DNA from: an uncultured Candidatus Saccharibacteria bacterium
GTDB taxonomy: Bacteria; Patescibacteriota; Andersenbacteria; UBA10190
Reading direction: 5' to 3'
Assembly (NCBI GenBank): GCA_964610055.1
Contig: CAZSUC010000002.1
Coordinates: 18,283 to 82,282, forward strand
DNA: 64,000 bases
How positions within the stretch are numbered: position 1 is the first letter of the stretch; every line of letters begins with the position of its first letter. Below the pieces are notes generated by a model, which was not told where the DNA came from, searched no databases, and saw only the letters and a list, made by a program, of their open reading frames with translations. Shown here piece by piece: positions 1-64,000 of the stretch. The position numbers and the translations under genes were made by a program.

Positions 1-27
1 AGAATTTTCTCGGTTTTTAAGTAAATT

Positions 28-369
28 ATGCAATCTAAAAATAAACTTATATATTGGTTACCCAGAATATTGTCATTAGGGTTTGTTGGATTTATATCGT
101 TGTTTGCGTTAGACGTATTTAGTGAATATCAGGGGGTTAGTGTAGTAGTACCGCTACTCATACATTTAATACCGTCTTTGATTTTACTTGGTTTAAGTGT
201 AATAGCTTGGAAATGGAATTTAGTGGGCGTGGTTTTGTTTGGATTGGTTGCGCTGGGGTATGTTGCAATGGTGGGATGGGGGCGGCCGTGGAGTTGGTAT
301 GCTTTTATTTCGGGGCCAGCTTTATTAGTGGCGGTGTTGTATTATCTAAGTTGGAAACAAAATGATTAA
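28..369 (+). CDS. hypothetical small integral membrane protein
   Basis: 113-aa ORF, hydrophobic segments throughout, no recognisable motif. Confidence 0.4.
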   Translation: MQSKNKLIYWLPRILSLGFVGFISLFALDVFSEYQGVSVVVPLLIHLIPSLILLGLSVIAWKWNLVGVVLFGLVALGYVAMVGWGRPWSWYAFISGPALLVAVLYYLSWKQND

Positions 370-449
370 ATATGATGGCTATACAAGCAAGCAGGATTTA
401 GAATTAAAACAAGAAGTTGCTGAAGTAACGATTAATATTACCGCGGAAT

Positions 450-2324
450 TTAAGCGCGATCAGAATTGGTGGTGATATTAGGTTTTGCTTGGGCGCGAAC
501 GCGGAAAGAGTTGGATAAGGGTAGAAAGTCAGACAGAAAGTTATAAGCAGCGGCGCCGGCGGGTCCGATGAGTCCGCCAAAGACAAAGGCTAGGCCGATG
601 GCGTTCGTGCAGCCCCAAATCCAAAAGTCTTGCAAAGAGATAATGCGAGCGCGGCGAGCTAATTGAATTGCGGTAGGGAGAGCGGATAAATCATCGCGCA
701 TAAGAACAATTTGAGCGGATTCGATAGTTCCTTCAGTGCCTAATCCCCCCATAGCAATGCCAACGCTGGCAATAGATAGAGCGGCGGCGTCATTGACGCC
801 ATCGCCAACCATGGCAAGAGATTGTTCGGACTGGAGACGACGAATGATGTTAACTTTGTCTTGAGGTAAGAGATCGGCGTGCCATTCGTCAATGCTAAGT
901 TGGCGAGCAACTGAAGCAGCAACACGATCGTTATCACCGGTTAGCATAACTATTTTTTGAATGCCGAGGGTACGCAAAGTATCCAAAGCTGTTTTAGCGT
1001 TAGGTTTGATTTGATCGGCGGCGGCAATAAAACCAATGACAGTTTGATTTAAAGCGAGATAAGAGACACTATTGCCGAGAGCAGAAGTTTTATGTGCGGA
1101 TTCTAATAGTGCAGGCGAAATCTCAAGATTTAGTTCAGCAAAGAAAGATTGTTTACCGGTGACGATGACATTTTGATCAAGGTGTGCAATGATGCCTTTC
1201 CCCCCCTTCTCTTCGACTTGTTTGGGGAAAGTAATAGTGTGTCCGTTAGCTTTGGCGTAGTTAATGATAGCGCGAGAAAAAGGATGAGACGAGCGGGCGT
1301 TAACAATAATGCTCCATTTGATAATATCGCTGGGGGTGTAGTTTGAGTCGGGAATAATTTTGGTTACTGCCAGAGATCCAGTGGTTAGTGTGCCGGTTTT
1401 GTCAAAAACAATAGTGCGTAAATTACCGAGAAGCTCAAGATGTTTACCACCTTTAATGATAATGCCATGATTAGCAGCAGCGCGGATGGCGCGGAGATAA
1501 GCAATAGGGATTGCGATAGCAATATCGTCAGCGCACACAACTAAGACGATCGCCAAGACAAGCAGTAAATTGTGGGTGATAGCGTAAAAAATAAAGGAGC
1601 CGGCAAAAATGGTAATGAGATAAAATTTGCCGAAGCGTTCGCCGAGGGTTTGAGAAGATGGTTTTTCTTGACGGGCAGATTCAACTAAGCTGATAACTTT
1701 TTCTAAAGTTGTATCTGAGCCGATATGAGTAGTTCGAATGCGTAAGCTGCCGGATTGAATTAGCGTAGAACTCATAACTCGATCTCCTGTTTGTTTATCA
1801 ACTGGAGTTGATTCACCGGTAAGAGAGGATTCGTCGACGGCAGCAGTGCCGGATATAACTATACCGTCAACTGGGATTCGTTGTCCGAGATCGATTAGAA
1901 CGATGTCGTTTACTTGGACGGTGGCGAGCGGAACAGAAGTGGGTTGGCCTTGGCGTTCAATGGTGGCATTTTCTGGACGGAGTTTAAGTAATCCGCGAAT
2001 GCTTTTTTCAGTACGATCGCGGGTAACATCATCTAAAATGCGAGCGGCAGCCAACATGAGTTCAATAAAGACGGCCGAAGTCCATTCTTGGCTGAGTAAG
2101 GAAAAGATCAGAGCAATAGAGGCGAGTAAGTCCATGGATGCCCATTCGCGTGCTCGTAAAGAGAGGATGGCGCTCCAAAGGACTGGAGTTAGACCGATAA
2201 ATGCGGTAGTAACAAGAATGACTGAGGAATAATTAGACCAAATGTGGCTGAAATGAAGGAGGAGAATGATAAGTAAGAAAATAGCGAGGCCAGAATCAAA
2301 GTGGTAACGAGCTAATGTCCGCAT
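450..2324 (-). CDS. cation-transporting P-type ATPase (P1B-like core without N-terminal metal-binding domain)
   Basis: TGES actuator motif, DKTGTLT phosphorylation site, GDGVNDAAAL hinge; ATG start verified; membrane motif CAD(D) where P1B pumps carry CPC. Confidence 0.85.
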   Translation of the reverse strand: MRTLARYHFDSGLAIFLLIILLLHFSHIWSNYSSVILVTTAFIGLTPVLWSAILSLRAREWASMDLLASIALIFSLLSQEWTSAVFIELMLAAARILDDVTRDRTEKSIRGLLKLRPENATIERQGQPTSVPLATVQVNDIVLIDLGQRIPVDGIVISGTAAVDESSLTGESTPVDKQTGDRVMSSTLIQSGSLRIRTTHIGSDTTLEKVISLVESARQEKPSSQTLGERFGKFYLITIFAGSFIFYAITHNLLLVLAIVLVVCADDIAIAIPIAYLRAIRAAANHGIIIKGGKHLELLGNLRTIVFDKTGTLTTGSLAVTKIIPDSNYTPSDIIKWSIIVNARSSHPFSRAIINYAKANGHTITFPKQVEEKGGKGIIAHLDQNVIVTGKQSFFAELNLEISPALLESAHKTSALGNSVSYLALNQTVIGFIAAADQIKPNAKTALDTLRTLGIQKIVMLTGDNDRVAASVARQLSIDEWHADLLPQDKVNIIRRLQSEQSLAMVGDGVNDAAALSIASVGIAMGGLGTEGTIESAQIVLMRDDLSALPTAIQLARRARIISLQDFWIWGCTNAIGLAFVFGGLIGPAGAAAYNFLSDFLPLSNSFRVRAQAKPNITTNSDRA

Positions 2325-2345
2325 ATAAGGATTTTAGCATGAAAG

Positions 2346-2819
2346 TTAATAGGGCTTAGGAGAAAAATTGAGGCAGTAGAAGAGCTGAAGGTTTTGGTGT
2401 GGAGCTGGAACATATGTGATGATAGTAGCAGAGCCATTTTGCGGTTCTTGTCCGTTAACGAAAAATAAGAGGCCTTGAGGAAGAAAAGCGGTGTGATTGA
2501 GAATAAAATCGTGTAAAGGAGAAACCGCAATCGCGATTTGATCTTTAATTATAAGAGTGAGATTACAGGAGTTTAGATTGGTTTGTAATAAATCGGCGGC
2601 TGACTGGTAATTTTGATCGGGAATTTGCATATTAGTAACTAAGCAAAGAAAACCATCGTAATTTTGATTATGAATACGCCAAACAGGATAAGATAGGGTA
2701 TTGTGGGTGATGTAATGCTCTTCTGTGACTAAAAATTCCTCGTTCCAAGCGTATAAGTGGTCGTGGTGATTATTAATTAAAGTGGGGGTGAGAGTCACTA
2801 TAGTATTGTAACGTGACAA
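2346..2819 (-). CDS. hypothetical protein (TTG start, uncertain)
   Basis: 157-aa ORF with no recognisable domain; starts immediately after an upstream-gene terminator. Confidence 0.3.
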   Translation of the reverse strand: MSRYNTIVTLTPTLINNHHDHLYAWNEEFLVTEEHYITHNTLSYPVWRIHNQNYDGFLCLVTNMQIPDQNYQSAADLLQTNLNSCNLTLIIKDQIAIAVSPLHDFILNHTAFLPQGLLFFVNGQEPQNGSATIITYVPAPHQNLQLFYCLNFSPKPY

Positions 2820-2825
2820 TTATGT

Positions 2826-2854
2826 AAAAAAATAGTCCCCGCAGGGGCGGGGAC
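2826..2854 (-). terminator. rho-independent terminator (GTCCCCGC-AGGG-GCGGGGAC plus U-run on minus strand)
   Basis: perfect 8-bp GC stem, 4-nt loop, followed on the minus strand by TATTTTTTT; 28 nt downstream of the 2882..3256 gene. Confidence 0.7.
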
Positions 2855-2881
2855 AAAAAGGTGCAGGTGTTTGTGGCCGTG

Positions 2882-3256
2882 TTAGACGGCGAGGTCTTCG
2901 CGGCAATTGGCCACGACAGACAAGAACCGGCCGGTTGCGTAGAAATTGTCGAGAAGAATCGTGTTTTGCCTGGTGGTCCAGTTGATGGCGATCTGACCGT
3001 TGGATAATTTTTCCAGGGAGACATTTGTATCTTCGGCGTGGCCGGTTTGATCGAGTTGAGCAAGAAGCTTGCGCCAGTCGTCCAAACTAATCTCGAGGCC
3101 AACATTGGTGAGGGTCATGCCGTCTTCCATGACGCAGTCTTCGCAGAACGCAACACGATTGTTGCGGGCGGCCACGTAGTTTCGGCCGTAGACAAGAGGA
3201 TGCTCAGCAATAAGATGATCATCGCAATTGACTGGTTGAAGAGGCGCTGTGGACAT
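2882..3256 (-). CDS. hypothetical Cys-containing protein (CDDH and CEDC motifs) in a GC-rich segment
   Basis: 124-aa ORF, SD GGAG 7 nt before ATG, strong terminator downstream, local GC ~52% versus ~43% window average. Confidence 0.5.
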   Translation of the reverse strand: MSTAPLQPVNCDDHLIAEHPLVYGRNYVAARNNRVAFCEDCVMEDGMTLTNVGLEISLDDWRKLLAQLDQTGHAEDTNVSLEKLSNGQIAINWTTRQNTILLDNFYATGRFLSVVANCREDLAV

Positions 3257-3378
3257 GATCCGGCTCCTGCAAAAAAGGTACTGATGGCCTGAAATCCAAA
3301 ATCAGGCTGAATATTACTTTAAGACAAATGTTATTTTTGTCAATAGATAGATTAAATTAAAGATGTTAAAATTATAAT

Positions 3379-3954
3379 GTGAAAATAGGTTATCAATTTT
3401 GGGGAGGTGTAATTGCAATAGTTGTTTTAATCGGGATAGTGGGGTGGTATAACATGAATCGATCTAATCAGTTGGAGCAGTCTGTGCGTGTGAATCAACA
3501 AAATTGTTTAGCGGATGATTGTTTGCGAGTTGAAGGATTAGAGTATCCAGTGGGAAATTTGTCAGTTGAAGTCCAGGATGCTTTAAATGAAGCGATTAAC
3601 GATGAATATAAGGCGTTGGCAACTTATATGGCAGTGATTGATAACTTGGGTGCGGTACGTCCGTTTGTGATGATTAAAGGAGCGGAAGAGCAACATATTG
3701 CAATGTTGAAAGCGATATACGACAAGTATGGCGTGATGGTGCCGGAGAATGAATGGGTAGGAACAGTAATTGTATCTCAGACATTGTCAGAGTCTTGCCA
3801 AGCGGGGGTTGATGCGGAAGTGGCAAATGCGGCTTTGTATCGTGATGAGTTATTGCCGGTGGTGGTAGATTACGAAGATATTACGTTGGTTTTTCAAAAT
3901 TTAATGAATGCTTCGGAACAAAAGCATTTGCCGGCATTTGAGAAGTGTAATTAA
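3379..3954 (+). CDS. ferritin-like domain protein (DUF2202-type) with N-terminal membrane anchor
   Basis: GTG start; N-terminal TM helix; EEQHIAML / DEYKALATY ferritin-like (DUF2202) pattern. Confidence 0.55.
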   Translation: MKIGYQFWGGVIAIVVLIGIVGWYNMNRSNQLEQSVRVNQQNCLADDCLRVEGLEYPVGNLSVEVQDALNEAINDEYKALATYMAVIDNLGAVRPFVMIKGAEEQHIAMLKAIYDKYGVMVPENEWVGTVIVSQTLSESCQAGVDAEVANAALYRDELLPVVVDYEDITLVFQNLMNASEQKHLPAFEKCN

Positions 3955-3962
3955 GTGAGAAA

Positions 3963-4490
3963 ATGGAGATTGAATTAGAACGGACATATTTAGTTAAAAG
4001 AACACCGGATGAACTAAAGAGTTTAAAACCGGTTGAAATTTGGGATGTATATTTCCCCAAAGAACATTCGCATCCGGTTTTGAGAATGCGGAAACGCGGA
4101 GAAAAACATGAATTAACTAAAAAGACTTGTTTAAATGAAAATGATTCTTCCGAACAAAAAGAAGATACTATTTTTTTAACCGAGGCAGAATTTAAGGCTT
4201 TAACGAAAGCGCATGGTAAAAATTTACATAAAAATAGATACACTTATAAGCAAGATAACGTGACGATTGAAGTTGATGTCTATTTAGATGACCTGGCTGG
4301 TTTAGTAGTAACTGATTTTGAGTTTGAGTCTCGAGAAGATAAAGATGTGTTTATGATGCCAAATTGGTGTTTAGTAGAAGTAACTCAAGATGAAGCGTTG
4401 GCTGGAGGAAAACTGGCAGGAAAAAAATATAGCGATATATTAGAGGTGTTAGAAAAGTATGGATATAACATGATAAAGAAGTATGAATAA
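3963..4490 (+). CDS. CYTH-domain protein (CyaB/thiamine-triphosphatase-like triphosphate tunnel metalloenzyme)
   Basis: N-terminal EIELERTYLV matches the CYTH ExExK/YL signature; size ~175 aa. Confidence 0.6.
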   Translation: MEIELERTYLVKRTPDELKSLKPVEIWDVYFPKEHSHPVLRMRKRGEKHELTKKTCLNENDSSEQKEDTIFLTEAEFKALTKAHGKNLHKNRYTYKQDNVTIEVDVYLDDLAGLVVTDFEFESREDKDVFMMPNWCLVEVTQDEALAGGKLAGKKYSDILEVLEKYGYNMIKKYE

Positions 4491-4866
4491 GAAGTTTATA
4501 TGGTACTTAATAGGAATAGTGGTTGTTGTATTGGTTTTTGTCTTGTTGGTAGTTAGTGCGCAAATTGGATATGGAGTACAGCAGCGCTGCAAAGCAGCAC
4601 AAGCGCAATATAATGGAGATTGTGTGGAGGCTTTAATGAACCAAGTAGCGGATGAGACTAAAACGAGTGGGAAAAATGATGCGATTTGGGCATTAGGGCA
4701 ATTGGGTGATCGGAGGGCGTTATCTTTTTTGCAACAGTATGATACGGGAGAGACTTTACCAGAACGAGAGTCGTGGGAAGAGGGAATTAGCCAGTATGAA
4801 TTACGCAAAGCAATAAGACTACTGGAAACGGGATGGAATGTGCCGGCGATTTTTTGGCGACATTAA
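4483..4866 (+). CDS. membrane-anchored HEAT/PBS-lyase repeat protein
   Basis: N-terminal TM helix; AIWALGQLGDRRALSFL HEAT-like repeat. Confidence 0.5.
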   Translation: MNKKFIWYLIGIVVVVLVFVLLVVSAQIGYGVQQRCKAAQAQYNGDCVEALMNQVADETKTSGKNDAIWALGQLGDRRALSFLQQYDTGETLPERESWEEGISQYELRKAIRLLETGWNVPAIFWRH

Positions 4867-4893
4867 AAGAGAGGTATAATAGGGTATAAGAAT

Positions 4894-5220
4894 ATGAAAG
4901 TACGGAGGGTACAAAAAATACGACCACCAATAGCAGTCGCACGAGCAGCGGAGCTAGGGTTGGAATTGCGACGAAAATTTCAGCGAGGCGGTACAATGGT
5001 TGGAGTCGCACGGGCACGAGATTTGAAGAACCGTCGAGTCTTAAGTCCGGAAACAATTAAACGGATGGTGAGTTATTTTGCTCGGCATGAAGTTGATAAA
5101 CGTGCGCCGGGTTTCGGAGAAATTGATAAACCGACAAATGGTTATATTGCCTGGTTATTATGGGGTGGAGACGCTGGTAAGAAGTGGGCGCAAAAAATTA
5201 AGCAAGAATTGACTGACTAG
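4894..5220 (+). CDS. conserved hypothetical protein
   Basis: 108-aa ORF with balanced composition; motif GYIAWLLWGG; no confident family assignment. Confidence 0.4.
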   Translation: MKVRRVQKIRPPIAVARAAELGLELRRKFQRGGTMVGVARARDLKNRRVLSPETIKRMVSYFARHEVDKRAPGFGEIDKPTNGYIAWLLWGGDAGKKWAQKIKQELTD

Positions 5221-8200
5221 ACGTTAGATTGGTGATCATCGTGTTCCTTTTTGAAGGTGACGTAATACACGATCGGGATAAAGAAGAGGATAATTAAGCC
5301 GGAAAAGCTAAGACCGGAGATGATAGCCCCGCCGACTCCGCGCCAAAGCGGATCGGAAATAGTGATAGGAACAAGTCCAAGGATCGCGGCAATGGATGTT
5401 AGGCTAATAGCTTCGAGACGACTAGAGGAACCATCAACAATAGCTTCAAAGTATGGCATACCAGATTTAAGATTGGCGGAAATCTTGTCGACAACAAGAA
5501 TGGAGTTTTTTACAACAATACCGAAGAGGGCCAAAATACCAATGAGGGCCGGGAACGACAAAGGTGTGTTGGTGAGAGCAAAAACGAGGAAAACGCCGGA
5601 GATTGATAACGGAATGATCAAGATTACAATCAAGGCTTTGCGGAAAGATTCAAACTGAATGACCATAGTGACGGAGATTAAGATGATCGCAACAATCATG
5701 GCTTGGAGAAGAGAATTGGTTGATTTTTGGTTTTCGTCATTAACGCCACCAACGCTCCAAGAATAGCCGTCGGGTAAATTGATATGGTCAGAGACGTATT
5801 GGGTGAGTTGTTTGTTGATAGCAGAACTGGAATATCCTTGAGTGACGCTAGCAGAAACAGAGATAGTGCGAATACCGTCTTCGCGGATGATTAAAGAAGG
5901 ATTTGGTTCGAGTTTAAAGTCACCAAGATTAGAAATAGGAATATAGCCTGAAGTGGTGGGTATAGATAATTGGCCAATATCTTCAGGAGCAGAAGTACTA
6001 GATTGAAGGCGCAAGGTAATATCTTTGGTTTGATCATTGAGACGAATTTCATCAATAGAAAATCCGCTGGTCAGAATGCGTAGCCAAGTTCCAATGGTTG
6101 AATTATTGATACCAAATTGAGCTAATTTGCTTTGATCGGGAACAAAAGTAATTTTACTGGTACCGTTTTTAACACTTTTATCAATGTTGGCGACGCCAGA
6201 TTGATTTTGCAAGAAGTCGATTGTTTCATCAGCGAGTTGATCTAACTGATCTAGGTCATTGCCAAAGTATTTAATCTGAATATCGCTACCGGCTGGTGGC
6301 CCAGAAGTTTTTTCGATAATTGAAAGTTTGCCGGTAGGGTAATCGGATAATTCTTGACGCAATTGTTCGGCGATGTCATAAGAGGCAAGGTCACGATCGT
6401 CTTTAGGGCTGAGATTCAAAGTAAAGAATGCCTTATTGCTACCAGTACCGGTAAAGTTAACGTCACTGGTATAAACTTGGCCTAAATCTAGAGATAAATA
6501 GGAAAGTTGCGGTGTATTAAGGAGTGTTGGAACTAGCTCTAAAGCAGCAGCTTTACTGGTTTCAAGATTAGTGCCCTCGGGAAATTCAAGGTTTACATAG
6601 AGCGCGTCTTGATCAGTCTTGGGAAAGAATTGAGTCTGGATTAAACCAAAGCCAGCTAAAGAGTAGCAAAAAACACAGAAGGCTAAGATAATAATCATCG
6701 CTTTTTTGCGGCCGGTGCGAGAAGATAAGATACGAGAGATCAGACGTTGATATTTTTGAGTTAAGCCATCAAAGCTAATTAAGCCGGAGGTGAGGCGATT
6801 AAAGAGCGAAGCGAGAGTGTGGGTATGGGAGGTACGGGAATGAATCCATGCCTGAAAGCGGTGCAAGAGAGGCGTGGCAGCGTAATAACTAATAATGAGG
6901 AAGGCGAATAACCCCGCTAACTGGCCAAAGAAAAGACGATTATGAAAAGTTAGGAGAATGAAAATCAAGAAGAGCAATACGGGCAGCAAGAAGCGAATTA
7001 AAAGTTGAACGCGACGAGGAAATTTGGGCTGCAAAGCAATCTTCATGAAAGGCATGGTGATGAACATAGCAACAACGAAAGAGGCGGCGAGAGCAGTTGA
7101 GACGACGACGGGAACAGGTTGGATGAATTCGCCAATAATTCCAGTGGTGATCAGAATGGGAAGGAAAGCAAAGATAGTGGTAAGAGTGGTGGTTGTGATA
7201 GCAATCAGAAAATCTTTCCAAACAAGCAAGGTAGTCTGGTCGGGGGTAAATTTTCCGGTTCGGTAATAAGAAGTCATAGCCGAAATAACGACAATGGTGT
7301 CGTCGATTAGGAGCCCTAAGGCTAGAAGTAAAGCCAGAAAAGAAACAGTGCTAAAATCAACGTCGACAAATTTCATAACGGCAAAAGTAATCAGAAAAGA
7401 GAAAGGAACAGCAAGCGATGCGACAGATGCTTGTTTAATGCCTAAGAAAATGAACATGGTAATAACAATCAAAATGATTGTGAAAGTAAGATCGTGGACT
7501 AGGCGGTTGAATTGTTCATCAATTTCGTCAGCTTGATTGAACTTAGCAATAGTCATGAATTGATCCGGATAAGCTGAAAGTTGACTATCTATTTCCGTCT
7601 GCACGTCATGGACAGCGTCGGTAATGGTCACATTAGAATTACGATAAACATTGAAAGTGACGGCTGGGATGGGGTTTTGATCAGTCGCTGAAACATAATA
7701 GGACTGAATTTGGTCTGGTTTTGATTTTTCAGAGATAGTTGCGATTTCGCCAAGAGCGACGTTGGTGCCGTTAAGATTAAGTTGAACAGTTCGAAAATCA
7801 TCGACTGAGGTAATAGCTTGGTTAATATTAAGCGAAAAGGAAAGTTGATCAGTGTTAGTTGTGCCAGCAGGATAAGCTTGCAAAGCAGTTTGAATAGCTT
7901 GAGCGATAGTGGAAGGGCTGATTTGATATGAGACAATAGTTTCAGGATCGATATCAATTTGAATCTCTTGTTCTTCGAGGCCAGCGGTTTCGATTTTATC
8001 GACAGCGGGGAGAGACTTAAGCTCATCTTCAAGAATTTTGGCAAAGCGAATCAGACTACCATTATCGCCGCGACTGACGAGAGCAAAAGTTAGAACAGGT
8101 TGATTAACGTAATCGTATTTAACAACTTGAGGAGCACCGACGTCATCTGGTAGGTCAGTTAATTCATCGATAGCGGATTGAGTATCAGATCGGGCTTTGT

Positions 8201-8564
8201 CGGGATCAATATTGGTATCAAATTCTAAATAAATAATGGAAGCAGATTCGCGAGAGGTAGATTGGTAGGTTTGAAGACCATTAAGACCTTTAATTTGGTC
8301 TTCAATCGGAATAGTGATGAGTGACTCGATGTCAGAGGGACTAGCGCCGGGAAGAGTAGTAGTGATAACAACGACTGGAATATCGATGTCAGGATAAAGA
8401 ACTTTAGGCAGGGTAATAAAACTAAAAGTACCTAAAAGAGTAATAGCTATAACTAAAAGAAGAGGTAAGCGGGGATTACGAAAATAACGAGCGATTAAGC
8501 TGTGGCCTAATTTATCCGGAAAGTGCAGGTTTTTTAGATATGACGAAGTGGAGTTAGCGGTCAT
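5217..8564 (-). CDS. RND-superfamily efflux transporter permease (AcrB/HAE-like)
   Basis: ~1115 aa, 12 predicted TM helices, two large periplasmic loops; start moved to ATG at 8564 (5 nt after adaptor stop) rather than the longest ORF at 8789. Confidence 0.8.
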   Translation of the reverse strand: MTANSTSSYLKNLHFPDKLGHSLIARYFRNPRLPLLLVIAITLLGTFSFITLPKVLYPDIDIPVVVITTTLPGASPSDIESLITIPIEDQIKGLNGLQTYQSTSRESASIIYLEFDTNIDPDKARSDTQSAIDELTDLPDDVGAPQVVKYDYVNQPVLTFALVSRGDNGSLIRFAKILEDELKSLPAVDKIETAGLEEQEIQIDIDPETIVSYQISPSTIAQAIQTALQAYPAGTTNTDQLSFSLNINQAITSVDDFRTVQLNLNGTNVALGEIATISEKSKPDQIQSYYVSATDQNPIPAVTFNVYRNSNVTITDAVHDVQTEIDSQLSAYPDQFMTIAKFNQADEIDEQFNRLVHDLTFTIILIVITMFIFLGIKQASVASLAVPFSFLITFAVMKFVDVDFSTVSFLALLLALGLLIDDTIVVISAMTSYYRTGKFTPDQTTLLVWKDFLIAITTTTLTTIFAFLPILITTGIIGEFIQPVPVVVSTALAASFVVAMFITMPFMKIALQPKFPRRVQLLIRFLLPVLLFLIFILLTFHNRLFFGQLAGLFAFLIISYYAATPLLHRFQAWIHSRTSHTHTLASLFNRLTSGLISFDGLTQKYQRLISRILSSRTGRKKAMIIILAFCVFCYSLAGFGLIQTQFFPKTDQDALYVNLEFPEGTNLETSKAAALELVPTLLNTPQLSYLSLDLGQVYTSDVNFTGTGSNKAFFTLNLSPKDDRDLASYDIAEQLRQELSDYPTGKLSIIEKTSGPPAGSDIQIKYFGNDLDQLDQLADETIDFLQNQSGVANIDKSVKNGTSKITFVPDQSKLAQFGINNSTIGTWLRILTSGFSIDEIRLNDQTKDITLRLQSSTSAPEDIGQLSIPTTSGYIPISNLGDFKLEPNPSLIIREDGIRTISVSASVTQGYSSSAINKQLTQYVSDHINLPDGYSWSVGGVNDENQKSTNSLLQAMIVAIILISVTMVIQFESFRKALIVILIIPLSISGVFLVFALTNTPLSFPALIGILALFGIVVKNSILVVDKISANLKSGMPYFEAIVDGSSSRLEAISLTSIAAILGLVPITISDPLWRGVGGAIISGLSFSGLIILFFIPIVYYVTFKKEHDDHQSNV

Positions 8565-9981
8565 AGGAAATGGTGTCACCGGCAACAACGGTGCGATCAA
8601 GAATAACAATATCGCCGTCGTGAAGACCATCAGTGATTTCGACGTAGCGGCCAAACATTTGCCCAAGCACGACATTGCGAAATTCAACTTGCTCACCAAC
8701 AGCGACGTATAGGACAGTTTCCTCCTGGGTTTGGGAGATAGCATCAATTGGGACGTAAGGAATAGTGCTTCCGGAATCAGCTGAACCAATGGGGACAGAA
8801 ACAGAAACGTAAGTATTGTCAGCTAGATTAGCGCAGCAATCATTTGGTAGTTCGTAAAAAACGGAATAAAGTTGGTTATTGGTTGCTTCTTGAGAGATAT
8901 AAGTAGGAAGTAAGGCTATCTCTTGACCGTTAATAGTGAAAACAGAATTTTCGGTCAGAGATACCGATTGAGCGAGGGTGGGAGAGAGGCTAACAGAGGC
9001 AACGTTATGAGGAGTAGCACTAGAAATTAAAGCTAATGGAGTACCGGCGGATACATTTTGTCCGGGGCGGACGTATATTTTTTCGACAGTGCCAGTGACA
9101 GGAGATGTTGGTGCCATAAACGAGGCATTAATCTGCGCAATTTTATAAGAGAGTGAACTTATTTCGCGATTAAGATCCAGAGCTTTTTCCTGAATGTCGA
9201 GTTGTTTTAGCGTGGTTTCTCTAGCAAGATCAGATAACTGCGCGGGCGGGTTAATCGCATTAACTTGATAGTTGGTAGTACGGATGGATGACTTTAAGCT
9301 ATTCAAAGCATTGGTATAGGTGCTTTTTAATTGCTTGGCACTTAAGATTAAGCTGTCAGAATTATCGTCACCGGATTCAAGGTCGTTTAGGTTAGAGTCG
9401 ATTTGATCTAAAATATCGGTAGTGATGGCGAGTTGATCTTCGGTTTCGGAAAGAGAGAGATTATTTAACCGACGGAGTTGATCATTATTAAGGTCGGTCT
9501 GTTGAGCGATTTCGCGTTGTTGGGCAATGATTTCTTTTTGAGTAGTGTAGGTATCATTAATGTTTGCTAGCTGAGCAGCAGCACTTTGGGCTTGTAATGA
9601 AGCGGCGTTAGCTCCTTGGTAGTTAGAAGATAGACCGATAATTTGTGTGCCGGTGGTAACTGATTGTCCGGCAGTACGGTAAATATTTTGAACGATACCG
9701 CTGGTTTGAGCGACGATAGTAACGGCGCCTTGTTTTTCAACTTTGGCTTGGAATGTCCAGCGTGGGGCTTGGCCGATATGATAAACCGAGACCGTTTTCG
9801 GGGTCGGAGATAGGGAGGTGGAGTCGGTGTGATTAAATAGATTTTCGCCTAAAATAAGGGCCAGCAGGAGAACCAAGGCAAGCAAAAAGCTAGAGAGCGG
9901 ATGAGCGTTGATATGAGACTTTAAAAACTGGCTGGATTGAGAGCAAAATTTCAAAAAGCGGCGGAATAAGGCTTGAAACAT
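8554..9981 (-). CDS. efflux periplasmic adaptor subunit (HlyD / membrane fusion protein family)
   Basis: N-terminal TM anchor, long coiled-coil, C-terminal beta-barrel typical of HlyD family; immediately upstream of RND gene. Confidence 0.7.
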   Translation of the reverse strand: MFQALFRRFLKFCSQSSQFLKSHINAHPLSSFLLALVLLLALILGENLFNHTDSTSLSPTPKTVSVYHIGQAPRWTFQAKVEKQGAVTIVAQTSGIVQNIYRTAGQSVTTGTQIIGLSSNYQGANAASLQAQSAAAQLANINDTYTTQKEIIAQQREIAQQTDLNNDQLRRLNNLSLSETEDQLAITTDILDQIDSNLNDLESGDDNSDSLILSAKQLKSTYTNALNSLKSSIRTTNYQVNAINPPAQLSDLARETTLKQLDIQEKALDLNREISSLSYKIAQINASFMAPTSPVTGTVEKIYVRPGQNVSAGTPLALISSATPHNVASVSLSPTLAQSVSLTENSVFTINGQEIALLPTYISQEATNNQLYSVFYELPNDCCANLADNTYVSVSVPIGSADSGSTIPYVPIDAISQTQEETVLYVAVGEQVEFRNVVLGQMFGRYVEITDGLHDGDIVILDRTVVAGDTISYDR

Positions 9982-10016
9982 AGAAATAGCGTGAATTAAC
10001 GATCTGAATAATTTTT

Positions 10017-10036
10017 CATTGACCGATTGGTCAATG
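10017..10036. promoter_or_regulatory. palindromic operator candidate CATTGACC-GATT-GGTCAATG
   Basis: perfect 8-bp inverted arms with 4-bp spacer in the divergent tetR / adaptor-RND intergenic region. Confidence 0.5.
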
Positions 10037-10047
10037 TTGGTTAGTAT
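10019..10047 (+). promoter_or_regulatory. sigma70-like promoter for tetR (TTGACC-N17-TAGTAT)
   Basis: -35/-10 hexamers with 17-nt spacer, -35 embedded in the palindrome; strong SD AAGGAGG upstream of ATG 10080. Confidence 0.4.
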
Positions 10048-10079
10048 GGTGCTATGTGGGATAAATTGTCAAGGAGGAT

Positions 10080-10700
10080 ATGCCAAAAACGAGGGAACAA
10101 AATTTAGCACGACGACGGGAGACCCGGGAAAAGATTCTGGTGGCAGCTTTAGATATGTTTGCTAAGCGGGGGTATCACGGGGCTTCGATTTGTATGATTG
10201 CGCGACGAGCTCGAGTTTCGAAGGGGTTAATTTATAGCTATTTTTTGAGTAAGCAAAAGATTGTGGCGGTTTTAGTTGAACGGCACAAGAAAAGAATAGA
10301 GAAGATTTTAGATATCAGTGCTGATTTGGAGCCAAAAATGCAATTAGAGCGGTTACTGGATGAATTTTGTACAATTGTGGTGCAAAATCGGCAAATGTAT
10401 CGTTTTATATTTTCTCTATTACTGCAACCAGATGTTGAAAGGTTTTTAAGTCGGCAACGTGATATGGGCGAACGATTGTCGAAAGACTTGATTCCTCGGT
10501 TACAAGCAATTGTACGAAAGGCGGGCGGAGAAATGAATCAGCATACGTTGGAACACTTGCGGGTGATGGCATACGGAGAGATTTTTGAGTATTTATGGCG
10601 AGACGATGAAGACGCATTTCGCAAATCAACACGTAATATGTTAGGAGTCATTTTGCAAAATAATATGCATGTAACAAAAAGAGTATGTGGCAAGGAATAA
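10080..10700 (+). CDS. TetR/AcrR-family transcriptional regulator
   Basis: N-terminal HTH (ILVAALDMFAKRGYHGASICMIARRARVSKGLIYSYF) typical of TetR; divergent from efflux operon. Confidence 0.85.
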   Translation: MPKTREQNLARRRETREKILVAALDMFAKRGYHGASICMIARRARVSKGLIYSYFLSKQKIVAVLVERHKKRIEKILDISADLEPKMQLERLLDEFCTIVVQNRQMYRFIFSLLLQPDVERFLSRQRDMGERLSKDLIPRLQAIVRKAGGEMNQHTLEHLRVMAYGEIFEYLWRDDEDAFRKSTRNMLGVILQNNMHVTKRVCGKE

Positions 10701-12142
10701 TAAATAAAGTGTGGCTTGAGTATCGTTCGTATGTGATAGCGAGCGTTTTGTTGATAATGATGGGAATAGGATTAGCGTATCCTACGATTAAAACACTGCG
10801 AACAGTTGAGTTTGCTCCGGAAAACCAAGGTGTTTTCGTTGAGCCGATGCAGCCATTAACGAGTAAGATAGCAGTGCCAGCAGGAGAGATTGATTATGTG
10901 ATGATATGGGTGCATGACGAATTTAATCAGCAAAAATTACAAAAAGAAGATTATCGGACTTTACAGTTAGAAGTAGTTAATGTAGCAGACGAGACAATAC
11001 GGACAGCAGTAAAACCACGTTTAATAAAAAGAGGTGACCAACCAGCGCTTTTGTTTAAGCTTTCTAAGATTAAAAATGAAGAAAAACAAAATTATAGTTT
11101 TGTAATTTATCAAAGAGGTGAAGGAGTCGTAGGAGTGCAGGATCCGTTAGGTTTACAATTAAAAACAGATGAGACAGCGGAAATGGCGTTAGAGGTGGGT
11201 GAAAAAAAGAATTGGTTAACTTTGTTGATAGATAAAGTATATACGGAAGATTTAGTTGGGCATGACATCTCTTTTTATTTGCGGCGAGGTAATCAGATTG
11301 TGCAGGGGGAAAATCCGTATGCGTGCGTGCAGGAAAACTCATGCATTGGGTATCCAGCGCATTTGCCAGGAATGTATTGGTTTGCGGCGGGGTGGGCGGC
11401 TTTAGGGTTTGACGATTTAAGTGAGTGGGCAATGATTTGGCGACCGATGATGTTGGCAGCTTGGCTGGGTGTTGGAGTTGTTTTATTAGGGTATAGCTTA
11501 CGACGAGGACAGCCAGGGCTGGGGGTGGCAGCAATGGGATTGTGGCTGTTTAACCGGTGGTCTTTAGATGTTTTGCGGGTCGCACATACTGATTTTGTGG
11601 GAGTTTTGTTTTTAATATTAGCGATTATATGCGCAGAACAATGGCCAATATGGGCAGCGGTATTATTGGCTTTATCTTTATCAGTTAAACAATTAGCCGT
11701 CTTAATAGTGCCGATATTTTTGATAGCGATGTGGCGACATTATGGTCTAAGTTGGAAGAAGTTAGCGTTGGTGATAACTATGATCATTGTTATACCGGGC
11801 GCGATAACGCTACCTTTTTTAATTGATAATCCAACGGCGACAATACAAGGACTTATGAACGTGGTTGAGAGGCCAGCTCAATCAGTGCGTGGTTTTGCGC
11901 CTTCGTTTGATGAATGGTTGGACGTAACTGATTGGGGGAAGTTATTGCCAATGCTTGGTCTAACCGGTATGGTATATGTGGCCGTGTGGCGGAAAGAAGT
12001 TGATCTGATACAAGGAACGGTAATGGTTATGGCGATTATGATGGCTTTCACCTCGGTTTTGTATAATCAGTATTTTGTGTGGTTTATCCCGTTTATTCCG
12101 TTGGCATTGGCAAGGTATCGAGAACAGCGACAAAAGACGTAA
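10685..12142 (+). CDS. polytopic integral membrane protein (possible GT-C / DUF2029-like glycosyltransferase)
   Basis: 485 aa, N-terminal TM plus extracytoplasmic segment followed by ~9 TM helices; no sharp motif. Confidence 0.4.
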   Translation: MWQGIINKVWLEYRSYVIASVLLIMMGIGLAYPTIKTLRTVEFAPENQGVFVEPMQPLTSKIAVPAGEIDYVMIWVHDEFNQQKLQKEDYRTLQLEVVNVADETIRTAVKPRLIKRGDQPALLFKLSKIKNEEKQNYSFVIYQRGEGVVGVQDPLGLQLKTDETAEMALEVGEKKNWLTLLIDKVYTEDLVGHDISFYLRRGNQIVQGENPYACVQENSCIGYPAHLPGMYWFAAGWAALGFDDLSEWAMIWRPMMLAAWLGVGVVLLGYSLRRGQPGLGVAAMGLWLFNRWSLDVLRVAHTDFVGVLFLILAIICAEQWPIWAAVLLALSLSVKQLAVLIVPIFLIAMWRHYGLSWKKLALVITMIIVIPGAITLPFLIDNPTATIQGLMNVVERPAQSVRGFAPSFDEWLDVTDWGKLLPMLGLTGMVYVAVWRKEVDLIQGTVMVMAIMMAFTSVLYNQYFVWFIPFIPLALARYREQRQKT

Positions 12143-12146
12143 TAAT

Positions 12147-12935
12147 ATGATAAAAGTTCATGAATTAACCCGTAAGTTTGATGATTTGACCGCGGTGGAC
12201 GGAATTTCTTTTGATGTTAAAGAAGGTGAGATTTTTGCTTTTTTGGGGCCGAATGGAGCGGGCAAGTCAACAACAATTAAGATGTTAACAACGTTATTGA
12301 GGCCGACGAGTGGCACGATTCGTATTAATGGATATGATCCAGTTGCAAATCCAGATGAAACGCGGCGGTCATTTGGGATTGTATTTCAAGATCCAAGTTT
12401 GGATGAAGAGCTAACGGCGTGGGAAAACATGGAATTTCATGGTGTGCTTTATGGTTTGCCTAAAATAGCACGCCGGGAACGGATTGAGCAGTTAATGAAA
12501 TTAGTAGAATTATGGGATCGAAAAGATGATTTAGTGAAAGAGTTTTCTGGTGGTATGAAAAGAAGGTTAGAAATTGCGCGTGGTTTGTTGCATCATCCAA
12601 AAGTTATTTTTTTGGATGAGCCGACTATTGGTTTGGATCCCCAAACGCGTAATCACATGTGGAGTTATTTGAAAGATTTAAATAAGCGAGAAAAAACAAC
12701 GGTGTTTTTCTCGACTCATTATATGGAAGAAGCGGACAAGCTAGCCCAACGGATCGCAGTGATTGATCATGGTAAGATTGTGGCGCGGGGAACACCGGCA
12801 GAAGTACGTAAACAAGGAGGAGCTGAAACTTTAGAAGAAGCGTTCATTAATTTAACCGGGCATGAAATTAGGACAGAGGAAGCGAGCAAGAAAGATCAAA
12901 TGCGCGCGCACCGGAAAATGCACGGAGGGAGGTAG
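12147..12935 (+). CDS. ABC transporter ATP-binding protein (ABC-2 type)
   Basis: Walker A GPNGAGKST, signature SGGMKRR, Walker B IFLDEPT; start moved to ATG 12147 directly after previous stop. Confidence 0.85.
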   Translation: MIKVHELTRKFDDLTAVDGISFDVKEGEIFAFLGPNGAGKSTTIKMLTTLLRPTSGTIRINGYDPVANPDETRRSFGIVFQDPSLDEELTAWENMEFHGVLYGLPKIARRERIEQLMKLVELWDRKDDLVKEFSGGMKRRLEIARGLLHHPKVIFLDEPTIGLDPQTRNHMWSYLKDLNKREKTTVFFSTHYMEEADKLAQRIAVIDHGKIVARGTPAEVRKQGGAETLEEAFINLTGHEIRTEEASKKDQMRAHRKMHGGR

Positions 12936-12938
12936 GAT

Positions 12939-13691
12939 ATGCGTTGGTCAGTAGTTTACATTTTGTGGTTGCGCCAGTTAAAGCGCTATGTTCGTTCGCG
13001 AGCACGAATGATAGGTTCGTTGGGTCAGCCGTTGTTGTTTTTAGTGGCGCTGGGGTTTGGTTTTGGTCCGATTTATCAGCAGGCAGGCGAAGGCAACTAT
13101 ATTCAGTTTTTGGCGCCGGGAGTGATTGCTATGAGTATTTTGTTTACAGCAATGTTTACTGGGATAGAAGTGATTTGGGACCGACAGTTTGGGTTTTTAA
13201 AGGAAACATTGGCTGCACCAGTGTCTCGATTTGAGATTATGGTGGGGCGAACCTTGGGCGGAGCGACTGTGGCCGTGCTACAAGGCATAATCGTGTTGGC
13301 AATGACGTTTTTAGTTGGGTTTAGAATAGCTAATTTTGGTTGGCTATCTATTGGTTTGGTTTTTATGGTGTTAATCGGATTGTTTTTTACGGGTTTAGGA
13401 ACAGCAATTGCTTCGAAGCTAGAGGATATGCAGGGTTTTCAATTGATTATGAATTTTTTGATTATGCCAATATTCTTTTTGTCAGGAGCTTTATTTCCGT
13501 TAACTGGTTTACCGCGAGTGATGGAGATAATTACCCGAGTTAATCCTTTGGCGTATGGGGTGGACGGAATGCGAGGGGCTTTAAGCGGACAGGCTCATTT
13601 TGGTATGGGATTAGACTTGCTGGTATTAGGTGTGGTGACAATAGTGGTTTTATGGATAGGAAGTCGGCTGTTTGCTCGGATTGAACCGTAG
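12939..13691 (+). CDS. ABC-2 type transporter permease
   Basis: 250 aa, 6 TM helices, follows ATPase gene. Confidence 0.75.
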   Translation: MRWSVVYILWLRQLKRYVRSRARMIGSLGQPLLFLVALGFGFGPIYQQAGEGNYIQFLAPGVIAMSILFTAMFTGIEVIWDRQFGFLKETLAAPVSRFEIMVGRTLGGATVAVLQGIIVLAMTFLVGFRIANFGWLSIGLVFMVLIGLFFTGLGTAIASKLEDMQGFQLIMNFLIMPIFFLSGALFPLTGLPRVMEIITRVNPLAYGVDGMRGALSGQAHFGMGLDLLVLGVVTIVVLWIGSRLFARIEP

Positions 13692-13705
13692 GATAAAATA
13701 ATAAC

Positions 13706-14302
13706 ATGCTTGAGTTAACCGACTTGTTGCAGTGGGGGCATGGTTCAATATGGGAGTATGTTGTGATTTTTATTTTAGCTTTTGGTGAGTCGTTGGCGTT
13801 TATTGGTTTGATTATCCCGGGGAGCGTGGCAGTGATAGCAGGAGGTTTTTTGGCTGCTCAAGGATGGATGCACGTCACTGACTTATGGTTGTGGGCAACG
13901 GTTGGCGCGATTTTAGGTGATAACTTTAGCTTTTATTTGGGGCAGAAAGGCTGGATTAAGTTTAGTGATAAAAATTGGTTATTTAAGAAATCGTTATTGG
14001 TGCAAGGAAAAAAATATTTTAGAAAGCATGGGGCAAAGAGTGTGTTTATTGGACGATTTATTGGATGGGTGCGGCCAATTGTGCCGTTTGTGGCCGGAGT
14101 ATTCTCATTACCACAAAGAAAGTTTATTTGGTGGAATGTAGCTAGCGCAGCCTTGTGGGCAGCTTCACATATCATAGTAGGTTATTTTTTTGGCAATGCC
14201 TGGAAAGGAATATCGATGTGGTCAACAACGATTAGTATTTTAATAGTAATTGTCGGATTAGGAGTGGCAGGATATCATGGAGTGCGATCGTTGTCGCGTT
14301 GA
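13706..14302 (+). CDS. DedA/VTT-family membrane protein
   Basis: IIPGSVAVIAGGFLAAQG and LGDNFSFYLGQKG motifs typical of DedA. Confidence 0.7.
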   Translation: MLELTDLLQWGHGSIWEYVVIFILAFGESLAFIGLIIPGSVAVIAGGFLAAQGWMHVTDLWLWATVGAILGDNFSFYLGQKGWIKFSDKNWLFKKSLLVQGKKYFRKHGAKSVFIGRFIGWVRPIVPFVAGVFSLPQRKFIWWNVASAALWAASHIIVGYFFGNAWKGISMWSTTISILIVIVGLGVAGYHGVRSLSR

Positions 14303-14327
14303 AATAATTAAGATGTAAAATAAAATT

Positions 14328-15608
14328 ATGGCGAAAATTAAATGGGTAAAGGGAAGGCAAATTTTAGATTCGCGGGGTAATCCAACAGTGGAAGCGGATG
14401 TTGTGTTGGAGTCAGGAGAATTAGGGCGAGCAGCAGTGCCATCGGGAGCATCAACTGGTTCACATGAAGCAATTGAGTTACGCGATCAAGACCCGAAAGT
14501 CTATCAGGGTATGGGGGTGATGCGAGCAGTAGGGTATGTGAATAGTGAAATTGCCAATCAACTTGTGGGACATGAGGCGGGTGATCAAAAAGGAGTAGAC
14601 GAATGTTTGGTTAAGTTAGACGGAACGGATAATAAAAGTAGATTAGGAGCAAATGCAATTTTAGCGGTTTCTTTGGCATGTGCGAAGGCGGAGGCGTTGG
14701 CCGAACAGAAACCGCTATATCGTTATGTGTATGAATTGACAGGCCAGGAGCGACCGTTGATGCTGCCGGTGCCGTTAATGAATATTGTGAATGGTGGTAA
14801 GCATGCGGCTGGTTCGACTGATATTCAAGAGTTTATGATTTTGCCTTTAAGTGGGCAGAGTTTTGCAGAGCGAGTGCGTTTAGGGGCAGAAGTGTTTCAT
14901 GCCTTGAAAGCAGAATTAGGAAAAGCGGGGTATCGAACGACAGTCGGGGATGAAGGTGGATTTGCGCCAACGGTAAAATCGGGTAACCAAGAGGCGCTAG
15001 AGCTCATTAAACAGGCGGTGCAACAAGCAGGGTATGAACTAGGACGAGATATTAGTTTTGGATTAGATGTTGCAGCGACAGAATTATATGAAGAAGGGCG
15101 ATATAGTTTAGCGACGGAAAACAAAAGTCTAACGACAAAGGACATGATTGAGTGGCTAGAAGAATTAAGACAGAAATATCCGATTATTTCGATCGAAGAT
15201 GGATTGGCTGAAGATGATTGGGGTGGATGGACACAAATGAATCAAATAATGGGACAAGAAATCCAGCTCGTGGGAGATGACCTGTTGGTAACAAATACTA
15301 AATTTTTAGAACGAGCGATAAAAGAAAAAGCGGCAAATGCAATTTTAATTAAGCCGAATCAAATCGGAACATTAACAGAGACAATTGCGGCAGTAGCATT
15401 AGCTCATCAACATAATTGGCGGGCAATTATTTCACATCGTTCCGGAGAAACGGAAGACACAACGATTGCTCATTTAGTGGTTGGGTTAGGTACTGGTCAG
15501 ATTAAAACTGGGTCGATGAGTCGGACTGATCGCGTTGCTAAATATAATGAGTTAATTAGAATTGAAGAAGAATTAGGGGCGGAAGCCCAGTTGGCATCTT
15601 GGAATTGA
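14328..15608 (+). CDS. eno: enolase (phosphopyruvate hydratase)
   Basis: N-terminus ILDSRGNPTVEADV and SGASTGSHEA are canonical enolase signatures; 426 aa. Confidence 0.95.
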   Translation: MAKIKWVKGRQILDSRGNPTVEADVVLESGELGRAAVPSGASTGSHEAIELRDQDPKVYQGMGVMRAVGYVNSEIANQLVGHEAGDQKGVDECLVKLDGTDNKSRLGANAILAVSLACAKAEALAEQKPLYRYVYELTGQERPLMLPVPLMNIVNGGKHAAGSTDIQEFMILPLSGQSFAERVRLGAEVFHALKAELGKAGYRTTVGDEGGFAPTVKSGNQEALELIKQAVQQAGYELGRDISFGLDVAATELYEEGRYSLATENKSLTTKDMIEWLEELRQKYPIISIEDGLAEDDWGGWTQMNQIMGQEIQLVGDDLLVTNTKFLERAIKEKAANAILIKPNQIGTLTETIAAVALAHQHNWRAIISHRSGETEDTTIAHLVVGLGTGQIKTGSMSRTDRVAKYNELIRIEEELGAEAQLASWN

Positions 15609-15636
15609 ACTTAATCAATAATTATTTGATGTTCAT

Positions 15637-15798
15637 ATGGATAAAGTAAAAGTTGAGAACCATGGTTTTACAGCCTTTTCCTGGTTTGCAGGGTGGTTGT
15701 TTACAATTGGTTTTTTGCAGCTAACTTTTTGGAAAGGTGTGTTAGCGGTTGTTGTGTGGCCGTATTTTATCGGAGTTTTTATTCGAGGATTGATTTAG
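15637..15798 (+). CDS. hypothetical small membrane protein (53 aa)
   Basis: ATG-initiated ORF below track cutoff; two hydrophobic helices; convergent with typA with 4-nt overlap. Confidence 0.3.
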   Translation: MDKVKVENHGFTAFSWFAGWLFTIGFLQLTFWKGVLAVVVWPYFIGVFIRGLI

Positions 15799-17588
15799 TG
15801 CTTACGGTCGTGTTTTTTGAGGTGTAATTTGCGTAGGCGTAAATTTTGAGGCGTGACTTCTAAGAGTTCGTCGTCGCCTAAGTACTCAATAGCTTCTTCT
15901 AAAGACAGTGTTTTGTGAGCATGTAGGGTAACAGAAACTCCTTCACCAGCAGAGCGCATGTTAGTTAGCTTTTTCTCTTTACAAATATTCACATCAATAT
16001 CCTCAATACGAGAATTCTGGCCAATAATCATACCCTCATAAACTTTTACTCCAGGGGCAATGAAAAGCTGACCGCGATCTTGAGCTTGAACAAGTCCGTA
16101 ATGAGTACTGGTTCCAGATTCATGAGCAATTAGAGAGCCGCGATGATCAAGAGGTGAGTCGCCGACATAAGGTAAATAGCCGTGGAAGATTGTGTTAATA
16201 ATGCCTTTGCCACGAGTATCGGTGAGAAAATCGGTTCGGTAGCCGATGAGGTAACGAGTAGGAACTAGAAAATGAAGATGAGTGGTGCCGTTTTCAAGAC
16301 GCATGTCTTTCATTTCGCCTTTACGTTTGCCCATTTGTTCGATAACTGTGCCGGAATGTTGGTCAGGGCATTCAATATAGACGTCTTCAAATGGTTCGGT
16401 AGTTTGACCGTTTTCAGTTTTAAGAACTACTTGAGGTTTACCGACTTGAAGCTCGTAACCTTCGCGGCGCATTTTTTCGATTAAAATGGAGAGATGAAGT
16501 TCACCTCGACCGTAAACAGTGAAGGAAGAATCGGAATTAGCCGATGATTCTATTTTAAGAGCGACGTCATTAAGGATTTCTCTTTCTAGACGATTTTTAA
16601 GATGACGAGCAGTTGAAAATTCGCCCTCAGTTCCGGCAAAAGGAGATGTGTTAACAGAGAAAGTCATTTTAACGGTTGGTTCATCGACGGAAATAGCAGG
16701 TAGGGCGTGAGGCTGGTCAAAGTCGGCAATAGTTTCACCGATTTTGACAGTTTCTAATCCGGCAATAGCAACGATGTCGCCAGCAGAGACGGAATCAACT
16801 TCAGTTGGTGCAAGGCCTTGGAAAGTCATGACAGCCATCGCTTTGGCTGGGATTTGAGTGCCGTCAGTTTGAATGCGCATGACGCGTTGATTTTTGCGAA
16901 TAACCCCACTAAGTAAGGGGCCAACAGCGGTTTGTCCTTTATAGGCGTCGTAAGTAACGTTAACGACGAGCATTTGCATAGGGGTGTCTAGTATTGTTGG
17001 GGCTGGAATGTGAGTAATGATGGCGTCAAAAACTGGTTTAATGTCAGTCATTTGGCTAAGGTCGGGAGTCGTACCAGCTTTACCTTGAATGGCGGATGCG
17101 TAAAGAACGGGAAAGTCGACTTGTTCGTCGGTGGCACCAAGATCAATAAATAAACTGAAAGTTTGATCTAAAACCCATTGAACACGGGCTTCAGGAACAT
17201 CGATTTTGTTGATTACAACAATAACACGGTGGCCGGCGTCGAGAGCTTTTTTGAGGACGAATTTAGTTTGCGGCATGGGTCCGTCTTTGGCATCTACAAG
17301 CAGGAGAGCGCCGTTAGCCATACTCATAATACGTTCTACTTCGCCGCCAAAATCAGCGTGTCCCGGGGTATCAATAATATTGATTTTATGGCCCTGATAT
17401 TGGACTGAAGCGTTCTTGGAAAAAATAGTGATGCCGCGTTGTCGCTCTAACTCGTTGGAATCCATAATCAAATTAGTATCATCTGACTTGGTGCGGAACG
17501 ATTCAGATTGACGTAACAAAGCATCGACCAAGGTGGTTTTGCCGTGGTCAACATGAGCGATAATAGCAACGTTGCGAATAGGTAACAT
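15795..17588 (-). CDS. typA: translational GTPase TypA/BipA
   Basis: N-terminus IRNVAIIAHVDHGKTTLVDALLRQS, ~597 aa, EF-G-like domain order without LepA C-terminus. Confidence 0.9.
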   Translation of the reverse strand: MLPIRNVAIIAHVDHGKTTLVDALLRQSESFRTKSDDTNLIMDSNELERQRGITIFSKNASVQYQGHKINIIDTPGHADFGGEVERIMSMANGALLLVDAKDGPMPQTKFVLKKALDAGHRVIVVINKIDVPEARVQWVLDQTFSLFIDLGATDEQVDFPVLYASAIQGKAGTTPDLSQMTDIKPVFDAIITHIPAPTILDTPMQMLVVNVTYDAYKGQTAVGPLLSGVIRKNQRVMRIQTDGTQIPAKAMAVMTFQGLAPTEVDSVSAGDIVAIAGLETVKIGETIADFDQPHALPAISVDEPTVKMTFSVNTSPFAGTEGEFSTARHLKNRLEREILNDVALKIESSANSDSSFTVYGRGELHLSILIEKMRREGYELQVGKPQVVLKTENGQTTEPFEDVYIECPDQHSGTVIEQMGKRKGEMKDMRLENGTTHLHFLVPTRYLIGYRTDFLTDTRGKGIINTIFHGYLPYVGDSPLDHRGSLIAHESGTSTHYGLVQAQDRGQLFIAPGVKVYEGMIIGQNSRIEDIDVNICKEKKLTNMRSAGEGVSVTLHAHKTLSLEEAIEYLGDDELLEVTPQNLRLRKLHLKKHDRKH

Positions 17589-17620
17589 AGAATTGGATAA
17601 TTATGGCCTAAACTGTAATT

Positions 17621-17649
17621 TTGTCAATTCATAATAAGAATGGAATAAT
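17621..17649 (+). promoter_or_regulatory. candidate promoter TTGTCA-N17-AATAAT
   Basis: hexamers with 17-nt spacing, 6 nt upstream of ATG 17656 (would give a near-leaderless mRNA). Confidence 0.3.
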
Positions 17650-17655
17650 AAAATC

Positions 17656-18822
17656 ATGCGCAATATGAGAATGTGGGTGAGTGGATTGATGGGGATATTA
17701 TTTTTTTTGATACCGATAGTAGCCGGGGCGCAAATAATGGAAGATGATCAGAATGATGTTATAGAGCTACCAGAGACAGAATTGATTGATCCGGCTTTGA
17801 CAACGATCGGGGGAACAGAAAAATATTATCGGGGTGTAGTAGTGCGGGTTTTAGAGGAAAGAGAAGAAGATTTAGGGTTAGCGAATAATAGGTCGCATTT
17901 GCAGAAAGTATTAGTTCAAATTCAAGAGGGAGATCGAGAAGGAGAAGAGGTTACGGTGGAGTATGGAAGTTTATCGGAGGCGCAAAAATTATCAGAAGGA
18001 ATGCGAGTGATTGTTGTTGATCCGGCTAATGTTGAAGTGTTTATTTTCGATCGTTATCGTTTGCCGATGATTGGTTGGATTGCGGCGTTATGCGCGATTT
18101 TGGTTGTCATTTTTGTAGGAAGAAAAGGATTAGGAGCAATGCTGGGATTAGTGATTAGTATTGTCGTGCTGTTAACTTATGTAGTGCCGAGAATTATTGC
18201 GGGAGCAAATCCTTTTGGAGTAAGTGTTATGGCGGCTTTAATAATTTCAGTGGTGTCGATTTATTTTGCGCATGGATTTAATCGAAGGACGAGTGTCGCG
18301 ATTTTGAGTACATTAGTGACGGTGGTGTTGGCGATGGGATTAGCACAGTTATTTGTGCAGTGGGCGCGTTTAACGGGAGCAGGAAGCGAAGAAGCGTTTT
18401 TCTTGCAAACTTCGGCAGCGTCTTTTGTAAACTTACGTGGATTGTTGTTAGGTGGAATTATTATTGGTGTTTTGGGGATTTTGGATGATATTACGACAGC
18501 GCAGGCAGCAGCAGTAGATGAAATTTGGCAAACCGATCCAACGATAGCGAGGCGAGAATTATATCGACGAGGAGCATCAGTCGGACGAGAACACATTACA
18601 TCATTAATTAATACTTTAGCTTTAGCCTATGCAGGGGCTTCTTTTCCTGCGTTATTGCTATTTACAATATATGAACGGCCATGGTGGGTAGTTGCAAACA
18701 CAGAAAATATTGCTGAGGAAATTATTCGAACATTGGTTGGAAGCATAGCTTTGATGGCAGCTGTGCCAATTACAACTTTGTTAGCAGTGTATTTGATTCC
18801 TAAAAGAAGAAGGCAAGCATGA
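17656..18822 (+). CDS. YibE/F-like polytopic membrane protein
   Basis: signal/TM, ~110-aa extracytoplasmic domain, then ~7 TM helices; architecture fits YibE/F family. Confidence 0.5.
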   Translation: MRNMRMWVSGLMGILFFLIPIVAGAQIMEDDQNDVIELPETELIDPALTTIGGTEKYYRGVVVRVLEEREEDLGLANNRSHLQKVLVQIQEGDREGEEVTVEYGSLSEAQKLSEGMRVIVVDPANVEVFIFDRYRLPMIGWIAALCAILVVIFVGRKGLGAMLGLVISIVVLLTYVVPRIIAGANPFGVSVMAALIISVVSIYFAHGFNRRTSVAILSTLVTVVLAMGLAQLFVQWARLTGAGSEEAFFLQTSAASFVNLRGLLLGGIIIGVLGILDDITTAQAAAVDEIWQTDPTIARRELYRRGASVGREHITSLINTLALAYAGASFPALLLFTIYERPWWVVANTENIAEEIIRTLVGSIALMAAVPITTLLAVYLIPKRRRQA

Positions 18823-19478
18823 TTAATTTGAAAAAATCAGTACCATATCGGGATTATTTGTTGTTAGATATGAATATCGTAGTGCGCTCTTTGGTATTAT
18901 CAGATGTCGTGTGGATGTCAGCGATCGGAATGTTAGGGCCAGTGTTTGCTCTGTTTATTGAGGATTATATTGAAGGAGGTAATGCAGCGACTGCAGGCAC
19001 AGCGGCGGCGATATATTTGATTGCGAAGAGTGTGTTTCAGATTCCAGTGGCGGGGTGGATTGATCGGATTCGAGGAGAAAAAGATGACTTTTGGTTGATG
19101 TGGGGTGGATCAATTATTGCGGCTTTAGTACCAATTCTGTACCTATTTATTCATACGGCTGCCCAGCTATATGTGATTCAGTTTTTTTATGGTGTAGCAG
19201 TTGCGCTGACATTTCCGCCATATATGGCGATCTTTACGCGGCATGTTGATCGGCATAAAGAAGGAACGGAATGGGGGGTATATTATACTTTGAGTGATTT
19301 AGTAGGAGCGGCGACGGCAACAATTGGTGGCGTGGTAGCGGTGACAATAGGGTTTAAGCAATTAATATTTGGTGTGGTGGCGGCTAGTATTATTGGGGTC
19401 ATGTTGTTATGGCCGATTCAATATCATTTGCGACAGATACCGAAAAATAAGCGGAGTAAACAGCGGCGGCGCAAGTAG
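18819..19478 (+). CDS. hypothetical 6-TM membrane protein
   Basis: 219 aa, six hydrophobic helices, basic C-terminal tail; start overlaps previous stop. Confidence 0.4.
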   Translation: MINLKKSVPYRDYLLLDMNIVVRSLVLSDVVWMSAIGMLGPVFALFIEDYIEGGNAATAGTAAAIYLIAKSVFQIPVAGWIDRIRGEKDDFWLMWGGSIIAALVPILYLFIHTAAQLYVIQFFYGVAVALTFPPYMAIFTRHVDRHKEGTEWGVYYTLSDLVGAATATIGGVVAVTIGFKQLIFGVVAASIIGVMLLWPIQYHLRQIPKNKRSKQRRRK

Positions 19479-19490
19479 GCGAATTTCAAG

Positions 19491-20549
19491 ATGGATAAAT
19501 TTAACTATCAATATGATTTACCGGAAAACCTGATTGCTAAACATCCGATGTTGCCACGTGACGCGGCTCGATTATTGATGTATGACACGGCAACGGATGT
19601 GGTTAAGGAGGATATTTTTGCTAATTTAGATATTTATTTGCCGGAAGGTGTTTTATTGGTCATGAATGATACGAAAGTGGTGCCAGCAAGAATTGATCTG
19701 TTTAAAGTAACTGGAGGGCGAGTAGAAGCTTTGTTTTTAGTTAATGAATGGAACGGAGCAGGATCAATACCGACTTTGTTAAGTCGTGGGGTGAATACGG
19801 GAGCTAGACTCCAATTAGCTGGAGGCAAAAGTTTTAAGGTGGTATCTCAGAGCGGTAAAATATTTGAGTTGCAGCCAGAGTTTGAAGCGCATGAAATATG
19901 GGAAATTTTAGATAATGACGGCAAGATGCCAATTCCAAAATATATTAAGGGGTCAACTTTGTCGGAAAGTGAATTGAGACAAGAATATCAAAGTGTGTTC
20001 GGAAAACAAGTTGCTTCGGTTGCAGCACCGACGGCTTCTTTGCACTTTACGTCTGAAGTATTGCGTAGGTGCGAAAAACGAAACATACAAATTGCGTTTA
20101 TAACATTGCATGTTGGATTAGGCACGTTTGCACCTCTAACAGCGCAAAATTTAAGAACTAATAAATTGCATCGAGAGCGTTTTCAAATTAGGAGTACGGT
20201 GGCTCAAAGCATTAAACAGTATAAAGATGCTAATAAGCCGGTTGTGGCGGTAGGGACAACTGTAACACGGGCGCTGGAAGCGGCGGCAAGTGAGATACTG
20301 GATTCGAGAAAAAGTAATAACGCTGATTTGGTTGGAATGACAGATATATTTATTCGACCGTCGTATCAGTTCAAAATAGTAGATGCATTAATTACAAATT
20401 TTCATTTACCAGCAAGTTCATTAATGATGATGGTGCAAGCGTTGTTGGCACAAAAGCGAGCGCAACGTAGTTTGGTTGAATTATATGAACTGGCAGTTAA
20501 CAAACAGTATAGATTTTATTCTTTTGGTGACGGAATGCTGATTAAGTAG
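19491..20549 (+). CDS. queA: S-adenosylmethionine:tRNA ribosyltransferase-isomerase
   Basis: N-terminus FNYQYDLPENLIAKHP...RDAARLL matches QueA; ~352 aa. Confidence 0.85.
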   Translation: MDKFNYQYDLPENLIAKHPMLPRDAARLLMYDTATDVVKEDIFANLDIYLPEGVLLVMNDTKVVPARIDLFKVTGGRVEALFLVNEWNGAGSIPTLLSRGVNTGARLQLAGGKSFKVVSQSGKIFELQPEFEAHEIWEILDNDGKMPIPKYIKGSTLSESELRQEYQSVFGKQVASVAAPTASLHFTSEVLRRCEKRNIQIAFITLHVGLGTFAPLTAQNLRTNKLHRERFQIRSTVAQSIKQYKDANKPVVAVGTTVTRALEAAASEILDSRKSNNADLVGMTDIFIRPSYQFKIVDALITNFHLPASSLMMMVQALLAQKRAQRSLVELYELAVNKQYRFYSFGDGMLIK

Positions 20550-20551
20550 AG

Positions 20552-21145
20552 TTAGTCTTTGTGGAAGATATTGCGAAAGAAATTCCGAATGCGACTAAAG
20601 AAACCAACTCGTTCGGTTTGTGGTTCAGGAGAAGGAAGAGCGCTGGAATCAAGAGCAAATGGTTGTCCTTGACCAAAGCTTGGTGACCCATCGGGATTTT
20701 GTCCAAAAGTATTACGATTTTGTTCAGGCATATCGCTTGGCATGGCGTCTTGGCGGATTTCAGTAGCAGTAATAGTGGTGTCAGAGATAGTACCGATAAC
20801 CATAACCATGTCGTCAACGGCTAAATCGGAGATAGTGGCACTAGTGTTGTTTTTGGTAATTTCAGCAGAGCTACCATCAACGGTATATGTTTTTCCAGAA
20901 TCATCATTTGGTCCAAGACCGCGAGTTGTTATAGTTAAGTTGGTTCCGTCAATGGCAGTGATAGTTCCCATAACTCCAGGTGCTTGAGAAGGGCGTTCGC
21001 CTGAAGGAGGATTGTTGCCAGGGGCTTGATCAGGGTTATTCGGTCGAGCGTTATTGCTTTGGGCGTGAGTAGTAGAGACTATTCCTAGGCTTAAGCAACA
21101 AATAGTCGCAAGCGATAAGAGCGAAATTTTGTTTGAAATACACAT
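20552..21145 (-). CDS. secreted protein with DUF5666-like beta-rich domain
   Basis: start moved to ATG 21145 (MCISNK..., signal peptide); motif TYTVDGSSAEITKNNTSATISDLAVDDMVMVIGT resembles the 23807..24244 paralog. Confidence 0.5.
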   Translation of the reverse strand: MCISNKISLLSLATICCLSLGIVSTTHAQSNNARPNNPDQAPGNNPPSGERPSQAPGVMGTITAIDGTNLTITTRGLGPNDDSGKTYTVDGSSAEITKNNTSATISDLAVDDMVMVIGTISDTTITATEIRQDAMPSDMPEQNRNTFGQNPDGSPSFGQGQPFALDSSALPSPEPQTERVGFFSRIRNFFRNIFHKD

Positions 21146-21219
21146 ACTAAAAATTAAAAGTAAGCTGATAGCGTTAGTATACTCTAGAAATAGATGAAGT
21201 ATATTTGAAGATAAACAAC

Positions 21220-21247
21220 AAACCGCCAGGGGCAAGGCTGGCGGTTT
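21220..21247 (-). terminator. hairpin terminator AAACCGCCAG-loop-CTGGCGGTTT
   Basis: 10-bp stem, 8-nt loop, T-rich tail on minus strand; 21 nt downstream of 21268..21834 gene. Confidence 0.5.
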
Positions 21248-21267
21248 GAAGCAGTTTAATATTTATG

Positions 21268-21834
21268 TTATTCGGTCGTAGTTTCAGTATCTTGATCGGT
21301 AGGTGGAGTACGGTCTCCGTTAGGACCACCTGGTCCGTGAGGACCGTTAGATCCTGGCCCGCCAGGACCGCCACCAGGGCCAAACGGCAAGAATTCTTCA
21401 GGAATACCGTTATCCGCTGCCCATTGCTTTAGTTCGTCCATGTGTGCAGTCATAGTTGCTTCGCGTTCTTCATCTGACATGTCTTGAAAAGAATCGCGGG
21501 ACTCTTGGAGTTCTTTTTGTTTCGCAATGATTTTATCGGCTTGTTCTTGAGTTAATGTGCCATCAGAGACAGCTTGGGTGAGACGATCCTCAAAATTTTG
21601 ATGTTGAGGACGTTCTGTGTCTTGAGGACGATGTTCATCAAAAACTTGTTGAACATCGTCAGCGCTGAGGCCAAATTTATCGGCGATTGCAGTAACAAGC
21701 TCAGACATTGGGTTGGGCCGATCGCTTTCTTCTTCATCGGCGAAAGCGGTTTGAGCGGTCTGCAAGCCAATGATGGTCGTGAGCCCGAGAGCAAGCATAG
21801 TGCCGGCTACGAGCATGGATTTGTTTGGCTTCAT
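21268..21834 (-). CDS. secreted protein with LTQEQADKI-type helical repeats and Gly/Pro-rich tail (DUF2680/YckD-like?)
   Basis: signal peptide, acidic helical region, C-terminal GPGGGPGGPGSNGPHGPGGPNG low-complexity tail. Confidence 0.5.
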   Translation of the reverse strand: MKPNKSMLVAGTMLALGLTTIIGLQTAQTAFADEEESDRPNPMSELVTAIADKFGLSADDVQQVFDEHRPQDTERPQHQNFEDRLTQAVSDGTLTQEQADKIIAKQKELQESRDSFQDMSDEEREATMTAHMDELKQWAADNGIPEEFLPFGPGGGPGGPGSNGPHGPGGPNGDRTPPTDQDTETTTE

Positions 21835-22087
21835 TAATGTCTAAGTTAAGAATGAGGTAGGAGGTAAAGGTGGCGCAACGTGTGGCCGGGAGGATAGCCT
21901 CGTTAGATTTGAAGGTGACGAGGCAAAATCGCAAAGCGTTATCTTTTCCGGGACGAAGCGTCTTTACCGAAGTGTGATATGGAGGACCGCAATACCGTAT
22001 TGGGCTAGCTACCGATACGCGTATATGCCGTCTATGATCACAATATTAGTATGCTAAATTACCAATGAAGTTAGAGTGAAGGCAACG

Positions 22088-23137
22088 TTATGATGTAGAA
22101 GAAGCAAGAGGCAAAGAGATTGTAACCGTAGTGCCTTGATTAAGGCGACTGGTAATGTGTACTGAGCCGTTATATGACTGAATGATTGATTGGACGATAG
22201 ACAAGCCGAGGCCGCTGCCACCAGCTGCGCGTGATCGACTTTGATCAGCTCGATAAAAGCGATCAAATAAATGAGGAATGACAGTGTCGGATATACCAAT
22301 ACCGGTATCAGTGATGGTAATTAGAGCGTTATGATTTTGTTGAATGAGATTAACAACAACCTGTCCATTCGGTTTGTTATAGTCGATTCCATTTTTGATC
22401 ACGTTGGTTAGGGCTTGTAAAAGATGTTCGTAGTGCCCTGTCACGGAGATTGGGTCCGGAGCGAGAGAGGTGATTAGTTTAATCTGGCGTTTATTAGCAT
22501 AGGTTGTAAGACGCGAGATGGCGGTAGTAATAGCATGAGTTAAGTCTACGGTTGTGGCAGGGGGTGAAGCGGGATTGTCGTTGTCGAGACGAGAAATTAA
22601 GAGGAGATCATTAACGATTTTACCCATCCGTTTTACTTCTTCCAGATGACTAGTTAATTCAGTTTTAAGCTCTTGATTAAGATGAGGACGCGATAATTCA
22701 TTCTCAAGATCAAGTTGTAAGACAGCTAAAGGAGTACGTAATTCATGAGAAGCGTCACTTAAAAAAGTACGTTGACGGTCATATGCGGCTTGAATAGGAC
22801 GTAAGGTGATGCCGGCGAGCCAATAGCTTAAACCAACGGCACCGATAAAGAGAATACCGTTAGTCATCCAGAGAGAAAAACTAAGTTCTTGTCTGACTTG
22901 GTTACGAGCCAAAGTGTCAATTTGTAAATTAGGTGCAGGAGGGAAGAGAGGGCGATTGTGTAGATTTGATTCAAGTCGACTAGAGAAAAAGGAGTGAGTT
23001 GAGAAGCTAGAAATGGCTAAGATGATTAACAGGAGAATAGCGTATAAAACCGTTAAACGAATACGGGCAGCGTGAAATTGATTGCTTTTATGAGAGCCGG
23101 TAACCTTTGCCGCGAATTGTTTTAATACGTCTTGCAT
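22088..23137 (-). CDS. sensor histidine kinase (HisKA + HATPase_c)
   Basis: two N-terminal TM helices, H-box SHELRTPLAV, N/G boxes (NGIDYN, DTGIGI, GGSGLGLSIV); start overlaps RR gene by 50 nt (alternative GTG start possible). Confidence 0.85.
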   Translation of the reverse strand: MQDVLKQFAAKVTGSHKSNQFHAARIRLTVLYAILLLIILAISSFSTHSFFSSRLESNLHNRPLFPPAPNLQIDTLARNQVRQELSFSLWMTNGILFIGAVGLSYWLAGITLRPIQAAYDRQRTFLSDASHELRTPLAVLQLDLENELSRPHLNQELKTELTSHLEEVKRMGKIVNDLLLISRLDNDNPASPPATTVDLTHAITTAISRLTTYANKRQIKLITSLAPDPISVTGHYEHLLQALTNVIKNGIDYNKPNGQVVVNLIQQNHNALITITDTGIGISDTVIPHLFDRFYRADQSRSRAAGGSGLGLSIVQSIIQSYNGSVHITSRLNQGTTVTISLPLASSTS

Positions 23138-23750
23138 ATTGATTAGGTAATTTTTTACGTAAGTTTTTTAGATGAACGTCGACGACGTTGCTTAATGAAT
23201 CATAGAAACTATCCCAAACATGACTTAAGATATCATCTCGGGTTACAACTGTGTTTTGATTGCGTAATAGGTATTCAAGTAAAGCATATTCACGAGCGGT
23301 TAGGTGAATTTCTTTGTTAGCGATGGTAACACGTTGAGCTTGGGTGTCGAGAGTAAGTCCATCAAGAGTCATGATGTCAGGGACAAGTTGATTAGGGCGA
23401 CGAAGAAGACTGCGGATACGAGCGAGTAATTCTTCAAAGGAAAAGGGTTTTGTAAGGTAATCGTCACCACCATGATCTAAGCCAGTGACTTTGTCTTCGA
23501 TCGCATCTTTGGCAGTTAAGAAGAGGATCGGAGTGGTGATTTGGTCGTGGCGTAGATTTTGGCACACGGTTAATCCGTCTCGAAGAGGCATCATAATATC
23601 GAGGATAATAAGATCATAGGGATTACGACGGGCTAATGTTTCACCTGCCACGCCTTCAAAAGCAAAATCGACCGCATATCCTTGGTTTTTTAAGGCTTTA
23701 ACTAGCCCTTTATTTAATTTTGGCTCGTCTTCGACGACTAAAATACGCAT
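23088..23750 (-). CDS. OmpR-family response regulator
   Basis: receiver domain (ILVVEDE..., DLIILDIMMP) plus winged-helix C-terminus ending RGKGYRL. Confidence 0.9.
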   Translation of the reverse strand: MRILVVEDEPKLNKGLVKALKNQGYAVDFAFEGVAGETLARRNPYDLIILDIMMPLRDGLTVCQNLRHDQITTPILFLTAKDAIEDKVTGLDHGGDDYLTKPFSFEELLARIRSLLRRPNQLVPDIMTLDGLTLDTQAQRVTIANKEIHLTAREYALLEYLLRNQNTVVTRDDILSHVWDSFYDSLSNVVDVHLKNLRKKLPNQYARRIKTIRGKGYRLS

Positions 23751-23806
23751 ATGTTCATGATACTACCTGGGGCGGGATGAAGAATAGCTGAAGAGGGTGG
23801 GTATAG

Positions 23807-24244
23807 CTAATTAGCGGGTCCGTTACCTCCAAAGGGCATGTCCGAATCTGTCGGTATAATTTGAACAGAGGTGGCTGTAGTGCTGCCATCAGCATTTTTT
23901 TCGCCGACTACCATAATTTGACTGCCATCCGTTAGATCACTCAGAGCGCCGTTGGCAGTTTTTTGGTAAGTTGTGCTGCTATTAACGAGAATGATTTGGG
24001 AATTGTTGTTTTGAGTAGTTACTATAATACGACCATCAGCGATTGATTGGATAGAACCGGAAATACGGTTTTCGCTGGTGTCGGCTGGAGCGCCACTACG
24101 AGATGATCCGCTGGGCATGTTACCACCCATTGGTCCGCCATTAGGTTGACCAGAACCAATTAAGGAGCGGCTAAAATATCCGCCGAGACCACCAATGACC
24201 AAACAGGCAATGGCAGTAAGAATGAGACTATTTTTAGGAGTCAT
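23807..24244 (-). CDS. membrane-anchored secreted protein with DUF5666-like domain
   Basis: N-terminal TM/signal, Gly-rich linker, motif RIIVTTQNNNSQIILVNSSTTYQKTANGALSDLTDGSQIMVVG paralogous to 20552..21145. Confidence 0.5.
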   Translation of the reverse strand: MTPKNSLILTAIACLVIGGLGGYFSRSLIGSGQPNGGPMGGNMPSGSSRSGAPADTSENRISGSIQSIADGRIIVTTQNNNSQIILVNSSTTYQKTANGALSDLTDGSQIMVVGEKNADGSTTATSVQIIPTDSDMPFGGNGPAN

Positions 24245-24265
24245 ATAATAAGTAATTAAGATTAA

Positions 24266-25486
24266 TTATTCGTAACGTAAGGCGACGATTGGTTGTAACT
24301 TAGCAGCACGTTGAGCTGGATAATAGCCAAAGACGATTCCAATGGCACTACTAACCGTGAAGGCAAGGAGAGGCCCGTAGAAGGAAATAGTGATGGGCAT
24401 GCCAAGTAGATTGCTGCCGATAATGGAAATGATAATACCAAGGATAATGCCGATAAGGCCACCGCTCACTGTCAAGACAATAGATTCAACTAAAAACTGG
24501 AGGAGAATGTCTTTGTGCTTGGCGCCGATAGCCTTGCGAATACCAATTTCTCGGGTGCGTTCAGTAATAGTAACGAGCATAATATTCATAATTCCGATAC
24601 CGCCAACGAGAAGTGAAATAGCGGCGATGCCAGAAAGTAAGTTAGTAAATGTGCTGGTAGTTTCACTGACAGTTTCAATGAGATCGGCTTGAGAACGAAT
24701 ACTGAAATCAGCATCATCGACATTAGTAAAACCATGGCGACGAAGTAAAAACCAGCCAACTTCATCCATAGTTTGATCCATGACGTCGGCGCTAGTTGCC
24801 GTGACAGAAATACTACTAACGTAATCGCTGCCAACCAAGAGTTTTTGAGCAGTAGTAATAGGAACGTAAACGCTATCGTCGGAGCTACCGAAACCACCGC
24901 CACCTTTTTCTTCAGTTAAACCAACAACTCGAAAAAGGATGCTGTTGATTTTAATGTTTTGACCAATTGGATTATCGTTTTCAAACAGACTTTCGGCGAC
25001 ATTGGGGCCCAAGACAGCGACGCGGGCAAGATCTTCTATATTTTGTTCGGTGATAAAAGAACCGGATGAAATGGTGATATTGGAAGTGGTGACATGAGAT
25101 GGCATAACGCCAGATATTTGGGCGTTAGTATTGTTTCTTCCGGCTGTGATTTGGAAATTACTGGAAACAGTAGCGCTAACGGCGGAAACGGTGGTTAAGG
25201 ATGTATTAGAAGATAAGGCTTCAACATCATCCATAGTAAGACTATCGGCTGATCCCATGGCACCACGAACACCGCTTTGACTAGAAGCCCCAGGTGAAAT
25301 TGTAAGTAAATTTGATCCAATCGATGATATCTGGTCTGTGACTGAAGTCTGCGCGCTTTGACCAAGAGAGATTAAGCTGACAACAGCGGCAATACCAATA
25401 ACAATGCCTAAAATAGCTAGGCTGGTACGTAGCATGTTAGAAAGTAAGGCATTAAAAGCAGTGGCAGTTGTTTCGCGAATATCCAT
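24266..25486 (-). CDS. ABC transporter permease, FtsX/MacB type
   Basis: TM1, large extracytoplasmic domain, then 3 TM helices with FtsX-like C-terminus; C-terminal IVALRYE. Confidence 0.8.
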   Translation of the reverse strand: MDIRETTATAFNALLSNMLRTSLAILGIVIGIAAVVSLISLGQSAQTSVTDQISSIGSNLLTISPGASSQSGVRGAMGSADSLTMDDVEALSSNTSLTTVSAVSATVSSNFQITAGRNNTNAQISGVMPSHVTTSNITISSGSFITEQNIEDLARVAVLGPNVAESLFENDNPIGQNIKINSILFRVVGLTEEKGGGGFGSSDDSVYVPITTAQKLLVGSDYVSSISVTATSADVMDQTMDEVGWFLLRRHGFTNVDDADFSIRSQADLIETVSETTSTFTNLLSGIAAISLLVGGIGIMNIMLVTITERTREIGIRKAIGAKHKDILLQFLVESIVLTVSGGLIGIILGIIISIIGSNLLGMPITISFYGPLLAFTVSSAIGIVFGYYPAQRAAKLQPIVALRYE

Positions 25487-25491
25487 AGATA

Positions 25492-26193
25492 TTATTGAGG
25501 GAAGGGGTGATTAGGGCTAATTGGTATTTGTTCTTTGTCTTCGTAGATAAGGCCGTCACGAAGAGAAATAACACGTTTAGCGTGGGCAGCGATGTCATGT
25601 TCATGTGTAACCATAACTATAGTGTGTCCTTCTTGGTTTAATTGCTGGAAGAGATGCATGATCTCATCTCCTGTTTTAGTGTCGAGGTTACCAGTTGGTT
25701 CATCGGCGAGAATAATACTAGGATCGGTGATTAAGGCGCGAGCGATAGCGACGCGTTGTTTTTGTCCACCAGAGATTTCATTTGGCATTTTTTGAGCTTC
25801 CTTGGTTAAACCAACTAGATCAAGAAGTTTTTGAGCTTTTGCGTTACGATCGTGATCGTTACAGTAGGCGAGTGGCAAGGCAACGTTTTTAAGCAAGCTC
25901 ATGCGAGCTAAGAGATTGAATGCTTGAAAAACGAAACCAATTTTGCGATTACGGATATCAGAGAGACGATCGTCAGTAAGATTTTCAACAGCCTCGCCGT
26001 CTAATTCGTAGGTACCGCTAGTCGGGATATCAAGGGCGCCTAAGATGTGCATCAAGGTTGATTTACCGGATCCGGACGGTCCCATGATAGCGACAAATTC
26101 CTTCGCTTTTATATTAATGGTAACGCCTTTTAGGGCCTGAGTCTTAGTTTCGCCGGTATCGTATGTCTTTGTAATGTTGTTGATCTTGATCAT
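25492..26193 (-). CDS. ABC transporter ATP-binding protein (MacB/LolD-type NBD)
   Basis: GPSGSGKST Walker A, LSGGQKQRVAIARAL signature, [11 protein letters not shown] Walker B. Confidence 0.9.
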   Translation of the reverse strand: MIKINNITKTYDTGETKTQALKGVTINIKAKEFVAIMGPSGSGKSTLMHILGALDIPTSGTYELDGEAVENLTDDRLSDIRNRKIGFVFQAFNLLARMSLLKNVALPLAYCNDHDRNAKAQKLLDLVGLTKEAQKMPNEISGGQKQRVAIARALITDPSIILADEPTGNLDTKTGDEIMHLFQQLNQEGHTIVMVTHEHDIAAHAKRVISLRDGLIYEDKEQIPISPNHPFPQ

Positions 26194-26201
26194 GGCGAAA
26201 T

Positions 26202-27644
26202 TTAGAAGCCTCCGCCGGGAGGACCGCCACCTCCCATGACGCTGCCCATACCGCTCATGCTTCCGCTACCAGAACGTTGGCTGCTTTCGTCGGACTCGCT
26301 GTCACTAAATGATCCTGTAATGTTACTACCACTAATAACGACTTCGTCTCCTTCGCTAAGACCGTCAGTAATTTCAATATTGAGGTCGTCGCTAGCGCCG
26401 ACAGTTACTTCGACTGTGGTAGCAACACCATCGCGCATAACAGTGACACTGGCTTGGTCGTCTTGGTATTGCACGGCATTAGTCGGGATTAAGAGAACGT
26501 CATTTTTTTGAACAGTTATAATGCTGGCGTCAACAGACATGCCTGGTCGAATAGTTTCATCTAATTGGTCAAATGTAATTTCGACATTATAAGTTGTAAC
26601 GCCGCTAGTAGTTGTACTGAGAGTATCGATATTGGAAATCACGCCAGTCGCAGTTTTATCAGATAAGGCGTCAAAAGTAAGAGTGGCGGGTTGGCCGAGC
26701 GCAATACTGGAAATATCAACTTCACTGATAGATACTTGGGCGCGTAAACTGGTCATGTCTACAATAGAGAAGAGTGTACTAGAAGAGCTGGAATCATCGC
26801 TATCGCCGTCAGAGCTGTCGTTTTTACCGACAACACTGCCTTCTACTAAGGACATATTCATAACTGTTCCGGCGACGGGGGCGGTGACAGTTTCGCTAAT
26901 CATGGCTTGGTAGCTGAGTCGAGTAGCAGTCAGACTAGCTTGGGCTGCGGTTAGCGACTGCTGAGAAATTTTAGTTGTAGTGGCGGCTGATTCAGCATTA
27001 AGTTTTGCTTGCGCTAAAGAAGCTTCCGCGGTTTTAAGGCTTTCTTGTCCGGATAGTTTGGCGGTCTTGAGTTCAATTTCAGCGCTTTCAGTTGTACGTT
27101 CAGCGGAGACTGTTTCTAGGTCGGTGTCGGCAGATTCTTGTGTCATGGCAGCGCTAATAACGCCCTTATCGGCATCAATAATACTTTTGTTAACAGCAAT
27201 TTTAGCTTGATCGTAGGCTAATTGACTGGCTTCAAGGTTAGTTTGTTTGATTTGCTCGTTTTTTTGACTTTCAGTTAATGTTTGTTCAGCGGAAGTAACG
27301 GCTTTTTGCGCGGATAGGAGAGAGGCATAAGCTTGCGCTAATTCTTCATCGGTTGATAGTGATTTTAGAGCAACAAGAGTTTGATCAGCGGTAACGGTTT
27401 CGCCATTTTCGACATATATTTTTTCGATCCGACTTGCACCGCTAGTAGTGACATCAGAAGATATTTTAGCGATAACAGAACCGCTGCCGCTAACTGACTC
27501 GACAATTGTGCCGCGCTCGACTGTTGTAGTGCTGGTTGTGACTACCGTTTCAGTGGTGCGGAAAAAGAACCACCAAACTGCTACTCCAGCGAGCAGGAGA
27601 ATAATAGTGATAATGAACCACGGTTGACGATAAGGGATTTTCAT
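26202..27644 (-). CDS. HlyD-family periplasmic adaptor (MacA-like) with Gly/Ser-rich C-terminal tail
   Basis: N-terminal TM anchor, coiled-coil, beta-barrel; C-terminal low-complexity SGSGSMSGMGSVMGGGGPPGGGF. Confidence 0.75.
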   Translation of the reverse strand: MKIPYRQPWFIITIILLLAGVAVWWFFFRTTETVVTTSTTTVERGTIVESVSGSGSVIAKISSDVTTSGASRIEKIYVENGETVTADQTLVALKSLSTDEELAQAYASLLSAQKAVTSAEQTLTESQKNEQIKQTNLEASQLAYDQAKIAVNKSIIDADKGVISAAMTQESADTDLETVSAERTTESAEIELKTAKLSGQESLKTAEASLAQAKLNAESAATTTKISQQSLTAAQASLTATRLSYQAMISETVTAPVAGTVMNMSLVEGSVVGKNDSSDGDSDDSSSSSTLFSIVDMTSLRAQVSISEVDISSIALGQPATLTFDALSDKTATGVISNIDTLSTTTSGVTTYNVEITFDQLDETIRPGMSVDASIITVQKNDVLLIPTNAVQYQDDQASVTVMRDGVATTVEVTVGASDDLNIEITDGLSEGDEVVISGSNITGSFSDSESDESSQRSGSGSMSGMGSVMGGGGPPGGGF

Positions 27645-27742
27645 TATGTAACCGATTAATGATCAGAACGTTAGCAAGTAAATAACTGGCACGCATAGGT
27701 GTATAGGGCGAGCCAATTACGGTTTGAAGTGTACGCGAGGGA

Positions 27743-27764
27743 CTATGAAATTTCTATGAAGACA
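27743..27764. promoter_or_regulatory. tandem direct repeat CTATGAA-N4-CTATGAA (11-bp period), Pho-box-like
   Basis: two identical heptamers exactly 11 bp apart; 12 nt upstream of a TATAGT -10 candidate (27773..27778) for the 27799 gene. Confidence 0.35.
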
Positions 27765-27798
27765 TTATACTCTATAGTAACTATTAGATTAATAATGC

Positions 27799-29244
27799 GT
27801 GTTAACGACCAAAGTAAATGAAATAGACTTGGGCGGATCCGATGCACCGGTGAAGTTGTTTTTGATTCACGGATATACCGGGAGTCCAACTGACTTTAAT
27901 CAGTTGCCAGATTTTTTACATGACCAGTATGGAGTTAGGGTGCGTGTACCTTTACTGCCGGGGCATGGTACTGAAGTGAATGATTTAGATAACTATAACT
28001 ACGAGGATTTTATTCAAAAGGTTGAAAAGGAGTTTGCTCAAGAACGTCAAAAAGGAGGAAAAATATTGGTTGGCGGAGTGTCTTTTGGAGCGCTAGTGGC
28101 TTTACGTTTAGCAGCGAAGTATCCGGTTGATGGTGTAGTCAATATTAGTATTCCGTTTAGTTTAAAAATGCCTTTTGGAATGCCCGGCATAAAATGGTTG
28201 CGTCTGATAAAGAAATACTGGAGAAAAAAAGTGAAATCAGATGAAATAGGGCTGCGGCGCGATTCCTTCCATTACGATTATATGCATGTAAATGGTCTGG
28301 GAATTGTAAAGCAAGCTAAGCGTGAGGTGAAAGATAATTTACGTGGAGTTACGTGTCCGATTATAACAATTCATTCAAATCACGATCCGATTGGAAGTGT
28401 GCGAGGAGTGCATAAATTACAGAAGAAAATGGCTAAAGATCATCAGGTTGTGATGTATGATAATCCTAATCACAATATTTTTTTTAGTAATAAGCATACC
28501 GATGCTTACCAAAAGATTGGTGATTTTGTGCAAGACACAATAAAATCACGATCAGTGAAAACAAAGCACAAAGTTGCGGCAATTGTACCAGCTTATAACG
28601 AAGCGGATCGCATTAAGCCAGTATTGGAAACTTTGATTCGGACTGACTTAATTAATGAGGTGATGGTAGTGGATGATGGATCAACGGATAAAACAAGTGA
28701 AATTGCGCGGGCTGTGCCAGGAGTAAAAGTGATTACTAATAAGGAGAATAAGGGGAAGGCAGCCTCTTTGCAGCTGGCAATTGATCAAACGAAAGCAGAC
28801 GTTTTATTTTTTTGTGACGCAGACTTAGAAGAATTAACACCAGAGATCGTAACGGAGATTATAAACCCAGTAGTGTTAGAGCAACGAGATATGTTTATTG
28901 GGGTGCGCAATAATGTTACGCAAAAAGCGTTGACTTTATTTGCGCTGAATTCAGGTGAGAGAGCGTTGCGACGAGAAGTATGGGAAGAGATGCCGGATAT
29001 TTTTAAATATCGTTATCGATTAGAAGTAGGTTTAAACGCGACTGCTCGATGGCGTAAGAATGGTTATGGATGGAAAAAGTTTCCATACTATCAGACATTT
29101 AAAGAACGTAAATATGGGTTTGTCAAAGGCACTATTTTGCGCTGGTGGATGAATTTAGATGTGTTGTATGCGTATGCAGTGGTTGTGGGAAGGCGCGTTT
29201 TGGGGCGACGGGGATTGGTGGCGGAGAAAAAGACTGGCATTTAA
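27799..29244 (+). CDS. bifunctional alpha/beta-hydrolase (esterase-like) and family-2 glycosyltransferase fusion protein
   Basis: GTG start; N-terminal HGYTGSP ... GVSFGA (GxSxG) hydrolase fold; C-terminal AAIVPAYNEADRI ... VVDDGSTDKT ... CDADL GT2 (DPM1-like) motifs. Confidence 0.7.
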   Translation: MLTTKVNEIDLGGSDAPVKLFLIHGYTGSPTDFNQLPDFLHDQYGVRVRVPLLPGHGTEVNDLDNYNYEDFIQKVEKEFAQERQKGGKILVGGVSFGALVALRLAAKYPVDGVVNISIPFSLKMPFGMPGIKWLRLIKKYWRKKVKSDEIGLRRDSFHYDYMHVNGLGIVKQAKREVKDNLRGVTCPIITIHSNHDPIGSVRGVHKLQKKMAKDHQVVMYDNPNHNIFFSNKHTDAYQKIGDFVQDTIKSRSVKTKHKVAAIVPAYNEADRIKPVLETLIRTDLINEVMVVDDGSTDKTSEIARAVPGVKVITNKENKGKAASLQLAIDQTKADVLFFCDADLEELTPEIVTEIINPVVLEQRDMFIGVRNNVTQKALTLFALNSGERALRREVWEEMPDIFKYRYRLEVGLNATARWRKNGYGWKKFPYYQTFKERKYGFVKGTILRWWMNLDVLYAYAVVVGRRVLGRRGLVAEKKTGI

Positions 29245-29269
29245 AGAGGGGCTCGTTATAATAGGTATC

Positions 29270-29662
29270 ATGAAAGGATACATAGCAAACTTAGAACAAG
29301 AAACTTTAGAAAATAACGACTATCGTCGCGTATTGTATACGGGACGGTATAGTCAATTAGTAGTCATGAGTTTAGAGCCGGGTCAGGAGATAGGGAACGA
29401 GCAACATGGCCTTGATCAATTTATTCGAATTGAACAAGGAAAAGCGAAGGTTGTTTTAGGCAATGGAGAATTGGAGCAAGAGGTGCAGGATGATTGGGCA
29501 TTTATTATTCCAGCGGGAACTTGGCATAACGTGATCAATACGGGAGAAACTCAATTAAAGTTATACACTGTTTATTCTCCCCCTGAACATCGACATGACG
29601 TGGTGCAACCAACGAAAGCAGATGAAAAGGAAGAACATTTTGACGGTCAGACAACTGAATAA
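29270..29662 (+). CDS. cupin-domain protein
   Basis: start moved to ATG 29270 (after previous stop); motif G..EQHGLDQFIRIEQG...IIPAGTWHNVIN typical of small cupins. Confidence 0.6.
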   Translation: MKGYIANLEQETLENNDYRRVLYTGRYSQLVVMSLEPGQEIGNEQHGLDQFIRIEQGKAKVVLGNGELEQEVQDDWAFIIPAGTWHNVINTGETQLKLYTVYSPPEHRHDVVQPTKADEKEEHFDGQTTE

Positions 29663-30061
29663 TCAGTGGTGTCCACAGCGGCAGCCTTTGGGAGTGATAT
29701 AGCCGTCGAAGTATTCGGATCCGTAATGATAAGTTAGTTCAGTGCCAGCGGGGATGTCGGTAATTGCGTAAACGAAAAGACGGCGACCGTCTTGTTCGAC
29801 TTCACAGTTAGGTTGGCATGAGTGATTGAGGTAACGAGCGATGTTTTGACGGTGGCTACCATCAATGGTGCGATGGTCGTCTAAAGCAAATAAATATTTT
29901 CCGCCGGCTTTTTCAGCGGCAGCGTTGGATAAAATTGGTCCATAGTATTCAATAACAAAATCATCTTTTTTGATAGGGCTTTGCGAGAAAAGGCCTAAGC
30001 CGGATAGTCCGCGTTTAACTACGAGCTGGTGTTTGGATGGCCGAGGGTAACGATAAGGCAT
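29663..30061 (-). CDS. SET-domain protein (putative protein-lysine methyltransferase)
   Basis: RYLNHSCQPNC and ELTYHYG SET signatures plus C-terminal CRCGHH post-SET-like Cys cluster; 132 aa. Confidence 0.7.
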   Translation of the reverse strand: MPYRYPRPSKHQLVVKRGLSGLGLFSQSPIKKDDFVIEYYGPILSNAAAEKAGGKYLFALDDHRTIDGSHRQNIARYLNHSCQPNCEVEQDGRRLFVYAITDIPAGTELTYHYGSEYFDGYITPKGCRCGHH

Positions 30062-30095
30062 AGTTTAAGATAGTAAATTAAAGTATGATTATAAT

Positions 30096-30575
30096 ATGAA
30101 AACGGAAAAGAGCCAGGGGTCGATAACTCTGATGGTGTTAGTCATGTTGTTGGTGTTTGGATTAATTTTTGGAACGATAGCGGCTTTGATTAGTCGCCAG
30201 GCCAACCAGATTTCTGATCAGGAGGAAAATGAGCAGGTCGCTGGGTTGGCTGATGCTGGGGTTCAGTATGCATTCTGGTTGCTAAAAATATCCACTCAAG
30301 GAGGCGGTATAACACCGGAAAGTTTGTGTACTAATCCTCCATCTGGGGCAAGTGAGCATATGATTTTAGATGAACAAGGGGTGGAGCTAGGATATTTTGA
30401 TTTAGATTTTGTGTCGTGTAGTGATGAATATGTGCAAGTTAATTCCTGGGGGTTTGATGAGAGTAAGAGTGATATCTGTCAATTGATTGTGGCAGAGTTT
30501 GAGAAAACTCAAGAAGGTTCATTTGTGAGAACAGGCTGGAATGCGAAATCAGGAGTTGACTGTCCGAATAACTAA
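30096..30575 (+). CDS. type IV pilus minor pilin-like / PilX N-terminal-like protein
   Basis: N-terminus KSQGSITLMVLVMLLVFGLIFGTIAAL resembles PilX_N hydrophobic segment; remainder unassigned. Confidence 0.4.
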   Translation: MKTEKSQGSITLMVLVMLLVFGLIFGTIAALISRQANQISDQEENEQVAGLADAGVQYAFWLLKISTQGGGITPESLCTNPPSGASEHMILDEQGVELGYFDLDFVSCSDEYVQVNSWGFDESKSDICQLIVAEFEKTQEGSFVRTGWNAKSGVDCPNN

Positions 30576-30578
30576 AAT

Positions 30579-31826
30579 TTATTCGTAGCGTAAGGCTTCG
30601 ATTGGATCTTTACGGGCAGCAGCGCGAGCCGGGTAAATGCCAAAAACTAAGCCGACGAGAGTAGCGGTGCCAACTCCGAGTAAAATGGCGTTAAGTGGGA
30701 AACTGGTTGGCCAATCGAGTCCAAATTGAGTACGAACGACATAAGCCACTAACCAAGAAATGCCAAGAGCAAGAGAAGTGCCTAGAATGCCACCGGAAGC
30801 GGTCAGGATGGTAGCTTCTAAGAGGAATTGGCGCATGATGTCGTTGTTTGTAGCACCAACAGTTTTGCGAAGACCAATTTCACGAGTACGTTCCGTAACT
30901 GAAACCAGCATAATATTCATAATACCGACGCCGGCAACTAACAGTGAAATAGCGGCAATTGAGACTAAGAAAATAGTTAGGATATTTGTGATAGTACTGA
31001 CGCGCGTAGCAATATCAGCTTGAGTCATGACTGAAAAATCGTCTTTAGTGGTATCAGTAATATTATGTTCTTCGCGCAAAGTTAAGCGCACGTCTTGGGC
31101 AACCTGTTCGGCATTAGCATCATCATTGGTTTGAATTAAAACTTCGTTGAAATAATCAATTCCCATGATATCTTTTTGGGCAGTGGAATAGGGAATTAAA
31201 GCAAGTTTATCAACATTTAAAAATGATACTTGGCCAGTTTTAGGAAAAGTACCGACAACTTTTAAACGAGTGTTTTTAATTGTGACAAATTGTCCAATTG
31301 CGTCAATGTTACCGAAAAGATCTTGTTTGACTTGATAACCAAGGACAACTACTTTAGATCGTTGTTTGATGTCGTCTTGAGTGAATAAAAAACCTTGGTC
31401 GGGATATAGATCGAGCATAGTAGCTAAAGCTTCAGCATCGTACCCGATTGTTAGAGGACGGGCGATGGCATCGCGATAGGACATGCTGCCGGAAACAATA
31501 ACTTCAGGAATAATGTTTTGAACGTTCGGTACGTTAGCGGGGCGACTAAGGGCATCAATATCGGAGCTGGTGATGGAGTCGGAGAAAAGAGCGCTAGTAA
31601 AATCGGATGGGCCTTCGGCTTGACGTCCGGGTTCAATCATAACGACATTACCACCAAAGGCGCGAACTTCATTGAGAATCACTTCTCGTGAACTTTGGCC
31701 TAAGGCGACGACTAAGACGATGGCGAGGACACCAATCACAATGCCGAGAATAGTGAGAAGAGAGCGAACTAAATTATCGCGAAGGGCGCGGAAAGAAATT
31801 GTAATTGTGTCGCGCAGCTGAATCAT
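30579..31826 (-). CDS. ABC transporter permease, FtsX/MacB type (second copy)
   Basis: same architecture as 24266..25486; C-terminal PIEALRYE. Confidence 0.8.
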   Translation of the reverse strand: MIQLRDTITISFRALRDNLVRSLLTILGIVIGVLAIVLVVALGQSSREVILNEVRAFGGNVVMIEPGRQAEGPSDFTSALFSDSITSSDIDALSRPANVPNVQNIIPEVIVSGSMSYRDAIARPLTIGYDAEALATMLDLYPDQGFLFTQDDIKQRSKVVVLGYQVKQDLFGNIDAIGQFVTIKNTRLKVVGTFPKTGQVSFLNVDKLALIPYSTAQKDIMGIDYFNEVLIQTNDDANAEQVAQDVRLTLREEHNITDTTKDDFSVMTQADIATRVSTITNILTIFLVSIAAISLLVAGVGIMNIMLVSVTERTREIGLRKTVGATNNDIMRQFLLEATILTASGGILGTSLALGISWLVAYVVRTQFGLDWPTSFPLNAILLGVGTATLVGLVFGIYPARAAARKDPIEALRYE

Positions 31827-32537
31827 TTATTTGTGATAAGTGTTATTAGGATTGAATTTATTAGGAGAATCACTAGCGATACGTCCATCGCGCATTTCAA
31901 TAATGCGTTGAGCGTATTGAGCGGTGGGGGTTTCATGAGTAATTAGAATAATGGTGTGACCTTGCTGGTGAAGACGTGCAATTGTATCCATAACAATAGC
32001 GCCGGTGCGTGAGTCGAGATTTCCCGTTGGTTCATCGGCTAAGATTAGGCGAGGTTCATTAATAAGAGCACGGGCAATGGCCGCTCGTTGCTTTTCGCCA
32101 CCGGAGAGTTGGGTGGGGCGATGATGGAGTCGATGAGACATTTCAACTTGAGCTAGGGCGGCTTGAGCGCGACTAACATATTCGCGTGAACGAACAGAAG
32201 AATATTGCAAAGGTAAAATAACGTTTTCTAAAACGGTTGAATGAGGAAGTAAATGAAATGATTGGAAAACGAAGCCAATGCGTTGGTTACGAATTAGCGC
32301 TAGTTCTTGGTCGGTTAAGGTAGAGGTGTCTTGATTGTCGAACAAGTATTGTCCAGAAGTGGGTCGACTGAGGAGGCCGAGAATTTGAAGAAGAGTGGAT
32401 TTACCGGAGCCACTAGCACCCATGATAGAAACAAATTCACCGGCTTCAATGTGAAAAGTGGCATGGTCAAGAGCGGTAACAGCAGCTTCATCCATGCCGT
32501 AAACCTTGCGCAGGGCAGAGCATTGAATGAGGGGCAT
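31827..32537 (-). CDS. ABC transporter ATP-binding protein (second copy)
   Basis: [35 protein letters not shown]. Confidence 0.9.
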
Positions 32538-32545
32538 AGACTGAA

Positions 32546-33823
32546 TTAAGGAGTGTTAACGTCTGGATCAATTACCAGAGGGTCGTTTTCGTTTAATCCA
32601 CTAGTAACTTCAGCTAAACCATTGGAACCATATAGGCCGATAGTAACTGAGTGAGAAACGGGCACGTTATTTTCTAAGACATAAACGTAAGTACCGGTAT
32701 TATCAGTGTGAATAGCGCGACGGGGGATGGCGAGGGTGTGGGAATGTTCAGCAACATGGACTTCAATGTTAGCGGTAAACCCAGCTTTAAGCTCAGAAGG
32801 TTGATTAGGAAGTTTAAGTTTTACTTCGTAAGTTGGAACTCCTTCGGTAAGAGTGGCTGAAGGAGAAATATAGGTAATTTCTGCAGAATATTCTTGATTA
32901 ATAGGCAGGGCATCAAAAGTAATAGTGGCGGATTGATTAGCTGCTAGGCTAGCAGCATCAGTTTCCGGAACCATGGCACTGATTTCCAGATTGGTTAAAT
33001 CAGCAAAAGTCATGACAGGGACAGTGGCAGTGATAATTTCGCCAATTTCGTTATCAATAGCTGTGACAGTGCCGTCAAAAGGAGCGCGAAGAATACTTTT
33101 AGATAATTTAACTTCAGCGAGAGAACGAGCGGCTGATAAGCTAGATAAACCCGAGGTATTACTAGCAGCTTGAAGAGTGGCTTGGTATTGAGCAGCGGCA
33201 AGATCAACGGCATGAGAAGCAGTTTCATTGGATTGAGAAATTGTTTTTTCGGATTGAGCTAGGGTCTCTTGGGCGGCATGATAGGCGGATTCAGCAGTGA
33301 GAACGGCAGCGTAAGCGGTTTTAGCAGTGCTAGAATATTCGTCGTATTCTCGCAAAATTTGTAAATACAATTCTTTTTGTTGATCAAGAGCCTTTTTGGT
33401 ATCTCGAACTGTCTGACGTTTAGTTTCCAGCGCTTGAGCATTCGTGGTTTTAGTATTATTCCAATCTTCTTCAGCTTGGCGCCAGGCTAACAAAGCTTGT
33501 TCGGTGGTGCTGGCTTGATTGGCATTGGCTTGCGCGAGTTCAAGTTGAGCGGCCTGATCATCGAGGTAAGCCAAGACGGTACCAGCAGTAACAGTTTGTC
33601 CGGCGGCAACTGGTAAAGCGGTGAGGGTGCCACCATACTCGAATCCTAGAGCAACTTCATTGATAGGCTGAAGGCGACCAGTAAAACTAATATCTTGGGT
33701 GACAGTCTCATAGCTAACAAGGCTAGTTTCAATGGTTTGATCGGAAGATTGACCGCGACTCATGAAAAAGACGACAAGACCGATAAGAACGCAGGCACCA
33801 ATAATCCACCAAAGTTTTTTCAT
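32546..33823 (-). CDS. HlyD-family periplasmic adaptor (second copy)
   Basis: N-terminal TM anchor, coiled-coil, beta-barrel; paralog of 26202..27644. Confidence 0.75.
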   Translation of the reverse strand: MKKLWWIIGACVLIGLVVFFMSRGQSSDQTIETSLVSYETVTQDISFTGRLQPINEVALGFEYGGTLTALPVAAGQTVTAGTVLAYLDDQAAQLELAQANANQASTTEQALLAWRQAEEDWNNTKTTNAQALETKRQTVRDTKKALDQQKELYLQILREYDEYSSTAKTAYAAVLTAESAYHAAQETLAQSEKTISQSNETASHAVDLAAAQYQATLQAASNTSGLSSLSAARSLAEVKLSKSILRAPFDGTVTAIDNEIGEIITATVPVMTFADLTNLEISAMVPETDAASLAANQSATITFDALPINQEYSAEITYISPSATLTEGVPTYEVKLKLPNQPSELKAGFTANIEVHVAEHSHTLAIPRRAIHTDNTGTYVYVLENNVPVSHSVTIGLYGSNGLAEVTSGLNENDPLVIDPDVNTP

Positions 33824-33918
33824 ATGTATAAAGTACCTTAAGAAGGCTGAATTACGCTAGGGTAAGTGAGAGTTATTTTTTTGACTAAATAAATAAAACA
33901 TGTGTTAATAAGAATATT

Positions 33919-34629
33919 ATGAAAATTAGAAAATCAGGGATAATTGGAATCATGATAGTGGTGGTTGTCGGAGTGAGTGTCAGTTTATTGATGAGAGAAA
34001 AAGAAGAGCTGGATTTACAAGAGGAAAGAGGGGTATTACCTGTAGCGTCTTCCTTGGTAAAAGTGGTAGGGCAAACAGTGGTCCCGAGGCCGCAAATTTT
34101 ATTTGTTGGTCCGCGAGAAAATATTCCGGAAGATGCACCGACAGCTTATGGTTTTTGGTCGTTTGCGATACCAGTAACCAATGTCTTATCTCGTTCCGGA
34201 CAGCCCCTAATTGGAGAATTTGAGTGGTTGCGAGAGAATGGCTGGCAAAGTGTAATTGACCTTAGAACGGATGGGGAGCGTGACGAGGTGGGTGATGACG
34301 CGAAAATTTCGGGATTTAATGAATTAGGATTTACGTATAAATATATGCCAATAATTGATGGTCATCCGCCAACGGAAGAACAGGCGATGGAATTTTTACA
34401 ATTTGTCACAAATCCGGTCAATCAGCCGGTGCATATTCATTGTCGAGGGGGGATTGGTAGGACGGGAACATTGGTTGCCTTGTATCGTTACGCTATACAG
34501 AGTTGGCCGATGGAACAGGCAATTGAGGAGTCACGGGCTTTTCAGGGAGGAGTGAGCACGTTGCAAGAACCATGGCTATTGGAATGGGCACAGACGCATG
34601 CGCCAGGTGAATATGGGGCAAGTAAATAA
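33919..34629 (+). CDS. membrane-anchored protein tyrosine / dual-specificity phosphatase
   Basis: N-terminal TM helix; active-site HIHCRGGIGRTG (CX5R P-loop). Confidence 0.65.
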   Translation: MKIRKSGIIGIMIVVVVGVSVSLLMREKEELDLQEERGVLPVASSLVKVVGQTVVPRPQILFVGPRENIPEDAPTAYGFWSFAIPVTNVLSRSGQPLIGEFEWLRENGWQSVIDLRTDGERDEVGDDAKISGFNELGFTYKYMPIIDGHPPTEEQAMEFLQFVTNPVNQPVHIHCRGGIGRTGTLVALYRYAIQSWPMEQAIEESRAFQGGVSTLQEPWLLEWAQTHAPGEYGASK

Positions 34630-34639
34630 GGGCGAATAA

Positions 34640-35632
34640 ATGGCTATGGGAAACGTGTGGAGTGAGTTGTCGCGAAAAAAACCTTTTTTGGCATTGGCAC
34701 CAATGTATGACGTAACGGATGTATCTTTTCGAGAAGTGGTAGCCGAAGCAGCAGCACCGGACGTGTTTTTTACAGAATTTGTTAATTGTGAAGCTTTGCA
34801 GTCGGCAAGAGGTCGGGCAGTGCATCTATCGAAATTGAAATTTACTGAGAAGCAAAGGCCGGTTATTGCGCAGATTTGGGGAGTAAATCCGGATTCTTAT
34901 TTTAAAACAGCACAATTGATTCGTGGATTGGGATTAGATGGGATTGATATTAATATGGGGTGTCCAGAGAAGTCGGTTATGAAAATTGGAGCAGGATCAG
35001 CTTTAATTGGCCAATATGGATTAGTGGCAGAAATTTTACAGGCGACCCGTGAAGGGGCACAGGAATTACCAGTTAGTGTGAAGACAAGGATAGGTGTTAA
35101 GACGATAGTTACTGATGATTGGATAGGCTGGTTATTAGAACAAAAATTGCCGGCGTTAACAATTCATGGTCGGACAGCTCGAGAAATGTCGGATGTTCCG
35201 GCTCATTGGGATGAGATTAAGCGGTCAGTGGAGTTACGCAATAAAAAACAAGTAGAAACGTTGATAGTTGGTAACGGAGACGTGCGTAATGCTAAGGAGG
35301 CACAAGTAATAGCACGTGAATTCGAAGTTGATGGTGTTATGATTGGGCGAGGAATATTTCAGGATTTGTATGTGTTTGACCAAATAAAGCGATGGGATGA
35401 GGAGGCCGTGCAAAAGAAAATCCAATGGTTAAAACGTCACATTGTATGTTTTGAGCAATACAGGGATGAATATCGTAATTATGAAGTTATGAAAAAATTT
35501 GTGAAAATATATTTAAATGGGTTTCCGCAAGCAAAAATAATGAGAGAGGAAGCTATGCGAGCTAGCGGATTAAGGGAGTTGAAGGAGATAGTTGATAGGT
35601 TGGAAAAAGAGGTATTGCATTCCAATAGTTAG
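34640..35632 (+). CDS. tRNA-dihydrouridine synthase (Dus family)
   Basis: LAPMYDVTDVSFR and IDINMGCPEKSV...GAGSALI match Dus FMN-binding TIM barrel. Confidence 0.85.
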   Translation: MAMGNVWSELSRKKPFLALAPMYDVTDVSFREVVAEAAAPDVFFTEFVNCEALQSARGRAVHLSKLKFTEKQRPVIAQIWGVNPDSYFKTAQLIRGLGLDGIDINMGCPEKSVMKIGAGSALIGQYGLVAEILQATREGAQELPVSVKTRIGVKTIVTDDWIGWLLEQKLPALTIHGRTAREMSDVPAHWDEIKRSVELRNKKQVETLIVGNGDVRNAKEAQVIAREFEVDGVMIGRGIFQDLYVFDQIKRWDEEAVQKKIQWLKRHIVCFEQYRDEYRNYEVMKKFVKIYLNGFPQAKIMREEAMRASGLRELKEIVDRLEKEVLHSNS

Positions 35633-35655
35633 TTTTTCCCTGCTATAGTAGAGCT

Positions 35656-37107
35656 ATGGAAGAAAAACCACGTCGGCGTAAGCAGACAAAAGTAGTATGT
35701 ACGATGGGGCCGGCATCGGAGACGGTTGAGTTAATGAAAGAGATGGTGGCGGCGGGTATGAACGTGTGCCGATTGAATTTTTCTCACGGGACATATGAAC
35801 ATCATCAGATGTTGCTTGATAATATTCGAGCGGTAAGTGCGGAAACGAATGTGCCGTTGGCGATTATGGCGGATTTGCAGGGACCCCGAATTAGAACAGG
35901 ACTACTACCAGAACAAGGCGTGTTGGTGAAAGTTGGTGAAACAGTCACGCTGTCGGCGGAAGCTAAAGAATATAAGGATGAAATTGTGCCGGTAACTTAT
36001 GGGGATTTGTATCGTGATTTAACAAAAGGCGAACGGGTATACATTGACGATGCGTTAGTGGTGCTCATGGTGAGAGAGATCGAAAAGAAGAAAATTGTAT
36101 GTGATGTTTTGCAAGGTGGGACGATTACAACGCATAGGGGGATGAATTTTCCAGATTCAAAACTGCGGATTGAGACGATTACTGCAAAAGATAAACAGGA
36201 TTTAAAGTTTGCAATTCAGCAGAACGTAGATTATGTCGCATTGTCGTTTGTGGCGGGAGCAAAAGATGTGTATGACCTGAAATATCTGATCAAGGAATTC
36301 GCGGAGAAGCGTGATGAAGATGAGCGTTCCGGAATCATGGTGATTGCAAAGATTGAGAGGCGGGAGGCAGTAGAAAATATCGATGAGATTATTGAGGCGG
36401 CCGATGGGATTATGGTGGCGCGAGGTGATTTGGGGATTGAATTAGCGCCAGAGGATGTGCCGTTGTATCAAAGAGAGTTAGTGGACAAATGCTTAGCAGC
36501 GGCAAAGCCGGTAATTATTGCAACGCAAATGTTGGATTCAATGACACGAAATCCAAGGCCAACCCGAGCGGAAGTATCGGATGTTGCTAATGCGGTGATT
36601 AATCATACTGATGCCATGATGTTGTCAGCAGAGTCAGCCACAGGGGCGCACCCGGTGGCGGCAGTGCAAACAATGACCCGGATTGCTATGACGACCGAGG
36701 AATCGGAGTATGACGATTTAGTGGTGCAGGAATCATTGCAGCGATTACCAATTGATATGGCTGTTAGCCAAGTCGCACATATTTTAGCGGGTAGTGTGCA
36801 GGCAAAGTTAATTTTAGTAGCTTCTTTATCCGGAAACACAGCGCGGGTAGTGTGTCGCTATCGGCCGGAATTACCGATTTTTGCAACAACGGATAGTGAG
36901 CGAGTATATCGGCAATTAAACTTATCCTGGGGAGTAGTGCCGTTTGTATTGCCGACATGTAAGACGGTTGAAGAGTTAGTTGATCGCTCGATCGGATATC
37001 TAAAGAAGGAGAAACAAGTGGAGATTAGTGATAAAATTATTGTGATTGCAGGTGATCCAGTGGGAAGCAGTGGAGTTAATCTGGTTGAGATTAGAGAAAT
37101 AAAATAA
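35656..37107 (+). CDS. pyk: pyruvate kinase
   Basis: N-terminus TKVVCTMGPASE, MVARGDLGIE active-site region, ~483 aa. Confidence 0.9.
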   Translation: MEEKPRRRKQTKVVCTMGPASETVELMKEMVAAGMNVCRLNFSHGTYEHHQMLLDNIRAVSAETNVPLAIMADLQGPRIRTGLLPEQGVLVKVGETVTLSAEAKEYKDEIVPVTYGDLYRDLTKGERVYIDDALVVLMVREIEKKKIVCDVLQGGTITTHRGMNFPDSKLRIETITAKDKQDLKFAIQQNVDYVALSFVAGAKDVYDLKYLIKEFAEKRDEDERSGIMVIAKIERREAVENIDEIIEAADGIMVARGDLGIELAPEDVPLYQRELVDKCLAAAKPVIIATQMLDSMTRNPRPTRAEVSDVANAVINHTDAMMLSAESATGAHPVAAVQTMTRIAMTTEESEYDDLVVQESLQRLPIDMAVSQVAHILAGSVQAKLILVASLSGNTARVVCRYRPELPIFATTDSERVYRQLNLSWGVVPFVLPTCKTVEELVDRSIGYLKKEKQVEISDKIIVIAGDPVGSSGVNLVEIREIK

Positions 37108-37134
37108 ACGTAATTATTAAAAATATTTAAAACT

Positions 37135-39525
37135 ATGGCAGACCAAGCAACCATAATGTGGTTTAAGGATATAACTATTAAAGATGTACCGCTGGTCGGA
37201 GGAAAGAATGCTTCCTTGGGTGAAATGTATCAAAAATTGACACCGCAGGGAGCGCGAGTTCCAAATGGGTTTGCTGTGACTGCTTATGCGTACGAAAGGT
37301 TTTTAAAAGAAGCAGGGATTAGAGAGAAAGTGAAGGAAATTGTGGAAGGGGCGGATAATAATGATGTGGATGACTTGAAGCGGCGGGGTGCAAAAATTCG
37401 GCAGATTATTTTAGAAGCGAATTATCCGACTGATATTGAGAAAGAAATTGTGGAGGCATATAAATGGTTAAGTGAAGAGTGTGGAGCGAAAGAAGTGGAT
37501 GTAGCAGTGCGATCGTCGGCGACAGCAGAAGATGCGCCGGATGCGTCGTTTGCTGGACAGCAGGAAACTTATTTAAATATCAGCGGTCCAGAACAATTGA
37601 TTCTGGCATGTAAGCGATGTATGTCGTCATTGTTTACTGATCGCTCAATTTCGTATCGAATTGATAAAAAGATTAGTTTGTTTGATGTGGCTTTGTCGGT
37701 CACGATACAGAAAATGGTGAGGTCGGATGTAGGAGCGTCAGGGGTTATGTTTACGATTGATCCGGAATCTGGATTTAAGAATGTCGTGGTGATTAATGCT
37801 GCTTATGGGTTGGGAGAAAATGTAGTAAAAGGTGCCGTGACACCAGATGAATATTTTGTGCATAAAGAACTATTAGCAAAAGGATTTAGACCAATTGTGG
37901 GCAAGACACTGGGGTTAAAAGACAAAGCGATGGTATACACTGACAATCCAAAATCGCCGACAAAAAATGTAAAGGTAGAAGAAGAGCGACGAGTTCAATT
38001 CGCTTTGACGGACGATGAAATTTTAGAGATGGCTAAGTTTGGCATGATGATTGAGGCGCATTATGCGCGGCCGATGGATATTGAGTGGGCGAAGGATGGT
38101 GAAGATGGAAAGCTGTACATTGTGCAAGCGCGTCCGGAAACAATTCATGCTCAGCAGAGTGATTTAGAATATGAGGAGTATTTCTTAGATAAAAAGAGTG
38201 AGCCAATTTTAGAAGGAGCAGCGATTGGAGCTAAGATTGGCCAAGGCAAGGTAAAGGCAATTTTAGATGTGAAGGACATGGATACGTTTGAGCCAGGAGA
38301 GGTGTTGGTGACTGATATGACGGATCCGGATTGGGAACCAGTAATGCGAGTGGCAAAAGCGATTGTAACGGATAGTGGTGGACGAACGTGTCACGCGGCG
38401 ATTGTGTCGCGTGAGTTAGGGATACCGTGTGTGGTTGGCACCGGTGAGGCAACGAGTAAGCTAAAAGATGGACAAGAAGTAACAGTGAGTTGTGCAGAAG
38501 GAGAGTCTGGGCATGTGTATGATGGATTGCTGCCAATTCGTAAAGAGACGATCAATCTAAAAACTTTTCAGAAACCAAAAACGAAAGTGATGATGAATAT
38601 TGGAGTACCGCGAGAAGCGTTTGCGACAGCATTTATTCCCAATGAAGGAGTGGGGTTGGCACGTGAGGAGTTTATTATTGCGAACTTTATTAAGATTCAT
38701 CCCTTGGCATTGATGCAGTTTGCAGACTTAAAAGATACAGAGGCGCGGGCGCAAATTGAAAAATTGACGGCAGGATATGATGATAAGGCGCAGTATTTTG
38801 TGGATCAACTAGCTTGGGGAATGGGACGGATTGCCGCTGCGTTTTATCCTAAAGATGTGATTGTGCGTATGAGTGATTTTAAAACGAATGAATATGCGAC
38901 TTTGATAGGAGGAAAGCAGTTTGAGCCGGAAGAACATAATCCGATGATTGGGTGGAGAGGAGCTTCTCGATATTACGATCCGAAATATGAAGCAGCTTTT
39001 CGATTGGAATGCAAGGCATTTAAAAAATTAAGAGATGAAATGGGGTTTGCGAACGTTAAAATTATGGTGCCGTTTTGTCGAACAATTGCGGAAGGCAAGA
39101 AGGTGCTGGAGATCATGAAAGAAGAAGGTTTAGAGCAAGGCAAAAATGAATTAGAAGTATATGTAATGGTTGAGATTCCGGCGAATGTGATACTAGCGGA
39201 TCAGTTTGCTGAGTTATTTGATGGTTTCTCAATTGGAACAAATGATTTAACGCAGTTAACTTTAGGCGTTGATCGAGATTCGGCAATTGTGAGTCATGTA
39301 TACGATGAACAAAACGAAGCCGTTAAGATTTTAGTCAAAAGAACGATTGAGGCGGCGAAGAAAGCAAAGATTAAAGTTGGGATTTGCGGCGATGCGCCCT
39401 CGACGTTTCCTGAGTTTGCACAGTTTTTGGTAGAAAACGGGATTGATTCGATCTCGCTGACACCGGATGCGGTTTTGCCAACGACGTTGAAGATTTTGGA
39501 AGAAGAGAAGAAAATAGGGTTATAG
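37135..39525 (+). CDS. ppsA: phosphoenolpyruvate synthase (pyruvate, water dikinase)
   Basis: N-terminal VPLVGGKNASLGEMY, phospho-His region GGRTCHAAIVSRELGIPCVVG, ~796 aa three-domain layout. Confidence 0.9.
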   Translation: MADQATIMWFKDITIKDVPLVGGKNASLGEMYQKLTPQGARVPNGFAVTAYAYERFLKEAGIREKVKEIVEGADNNDVDDLKRRGAKIRQIILEANYPTDIEKEIVEAYKWLSEECGAKEVDVAVRSSATAEDAPDASFAGQQETYLNISGPEQLILACKRCMSSLFTDRSISYRIDKKISLFDVALSVTIQKMVRSDVGASGVMFTIDPESGFKNVVVINAAYGLGENVVKGAVTPDEYFVHKELLAKGFRPIVGKTLGLKDKAMVYTDNPKSPTKNVKVEEERRVQFALTDDEILEMAKFGMMIEAHYARPMDIEWAKDGEDGKLYIVQARPETIHAQQSDLEYEEYFLDKKSEPILEGAAIGAKIGQGKVKAILDVKDMDTFEPGEVLVTDMTDPDWEPVMRVAKAIVTDSGGRTCHAAIVSRELGIPCVVGTGEATSKLKDGQEVTVSCAEGESGHVYDGLLPIRKETINLKTFQKPKTKVMMNIGVPREAFATAFIPNEGVGLAREEFIIANFIKIHPLALMQFADLKDTEARAQIEKLTAGYDDKAQYFVDQLAWGMGRIAAAFYPKDVIVRMSDFKTNEYATLIGGKQFEPEEHNPMIGWRGASRYYDPKYEAAFRLECKAFKKLRDEMGFANVKIMVPFCRTIAEGKKVLEIMKEEGLEQGKNELEVYVMVEIPANVILADQFAELFDGFSIGTNDLTQLTLGVDRDSAIVSHVYDEQNEAVKILVKRTIEAAKKAKIKVGICGDAPSTFPEFAQFLVENGIDSISLTPDAVLPTTLKILEEEKKIGL

Positions 39526-39532
39526 TAAGGAT

Positions 39533-39955
39533 ATGGTTGATTGGGTTATTTACGCTTTATTGTCAGCGGCTTCAGCAGCTTTGGTCGCGGTTTTTGGCAA
39601 AATTGGAATGGGGGAAGTTGATTCGACGTTAGCGACGGCGGTGCGAGCTGTGATTATGGCGACGTTCTTGGCGATGGTGGCGATAGTATTGGGCAAGCAT
39701 CATTTACTAACAAGTATTAATGGTAAGGCCTTAGGGTTTATTGCTTTATCGGGGGTGGCAGGAGCGGTTTCATGGTTATTTTACTTTGTGGCATTAAAGA
39801 CTGGGCCGGCGACAGGAGTGGCAGCACTGGATCGGTTGAGCGTGGTATTTGTAGTTTTATTTGCTGCCTTGTTTCTGGCGGAGAAGTTAACCTGGCAAAC
39901 AGCAAGTGGGGCAGTGTTACTGACGATAGGAGCGTTGTTAATGACAATTAAGTAA
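39533..39955 (+). CDS. small EamA-like (DMT superfamily) 4-TM membrane protein
   Basis: 140 aa, four TM helices, single EamA-like half domain. Confidence 0.55.
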   Translation: MVDWVIYALLSAASAALVAVFGKIGMGEVDSTLATAVRAVIMATFLAMVAIVLGKHHLLTSINGKALGFIALSGVAGAVSWLFYFVALKTGPATGVAALDRLSVVFVVLFAALFLAEKLTWQTASGAVLLTIGALLMTIK

Positions 39956-39963
39956 ATGATGGC

Positions 39964-41040
39964 GTGAATATGAATTGGAGTATGGAAATGTGGGGGAACG
40001 CGGTGTGGTCGTATTTAGAAGCGGCGGCAGACTGGGTAGTGTTATGGGTTGGTTTTTACCTAGTGCAGTGGGTGCTATTGATTAGATTGGAAAAGTGGGT
40101 CAAAAGAACGAAGACAGATTTAGATAACACTGTTATCCGGATTGTAAAAAGCATTAAACCACCGGTGATATTTGTGCTATCGGTGTATTTAGCGGCGCAA
40201 GCATTAGTGTTAAGCGAGGGACTGGAGAGATTGATAAATTTACTGACGGTTATAGTCCTGTCGGTGCAAGTCGTTTTAATCTTACAGATTCTGTTAGATT
40301 ATTTAGTGAAACGACGTTTACAGCAGAAGATAACAGATGGAACAGAGTCGGCGCAGGAAAACGGTCAGAATATTGAATCAGCGTTGCGGATGATGAATCA
40401 GATTGGGCGATTTGTATTGTGGTCTGTGGGACTCTTGTTTGTGCTTTCGAATTTGGGAGTGAATATAAACTCTTTGATTGCGAGCTTGGGAATTGGTGGA
40501 GTAGCGGTGGCATTGGCAGCGCAAAGTGCATTAGGAGACTTATTTAGTTCGTTAGTGATTTATTTTGATAAACCGTTTGCAGTGGGTGATTTTATTGTAA
40601 CGGGAGACGTGATGGGAACAGTTAAATATATTGGAATTAAAACGACACGGATCAAAGCCTTATCAGGAGAAGAAATAATTTTACCGAATCAGGATATTAC
40701 CAGCGCGAGGATTAGTAATTACAAGAGAATGGAGGAAAGACGGGTGCCGTTTAAGATAGGGATTAAGTACGAGACTCCGGGAGACAAGTTAAAACAAGTA
40801 CCACAAGTGATAGAGGATATTATTGGTAAAATTGAGCAGGTGCGGTTTGGTAGAGCTCATTTTGAGTCTTTTGGCGACTCAGGACTTATATTTGAAGTCG
40901 TCTATTTTGTGACTGATCCAAGCTATAACTTATTTATGGATGTTCAGCAGACGATTAATTTTGAAATTAAGCAGCAATTTGAACGGCTAGGAATTGAATT
41001 TTCTTACCCAACACAAACGCTACATATAGCCAAAAATTAG
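39964..41040 (+). CDS. mechanosensitive ion channel, MscS family
   Basis: 3-4 N-terminal TM helices then the conserved MscS beta-domain (FAVGDFIVTGDVMGTVKYIGIKTTRIKALSGEEIILPN). Confidence 0.8.
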   Translation: MNMNWSMEMWGNAVWSYLEAAADWVVLWVGFYLVQWVLLIRLEKWVKRTKTDLDNTVIRIVKSIKPPVIFVLSVYLAAQALVLSEGLERLINLLTVIVLSVQVVLILQILLDYLVKRRLQQKITDGTESAQENGQNIESALRMMNQIGRFVLWSVGLLFVLSNLGVNINSLIASLGIGGVAVALAAQSALGDLFSSLVIYFDKPFAVGDFIVTGDVMGTVKYIGIKTTRIKALSGEEIILPNQDITSARISNYKRMEERRVPFKIGIKYETPGDKLKQVPQVIEDIIGKIEQVRFGRAHFESFGDSGLIFEVVYFVTDPSYNLFMDVQQTINFEIKQQFERLGIEFSYPTQTLHIAKN

Positions 41041-41055
41041 AATTGTCAATTAGTT

Positions 41056-41085
41056 TTGACATTATTTAGGATGACGGAGCATAAT
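41056..41085 (+). promoter_or_regulatory. near-consensus sigma70 promoter TTGACA-N18-CATAAT
   Basis: consensus -35 and 5/6 -10 immediately downstream of mscS stop, at the start of the GC-rich cassette. Confidence 0.5.
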
Positions 41086-41200
41086 GGAAAAGTTGTGTTC
41101 GTTTACCAATTTTATGTTGCTTTAACCTGGAACCAAGGAAGAAAGGAGGGGCATGTTCCAGTAGGAGGTTTTTCCGTCTGTCTAGCAAAGGAGTCACGAG

Positions 41201-41488
41201 ATGGCAGTGGCGGAAGTTCCGAAGGAGAAAACGGCACGCGAATGCAGTTTTGCTCTGGCTAGGGAGGGGCTCAAGAAACTGAAAGCATCGTTGTCGGATT
41301 TGCCTCGTCTGCGGCAGCGCTACGCGTGTTTCTGTCCAGGTTGTCAGGGGACCCTACTGGGTTCCTATGAAAAGGCCGTGATTGTTGAAGGGGACGAAGG
41401 GCCGAGTCTGCGGCGGCTTGGGCATGAAGGCCAGTCTAAGTGCTTGCCGCTTACCCGAAAGAATTTGTTGGCTGCCTTGAGGGGGTAG
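41201..41488 (+). CDS. hypothetical small protein with CFCPGC motif (GC-rich cassette ORF A)
   Basis: 95 aa; SD AAGGAG 7 nt upstream of ATG; GC-rich codon usage unlike neighbours; no recognised family. Confidence 0.45.
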   Translation: MAVAEVPKEKTARECSFALAREGLKKLKASLSDLPRLRQRYACFCPGCQGTLLGSYEKAVIVEGDEGPSLRRLGHEGQSKCLPLTRKNLLAALRG

Positions 41489-41561
41489 AATAGTACGGAA
41501 GCGGAGAAGAGGCCTGATTATTCCATTTCTTTCTTGGTCTTGGTTTTCATGGGAGGAATCC

Positions 41562-41960
41562 ATGTCACGCGGTCTTGAAGAGATGATGCGTACTTTGGAA
41601 GACGTTGCGCAGATGATGGCTCGAGTGACTAGGCGGCCGCCTGGGTTTTGTCGGGATCAGCTGCTGGCAACTTGCGACGGGATCTCTGGTAAACAGCTGC
41701 ATGACTGTTTGATGGTGGTGATGCGTCTCAACAGGCGTCTGTTCTTCGTTTCGTCGATTCAGGACATGCGGCGAGCGCAACAGGTTGGCGCTCTGATCTG
41801 TCGGTGGGGGGGCTTGGATGTGAAGACATTCTTGCGTCAGGTTGTCGAACATCCGGAGTACATGGCTGCGGTGATTGAGCTTCCTTCTTTGAGGAAGGTG
41901 AACAAGCGGCCTTGCAGAAAGAAGAGGTCGGCGAAGGGTGCACCAATGAGGATGCACTGA
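41562..41960 (+). CDS. hypothetical basic protein (GC-rich cassette ORF B)
   Basis: 132 aa; SD GGAGGAA 5 nt upstream of ATG; helical, Arg/Lys-rich C-terminus; antisense ORF is low-complexity His/Pro, so plus strand favoured. Confidence 0.45.
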   Translation: MSRGLEEMMRTLEDVAQMMARVTRRPPGFCRDQLLATCDGISGKQLHDCLMVVMRLNRRLFFVSSIQDMRRAQQVGALICRWGGLDVKTFLRQVVEHPEYMAAVIELPSLRKVNKRPCRKKRSAKGAPMRMH

Positions 41961-41994
41961 TCATCGTGCTGGTGGTGAACACAAGCAATACAAC

Positions 41995-42026
41995 GGGTGT
42001 ACTACGGTATGCCCGCTTTTTCTTTT
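41995..42026 (+). terminator. rho-independent terminator GGGUGUAC-UACG-GUAUGCCC + GCUUUUUCUUUU
   Basis: 8-bp stem (two G-U pairs), tetraloop, long U-tract; 35 nt after ORF B stop, 13 nt before lgt ATG. Confidence 0.55.
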
Positions 42027-42038
42027 ACAATAATAAGG

Positions 42039-42821
42039 ATGATTAATTTCTTACCAAGTCGAGAAGTGTTTGTGCATATCGGAATGTTCGATATTCGGTG
42101 GTACGGAGTGATGTATGTCGTTGCGTTTGGACTGACCGCCATCATGTTATTTAGATTACAAAAATGGCGTGGTTTAAATGAAGATAAATGGTTTTGGTGG
42201 GAAGTAGCGGCATGGTTGGCGGCCGGAGCAATGATAGGAGGGAGATTAGGCTATATGTTGATCTATGATGGGGCGGATTTTTGGAGAAATCCAATAACGG
42301 TTTTATGGATTCAAAATGGTGGGATGTCATCTCATGGTGGAGTGATAGGAGTAGGACTGGCGTTATTGGCTGTGCAACGATGGTTGAAACCGAAAAGTTT
42401 ATGGAAAATAGCTGATTTGATTGTGGTACCAGCAGCGATTGGATTGGCTTTAGGGAGATATGGAAATTTTATTAACCAAGAACTTTACGGCACAATAACG
42501 AAATTGCCGTGGGGGATAGGTATACCAGGGGTGAATGGTTTGCGTCATCCGTGGCCGATATATGAAGCAATCTGGTTGTTATGTTTGGCGATAATTGGGA
42601 TGAGAGGATTGCGCAAAGTTAAGATTGAAGGAGTGGTGGTGGCGTGGTTTTTAATTGAATATGGAGCGGGTCGTTTGTTTTTGGAGATATGGCGGGAACC
42701 GGAGTGGGATTTAGTGTACGGATTAACACCGGGGCAGTGGTGGTCGATAGCGGTAATAATAGGTGGAATGTGGTTATGGGTGAATCGAGCAAAAACGATG
42801 CCTAAGAGTAATTCGCGTTAA
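42039..42821 (+). CDS. lgt: prolipoprotein diacylglyceryl transferase
   Basis: FDIRWYGVMY N-terminal motif and GRYGNFINQELYG Lgt signature; start set to ATG 42039 downstream of the terminator (longer GTG 41997 ORF would span it). Confidence 0.85.
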   Translation: MINFLPSREVFVHIGMFDIRWYGVMYVVAFGLTAIMLFRLQKWRGLNEDKWFWWEVAAWLAAGAMIGGRLGYMLIYDGADFWRNPITVLWIQNGGMSSHGGVIGVGLALLAVQRWLKPKSLWKIADLIVVPAAIGLALGRYGNFINQELYGTITKLPWGIGIPGVNGLRHPWPIYEAIWLLCLAIIGMRGLRKVKIEGVVVAWFLIEYGAGRLFLEIWREPEWDLVYGLTPGQWWSIAVIIGGMWLWVNRAKTMPKSNSR

Positions 42822-42847
42822 GCAGTGAGATCTTGTACGCTATTTGT

Positions 42848-45800
42848 ATGCGGAAAGTCAAGTTTGCAGAAAAGTACGCGCAATTAAATCCGGCTCAGCG
42901 AGCGGCGGTAGATGCAATTGAAGGTCCGATGATGGTGATAGCTGGTCCAGGAACAGGTAAAACACAAGTTTTAGCGATGCGAATCGGTAAGATTTTACAG
43001 GAGACACAGATGGAGCCGGAAAATATTTTGTGCTTAACGTTTACTGAATCTGGAGTAGCGGCAATGCGAGAGAGATTATTAGAGTTAATCGGAGAGGCCG
43101 GATATTACGTACGCATAAATACTTTTCACTCTTTTTGTAATGAGATTATACAGGAATATCCCGAAATATTTGCTTTGAGTCCAAACTGGCGGGCATTGAG
43201 TTCGTTTGAAAAAATTGAGATTTTGCGCGGATGTTTGAACAACTTGAAAGGAACGAGTCGATTAAAGCCGAACGGGGATCCGTACATGTTAGAACGTGAT
43301 ATTGAAAAAGATATTAAGGATTTGAAACAGGAAGATATTAGTCCCGATTTATTTCAAGAGATTGTGGTGCATATGGAGAAATTTGTCGGTGCGGTTCAGA
43401 AAGATGTTGTGCGGGTTGATAAATTAAAACCGAAAGAAAGAACAGAAGTAGTAATGAGCGAGTGGTTGCAGAAATTGCGTAAAGAAGCGCAGGTAGCGCA
43501 ACTGCCAGAAGGAATGCAGGGGGTGTTGGATAATTTTAAGGATAGATATGAGGCGATGAGTGCGGAGGCTGAAAATGAAAAAGAGTTAAGTAAAGTGAGG
43601 ACGGCGATAAAAAATGAAGTTAAGAAATGGTATAGCCGGATGGAGCAACAATTAGATAAGCAAAGAGATCTGGCGCGAGTATATGCTGATTATCAGACGG
43701 AATTAAAACGAAGGGGAAGGTACGATTTTGAAGACATGATTATGATGGTGATTAAGGAATTAGGGCAAAATGATCAGTTATTATCTCGTTACCAAGAGCA
43801 ATATCAATACATGTTAGTCGATGAATTTCAGGATACAAATGGTGCCCAAAATGAGATTATGAGTTTGTGGGGTAGTTTTGATGACAATCCAAATTTGTTT
43901 GTAGTGGGAGATGATAAACAGTCTATTTTTCGATTTCAAGGGGCGTCATTGGCAAACATGTTGGCTTTTTATCGAAAATATCCGCAAGCAAAGATAGTAA
44001 GTTTGGAAAATAATTATCGGAGTCAGCCACATGTTTTAAGCATGGCGGCAGCAATAATTAAGCAGAATGAAGAGTCATTAGCTAAATATATCCCGGAGGT
44101 GAAGTTAGATTTAATACCTAAGTCTAAGTGGGGCGAATGTAAGGCAGAATGGACTGAATATCGAACTGAAGAAACAGAGAACGAAGGGGTGGCGCAGCGG
44201 ATCCGACATTTAATTGATGAAGGGGTAAAGCCGGAAGAGATAGCGGTTTTGTTTCGGACGAACAAAGATGGGCGAGGTATTCTCAAACGTTTACAGCAAT
44301 TAAATGTGCCGGTGCGATTAGAGGCGGGTGAAGATGCTTTGGAAGATATAGCGGTGCAAAAATTTATTCAGGTTTTGGAGTATATAAACAATCCGGTGCG
44401 AGATGACTGGTTGGGTGAAATTCTACAATACGAATGGTGGGGGTTTGATGCTTTGGTGATGATACAGGCAATTCGAGAAGCATACACAAACAGACAGGGA
44501 TTATGGGAAGTGATTCAGACTAAAACTGAGTTTCAGGATTTTGTGACTAAGTTGGCAAATTGGAAGAAGCGTAGTCAACAGACTGGTTTGATTCAGTTTT
44601 GGTGTGAAGTTTTAAATGAATCGGGTTGGTTAAAGTGGGTTATGCAAAAACAAGATGGAGTAGTGGTAATGCAAAAAATGAATCGGATAGTTGAGGAGGC
44701 GCGTCAGTGGAAAGAAAGCATATCGGAAGACAATCGCGGAGTGAATAATTTTGTGCGCCAGTTGAGTTTGTTGAGAGAAGCAGGGGAACAGTTAAAAGTG
44801 CGTCAGGCGCACATGGAAGAACAAGCGGTGCGTTTAATGACAGCGCATAAGGCGAAAGGTTTAGAATTCGAACATGTATTTATTATCCGTTTGAATAACA
44901 GGCACTGGGGAAATGTAGTGGAGCAGAATAAGGTGCCGTTGCCACATGGTTTAGTGAGATACGATTTTGTGATGGCAGGCGGGAATAACGAGGACGAGAG
45001 ACGTTTGTTTTACGTGGCGTTAACACGGGCAAAGCAGGGGTTATATCTCTCGCGGCCAATATTTAATGTGTCTGATAATCAGATTTCGCCAAGTATTTTT
45101 TGTACAGAATGGCCGGCAGAATTGGTACAGGGGCAAAATGGCGGAGAAAGTGAGGACCAAACCAAGGTTAGGTTGCTGGCAGAGTTACAGCCAGCGAAAG
45201 GTTGGAAAAAAGAGGAAGTAAAATCTTGGTTAAAGCGAATTGCGAGTGAGCAGGTTTTAAGCGCGACACATTTGAATAGGTATTTGGCCTGTCCACAAGA
45301 ATTTTATCAACGTTTTATTATTCGAATTCCGGAAGCACCGACAAGCTATCTAGCATTAGGAACAGCAGTGCATGCCGCTTTAGATTTTATGGTTAAGGAA
45401 AAGAATCGGGATCGAGGAGAGAGAATTACAGAGGCAAGCCAAGTGTTTCAGCAAGTTTTGCAGCGCGAAATCAGGGAGTCAATAGAATATGAACGAGTGT
45501 TAGCGGTTGGACAAGATATGTTGCGACGATATTGGGAACATTATGCAGACGAGAAAGTATTGCCGGCAGCAAGTGAATGGAACATGGGTAGATATAATGT
45601 GAGAGTAGAAGGAGTACCGATAACTGGTAAGTTAGATAAGATTGAATTGTTAGATCCGAGTGATGCGTTGGCGGATGGTAGCTGGCGTCGAGGTGCGCGA
45701 GTGCGAATAGTGGATTACAAGACATCAGAATTATCACGCGGGTTGAGTCAGGCGAAGCATGGGGGAGATTATTGGCGGCAGTTAGGTTTTTATAAATTAT

Positions 45801-46054
45801 TATGTGAGTCAGCACCGCAGTTTCCGTATACAGCAGAAGAGTTTGTGCTTGATTTTATTAGACCAGATGGAAAGAAAGGAAATTTCGTGCGGAAAAAAGT
45901 AGAGATTACTGGTGAAGATATGGCTGAACTAAAAGAAACTATTAAAAAAGTATGGAATGAAATTCAGGATCTAGGGTTTATGACAGGAGAGAAAAATTCT
46001 TTTTGTGGGCAGTGTCGTTATTGCCGTCTTGCAGGAGTAGAGATAAATGGGTAG
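42848..46054 (+). CDS. UvrD/PcrA-type superfamily-1 helicase fused to C-terminal Cas4/AddB-like PD-(D/E)XK nuclease
   Basis: AGPGTGKT, DEFQDT, VGDDKQSIFRFQGA, NYRS, VALTRAK helicase motifs; C-terminal RIVDYKTSE nuclease motif and Cys cluster C...CGQCRYC; start set to ATG 42848. Confidence 0.8.
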   Translation: MRKVKFAEKYAQLNPAQRAAVDAIEGPMMVIAGPGTGKTQVLAMRIGKILQETQMEPENILCLTFTESGVAAMRERLLELIGEAGYYVRINTFHSFCNEIIQEYPEIFALSPNWRALSSFEKIEILRGCLNNLKGTSRLKPNGDPYMLERDIEKDIKDLKQEDISPDLFQEIVVHMEKFVGAVQKDVVRVDKLKPKERTEVVMSEWLQKLRKEAQVAQLPEGMQGVLDNFKDRYEAMSAEAENEKELSKVRTAIKNEVKKWYSRMEQQLDKQRDLARVYADYQTELKRRGRYDFEDMIMMVIKELGQNDQLLSRYQEQYQYMLVDEFQDTNGAQNEIMSLWGSFDDNPNLFVVGDDKQSIFRFQGASLANMLAFYRKYPQAKIVSLENNYRSQPHVLSMAAAIIKQNEESLAKYIPEVKLDLIPKSKWGECKAEWTEYRTEETENEGVAQRIRHLIDEGVKPEEIAVLFRTNKDGRGILKRLQQLNVPVRLEAGEDALEDIAVQKFIQVLEYINNPVRDDWLGEILQYEWWGFDALVMIQAIREAYTNRQGLWEVIQTKTEFQDFVTKLANWKKRSQQTGLIQFWCEVLNESGWLKWVMQKQDGVVVMQKMNRIVEEARQWKESISEDNRGVNNFVRQLSLLREAGEQLKVRQAHMEEQAVRLMTAHKAKGLEFEHVFIIRLNNRHWGNVVEQNKVPLPHGLVRYDFVMAGGNNEDERRLFYVALTRAKQGLYLSRPIFNVSDNQISPSIFCTEWPAELVQGQNGGESEDQTKVRLLAELQPAKGWKKEEVKSWLKRIASEQVLSATHLNRYLACPQEFYQRFIIRIPEAPTSYLALGTAVHAALDFMVKEKNRDRGERITEASQVFQQVLQREIRESIEYERVLAVGQDMLRRYWEHYADEKVLPAASEWNMGRYNVRVEGVPITGKLDKIELLDPSDALADGSWRRGARVRIVDYKTSELSRGLSQAKHGGDYWRQLGFYKLLCESAPQFPYTAEEFVLDFIRPDGKKGNFVRKKVEITGEDMAELKETIKKVWNEIQDLGFMTGEKNSFCGQCRYCRLAGVEING

Positions 46055-46084
46055 GTTATTAAGAAATCCTAATTTTAATAATTA

Positions 46085-46840
46085 ATGATTTTTATGAGCG
46101 AAGATAAAGCGATTAAAAAAGAAATTAGTAATATGGGTGTTCCGGCCGCGATTGTGATTGCGGGAGGATTGATTGCGCTGGCGGTGTATTTTGGAGGGCA
46201 ATCTGGCAATAATACTCAACAAATAACAGCACAAAATAATGGGGGAGTAACACCAGTGCCGACTGCGTTAGTAGTGGGTGATTCTGGTGTCGGTGAAATT
46301 AGAGACGTCACAACTAACGATTTAGTCCAGGGTTCAGAAGATGCGCCGGTGACAATTATTGAATATTCTGACTTAGAATGTCCGTACTGCAAGCGTTTTC
46401 ATACGACGATGCGACAAGTATTTGCGGATTATAACGGACAAGTAAGATGGGTGTTTCGACATTTCCCGTTAGATCAATTACATAGCCAAGCGCGCCAAGA
46501 AGCGGTAGCGGTAGAATGTGCGGCGGAACAAAACAAAGGCTGGGAATTGTTAGATAAGATTTATGAAGTTACAACTTCAAACGATGGTTTAGATTTAAGT
46601 ACTTTACCGCAATTAGCCCAACAAGTTGGCGTAGGGAATGCGAGTCAATTTACAACTTGTTTAACGGCGGGTGAGCATGATGATAAAATTGTGGCGGATG
46701 AAACTGACGCGCAAGTAGCGGGAGGCAGAGGAACGCCATATTCGGTTTTGATTTTGCAAGATGGAACCAAAATTCCTATTTCAGGAGCGCAACCGATTGA
46801 GAATGTGAAGGCCATTATTGACGCTGCCCTGCAATCGTAA
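46085..46840 (+). CDS. DsbA-like thiol:disulfide oxidoreductase (thioredoxin fold), membrane anchored
   Basis: N-terminal TM, active site CPYC, cis-Pro region typical of DsbA family. Confidence 0.7.
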   Translation: MIFMSEDKAIKKEISNMGVPAAIVIAGGLIALAVYFGGQSGNNTQQITAQNNGGVTPVPTALVVGDSGVGEIRDVTTNDLVQGSEDAPVTIIEYSDLECPYCKRFHTTMRQVFADYNGQVRWVFRHFPLDQLHSQARQEAVAVECAAEQNKGWELLDKIYEVTTSNDGLDLSTLPQLAQQVGVGNASQFTTCLTAGEHDDKIVADETDAQVAGGRGTPYSVLILQDGTKIPISGAQPIENVKAIIDAALQS

Positions 46841-46854
46841 GGTACAATAGAAGC

Positions 46855-47379
46855 ATGAAAGGAAAATTAGTGGTAGGGGCGATAGTGTTATTAGTAGCGA
46901 TAGCTGTTGGCGTGGGTTGGTGGTGGAAACTAAATCAAGGTCCGACAGATGAAGAATTGAGTGTGTTGTTTCAAGAAGAAGGCGAAAGTGAAGACGTGAA
47001 AGTCAGTGACAATGGTAATTATTTGCACGAGGCGCCGGCGGATTTTCCGGAGAGTACAGAAGGATCAGAAGTGGTTGAGGGAACAATAATACCGAATAGT
47101 GAAGTGGAAGTGATTAATCAGAATACGAGTATGACAGAAGTATCAATTAGTGAATTAGGGTTTACTCCAGAAGAGGTGACGGTTGCGCAAGGAGAAAAAG
47201 TGAAATTTGTAAATAACGGCCAAGGTATGCATGAACCAATGCAGACTGATCTGGACGGTTTTGTCGCTGGGATTATGCAAACCGGAGATAGTTATACTTT
47301 TACTTGGGAGATGTCAGGAGAATGGCTGGTAACAGATAAATATAATGATGAAGCGAAATTGAGAGTCGTGGTAGAATAG
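46855..47379 (+). CDS. membrane-anchored protein with cupredoxin-like C-terminal domain
   Basis: N-terminal TM; C-terminal VTVAQGEKVKFVNNGQGMHEP...GDSYTFTW beta-sandwich-like pattern, no Cu ligand Cys. Confidence 0.35.
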   Translation: MKGKLVVGAIVLLVAIAVGVGWWWKLNQGPTDEELSVLFQEEGESEDVKVSDNGNYLHEAPADFPESTEGSEVVEGTIIPNSEVEVINQNTSMTEVSISELGFTPEEVTVAQGEKVKFVNNGQGMHEPMQTDLDGFVAGIMQTGDSYTFTWEMSGEWLVTDKYNDEAKLRVVVE

Positions 47380-47385
47380 GCGAGT

Positions 47386-48789
47386 ATGCAAGTAACCTTT
47401 TATGGGGCAGCAGGAGGAGTAACAGGGAGTAAGTTTTTAGTAGAAGTTGGAGATCAAAAAGTATTACTTGATTGTGGAACTTTTCAAGGGATTGCTGATG
47501 TGCGAGCGCGCAATCGTTTTTTTCCATTTGCCCCTGATCAAATTAAGGCGGTGGTTTTGTCGCACGCACATTTAGATCATTGTGGAATGCTGCCGTTATT
47601 AGTGAAGCGAGGTTTTTTAGGAGAAATTTTTGCAACTCCAGCCACGAAGCAAGTAGCCGAATATATGCTTTTAGATGCGGCTGGGATTGAGGAGCAGGAC
47701 GCAGCATACCGGCAGAAACATAAATTAGGCGCTAAGGAGGATCGGCAACCATTGTTTGAAACTAGGGATATTCCAGCAGTGATGAAAAGATTTCGAGAAG
47801 TGCCATATGTTTGGAAGAAAAATGCTTGGCATGAAGTTGTGCCAGGGGTACGAGTGAAACTATATGATGCCGGACATATTTTAGGTTCGGCGGTTGTGGT
47901 GCTTGAACTAACTGAGGGCCAGCAGAAAAAACACATGATGTTTTCGGGCGATTTAGGAGCGCCAGGGCGGCCATTACTGCGTGATCCGCAAGTTCCGGAT
48001 GAACCGGTGCAGGTGGCGTTACTAGAGAGCACGTATGGTGATCGAACACATGAGCCGTATGCACAAGGATTGAACCGATTAGCGGATGTAATCAGAAAAG
48101 TGGCGCAGCGAGGAGGAAAAATAGTTGTACCAGCGTTTTCGTTAGGACGAACGCAAATGCTGGTATATGAATTACATAAGTTACGTAATGAGGATAAAAT
48201 TCCTAAGATTCCGGTGTATGTTGACTCTCCGCTAGCAATAGAAATTACGGATGTATTTAGAGCGAATGCCGGAGATTATGATCGGCAAACTCAAGTTGAT
48301 TTTGGCCAGGCGGGTAAGAAACCGCTCGCGTTTGAGGGGCTCACGTATGTGAAGTCAATTGAAGAGTCAAAACAGCTGAATACTAAAGCGGGTCCTTTTA
48401 TTGTATTATCGGCAGCCGGCATGATGACTTCGGGGCGGGTAGTGCATCATTTACGACATGTTTTGGCGGATGAGAGAAACGCGGTTTTAGTAACTGGCTA
48501 TCAGGCAGAAGGAACAGTAGGGAGAAGGATCTTAGAGGGGGCAAAGAAGGTGGAGCTATACGGCGACATGGTGCCAGTAAGAGCTGAGATAGAAGTTTTT
48601 AATGAGTTTTCGGCACATGCTGATAAGAATGAGTTAATAGATTATGCGCAGCGTTTGCAAGAAGTTGAAAGTATGTATCTAGTGCATGGGGAGCCAAGCG
48701 GAGCAGAGGCACTTAAATTGGAATTGCAGCAGAGACATCCGGAATGGAAAGTGAAGCGTCCGCATGAAGGTGATACGGAAGAGATTTAG
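47386..48789 (+). CDS. metallo-beta-lactamase fold beta-CASP family RNA-metabolising hydrolase (CPSF/RNase J-like)
   Basis: VLSHAHLDHCG MBL motif 2, beta-CASP region, C-terminal RNA-specificity domain; 467 aa. Confidence 0.8.
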   Translation: MQVTFYGAAGGVTGSKFLVEVGDQKVLLDCGTFQGIADVRARNRFFPFAPDQIKAVVLSHAHLDHCGMLPLLVKRGFLGEIFATPATKQVAEYMLLDAAGIEEQDAAYRQKHKLGAKEDRQPLFETRDIPAVMKRFREVPYVWKKNAWHEVVPGVRVKLYDAGHILGSAVVVLELTEGQQKKHMMFSGDLGAPGRPLLRDPQVPDEPVQVALLESTYGDRTHEPYAQGLNRLADVIRKVAQRGGKIVVPAFSLGRTQMLVYELHKLRNEDKIPKIPVYVDSPLAIEITDVFRANAGDYDRQTQVDFGQAGKKPLAFEGLTYVKSIEESKQLNTKAGPFIVLSAAGMMTSGRVVHHLRHVLADERNAVLVTGYQAEGTVGRRILEGAKKVELYGDMVPVRAEIEVFNEFSAHADKNELIDYAQRLQEVESMYLVHGEPSGAEALKLELQQRHPEWKVKRPHEGDTEEI

Positions 48790-49010
48790 TTGTTCCAGCG
48801 AGGGTGGTTAGGATCCCATTGAGCATTGTGTTTATTGGCGCGGGTAATGTCGGCACGTTGGGATTGCATGTGAGTTACTTGTCCTTTAGCGTAAACTTTA
48901 TTGGCTAAAATCATGCCAATAACAGTTCCGGGGCCAAATCCGATAAGAAAATAGAAGAAAACAATACCAAAAGTACGCAAGAGGAGGCCAGTTAATTCAA
49001 GAGCCGTCAT
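48786..49010 (-). CDS. hypothetical small membrane protein (74 aa)
   Basis: ORF with two hydrophobic helices; preceded on the same strand by a 36-aa hydrophobic ORF (49007..49117) overlapping via ATGA. Confidence 0.35.
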   Translation of the reverse strand: MTALELTGLLLRTFGIVFFYFLIGFGPGTVIGMILANKVYAKGQVTHMQSQRADITRANKHNAQWDPNHPRWNN

Positions 49011-49170
49011 AATTTTTTACTACCAGCAGTAATCATGATTTGGGCGACGACATATCCTAAAGCTAGGCCAGTTAAGAAAAAGGCCCCGAACAGTTGTAAG
49101 TGAGATAACCAGTTCATAAAGGGAGTGTGAGAGTAGACATATCAATGATAGTATAGTACTACAGAGAGTT

Positions 49171-51057
49171 ATGGCAGTGAATCTATTAAAAGTTGGAGAC
49201 AGGTTGATTGGCTCGGGGAAGCCGACGTTTGTAATTGCTGAGGCGGGAATTAACCATAATGGCAGCGTGGAGCGAGCCAAGGATTTAATTGACGCTGCAG
49301 CGACGGCGGGGGCGGACGCGGTTAAATTTCAGAAACGATCACTAAAAGATGTCTATCAAAAAGAAATTTTAGACAATCCCAATAAAGCAGAGCAGCGTTA
49401 TCAGGTTTATATTCCTTTATTAAAGGAGTTTGAGTTTTCAGACGAAGTGTTTTTGGAACTGGAAAAATATGCTCAGCAAAAAGGGATTATGTTTTTGGTG
49501 AATCCATGGGATAAACCCAGTGCGGACAAGATAGAGACGCAACTACATGTTCCAGTGTATAAAGTTGGGTCACCGGATTTAACAAACGATGAACTTCTGG
49601 AATATTTAGCTGCGTTTGGAAAACCAATGATTTTATCGACCGGCATGAGTAGTGCTGACGAGATTGATCATGCGGTAACATTATTGAAGCGCAAAAGAAT
49701 TGATTTTGCGCTTTTGCATTGTAATAGCACTTACCCGGCTCCGTTTGATGAAATTAATTTAAGATTTATGGAAGAATTGGCACGGTACGGGGTGCCGGTG
49801 GGGTATTCGGGGCATGAACGAGGGATAGCTGTTTCAATTGGCGCAGTAGCGCGAGGAGCTTGTATTATTGAGCGACATCTGACGGTTGATAAGGATTTAG
49901 AAGGACCGGATCATAAGGCCAGTCTAACACCGGAAGAATTTCAACAAATGGTTATGGGGATACATGAGGTGGAGCGAGCGGTTGGAGTAAGAGAGAAGAA
50001 ACTGTCTCGCGCGGAAGTAATGAATCGGGAATTATTAGGAAAAAGTATTGTCGCAGCGAAGTTTATTCCGGATGGAGCGATCATTACGCGAGCAATGTTA
50101 ACAACTCGTTCGCCGGCGAAGGGATTATCTCCACAGATGATGGATAAGATTGTGGGTTCGGCGGCACAGCGAGATATTTTTGAAGGAGATGCTTTAACTG
50201 AAGACGATTTAACCGGAACAAATTTTGAGCAAGAGTTTGAGACAGGAGGGATCAAGTGGCAATGGGGCCCGGTGGTGAGATTTAGTGATTTTGAACAGTA
50301 TCTGCGCTATCAGCCAAATTTATTTGAGTTCCATTTAAGTGATAAGGATTTAGAAGAGGACTTGCCGCAAGGAAAATGGAAGCAGCAATTAGTAGTGCAT
50401 GCTCCGGAATATATGAAACGAACATATCTAAATCCAGCAGCAGTTAATAGAGATGAGCGCAAAATAGCGATTAAGACTTTACAAAAGACAATTGAATTAG
50501 CGCGGAAATTAGGAGAGTCATTTGAGGGAGTGCCTAAGATTGTGATTCATCCAGGCGGGATTACTTTAAAACCGTATGATAACAAAAAGGAGCTGCTGGA
50601 TTTATTTAAAGATACTTTAAGTAAGTTGCCGAGCGATGGAGTCGAAATTTTACCGGAAAATTTGCCGCCACGAGCATGGGTCTTCGGAGGAGAGTGGGTA
50701 ACAAATATTTGGATGTTATCCGATGAGATTGAGAATTTTCTACAGGAGACAGGGTATAAGATGACTTTAGATACTTCTCATTTGGCTTTAGCTTGTAATG
50801 TTTATGGTCGGTCATTAAAAGATGAAATTAAAAGATTAAAACCATATATAAGGCACCTGCATGTGTCTGATGCGTCTGGTGTTGGTGATGAAGGTTTGCA
50901 GATTGGACAAGGAGACGTAAATTGGCAAGAAATTTTACAAATACTGGATGATTATAAAGAGACGATGGTGCCAGAGATTTGGCAAGGGCATTTGCATGGC
51001 GGAAGAGGATTTTTGCAAGCAATGCAACATTTAAAGACGTGGTGGAAGAAAGATTAA
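49171..51057 (+). CDS. NeuB-family nonulosonic acid (sialic/pseudaminic/legionaminic acid-type) synthase fused to xylose-isomerase-like TIM-barrel domain
   Basis: N-terminal FVIAEAGINHNGS ... AGADAVKFQ NeuB core and SAF domain (aa ~290-360), then ~270-aa C-terminal domain with VVHAPEY, IVIHPGG, LDTSHL, HLHVSD motifs of sugar-phosphate isomerase/epimerase TIM barrels. Confidence 0.75.
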   Translation: MAVNLLKVGDRLIGSGKPTFVIAEAGINHNGSVERAKDLIDAAATAGADAVKFQKRSLKDVYQKEILDNPNKAEQRYQVYIPLLKEFEFSDEVFLELEKYAQQKGIMFLVNPWDKPSADKIETQLHVPVYKVGSPDLTNDELLEYLAAFGKPMILSTGMSSADEIDHAVTLLKRKRIDFALLHCNSTYPAPFDEINLRFMEELARYGVPVGYSGHERGIAVSIGAVARGACIIERHLTVDKDLEGPDHKASLTPEEFQQMVMGIHEVERAVGVREKKLSRAEVMNRELLGKSIVAAKFIPDGAIITRAMLTTRSPAKGLSPQMMDKIVGSAAQRDIFEGDALTEDDLTGTNFEQEFETGGIKWQWGPVVRFSDFEQYLRYQPNLFEFHLSDKDLEEDLPQGKWKQQLVVHAPEYMKRTYLNPAAVNRDERKIAIKTLQKTIELARKLGESFEGVPKIVIHPGGITLKPYDNKKELLDLFKDTLSKLPSDGVEILPENLPPRAWVFGGEWVTNIWMLSDEIENFLQETGYKMTLDTSHLALACNVYGRSLKDEIKRLKPYIRHLHVSDASGVGDEGLQIGQGDVNWQEILQILDDYKETMVPEIWQGHLHGGRGFLQAMQHLKTWWKKD

Positions 51058-51097
51058 GGGGTTTGCAGACATTAATATTTGTAATTATCCTGGAATC

Positions 51098-51889
51098 ATG
51101 TTTAGACTAGAAAAATTTTATGCACAGGGGTTTGATCCGCAACTGTATTGGGATGATAAATACGCTAAAGAACACATTGCGGGGAAGAGTAGTGATGAAT
51201 TTAAGAAACAAGGATTTTGGCCATTATTAGAGAGTGTCTTAGAAAAAGGGAAACTGTATTTGGATGCAGGATGTGGAATTGGTGGCTGGATATTGTTTTT
51301 GAAAGAGCAAGGATATAACGTTGAAGGAATTGATATTGCGGCGCGGACAGTACGAGCATTAACAGAGTATGATCAAGAATTAAAAGTAAAAGTTGCGAGT
51401 ATTACTCGGATTCCATATGCTGATGAAACTTTAGATGGTTTGTTAGCGATTGGTACGTTGGAATATGTAGATGGAAAAGTGCCAGACGCATTGACTGAAA
51501 TTAAGCGAGTCTTAAAACCAGGAGGAGTGTTATTTGCGGAAGTGCCTATTGTGAATGGGGTGCGTAAGTGGTTATATCTTCCGCTGAAAAGAGTTGAGGG
51601 ATGGGTGCGTCGTCGACAAGGTAGGAAAGCCGTGTTTTCTAATTATTTATTTGATGTAGCTGCATTGCGTCAGAGTTTGGAAGAAGTTGGGTTTAAGGTA
51701 GAAAAGGTGCAGCCACATGAATTACCAGGAGCGAATAATCATTATGGACTATATATTGATTTTCCGTTTTTGCGTGGTAAAAATCCATATCAACTAAATT
51801 TGTTGGGGAGAGTGGTAAAGTGGATTGCAAATTCAATTTCACCGTGGGTTGCTTCAACAGGGGCGATATTTGTAGCGTACAAACAATAA
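51098..51889 (+). CDS. class I SAM-dependent methyltransferase
   Basis: motif I LDAGCGIGGW and VLKPGGVLF post-I region. Confidence 0.75.
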   Translation: MFRLEKFYAQGFDPQLYWDDKYAKEHIAGKSSDEFKKQGFWPLLESVLEKGKLYLDAGCGIGGWILFLKEQGYNVEGIDIAARTVRALTEYDQELKVKVASITRIPYADETLDGLLAIGTLEYVDGKVPDALTEIKRVLKPGGVLFAEVPIVNGVRKWLYLPLKRVEGWVRRRQGRKAVFSNYLFDVAALRQSLEEVGFKVEKVQPHELPGANNHYGLYIDFPFLRGKNPYQLNLLGRVVKWIANSISPWVASTGAIFVAYKQ

Positions 51890-51892
51890 GAT

Positions 51893-52327
51893 ATGTTTAG
51901 TTGGGTGATACCGGGCAAGAAGTGGCGTTGGTTTTTATTTGCTGCAGCGTTAGCGGGATTGATAATTTCTGGGTATTTGCTTCAAGCTTACGTGTCAAAT
52001 CGTCCAGTGATTTGCGGCCAGAGTGGTGGATGTGAAGTGGTGCGATTAAGTCGTTACGCGGCTTGGTATGGAGTGCCAACGCCTGCTTTAGGAGCGTTGT
52101 TTTATTTAAGTTTGGCAGGAGCGGCAGCATTAATGCCAATGGCCTGGAGCAAGGGAAAAATACTATTGATGCTAATGACGGCGGCTGGTATAGCTGTATC
52201 AGCCGGTTTGTCTTATATAGAGGCATTTGTATTGCACAGTTGGTGCCGGTGGTGCATTGGGAGTGCAGTCGTATCAGTCTTGACATTTATGCTTACATGG
52301 GTTATACTACCAGACTATGACAAGTGA
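51893..52327 (+). CDS. vitamin K epoxide reductase (VKOR) family protein
   Basis: 4 TM helices, loop Cys pair CGQSGGC and TM CXXC (CRWC). Confidence 0.65.
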   Translation: MFSWVIPGKKWRWFLFAAALAGLIISGYLLQAYVSNRPVICGQSGGCEVVRLSRYAAWYGVPTPALGALFYLSLAGAAALMPMAWSKGKILLMLMTAAGIAVSAGLSYIEAFVLHSWCRWCIGSAVVSVLTFMLTWVILPDYDK

Positions 52328-52961
52328 GACGAAAGGCATGTTAGGAATGCTGGTGATAACAGTCGCCATTATTGGTTTAGGAGCTTGGTGGGCGCATTGG
52401 AGCGATAATGGCCAAATTACCGGGGAAGTAGCGGGTGACGTTAATTTGTTATCGCGTTCACAAGAGGTAAATAATGAAGAGGTTGATATGCCAGTGACAT
52501 TGGTTGAATTTAGTGACTTTGAATGTCCAGCGTGTGCGTTATTACACGAACCGTTGCAAGAAGTAGTGAACACTAACGCAGATAAAGTTAATTTTATATT
52601 TCGTCAATTTCCGTTATCATCGCATGAATTTGCTGCGTTGGCTGCTCAGGCTTCTTTAGCTGCGCAGGCGCAAGGAAAAATGTGGGAATATAATGATATC
52701 TTGTTTAATAACCAAGAGGCTTTAGACAAGGACAGTTTAATAAAATATGCAGACCAGTTGGGACTGGATGTCGAAGTTTTTCGTAAAGCGTTAGACGAAG
52801 GGACATATACGGATGTGGTGCGGCAAGATGTGCAAGACGGATATGAATTAGGTTTGCAGGGGACACCAACGTTGTATGTGAATGGAGTGCAGTATATCGG
52901 ACCGTATACCGTGGATGGATTGCAGGCTGCGATTGATGAGGCGTTCGAGCAAGCGCGATAA
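52317..52961 (+). CDS. DsbA-like thiol:disulfide oxidoreductase
   Basis: N-terminal TM anchor, CPAC active site, adjacent to VKOR gene (overlapping start). Confidence 0.7.
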   Translation: MTSETKGMLGMLVITVAIIGLGAWWAHWSDNGQITGEVAGDVNLLSRSQEVNNEEVDMPVTLVEFSDFECPACALLHEPLQEVVNTNADKVNFIFRQFPLSSHEFAALAAQASLAAQAQGKMWEYNDILFNNQEALDKDSLIKYADQLGLDVEVFRKALDEGTYTDVVRQDVQDGYELGLQGTPTLYVNGVQYIGPYTVDGLQAAIDEAFEQAR

Positions 52962-52970
52962 TCTTAACTC

Positions 52971-53756
52971 GTGTATAACAGTATGCAAAAAGATTTTTCT
53001 TTAGAGGGGAAAACAATTTTAATTACTGGAGGAGCGGGATTTTTGGGTAAATATTTTACAGAGTCTTTAGCGGCAGCGGGCGGGCGCGTGGTGATAGCGG
53101 ATAAAGATGAGGCGGCTGCGATGGAAAGAGCAAAACAATTAGGAGCAGAACATATAGGAGTGAAGATTGATGTAACGAAGAAGGCTAGTATCGAGGCGGT
53201 TTTTGAGCAGATTGGGACTGTCGATGTGGTTGTGAATAACGCAGCGATTGATCCTAAGTTTGATCAACAAGCAGCAAAAAACGATCAATTATTTGAAAAT
53301 TACCCGGAAGAATTATTGGCTTTAAGCGTGAATGTTAATTTATTAGGGTATGTACGGGTGGCACAAGTGGCGGTGAAAAGAATGTTGGCGCAGGGTGGTG
53401 GTAATATTATTAATATTTCTTCGATTTATGGCATGAGCGGACCGGATCAAAGCATATATCCGGAAGGAACGCAGAAGCCAGTAGATTACGCGGTTACTAA
53501 AGGGGGTGTAGTAATGTTAACGAAGTGGTTGGCGACTACATATGGAAGGAATGGTATTCGAGCTAATACTTTGTCGTTAGGCGGAGTATTAAAAGGTCAT
53601 GACGATGATTTTGTGAAAAAATATGGTCAGCATAACGCCTTCGGACGCATGATGGATCCAGCGGAGGTGGGGGCGCCGTTAGTGTTTTTAGCGTCTCAAG
53701 CGTCACGTGGAATGACCGGGCAGATGGTTTGTGTTGACGGAGGTTGGAAAGTTTAG
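52971..53756 (+). CDS. short-chain dehydrogenase/reductase (SDR) family oxidoreductase
   Basis: TGGAGFLG Rossmann motif, NNAA, catalytic YxxxK (YAVTK). Confidence 0.8.
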   Translation: MYNSMQKDFSLEGKTILITGGAGFLGKYFTESLAAAGGRVVIADKDEAAAMERAKQLGAEHIGVKIDVTKKASIEAVFEQIGTVDVVVNNAAIDPKFDQQAAKNDQLFENYPEELLALSVNVNLLGYVRVAQVAVKRMLAQGGGNIINISSIYGMSGPDQSIYPEGTQKPVDYAVTKGGVVMLTKWLATTYGRNGIRANTLSLGGVLKGHDDDFVKKYGQHNAFGRMMDPAEVGAPLVFLASQASRGMTGQMVCVDGGWKV

Positions 53757-54694
53757 AGAGCTGGCCACCGGGAGGGATCAACTTGATCAGGATCAGTGAG
53801 TCCGAGAGAATTTAGTTTAGTTATAATGGCGGGTGGCAAGGATTCATACTGAACAGCGGCAATGGCGGTTTCGAGATGCTTGGGTTTGATAGTACCAATT
53901 AGGATAGTCGAGACAGCTGGATGAGAGGCTACAAAACGGAAAGCTAATTCAGGCAGGGTAATGCCAAGGTCATGGGCAATCTGAGCGGCTTGATCGGCAG
54001 CGTGGTTAAGAGGGTCAAGCTGAGCCGGTAAGGCAGAGCGTTTATCGGTTAATACTCCTTTGAGTAAGACAGAACGATTGATGATGCCGACGTTATTGGC
54101 TAACGCGGTAGACAAGACACGAGGTGCCATGCGTTGGTCTAAGATACTATAGGCAGTTTGAATAGTATGATAGTGTCCGGATTGAATAGCGGCGAGAGGA
54201 ATATCTTCGCCGCGAGTGGCAACGCCAAGGTATTTGATTTTGCCTTCACTTTGGAGGGATAGCATGATCTCGGTTAATTCAGGCAAATGAGCATAATCTG
54301 GTAGCTCTAGATGCAATTGTACAAGAGTAAGAGTGTCTAGTTTGAGCAAACGGCGGCTTTCATCAATTTCAGCGCGAATGCGTTGGGCAAGATCAGTGCC
54401 AGTGAGATCTGGTTCTTGTTTTAAGAATTGACCGCATTTAGTACCAATGGTGATGCCAGGGGTAGTACTGATGCCAAATTTGCCGAGACGTTCTTCAGCG
54501 AGACCATAAGCCCGGGCGGTGTCGAAATAGGTAATACCTAAATCAAGGGCTGATTTGAGAATATGCTCGGCTTCTTGATCGGTGGGAAGGCCTTTATTCG
54601 CAATGCCATAAGGCAGACCAATTTCAACGGTGCCAAGACCGATGCGGGAGATTGAAAGCCCGGTTTGGCCTAAAGTAGAGACAGGGATAGACAT
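53753..54694 (-). CDS. aldo/keto reductase family oxidoreductase
   Basis: N-terminal LGQTGLSISRIGLGT AKR motif, ~313 aa. Confidence 0.8.
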   Translation of the reverse strand: MSIPVSTLGQTGLSISRIGLGTVEIGLPYGIANKGLPTDQEAEHILKSALDLGITYFDTARAYGLAEERLGKFGISTTPGITIGTKCGQFLKQEPDLTGTDLAQRIRAEIDESRRLLKLDTLTLVQLHLELPDYAHLPELTEIMLSLQSEGKIKYLGVATRGEDIPLAAIQSGHYHTIQTAYSILDQRMAPRVLSTALANNVGIINRSVLLKGVLTDKRSALPAQLDPLNHAADQAAQIAHDLGITLPELAFRFVASHPAVSTILIGTIKPKHLETAIAAVQYESLPPAIITKLNSLGLTDPDQVDPSRWPAL

Positions 54695-54731
54695 AACTTT
54701 ATGCTAAGACATAGTGTGCTACACTGCCAAC

Positions 54732-55865
54732 ATGGATTATGGAGCTAAAAGCGTAACGGAACATAAAAAAACCGGCGGAAAGATTGAAATTAAGAGTAAA
54801 ATGCCGGTCACAAATCGAGAAGAACTGTCAATTGCCTATACCCCCGGAGTAGCGGCAGTAAGTGCGGCGATACGAGATAATCCAGTAGAAGCGCGTGAAC
54901 TAATTGCAACGAAAAAAATGGTAGCAGTGGTCACAAACGGGACGGCAGTATTGGGACTAGGTAATATCGGGCCAGTGGCTGCTTTGCCGGTGATGGAAGG
55001 GAAGGCCGTATTATTTAAAGAGATGGCTGGGATTGATGCTTTCCCGATAGCAGTACAGGCTGACAGTGCGGAGGAGTTTGTAAAAATTGTCGCAGGATTT
55101 GCGCCTACTTTTGGAGGAATCAATTTAGAGGATATTGCGGCACCGGAGTGTTTCGAGATTGAACAGAGGCTACAGGAAATGATTGACATTCCGGTTTTTC
55201 ATGATGATCAGCATGGTACAGCGATTGTAGTGTTGGCGGGACTGATCAATGCTTTGAAAGTTGTGGCTAAGAATAAAACTGAAATTCGAGTGGTGGTCAG
55301 CGGAGTAGGGGCGGCTGGTACGGCGATTATTAAATTATTAGCTGCTTATGGTATTCGGCAGATTGTAGCGTGTGACAGTATGGGAGTAGTTTATGCTGGA
55401 CGCGAAGGGATGAACGCAGCGAAAGATAATTTATTGGAAATGATAAGTGCGGAAACAAGAGCCAGAAGTATGTCAGAAGCTTTAATAGATGCAGATGTGT
55501 TTATTGGTGTGTCGGCACCAAATATCTTAACAGCAGAAGAGGTTAAAAAAATGAATGAGAAGGCGATTGTTTTTGCTTTAGCTAATCCTGTTCCAGAGAT
55601 CATGCCGGAAGAGGCAAAAGCAGGAGGAGCGATGATTATAGGCACTGGCAGATCCGATTATCCAAACCAACTCAATAATGTATTAGCATTTCCGGGAGTA
55701 TTTAAAGGTTTATTGGAATCCGGAGCAAAAATAGTAACCAATGAAATGAAAATTAAGGCAGCGGAAGCTTTGGCGAATGTTGTGACTAAGCCGAGTGTAG
55801 AGGAAATTATTCCGACGCCTTTTGATGAGCGAGTGTTACCAGCGGTAAGCGAAGCGGTGAAATAA
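54732..55865 (+). CDS. NAD(P)-dependent malic enzyme
   Basis: LSIAYTPGVAAV and GTAVLGLGNIGP motifs; start set to ATG 54732 (track ORF begins at upstream GTG 54714). Confidence 0.85.
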   Translation: MDYGAKSVTEHKKTGGKIEIKSKMPVTNREELSIAYTPGVAAVSAAIRDNPVEARELIATKKMVAVVTNGTAVLGLGNIGPVAALPVMEGKAVLFKEMAGIDAFPIAVQADSAEEFVKIVAGFAPTFGGINLEDIAAPECFEIEQRLQEMIDIPVFHDDQHGTAIVVLAGLINALKVVAKNKTEIRVVVSGVGAAGTAIIKLLAAYGIRQIVACDSMGVVYAGREGMNAAKDNLLEMISAETRARSMSEALIDADVFIGVSAPNILTAEEVKKMNEKAIVFALANPVPEIMPEEAKAGGAMIIGTGRSDYPNQLNNVLAFPGVFKGLLESGAKIVTNEMKIKAAEALANVVTKPSVEEIIPTPFDERVLPAVSEAVK

Positions 55866-55884
55866 AGAAGTGGGAGTAAGAGAA

Positions 55885-55912
55885 ACGGCTTCACTGATGA
55901 GAGTGAAGCCGT
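55885..55912 (+). other. perfect 11-bp hairpin ACGGCTTCACT-GATGAG-AGTGAAGCCGT
   Basis: 19 nt after malic-enzyme stop; no U-tract; possible terminator or stability element. Confidence 0.3.
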
Positions 55913-55966
55913 GAGCGGAGAAAGGTCGCACTGGTTAGTTTGTCAGGCCGAGGATGTAATATTAAG

Positions 55967-55995
55967 TTGACTAGATATACATATTGTTACATAAT
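55967..55995 (+). promoter_or_regulatory. sigma70-like promoter TTGACT-N17-CATAAT
   Basis: good -35/-10 with 17-nt spacer, ~60 nt upstream of ATG 56055. Confidence 0.45.
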
Positions 55996-56000
55996 ATATA

Positions 56001-56021
56001 GTTACGTTGTTGTGACGTAAC
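56001..56021. promoter_or_regulatory. inverted repeat GTTACGT-N7-ACGTAAC at predicted transcript start
   Basis: perfect 7-bp arms immediately downstream of the -10; operator or 5'-UTR hairpin candidate. Confidence 0.4.
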
Positions 56022-56054
56022 TTGAACATTGAAAACAGATTGCGAGGAGAGAAG

Positions 56055-56534
56055 ATGGCTGTTGTGCTGGTGTTGATTTATGCGATTTTTATGAGCACCT
56101 GGTGGGTGTTGATGAAATCTCTGATGAACAAGGGAGTACCGAATAATTTGATTAGAGCAGTATCTGGCATGGGAGCCGGTACATTGGTTATGTGGTCATG
56201 GTGGCAGGGGGAGGTAGAAAAAATTCCGTGGCAATTTTGGCCATGGTTTGCCGGGACTGTTAGCCTGAATGTTGCAATTGCTTTTGCTTACGTGAAAGCA
56301 ATGCAGAAAGAGGTGGCTTCAGTAGCAGTGCATGTCACGATGCTGGCTCCGATTTTAGCGATTGTTACGAGCTGGCTGCTAGGCGTTGATCATTGGCCGA
56401 GTAGTCTGACTTTAACTGGAATTACGGCGATAGCCAGCGGATTGTACGTTTTGCATTTCAATCCGCGAATGCACCAGAAGTTTCTTGATCCCCTAAGACG
56501 GCCGGATGCGCTATCCCAATTGATAAGCGGTTAG
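56055..56534 (+). CDS. half-size DMT/EamA-like membrane protein (5 TM), first of a pair
   Basis: start set to ATG 56055 after SD GAGGAG; five hydrophobic helices then hydrophilic tail. Confidence 0.5.
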   Translation: MAVVLVLIYAIFMSTWWVLMKSLMNKGVPNNLIRAVSGMGAGTLVMWSWWQGEVEKIPWQFWPWFAGTVSLNVAIAFAYVKAMQKEVASVAVHVTMLAPILAIVTSWLLGVDHWPSSLTLTGITAIASGLYVLHFNPRMHQKFLDPLRRPDALSQLISG

Positions 56535-56899
56535 TGCTGATGACGAGTCCTACTTTGGCACCGGGAATGACATTGCTTCTTTCGTGGGGCGGTGTATACG
56601 CACTGCTTTCTTGGTGGAATCGATCTGAGTTCGGAGCAATATCTTGGCGTAAAGTATGGCTGCCGTTAGTAACTATGGGATTGGCGTTTGGTTTAGCGCA
56701 AGTTTTTCAGGGAGCTGCGTATTACTGGCAAGATGCGGCAGCGGTCGCCTCTCTCAAGCGTTTGGATGCGCCATTTACAGTGCTCTGGGCATGGATATTT
56801 TTTCGAGACACTGAAGCTGAGAACGGAAGCTTTTGCTTTCGAATCACAGGAAGCATGATCGTGTTTGTAGGGGCATTGTTGATTGGCCTCGGAAAGTAA
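56534..56899 (+). CDS. half-size DMT/EamA-like membrane protein (4 TM), second of a pair
   Basis: GTG start overlapping previous stop by 1 nt (ATG at 56540); could alternatively be the 3' half of a frameshifted single DMT gene. Confidence 0.5.
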   Translation: MLMTSPTLAPGMTLLLSWGGVYALLSWWNRSEFGAISWRKVWLPLVTMGLAFGLAQVFQGAAYYWQDAAAVASLKRLDAPFTVLWAWIFFRDTEAENGSFCFRITGSMIVFVGALLIGLGK

Positions 56900-56956
56900 G
56901 TTAGGAGTTTGTTTGTTCCAACAGCTAGCAGGATGCTAGCTGTTTTCTTTAGATGA

Positions 56957-57427
56957 CTAAACAATTAATAGTGCTGTGTTTATTTTAACGACTATTTTAG
57001 AGAGGGGAGCGGGATGTATTGGAGTGATTTTGGGCATGTGCGCTTCGCCCGGGAAAAAGATGGCAAACATGCCAGGGTTAAGAGTGAGAGATGGGGCTGA
57101 AGCAGGCGCGGAAAAAAGTGTGTAATCTTGTGTGGGATTGGACTCGGTTTGATGAGCGGTTAATTCTTGGACCGGAAGCCATTCAATGATTTCTTGGCCA
57201 GCGAGGCAATAATGAAGATCGATGTATTGGTGGTGAGATTCAAAGGAACATTGAGTACGAGGAAGCGTTTTAGTCTGGATGACGTTAGCATAAATATCGT
57301 GGTTGCGAATAGGGTATTCTCCGGGGTCGAGTGGGTGATAGTCTTTGAGCCAATTGAAAATTTCTATCCAAGTAGGCGAGCTGAGGATAAGATAGGTTTG
57401 AGGGTGATTGATATAGCTGATTAACAT
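56957..57427 (-). CDS. YhcH/YjgK/YiaL (DUF386) family protein
   Basis: FESHHQYIDLHYCLAGQE matches the family H..YIDIQ..L.GEE core. Confidence 0.6.
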   Translation of the reverse strand: MLISYINHPQTYLILSSPTWIEIFNWLKDYHPLDPGEYPIRNHDIYANVIQTKTLPRTQCSFESHHQYIDLHYCLAGQEIIEWLPVQELTAHQTESNPTQDYTLFSAPASAPSLTLNPGMFAIFFPGEAHMPKITPIHPAPLSKIVVKINTALLIV

Positions 57428-57465
57428 AGGTTAAATTAGAAGAAGCTAATATTTTTACTATATAT

Positions 57466-58281
57466 ATGAATCAAGAATTACGTAATCCAAAACGAGAACC
57501 AGTTGAAGTTGTGGCGTTAATTCCGGCGCGGGGTGGACAGCAAAGTGTGCCGTATAAAAATTTGCAGAAATTGGGTGGCAAGACTTTATTACAATGGGCG
57601 GTTGAGGTGGCGTTGGCAGCGGACAGTGTTGATGCGGTGATTGTTTCAACGGAAGATGAGCGGATTGCGGCAGAGGCGCGAGCGTTAGGGGCGATAGTGG
57701 CGCCGCGTCCGGCCGAATATTCGCAACCAACAAGCGGAGATGCTGGTTTTTATCAACACGCGGTAAAATGGATGGAGAGTGAGTATAGTTGGAAGCCGGA
57801 ATTTTTAGTTAATTTGCGTCCGACGAGTCCATTGCGTTTCGTGGAAGATGTTAACAAGATGGTGAAATACATAAAGGAGTCCGGAGCGGATGGAGTGAAG
57901 AGTGTTATTCCGGCACCGATTCATCCGTACAAGATGTGGCAATTTGCGAATGAAAACAATCTGTCAGTTGGAGAGGCGGGAGCTTTGAAACCGGTGTTTG
58001 ATAATGATTTTCGGCGAGAGAATGGTCCAGATCAACCACGGCAGAAGATTCAGGAAATGTTTCCGGTGTATTTTCAAGACGGGCAGGTTGATATTACGCG
58101 GCGTAAATTTATATTACGACCGGAGACGTTGGAACGGGAAAATGTATGGGGTCAAAATATTCATGGTTATGTGCTGGATCCACGAACCAGTACTGATTTA
58201 GACAACCCAGAAGATTATATTCGCGCCGAGAAAATTTATGCCATGTTAACAGAAGAACGGAGTCAGGATAAAACGAGATAA
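57466..58281 (+). CDS. acylneuraminate (nonulosonic acid) cytidylyltransferase, CTP_transf_3 family
   Basis: ALIPARGGQQSVPYKN, GKTLLQW, VIVSTEDERIA match NeuA/PseF/LegF-type CMP-sugar synthetases. Confidence 0.8.
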   Translation: MNQELRNPKREPVEVVALIPARGGQQSVPYKNLQKLGGKTLLQWAVEVALAADSVDAVIVSTEDERIAAEARALGAIVAPRPAEYSQPTSGDAGFYQHAVKWMESEYSWKPEFLVNLRPTSPLRFVEDVNKMVKYIKESGADGVKSVIPAPIHPYKMWQFANENNLSVGEAGALKPVFDNDFRRENGPDQPRQKIQEMFPVYFQDGQVDITRRKFILRPETLERENVWGQNIHGYVLDPRTSTDLDNPEDYIRAEKIYAMLTEERSQDKTR

Positions 58282-58295
58282 GCGAAGTAATTGGT

Positions 58296-58574
58296 ATGGT
58301 TAAAATTGACGTAAAAATTATTACTGAAGATCCGTGGGAATTTGACGTGTCTTTGCATGAAGATGGATCGTTATTAGGTGAATATGTAGTGCATATGACA
58401 GCCGAAGATTATGAACATTACGGCGTGGAAGCCGATCCAAGTGAACTAATTGAAGGGACATTTAAGTTTTTATTAGATCGAGAAGACGTGCACATGATTC
58501 TGGCGGAGTTTAGTTTACCCGAAGTAGAAAAATATTTTCCGGAATATCCGGATATGGTGCCGGACTATTTATGA
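58296..58574 (+). CDS. hypothetical small acidic protein
   Basis: 92-aa ORF, Asp/Glu-rich, no motif. Confidence 0.4.
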   Translation: MVKIDVKIITEDPWEFDVSLHEDGSLLGEYVVHMTAEDYEHYGVEADPSELIEGTFKFLLDREDVHMILAEFSLPEVEKYFPEYPDMVPDYL

Positions 58575-58993
58575 CGACGAAGTCGCTGCTGTAATTTTTG
58601 AATTTCAGTAGGGCCACCTTTGATAGCTTGTTCAACTTGATTACGCATTTTAGCCGGCATGCGACTTAAAAGTCCGGTCATAACATGTTGAGCGGTTACT
58701 TTAGTTTGATTAGCAGCGCGAGCAGCTTCTTCGGCAGCACTTTCAAGTTCTTTTTTGACGCGACCGCGCAACATGGCGGGGATAGGTGCTTGTTGGAGCG
58801 CTTGGTTAATAGCAGTACGGGCAGAGTCTTCCCAAGTAAGATTTCCAGATGTGTTATTAGATTTATTTTTAGGCCAAATCTTAAGCATATGTTTGACAGT
58901 TAATGATGGATATGTTGGTACTATAACGGGCTTGCTTTGGGAGGGCAAGACTGTGGTATGATGATCATCCGATGCAGCCAAGACACAAGACAA
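58565..58993 (-). CDS. PCP_red-like domain protein (start probably internal)
   Basis: C-terminal LTWEDSARTAINQALQQAPIPAMLRGRVKKELESAAEEAARAANQTKVTAQHV resembles the protochlorophyllide-reductase C-terminal (PCP_red) domain; internal Met (MLKIW) may be the real start. Confidence 0.45.
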   Translation of the reverse strand: MSCVLAASDDHHTTVLPSQSKPVIVPTYPSLTVKHMLKIWPKNKSNNTSGNLTWEDSARTAINQALQQAPIPAMLRGRVKKELESAAEEAARAANQTKVTAQHVMTGLLSRMPAKMRNQVEQAIKGGPTEIQKLQQRLRRHK

Positions 58994-59691
58994 TTTGGTT
59001 AGCTCAAGAGCCGCATAAATATATGCTGCGTCGAAGTCGACGAGCTCGTCAGCTTGCCATAAGAGTTGATGTGTGGCGTGGTATTGAAGTGGTGGTGCCG
59101 TGGCGAGTTCCGTATGTGGTGGCGCAAAAATTTGTGAGTGATAAACGAGGATGGCTAGAGGATAAGGTGAAGCAGTTGGAAATCTTACGCCGAGAAATCC
59201 CGCGTCGAAAATTGCGGTCAGGGGCGCGTTTGCCTTTGGCGGGACAAGAATGGCATTTGTATATTCATGAATTAGCAGATGGAGAAAGGTCGCGGATTAA
59301 AGAAGAAGGACGAGAGTTGCATTTGTTTGTGCCAATGGATCAAGAAGTCAGAACGATATTAGAAAGATGGTATCGACGTAAGGCGAGAGTATTTTTTGCA
59401 GAAGCAACCGCAGAGTATGCGAGCCAATTGCGTGTGAAGATAAAAAAAATTGTGATTAATGATCCTCATACTCAGTGGGGAAGCTGCTCATTTGATGGTA
59501 GATTGTCGTTTGGTTGGCGTTTAATGTTGGCACCGCGCAGAATTGGGCGGTATGTGGCAGCGCATGAAGTGGCGCATATTAAAAAACATGACCATAGTCC
59601 AGCTTTTTGGCGATTGGTTGGTCAATTAGATCCAGCGTATAAGGCACATCGTCAGTGGTTGAAGGAGCATGAACATACACTGGTGTTATAA
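58972..59691 (+). CDS. YgjP-like (DUF45) / M48-type metal-dependent hydrolase
   Basis: HEVAHIKKHDHSPAFW matches the DUF45 HExxH...NHS..FW signature. Confidence 0.75.
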   Translation: MQPRHKTIWLAQEPHKYMLRRSRRARQLAIRVDVWRGIEVVVPWRVPYVVAQKFVSDKRGWLEDKVKQLEILRREIPRRKLRSGARLPLAGQEWHLYIHELADGERSRIKEEGRELHLFVPMDQEVRTILERWYRRKARVFFAEATAEYASQLRVKIKKIVINDPHTQWGSCSFDGRLSFGWRLMLAPRRIGRYVAAHEVAHIKKHDHSPAFWRLVGQLDPAYKAHRQWLKEHEHTLVL

Positions 59692-59715
59692 ACAGATACG
59701 GCGAAAGCAAAACAT

Positions 59716-59749
59716 ATACCGCGCTACCAATGATTTGAGAGCGCGGTAT
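59716..59749. terminator. bidirectional hairpin ATACCGCGCT-N14-AGCGCGGTAT between convergent genes
   Basis: perfect 10-bp stem; T-rich stretch on minus strand downstream of the Pro-rich gene. Confidence 0.4.
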
Positions 59750-59778
59750 TGTCACCTCCAACAAAATATCATTAAACT

Positions 59779-59979
59779 TTACATGCCCTGCGTGGCGTTG
59801 TCGTCAGAAGCAGGGGCGACTGGTGTTTCAGGAGATACTGGTGCGACTGGTTCAGCTGGCATTTCTGGCGCAACAGGCGCAGTTGGTTCAGCCGGAGTAG
59901 CGGGCATTTCATCAGGCATAACTGGAGGAGTTGTAGTTTCTTCTGAGTTATTGTCATCATGTTTCCCAAATCCGAACAT
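59779..59979 (-). CDS. small Pro/Ala/Glu-rich repeat protein (66 aa)
   Basis: strong SD AAAGGAGGTGA 5 nt before ATG 59979 (track ORF starts at GTG inside the SD); repetitive PAEPVAPV-type sequence. Confidence 0.5.
   Translation of the reverse strand: MFGFGKHDDNNSEETTTPPVMPDEMPATPAEPTAPVAPEMPAEPVAPVSPETPVAPASDDNATQGM
59800..59935. repeat. imperfect ~27-bp-period tandem repeats inside the Pro-rich gene
   Basis: recurring ACTGGT/TCTGGC...GGTTCAGC units on the plus strand. Confidence 0.4.
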
Positions 59980-60035
59980 GATAATCACCTCCTTTCTGAA
60001 ATATAGACTCTAATAATTTAAGTGTATAAGAATGT

Positions 60036-60248
60036 ATGGTTGAGTGGAAGGATACCAGATTTTTATTTGCGGCCTTAGGGATGATTTTAGCTATGATTGT
60101 GGTGACGATCGTGAGATTAAATATTCCAGAAGAGTCGGAAACTATGATGGCTAACGAAACTAGAGCAACGGTGGGGGCGGGTGGATTGGCAAAGGCGTTT
60201 CCTGCAACTCGGGTCGTGGCGCCTCGAAATCCATTTGTCAAAAAATAA
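60036..60248 (+). CDS. hypothetical small membrane protein (70 aa)
   Basis: ATG start, one TM helix. Confidence 0.35.
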   Translation: MVEWKDTRFLFAALGMILAMIVVTIVRLNIPEESETMMANETRATVGAGGLAKAFPATRVVAPRNPFVKK

Positions 60249-60270
60249 ATTCAGGATAAGTATATAGCAT

Positions 60271-60828
60271 ATGTTGGGCATGACTGATATTCGTAAAGGA
60301 AAAGTGATTGTCTGGGAAGACGAGCCTTTTGTGGTGGTTTCAGCGGAATTTTTGCGAAAACAAAAAACTCGGCCAGTGATGCGGACTATTCTGAAGCATT
60401 TGGTTACAGGTGCGACTAAAGAGCATTCTTTTCATCAGTCGGATAAAGTAGCGGAAGCAGATGTCGAGCGTAAGCAGGTGCAATATTTGTATGCAAATAA
60501 TGATCGATATGTGTTTATGGACTTAGCGACTTATGAGCAAATTGAGCTGGAGGACAAAATCGTAGGAGACCAAGCAGAGTATTTGTTAGAAGGAGAAAAT
60601 GTGGAAGTATTAACATTTGAAGGCAATCCAGTTATGGTGGAGTTGCCGATTAAGGTGAAACGTCGGGTTGTAGAATCGCCGCCGGGAGTGCGAGGGGATA
60701 CTTCGACAAATGTAATGAAAGATGCCGTTTTAGAAGGTGGAGTGAAAGCAAAAGTACCATTATTTGTCAGTGAAGGGGATACTATTGTTTTGGATACGCG
60801 AACTGGAACTTACGTGGAGAGAGTATAA
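60271..60828 (+). CDS. efp: translation elongation factor P
   Basis: 185 aa, three-domain EF-P layout, C-terminal GDTIVLDTRTGTYVERV; modification-loop sequence is RKQKTRP rather than KPGKGQA. Confidence 0.85.
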   Translation: MLGMTDIRKGKVIVWEDEPFVVVSAEFLRKQKTRPVMRTILKHLVTGATKEHSFHQSDKVAEADVERKQVQYLYANNDRYVFMDLATYEQIELEDKIVGDQAEYLLEGENVEVLTFEGNPVMVELPIKVKRRVVESPPGVRGDTSTNVMKDAVLEGGVKAKVPLFVSEGDTIVLDTRTGTYVERV

Positions 60829-60891
60829 GAGCCCTTGCGATAAATTGAGGGGGTTGTATGGTAAAAAAGCCAATCATTAAATAATGATATT

Positions 60892-61746
60892 ATGGCTGCA
60901 CAAATTAAACAGAGAGAAGAAACAATTTTAGCGCAATATTTACGTGAAATGGCGACAACGCCATTGTTAACGGCTGAGCAAGAACAGGAATTAGCGCGAC
61001 AATATCAAGAGGGGCGAAGTGAGGTAGCCCGACAAGCACTAATGAAAGCTAATTTGAGGTTAGTGGTAAGTGTGGCTAAGAGGTATGCACCGAGTCATGA
61101 TCAAGATTTGTTAATGGATCTAATTCAGGAAGGGAACATCGGTTTAATGAAAGCAGTGGAGCGGTTTATGCCGGGACGAGAAACTAGATTTTCAACTTAT
61201 GGAGTTTATTGGATTAAGCAGGCGATTTTGAGAGCCTTGAAATCGCGTCGGATTGTGAGATTGCCAGAAAATGTTGTGGACCGAGTACTGGAAATACAGC
61301 GGGTTAAGCAAAAACTGTATCAATGGTTAGGGCGAGAGCCGTTGGCTGAAGAGATAGGTAAGGAAATGAATTTGCCGGTACGGGAGATTAGACGTCTGGA
61401 GGAGGTTTCGGGAGATGTGGTGTCTTTGGATCAAGTTGTAAGAGGTGATGTGGAAAGTGATATGACATTATTAAAAGATGTGTTGGAGGATAAAGAAGCT
61501 CCACAACCCGAGCGAGAGGCAAAAGATAATATGATGCAGGATATTGTGGGGCGAGCGGTTGAAGCTTTGCCTGAGCGGGAGAGAAAGATTTTAGAAATGA
61601 GATTTGGATTATCAGATAATGAACCTAAGACTTTAGAGGAAATAGGTGATCGTTTTGGCATTAGTCGAGAACGTGTGCGTCAATTACAAAATTCAGCTTT
61701 ATATCGTTTACGCAGACGTCAGGCGATCCAGCGGGCGTACAGATAG
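60892..61746 (+). CDS. RNA polymerase sigma-70 family factor (primary-like, lacking region 1.1)
   Basis: region 2 DLIQEGNIGLMKAVERF / TYGVYWIKQAI, region 4 TLEEIGDRFGISRERVRQL. Confidence 0.85.
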   Translation: MAAQIKQREETILAQYLREMATTPLLTAEQEQELARQYQEGRSEVARQALMKANLRLVVSVAKRYAPSHDQDLLMDLIQEGNIGLMKAVERFMPGRETRFSTYGVYWIKQAILRALKSRRIVRLPENVVDRVLEIQRVKQKLYQWLGREPLAEEIGKEMNLPVREIRRLEEVSGDVVSLDQVVRGDVESDMTLLKDVLEDKEAPQPEREAKDNMMQDIVGRAVEALPERERKILEMRFGLSDNEPKTLEEIGDRFGISRERVRQLQNSALYRLRRRQAIQRAYR

Positions 61747-61772
61747 ACATAAGACCGTGTTATAGTGACTGC

Positions 61773-62945
61773 ATGACAGTCCGTAATAAGTTTTTATGGG
61801 GAGCAGCGACGAGTGCTTATCAGGTAGAGGGGAATAATATACATAGTGACTGGTATCACTGGGAGAAAAAGCAAGTTAATCAAGCAAGATCCGGGAAAGC
61901 AGCAGGACATTATGAGCGTTTTCGGGATGATTTTGTGTTAGCGCGACAGTTAGGGCATAATGCTCATCGCTTTTCGTTAGAATGGGCACGCTTAGAGCCG
62001 GCAGAAGGTGAATGGAATGAGGAAGCGGTGCAGCATTATCGTGAGGTTTTATTGGCGTTACGACAAAACGGATTAGAGCCATTAGTAACTTTGTATCACT
62101 TTACGTTACCGCAATGGGTGGCGGAGCGAGGAGGCTGGCAAAATCCGCAAACTATTCATTGGTTTGCGCGGTATGTTGAGCGTATAGTTGAGGCGCTAAA
62201 GGACCAAGCGGACTTTTGGATCACAATCAATGAGCCAACTGTTTATACGGATCAGGCGTATTTTAAGGGAAATTGGCCGCCGGCGAGAAGATCATGGTAT
62301 CGCACATGGAAAGTAATAAATAATTTGATTCGAGCGCATCAAGTGACTTATAAAATTATTCATCGTCAGCAACCGCAAGCGAGAGTAGGAATTGCAAAGC
62401 ATTTTATTTGTTTTTCTCCCGAGCAAAATAGATGGGCAGACAAGTTATTAGCGGTGATACAAAGAAAAGTTTTTAACCGATATTTTTTGGAACAGACGCG
62501 AGGAACCCATGATTTTATCGGGGTGAACTATTATTTTAGCGCTACGCGACATTGGGATTGGAAAAGTTGGCGAGTTGTCACAACTCCAACTGTCGAGGCG
62601 GTTTCTGATATGGGGTGGGCACTTAATCCAGAAGGATTAACGGCTGTTTTAATGGAAGCCAAGAGATATAAGCGGCCAATTTATATTACAGAGAATGGAA
62701 TTGCTGATGCTAAAGATAACCGGAGAGGAGAATTTTTACGGTCGCATTTGCGAGCAGTAGAAGCAGCGCAAGCGCGCGGGGCTGATGTGCGAGGATATTT
62801 TTATTGGTCGTTATTAGATAATTTTGAATGGCGGTATGGGTTTAAGCCGAGGTTTGGTTTAATTGAGATTGATTACGACACAATGCAAAGGCGAATTCGT
62901 CCGTCGGCATATGTTTATCGTGCGATTATTGAGCAAGGGAAATAA
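61773..62945 (+). CDS. glycoside hydrolase family 1 beta-glucosidase
   Basis: N-terminal FLWGAATSAYQVEGN signature, TINEP acid/base and YITENG nucleophile motifs. Confidence 0.85.
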   Translation: MTVRNKFLWGAATSAYQVEGNNIHSDWYHWEKKQVNQARSGKAAGHYERFRDDFVLARQLGHNAHRFSLEWARLEPAEGEWNEEAVQHYREVLLALRQNGLEPLVTLYHFTLPQWVAERGGWQNPQTIHWFARYVERIVEALKDQADFWITINEPTVYTDQAYFKGNWPPARRSWYRTWKVINNLIRAHQVTYKIIHRQQPQARVGIAKHFICFSPEQNRWADKLLAVIQRKVFNRYFLEQTRGTHDFIGVNYYFSATRHWDWKSWRVVTTPTVEAVSDMGWALNPEGLTAVLMEAKRYKRPIYITENGIADAKDNRRGEFLRSHLRAVEAAQARGADVRGYFYWSLLDNFEWRYGFKPRFGLIEIDYDTMQRRIRPSAYVYRAIIEQGK

Positions 62946-63606
62946 GGTGAGTCCAGAACAGACGAGTGTAAGCGGCACTAACTTCATAACTCATTTTGAG
63001 GCGAGCGTAAAAACCGGGTAATAATCCATATTTAATTTCTTTGATGGTTTGAGAAAGATGAGGAAAGATTCTGTAATCGTAGCCATGCCCGTGATAACGA
63101 GCATAAAAATTAAGGGCAGCCTCAATGCGAAAGCGGCGTTTATATGGAGCTGGGACTTGATTCCAAAGTGAACGAGTGACGGCTCTTTCGCCACTTAGCA
63201 GAGGGACAATGTGTAATAGCCAGGGAAACCAAGAGAAAGCGACTCGAGGGTGCATGGCAATAAACATGTCGTGCTGACCCTGAATAACGGGAGTTAAAAT
63301 AGCAGTTATATCAGCGGTAGTAAGACCGATAACGTCAGCATCGCAAAAAAAGAAAATGTCGGATTTAGAAGCCTCAATACCTGCTTGCAAGGCAGCGCTT
63401 TTGCCTTGGTTTGAAGTGAAGCGGATTAGAGTAACCGGGTATGTGCTGACAATTGCGCTGGTGTTATCGGATGAGCCATCGTCAATAACAATAATTTCAT
63501 GGAAGGCAGAGGAAGACGTTAAAGTCTTCAGAACGAGTCCAATGCGGTTAGCTTCATTAAAAGCAGGAACAATGGCAGAAACTGGAGGTTGAGGGGGCAT
63601 GATCAA
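62926..63606 (-). CDS. family-2 glycosyltransferase (DPM1-like), paralog of the C-terminal domain of 27799..29244
   Basis: AIVPAFNEANRI ... VIDDGSSDNT ... CDADV; C-terminal region aligns with the fusion protein tail. Confidence 0.7.
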   Translation of the reverse strand: MIMPPQPPVSAIVPAFNEANRIGLVLKTLTSSSAFHEIIVIDDGSSDNTSAIVSTYPVTLIRFTSNQGKSAALQAGIEASKSDIFFFCDADVIGLTTADITAILTPVIQGQHDMFIAMHPRVAFSWFPWLLHIVPLLSGERAVTRSLWNQVPAPYKRRFRIEAALNFYARYHGHGYDYRIFPHLSQTIKEIKYGLLPGFYARLKMSYEVSAAYTRLFWTHLISLAQ

Positions 63607-63897
63607 AAAGAAAGTGCTTAGACAAAATGATTATACCTAATTTAAGAACGAGGCAGCTAGGCTGTGGATAAATGAAGATGATTATAGGTAATGAGCAGAG
63701 CGTGCAAGAAAATATGATTCAGAAAAAACGAAATAGAAGCGGAGTGTAGGGCGTAAAATGCTAATGTTTCTTTTTTGTTCACACGAATTCTACACAGGAT
63801 GTACGAATTCTTTTCGCTTCGGAAAAATTCCGGTATATTGGGATAGTGCTTTTGAAAAGAGAGCCAAGATTTAATCCTTCACTTTTGTTTCCACCAT

Positions 63898-64000
63898 ATG
63901 GTGACTGAGATTCGCAAGCGGGACGGGAAAGTGGTCCCTTTCTCCCCGGAAAAAATCACAAATGCTATTTATAAGGCTCTGCTTTCAACAGGTGAAGGTG
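63898..64000 (+). CDS. ribonucleotide reductase N-terminal ATP-cone (gene truncated by window end)
   Basis: MVTEIRKRDGKVVPFSPEKITNAIYKAL matches ATP-cone allosteric domain; 34 codons only. Confidence 0.5.
   Translation, partial: MVTEIRKRDGKVVPFSPEKITNAIYKALLSTGEG

Follow-up and report, generated by a model that had tools for sequence, protein, structure and literature searches.

We propose that positions 49171 to 58281 of the analysed stretch of DNA (64,000 nucleotides; hereafter the window) hold, in a tiny genome, a compact gene set that is vertically conserved in Candidatus Andersenbacteria (Patescibacteria) and serves to make a CMP-activated, tailored nonulosonic acid (NulO) of the deaminated, KDN type; a TIM barrel joined to the synthase would act as the 9-phosphatase. 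This proposal is tentative, and we judge its probability to be a little below even. The underlying gene fusion is genuine, widespread and previously reported once.

The fusion gene (49171..51057, plus strand) is one 628-aa frame with zero internal stops and three Pfam domains. A NeuB-type catalytic domain (aa 39-275; 49285..49995; E 4e-81) is followed by a SAF (antifreeze-like) domain (aa 292-347; 50044..50211; 5.4e-8) and by a C-terminal xylose-isomerase-like TIM barrel (aa ~365-628; 50263..51054), which matches AP_endonuc_2 at aa 406-623 with an E-value of 1e-23. AlphaFold2 models aa 350-628 as a confident barrel (pLDDT 95.6, pTM 0.93). An earlier note, made from the sequence alone, had recognised all three domains, and that observation stands: the barrel motifs HAPEY (410-414), IVIHPGG (457-463), LDTSHL (533-538) and HLHVSD (562-567) are all where it implied, and the catalytic and metal-binding residues of the synthase are kept. 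Mapped on Neisseria meningitidis NeuB, these are E24, K52, Q54, K131, S134, S156, H215, E234, H236, D247 and R313, while D136 replaces E134. R313 lies in the SAF domain and corresponds to R314 of N. meningitidis in alignments to 4ipi/1xuu; in most relatives of the fusion it is Lys. The NeuB domain belongs to a NANS-like subtype; its motifs KFQKR, GYSGHE and GPDHKASL recur in 301 of 333 fusion proteins, and it scores 345 bits with the NCBIfam model NeuB_NnaB, below the cut-off of 399.65.

It might be supposed that such a protein is an artefact of assembly or of a frameshift, or that a gene for the DNA-repair enzyme endonuclease IV (Endo IV) was joined to neuB by chance. Two loci could be cited in favour: L035 (L numbers denote individual loci), where NeuB and TIM share a frame but a stop codon lies between them, and L039, where an archaeal-looking stand-alone TIM homologue lies among translation genes. 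However, the same architecture (~626 aa) occurs as a single frame in at least 120 protein clusters at 62-81% identity and is kept in 31 genome loci, an uninterrupted ORF of ~626 or ~750 aa is present in hundreds of independent assemblies, 12 columns are invariant across the TIM family, and the linkage to cytidylyltransferase genes is steady. Conservation thus rules out an artefact or chance juxtaposition, to which we assign a negligible probability. Where the NeuB and TIM genes are split, in L035 and L040, they remain adjacent. The TIM subfamily is narrow, with 703 matches among 1.84 billion representatives; an N-terminal NeuB is present in 94 of the best 149 of these 703 matches, and some NeuB fusions also carry an N-terminal CBS pair. 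Fusion to NeuB, or a place next to it, is also seen for this subfamily in other Patescibacteria, in marine Proteobacteria, on an Ensifer megaplasmid and on a phage-like contig. Outside Andersenbacteria, a CMP-synthetase gene is the usual neighbour, and NeuC-, Pse- or Leg-type neighbours never occur across the lineages surveyed.

The earlier note did not know this fusion from characterised pathways. It is, however, common in databases, under the names "N-acetylneuraminate synthase family protein" (NCBI) and "SpsE/sugar phosphate isomerase/epimerase" (JGI), and a NeuB that carries a further domain, "sugar phosphate isomerase/epimerase" (COG1082), has been described in the KL1/KL2 capsule loci of Serratia marcescens and knocked out (Anderson et al. 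2022, PMC9000132). There, neuA and the 746-aa NeuB give KDN and Neu5Ac at ~20:1, and sialic acid production depends on neuB (PMC9000132). The likeness to the window fusion is by architecture and gene order only: the Serratia protein (pfam03102 plus COG1082) likewise has a CMP-synthetase partner and no NeuC-type genes, and the order neuA-neuB-wzx is that of L032/L033. At ~746 aa, the Serratia protein has the length expected of the form that carries a CBS pair at the N-terminus and a TIM domain of the N[VI]GG/QTMPP subtype; the window protein lacks the CBS pair, and its TIM domain is of the HPGG/ENLPP subtype. The window cluster also adds methyltransferase, SDR, AKR and YhcH genes, and its Patescibacteria genome has no capsule export locus.

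The neighbours named in the earlier note are all in place. A class I SAM-dependent methyltransferase gene (51098..51889, plus strand; 263 aa; Methyltransf_11/23/25) lies directly 3' of the fusion, followed by a PtmA/FabG-like SDR gene (52971..53756, plus strand; 261 aa; adh_short_C2 1.6e-39) and, convergent with it, an aldo/keto reductase (AKR) gene (53753..54694, minus strand; 313 aa; Aldo_ket_red 7.8e-39). A YhcH/YjgK/YiaL gene (56957..57427, minus strand; 156 aa; DUF386 1.2e-37) diverges from that for a CMP-ulosonate cytidylyltransferase (57466..58281, plus strand; 271 aa; CTP_transf_3 1.1e-16). This core order, from the fusion to the CMP-synthetase, recurs in 29 Andersenbacteria loci. The methyltransferase (directly after the fusion) and the SDR are present in 29/29, the AKR in 27/29 (contig ends cut the remaining two), the cytidylyltransferase in 25/29 and YhcH in 23/29; L014 is an example of a cluster without an adjoining cytidylyltransferase. 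Because this synteny is conserved, we assign the fusion and these five genes to one NulO gene set. With profile models, the scores of the individual enzymes are all below cut-off: the SDR reaches 179 bits with PRK09186 and 133 bits with FlagModPtmA, YhcH 105 bits with the N-acetylneuraminate anomerase model (cut-off 160), and the cytidylyltransferase 85.7 bits with PseF, above the KdsB models (at most 56 bits). The interval also contains genes absent from the earlier note, namely VKOR (51893-52327), DsbA (52317-52961), malic enzyme (54714-55865) and a pair of half-size membrane ORFs of the EamA/DMT type (56022..56899, plus strand; EamA 1e-10 for the first). The pair may be an accessory transporter and lies outside the conserved core. 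Among relatives, VKOR/DsbA, malic enzyme and EamA are lineage-specific, occasional insertions; the EamA position is also filled in L010 and in part in L001 and L019.

As to the sugar, genes of the NeuC, Pse or Leg type and genes for aminotransferases or acetyltransferases were found neither in the 64-kb window nor in ~520 kb of related loci, and there were no NeuC-like, HAD, PMI or aminotransferase genes in the window or 29 loci. The absence of hexosamine-branch genes from the window and the ~520 kb makes a deaminated, KDN-type sugar more likely than one made from the ManNAc or 6-deoxy-hexosamine substrates suggested earlier. A ManC with a PMI domain, a domain that supplies Man-6-P, is encoded near the fusion in L034 and L037. 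The NeuB domain is 38% identical (237 bits) to human NANS, in a comparison with a NANS sequence of which only the C-terminus was checked (PDB 1wvo), and 31% identical (186 bits) to N. meningitidis NeuB; human NANS is a phospho-sugar user. NANS-like motifs also occur in the plain NeuB of L029, so they do not mark the fusion. A classical amino-NulO route, to Neu5Ac, legionaminic or pseudaminic acid, would place NeuC/LegB-G/PseB-G elsewhere in the genome, of which 64 kb is covered here, and would make the TIM domain an accessory or tailoring enzyme. It could draw on the UDP-GlcNAc that Patescibacteria make for peptidoglycan. It agrees with NeuB_NnaB and PseF being the best models for the synthase and the cytidylyltransferase, with R313 matching the N-acetyl-contacting R314, and with the presence, in the wider L029 and L034 loci, of additional genes for NAD-epimerase/dehydratase, DegT and Epimerase_2. 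We nevertheless consider this route improbable: every equivalog cut-off is missed, R313 gives way to Lys in most relatives, sugar-nucleotide branch genes are absent within ~10 kb in 29 related loci and in the window, the fusion and cytidylyltransferase stand alone in several unrelated loci, and the only organism with data, S. marcescens, makes mainly KDN (PMC9000132).

Among PDB entries, the TIM domain is closest in sequence to MJ1311 and then to Endo IV. With the TIM family profile, MJ1311 (3wqo) is the best PDB relative (1.4e-19), ahead of Endo IV entries (1e-9, 5e-5 and 1e-3), and sugar epimerases reach 0.01-0.04 at best. MJ1311 is itself listed as the Methanocaldococcus jannaschii Endo IV homologue (PMC2770678). 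By sequence, then, the domain is nearer to the Endo IV/MJ1311 branch (3wqo, 5zhz, 2x7v, 1xp3) than to sugar epimerases; by structure, it is about equidistant, with ketose 3-epimerase-like proteins (3wqo, 2zvr/5h1w, UlaE) at the top in Foldseek (TM 0.68-0.69) and Endo IV at 0.63. The branch and the TIM domain have in common the motifs HAP(E)Y...L(I/D)LAS, HPG, EN, DT(S/C)H and HxxD, and the window protein has counterparts of 8 of the 9 zinc ligands of Endo IV. However, the D-x-H pair of the third site is missing (G575 replaces His), the NeuB-linked clade has its own PPxPWxFGGxW loop, the gene context holds no hint of DNA repair, and TM-scores are just 0.63-0.69. E386, H410, D534, H537, D567, E574 and E602 are invariant in the family, and the window subtype adds H460, E496, H562 and H564. 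The CBS-type subfamily, to which the Serratia-like architecture belongs, has N or S in place of H460 and Q in place of E496, and neither L029 nor L030 keeps H562/H564; given this variation of Endo IV-type ligands, a common trinuclear site is not universal.

The most economical role for this domain may be that of the missing 9-phosphate phosphatase. The NANS-like NeuB domain would condense phosphoenolpyruvate with a hexose drawn almost straight from central metabolism, most probably mannose 6-phosphate, and so form KDN-9-phosphate, from which the fused barrel, as a diverged member of the Endo IV/MJ1311 branch, would remove the phosphate, standing in for the HAD phosphatase of known KDN and Neu5Ac-9-P pathways. 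YhcH could then accelerate the interconversion of anomers or ring forms, and the CTP_transf_3 enzyme would form the CMP-sugar. The logic of known routes is the same: PEP and a 6-phospho-hexose are condensed, dephosphorylated and CMP-activated, by KDN-9-P synthase, HAD phosphatase and CMP-KDN synthetase in Bacteroides thetaiotaomicron and by NANS, NANP and CMAS in animals. The NeuB domain and the NANS type have GYSGHE and DHxASL in common; in contrast to those pathways, the window has no HAD phosphatase gene, for which the barrel is our proposed substitute. The CTP_transf_3 gene directly adjoins the fusion in L032/L033, L034, L036 and L037, and in four independent contexts it is the fusion's only NulO neighbour, which corresponds to the three-step logic of KDN, Neu5Ac-9-P and Kdo-8-P synthesis (synthase, phosphatase, cytidylyltransferase) if the TIM domain is the phosphatase. 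Against this role, the L029 cluster has a HAD phosphatase as well as the fusion, the Endo IV-type ligands vary within the family, and the structural comparison puts ketose 3-epimerase-like proteins about as near as Endo IV. Small-molecule enzymes of the xylose-isomerase-like superfamily are mostly isomerases, epimerases or dehydratases, not phosphatases; CbiR is a small-molecule phosphodiesterase within it, although its match to the TIM domain is weak (E 0.004).

The main alternative is that the barrel acts before the synthase, as a metal-dependent enzyme (aldose-ketose isomerase or C2-epimerase) that feeds an open-chain manno-configured aldose to the NeuB active site, converting Fru-6-P or Glc-6-P to Man-6-P, or GlcNAc-6-P to ManNAc-6-P. 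We regard this as unlikely, but as a serious possibility. The placing of the domain by Pfam and COG in the "sugar phosphate isomerase/epimerase" superfamily, the Foldseek ranking and the canonical E-D-H-E ligands (E496, D534, H562/H564, E602), which, like the fold, are shared with ketose 3-epimerases and UlaE/SgbU (D-tagatose/D-psicose 3-epimerase family), all point this way; consecutive enzymes are often fused, and the mixed KDN and Neu5Ac of Serratia (PMC9000132) would be accounted for by a C2 epimerase of the enediol type that accepts both Glc-6-P and GlcNAc-6-P. However, a phosphorylated product would still require a phosphatase, which the clusters do not encode, and the PMI-containing ManC would make a Man-6-P-forming isomerase redundant in two loci. 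Epimerase profile matches are far weaker than that of Endo IV, PRK13210 gives 15 bits where its cut-off is 200, and of the two catalytic bases of ketose 3-epimerases, the beta-4 Glu varies across the family, being Gln in the CBS-type subfamily. We think it very unlikely that the barrel instead acts on the finished ulosonic acid, by enolisation beside the 2-keto group, for example as a dehydratase or lyase (cf. IolE, AsbF, UxuA), and so yields an unusual derivative, deoxy or unsaturated, for the SDR or AKR to reduce. Metal-dependent dehydratases do belong to the superfamily, both reductases are conserved Andersenbacteria partners, and an SDR gene lies directly 3' of the TIM gene in L035; yet many loci have the fusion without SDR or AKR, Foldseek and profile comparisons show no dehydratase-specific similarity, and the same architecture in Serratia yields ordinary KDN and Neu5Ac (PMC9000132).

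Returning to the proposed KDN-type pathway, the SDR and AKR would invert one hydroxyl through a keto intermediate, and the methyltransferase would then O-methylate the sugar; the order and targets of these steps are proposals. AKRs are usually reductases, so to call the two an epimerase pair is to argue by analogy. The final acceptor might be a surface protein or pilin, as suggested earlier; a transferase for such glycosylation was identified neither in the cluster nor in the 64-kb window. A methylated and/or epimerised sialic-acid-like product, likewise suggested earlier, is the natural reading, and it has a precedent in Acinetobacter baumannii KL49, where the oxidoreductases ElaA and ElaC and the cytidylyltransferase ElaB form a C8-epimerisation module for 8-epi-legionaminic acid (PMC13656337). 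There too, an oxidoreductase pair and a cytidylyltransferase adjoin a NulO synthase, and the Ela SDR is a FabG-like keto-reductase acting on a CMP-sugar (PMC13656337). In the window, by contrast, an AKR takes the place of the Gfo/Idh/MocA enzyme ElaA, and the substrate would not be di-N-acetylated. In Vibrionaceae nab clusters, a cytidylyltransferase-AKR fusion is followed by a dehydrogenase (PMC7371886). The window SDR is homologous to the SDR half of a GFO-SDR fusion in L029 (38% identity), which recalls the Ela module, and is 36% identical to the SDR adjoining the TIM gene in L035.

The open reading frame at 49171..51057 on the plus strand consists of 628 codons in a single frame, with no internal stop. 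Pfam recognizes three domains in its product: NeuB at residues 39-275 (E 4e-81; 272.5 bits, cut-off 22.1), SAF at residues 292-347 (33.7 bits, cut-off 21) and an AP_endonuc_2 (PF01261) TIM barrel at residues 406-623 (E 1e-23; 84.7 bits, cut-off 31.1). An earlier note on this DNA had described a NeuB core, a SAF domain and a TIM barrel in one protein, and this description is borne out, as are the four motifs that it had read in the barrel: HAPEY (residues 410-414), IVIHPGG (457-463), LDTSHL (533-538) and HLHVSD (562-567). The note had also asked whether the fusion is conserved in relatives, and whether it might reflect a frameshift joining two genes. In a search of 5.8 billion proteins, at least 120 protein clusters match the fusion at 62-81% identity; all are ~626 aa long and have these three Pfam domains, and several carry the name Candidatus Andersenbacteria. 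An alignment of 25 sequences has a mean column identity of 73%, and the conservation extends across both halves. Given this conservation and the uninterrupted frame, a frameshift artefact is ruled out as the origin of the fusion. AlphaFold2, with 44 family sequences as input, predicts residues 350-628 as a confident barrel (pLDDT 95.6, pTM 0.93); the model of the full-length protein is poor (pTM 0.47), and the mutual orientation of the two catalytic domains is not readable from it.

The NeuB portion aligns to N. meningitidis NeuB (4ipi/1xuu) with an E-value of 2.5e-54. We used as reference positions the catalytic acids E25/E134/E234, the metal ligands H215/H236, the PEP-binding Lys/Ser residues and SAF Arg314 of that enzyme. 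On this alignment the catalytic and metal-binding residues, whose presence the earlier note had made a check on its reading, are retained in the fusion: E24, E234, H215, H236, K52, K131, S134, S156, D247 and, in the SAF domain, R313. D136 occupies the N. meningitidis E134 position, which is a conservative replacement, and the R313 position is Lys in most relatives of the fusion. The protein scores below the equivalog cut-offs for both N-acetylneuraminate synthase (TIGR03569; 345.4 bits, cut-off 399.65) and pseudaminic acid synthase (TIGR03586; 236.8 bits, cut-off 340.25). These model scores class it as a member of the NeuB family (PF03102 plus SAF), and not as an equivalog of NeuB or PseI. Identity is 31% to N. 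meningitidis NeuB (186 bits) and 38% to human NANS (237 bits), for a NANS sequence confirmed over its C-terminal 67 residues only (PDB 1wvo). The loop after strand 2 likewise matches that NANS sequence in length. We treat the apparent NANS resemblance as a lead. Human NANS acts on 6-phospho-sugars and makes both Neu5Ac-9-P and KDN-9-P (PMC9000132). The motifs KFQxR, GYSGHE and DHKxSL occur in 301 of 333 fusion-type proteins, and also in a plain, unfused NeuB encoded in L029, a locus from a second Patescibacteria lineage.

A scan of species-representative genomes yielded 31 loci with the fusion, 29 of them of the Andersenbacteria type. In the window, the neighbours of the fusion gene are a class I methyltransferase, an SDR, a convergent AKR and a CTP_transf_3 cytidylyltransferase gene, and a YhcH/DUF386 gene is divergent from the last. 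The methyltransferase gene follows the fusion, and an SDR gene is present, in all 29 Andersenbacteria-type loci; AKR is found in 27 (the other two loci are truncated at contig ends), the cytidylyltransferase in 25 and YhcH in 23. In most of these loci the six genes are contiguous over ~6 kb. The interval in the window also contains VKOR, DsbA, malic enzyme and two half-size EamA ORFs, which the earlier note had passed over; VKOR/DsbA, malic enzyme and EamA each occur in only 2-8 loci and are insertions. The cytidylyltransferase gene begins 6.4 kb downstream of the fusion in the window, and lies closer in most relatives. Its product matches CTP_transf_3 (PF02348; 61.8 bits, cut-off 22.6) and falls below the equivalog cut-offs (PseF, 85.7 against 205.7; KdsB models, at most 56 bits). 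YhcH scores 129.6 bits for DUF386 and exceeds the cut-off of the TIGR00022 subfamily (85.2 against 45.5), and it remains below that of the N-acetylneuraminate anomerase equivalog (105.1 against 160).

The VKOR and DsbA pair (51893-52961), found elsewhere only in 7-8 of the 31 related loci, represents disulfide-bond machinery inserted into a sugar operon between the methyltransferase and SDR genes; a second DsbA-like gene lies upstream (46085-46840). The EamA/DMT ORFs (56022-56534 and 56534-56899) overlap by one base. The pair occupies the same AKR-YhcH gap in one related locus (L010) and is partly present in two others (L001 and L019), and it may form a heterodimeric transporter tied to the sugar pathway. 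One Andersenbacteria-type locus (L014, 10001-21860) keeps the fusion, methyltransferase, SDR and AKR genes and has neither YhcH nor the cytidylyltransferase before the conserved downstream genes, so its activating enzyme must be elsewhere in the genome or lost.

The earlier note had interpreted these genes as a pathway for a tailored sialic-acid-like sugar. This part of its interpretation is supported because the synteny is conserved, and the cluster very probably encodes one nonulosonic acid (NulO)-type pathway. The hexosamines that the note had suggested as substrates of the synthase are unlikely, given that a NeuC-type gene is absent from the window and from ~520 kb of related loci. For the same reason, we rejected a NeuC-dependent route to Neu5Ac within the cluster. 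More broadly, tblastn searches of the window and ~520 kb of Andersenbacteria loci revealed no homologues of Epimerase_2, HAD, PMI or class III aminotransferase, and Pfam scans did not find these families in the rest of the window either. Neither the Rfam scan nor the tRNA scan gave a hit in the window, and its promoter and terminator scans were not usefully above shuffled expectation.

Relatives of the TIM domain take three forms, in addition to fragments: NeuB-SAF-TIM proteins of ~620-660 aa, proteins of ~730-770 aa with an extra N-terminal CBS pair, and stand-alone proteins of ~270 aa. Cultured marine Gammaproteobacteria (Paraglaciecola, Glaciecola, Colwellia, Pseudoalteromonas and Marinomonas) commonly have the CBS form, which occurs also in Amylibacter and on a megaplasmid of Ensifer canadensis; a blastn search of all complete E. 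coli genomes gave no match to a fusion gene of the 750-aa type. Two loci (L032 and L033) are Gram-negative capsule loci with wza, wzi, rml genes, wzz, CTP_transf_3, the fusion, wzx and wzy. In others, the fusion is accompanied by radical SAM and CTP_transf_3 genes with a ManC/PMI gene nearby (L034), by CTP_transf_3, a methyltransferase and glycosyltransferases (L036), or by ManC (GMP and PMI domains) and CTP_transf_3 (L037). A further locus (L035) has a split arrangement, consisting of NeuB-SAF, stand-alone TIM, SDR, CTP_transf_3, class III aminotransferase and methyltransferase genes. A phage-like locus (L040) encodes CTP_transf_3, radical SAM, a methyltransferase, NeuB, a small ORF, a stand-alone TIM and a Maf-type (MptE-like) protein. 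A cytidylyltransferase gene is adjacent in all of L032-L037. Because these contexts, including that of L040, are consistent, NeuB, this TIM subfamily and the cytidylyltransferase can be seen to make up a recurrent functional trio. In the loci examined, neither a hydrolysing 2-epimerase nor a Pse/Leg-type dehydratase-aminotransferase-acetyltransferase set lies immediately beside the fusion; farther out, L029 and L034 do contain NAD-epimerase/dehydratase, DegT and Epimerase_2 genes. We also considered whether the window methyltransferase is an ortholog of those in L030 and L034-L037, and rejected this when tblastn gave no match.

Some of these loci have additional peculiarities. In L035 (8909-10831), the NeuB-SAF and TIM genes are in frame with one stop codon between them, which may reflect a split of natural origin, a nonsense mutation of recent date or read-through. 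The phage-like locus (L040, 1-12861) includes a tail tape-measure gene and HNH/NUMOD3; its NeuB lacks SAF, its small ORF has 83 aa, and its MptE-like gene encodes DUF115, which we take to be a Maf-type domain. To judge from this gene content, the sugar module seems to be present in a virus as well. In L029 (3143-19022), the fusion lies inside a larger glycan locus that also encodes the second, plain NANS-like NeuB, a HAD phosphatase, a GFO/IDH/MocA-SDR fusion (ElaA+ElaC-like) and a ketopantoate hydroxymethyltransferase-methyltransferase fusion.

The earlier note overstated the novelty of the NeuB/TIM fusion, whose architecture is already in the literature for Serratia marcescens (Anderson et al. 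2022, PMC9000132). In that species, the KL1 and KL2 capsule loci start with neuA and neuB, KL1/KL2 strains contain KDN and Neu5Ac at ~20:1, and deletion of neuB abolishes both sialic acid and capsule (PMC9000132). The window shares with the Serratia system a single polypeptide containing NeuB, SAF and COG1082/AP_endonuc_2, and a linked CMP-synthetase gene. However, the window fusion lacks the CBS pair of the ~750-aa form, which the length of the Serratia protein fits. We draw the link to Serratia from domain content, length (that of the CBS form) and the gene order neuA-neuB-wzx, as in L032, rather than from a comparison of sequences. Look-ups of clusters of fusion relatives, which give almost no taxonomy, contained no Serratia member. 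A later paper of the Anderson group adds no biochemistry, the fusion goes unmentioned in a large phylogenetic study of NeuB, and a full-text literature search found no paper on a NulO pathway in ultra-small Patescibacteria.

Searching with the TIM domain alone against 1.84 billion cluster representatives, we found 703 relatives at E<=1e-3 and 99 at E<=1e-30; among the best 149 of the 703, 94 have an N-terminal NeuB domain. A loop after strand 4, PPxPWxFGGxW, is a feature of the NeuB-linked clade's own. Of the 207 Foldseek matches in the PDB at E<=1e-3, the 50 listed are without exception members of the xylose-isomerase-like fold family. The ketose 3-epimerase-like proteins 3wqo (MJ1311 of M. 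jannaschii), 2zvr/5h1w (TM0416) and 3cqj (UlaE) have TM scores of 0.68-0.69, and endonuclease IV structures (4hno, 3aam and 2nq9) ~0.63, so the modelled barrel is roughly equidistant from the two groups. Sequence gives a clearer picture than structure, with MJ1311 and endonuclease IV (Endo IV) ahead of the epimerases. A profile of 25 TIM-only sequences searched against the PDB matched MJ1311 at E 1.4e-19, Endo IV of M. tuberculosis at 1e-9, of T. maritima at 5e-5 and of B. anthracis at 1e-3, and UlaE, L-ribulose 3-epimerase and D-tagatose 3-epimerase at 0.01-0.04. MJ1311 has reportedly kept all nine zinc ligands of Endo IV, without a DNA groove. It has been listed as the M. jannaschii homologue of Endo IV (PMC2770678); a full-text literature search found no paper on a "tagatose 3-epimerase-like protein" of M. 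jannaschii. A stand-alone homologue (L039, 4982-5782), 34% identical to the window's TIM domain, sits among the archaeal-type translation/RNA genes Pus10, L21e, Rpb4 and KsgA, a context that fits the MJ1311/archaeal Endo IV-like branch, the apparent source of the NeuB-linked clade.

The trinuclear metal site of Endo IV is formed by H69, H109, E145, D179, H182, H216, D229, H231 and E261. By sequence alignment only, eight of these nine ligands have equivalents in the fusion (H410, H460, E496, D534, H537, H564, D573 and E602), and the H231 position is G575. E386, H410, D534, H537, D567, E574 and E602 are invariant across the TIM family. In the CBS-type subfamily, H460 is replaced by N or S and E496 by Q, and in L029 and L030 both H562 and H564 are lost. 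A DNA-repair role like that of Endo IV was rejected, as the gene context is sugar biosynthesis in the Andersenbacteria loci and in L032-L037; an NCBIfam scan reported no Nfo model for the fusion at E<=0.01. Endo IV itself also strips 3'-phosphates from deoxyribose, and CbiR is an example of a xylose-isomerase-like fold able to hydrolyse small-molecule phosphoesters; the match of CbiR to the TIM domain is weak (E 0.004).

All routes of this type known to us (Kdo-8-P, KDN-9-P and Neu5Ac-9-P) require a synthase, a phosphatase and a cytidylyltransferase. Several loci contain the fusion and the cytidylyltransferase alone, two of them with a Man-6-P-forming ManC alongside. A phosphatase function of the TIM barrel would be the simplest closure of the pathway. 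The NeuB domain would form a 9-phospho-ulosonate, of which KDN-9-P, made from Man-6-P and PEP, is the likeliest, and the fused barrel, of metallo-phosphoesterase lineage, would remove the 9-phosphate. YhcH would then equilibrate the anomers of the free sugar, the cytidylyltransferase would activate it with CMP, the SDR and AKR would epimerise one hydroxyl via a keto intermediate, and the methyltransferase would O-methylate the sugar. The epimerisation step is proposed by analogy with ElaA/ElaC, which act on CMP-legionaminic acid (PMC13656337). That pair consists of a Gfo/Idh/MocA oxidase and a FabG-like SDR reductase, whereas the window has an SDR and an AKR without a Gfo/Idh/MocA partner, so any resemblance would be in mode of action and not in family membership. 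The full ElaA/ElaC-like pair occurs as a fusion in L029, and the SDR half of this fusion shares 38% identity with the SDR of the window. Vibrionaceae NulO clusters have a cytidylyltransferase-AKR fusion followed by a dehydrogenase (PMC7371886).

The main rival explanation is that the TIM domain acts before the synthase, as an isomerase or C2-epimerase. Its fold family, its ranking in Foldseek and the E-D-H-E ligands that it contains all support such a role. However, membership in the ketose 3-epimerase/UlaE group is defined by two catalytic Glu residues (beta-4 and beta-8) together with family-level model scores; at the beta-4 position, E496 in the fusion, much of the TIM family has Gln instead of Glu, and the fusion reaches 15.4 bits for PRK13210 against a cut-off of 200. 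The subfamily with Gln at this catalytic position does not fit the rival, which would also leave the pathway without a phosphatase and be redundant beside PMI in two loci. It is possible, with little to support it, that the domain is a product-modifying dehydratase. The cluster may instead serve a classical amino-NulO route whose upstream genes are elsewhere in the genome, of which the sequence seen covers 64 kb, but both the 29 loci and the sugar made by Serratia speak against this.

We lean slightly toward a KDN-type sugar as the product, KDN being 3-deoxy-D-glycero-D-galacto-nonulosonic acid. The assignment of the TIM domain as a phosphatase is tentative, and we put it at somewhat short of even chances. 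A little more doubtful again is the combined reading, in which a novel non-HAD phosphatase of the Endo IV/MJ1311 lineage is fused to a NANS-like synthase. The resulting protein would convert Man-6-P and PEP into KDN and 2 Pi as a self-sufficient KDN synthase, the module would have moved among Patescibacteria, Proteobacteria (clinical Serratia capsule types among them), megaplasmids of rhizobia and phages, and Andersenbacteria would display methylated, epimerised KDN on their surface.

NulOs shape the recognition of cells by hosts, phages and partners, and Patescibacteria live attached to other cells with little biosynthetic capacity. A conserved six-gene route from central metabolites alone would explain how cells with such limited means can sustain a sialic-acid-like coat. 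The pathway here is distinguished by a synthase with a conserved extra, putatively catalytic domain, by its occurrence in Patescibacteria and by a particular set of tailoring enzymes. By published description, the same synthase-TIM architecture occurs in the KDN capsule loci of bloodstream S. marcescens lineages, so the role of the TIM domain is relevant to a clinical capsule type. Establishing that role, whether phosphatase or isomerase, would supply a missing piece of the only bacterial KDN pathway linked to virulence, and would extend the activities of an enzyme superfamily that is well studied.

Across the window, the only glycosyltransferase-like genes found are an alpha/beta-hydrolase-GT2 fusion (27799-29244) and a weak ALG3/GT-C-like membrane protein (10685-12142), both away from the sugar cluster. 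Enolase, pyruvate kinase, PEP synthase/PPDK-type and malic enzyme genes of the PEP node (14328-15608, 35656-39525 and 54714-55865) lie near this PEP-consuming pathway, possibly by coincidence. Three efflux-type systems (5217-9981, 24266-27644 and 30579-33823) are encoded in 64 kb of a reduced genome; one is an AcrB-like RND pump paired with an HlyD-like protein, and the other two are MacB/FtsX-HlyD sets. Across the entire window (1-64000), GC skew takes strongly positive values (+0.10 to +0.40) and does not turn negative over the minus-strand gene blocks at 22-28 kb and 30-34 kb, a pattern like that of a leading strand under an unusually strong mutational bias.
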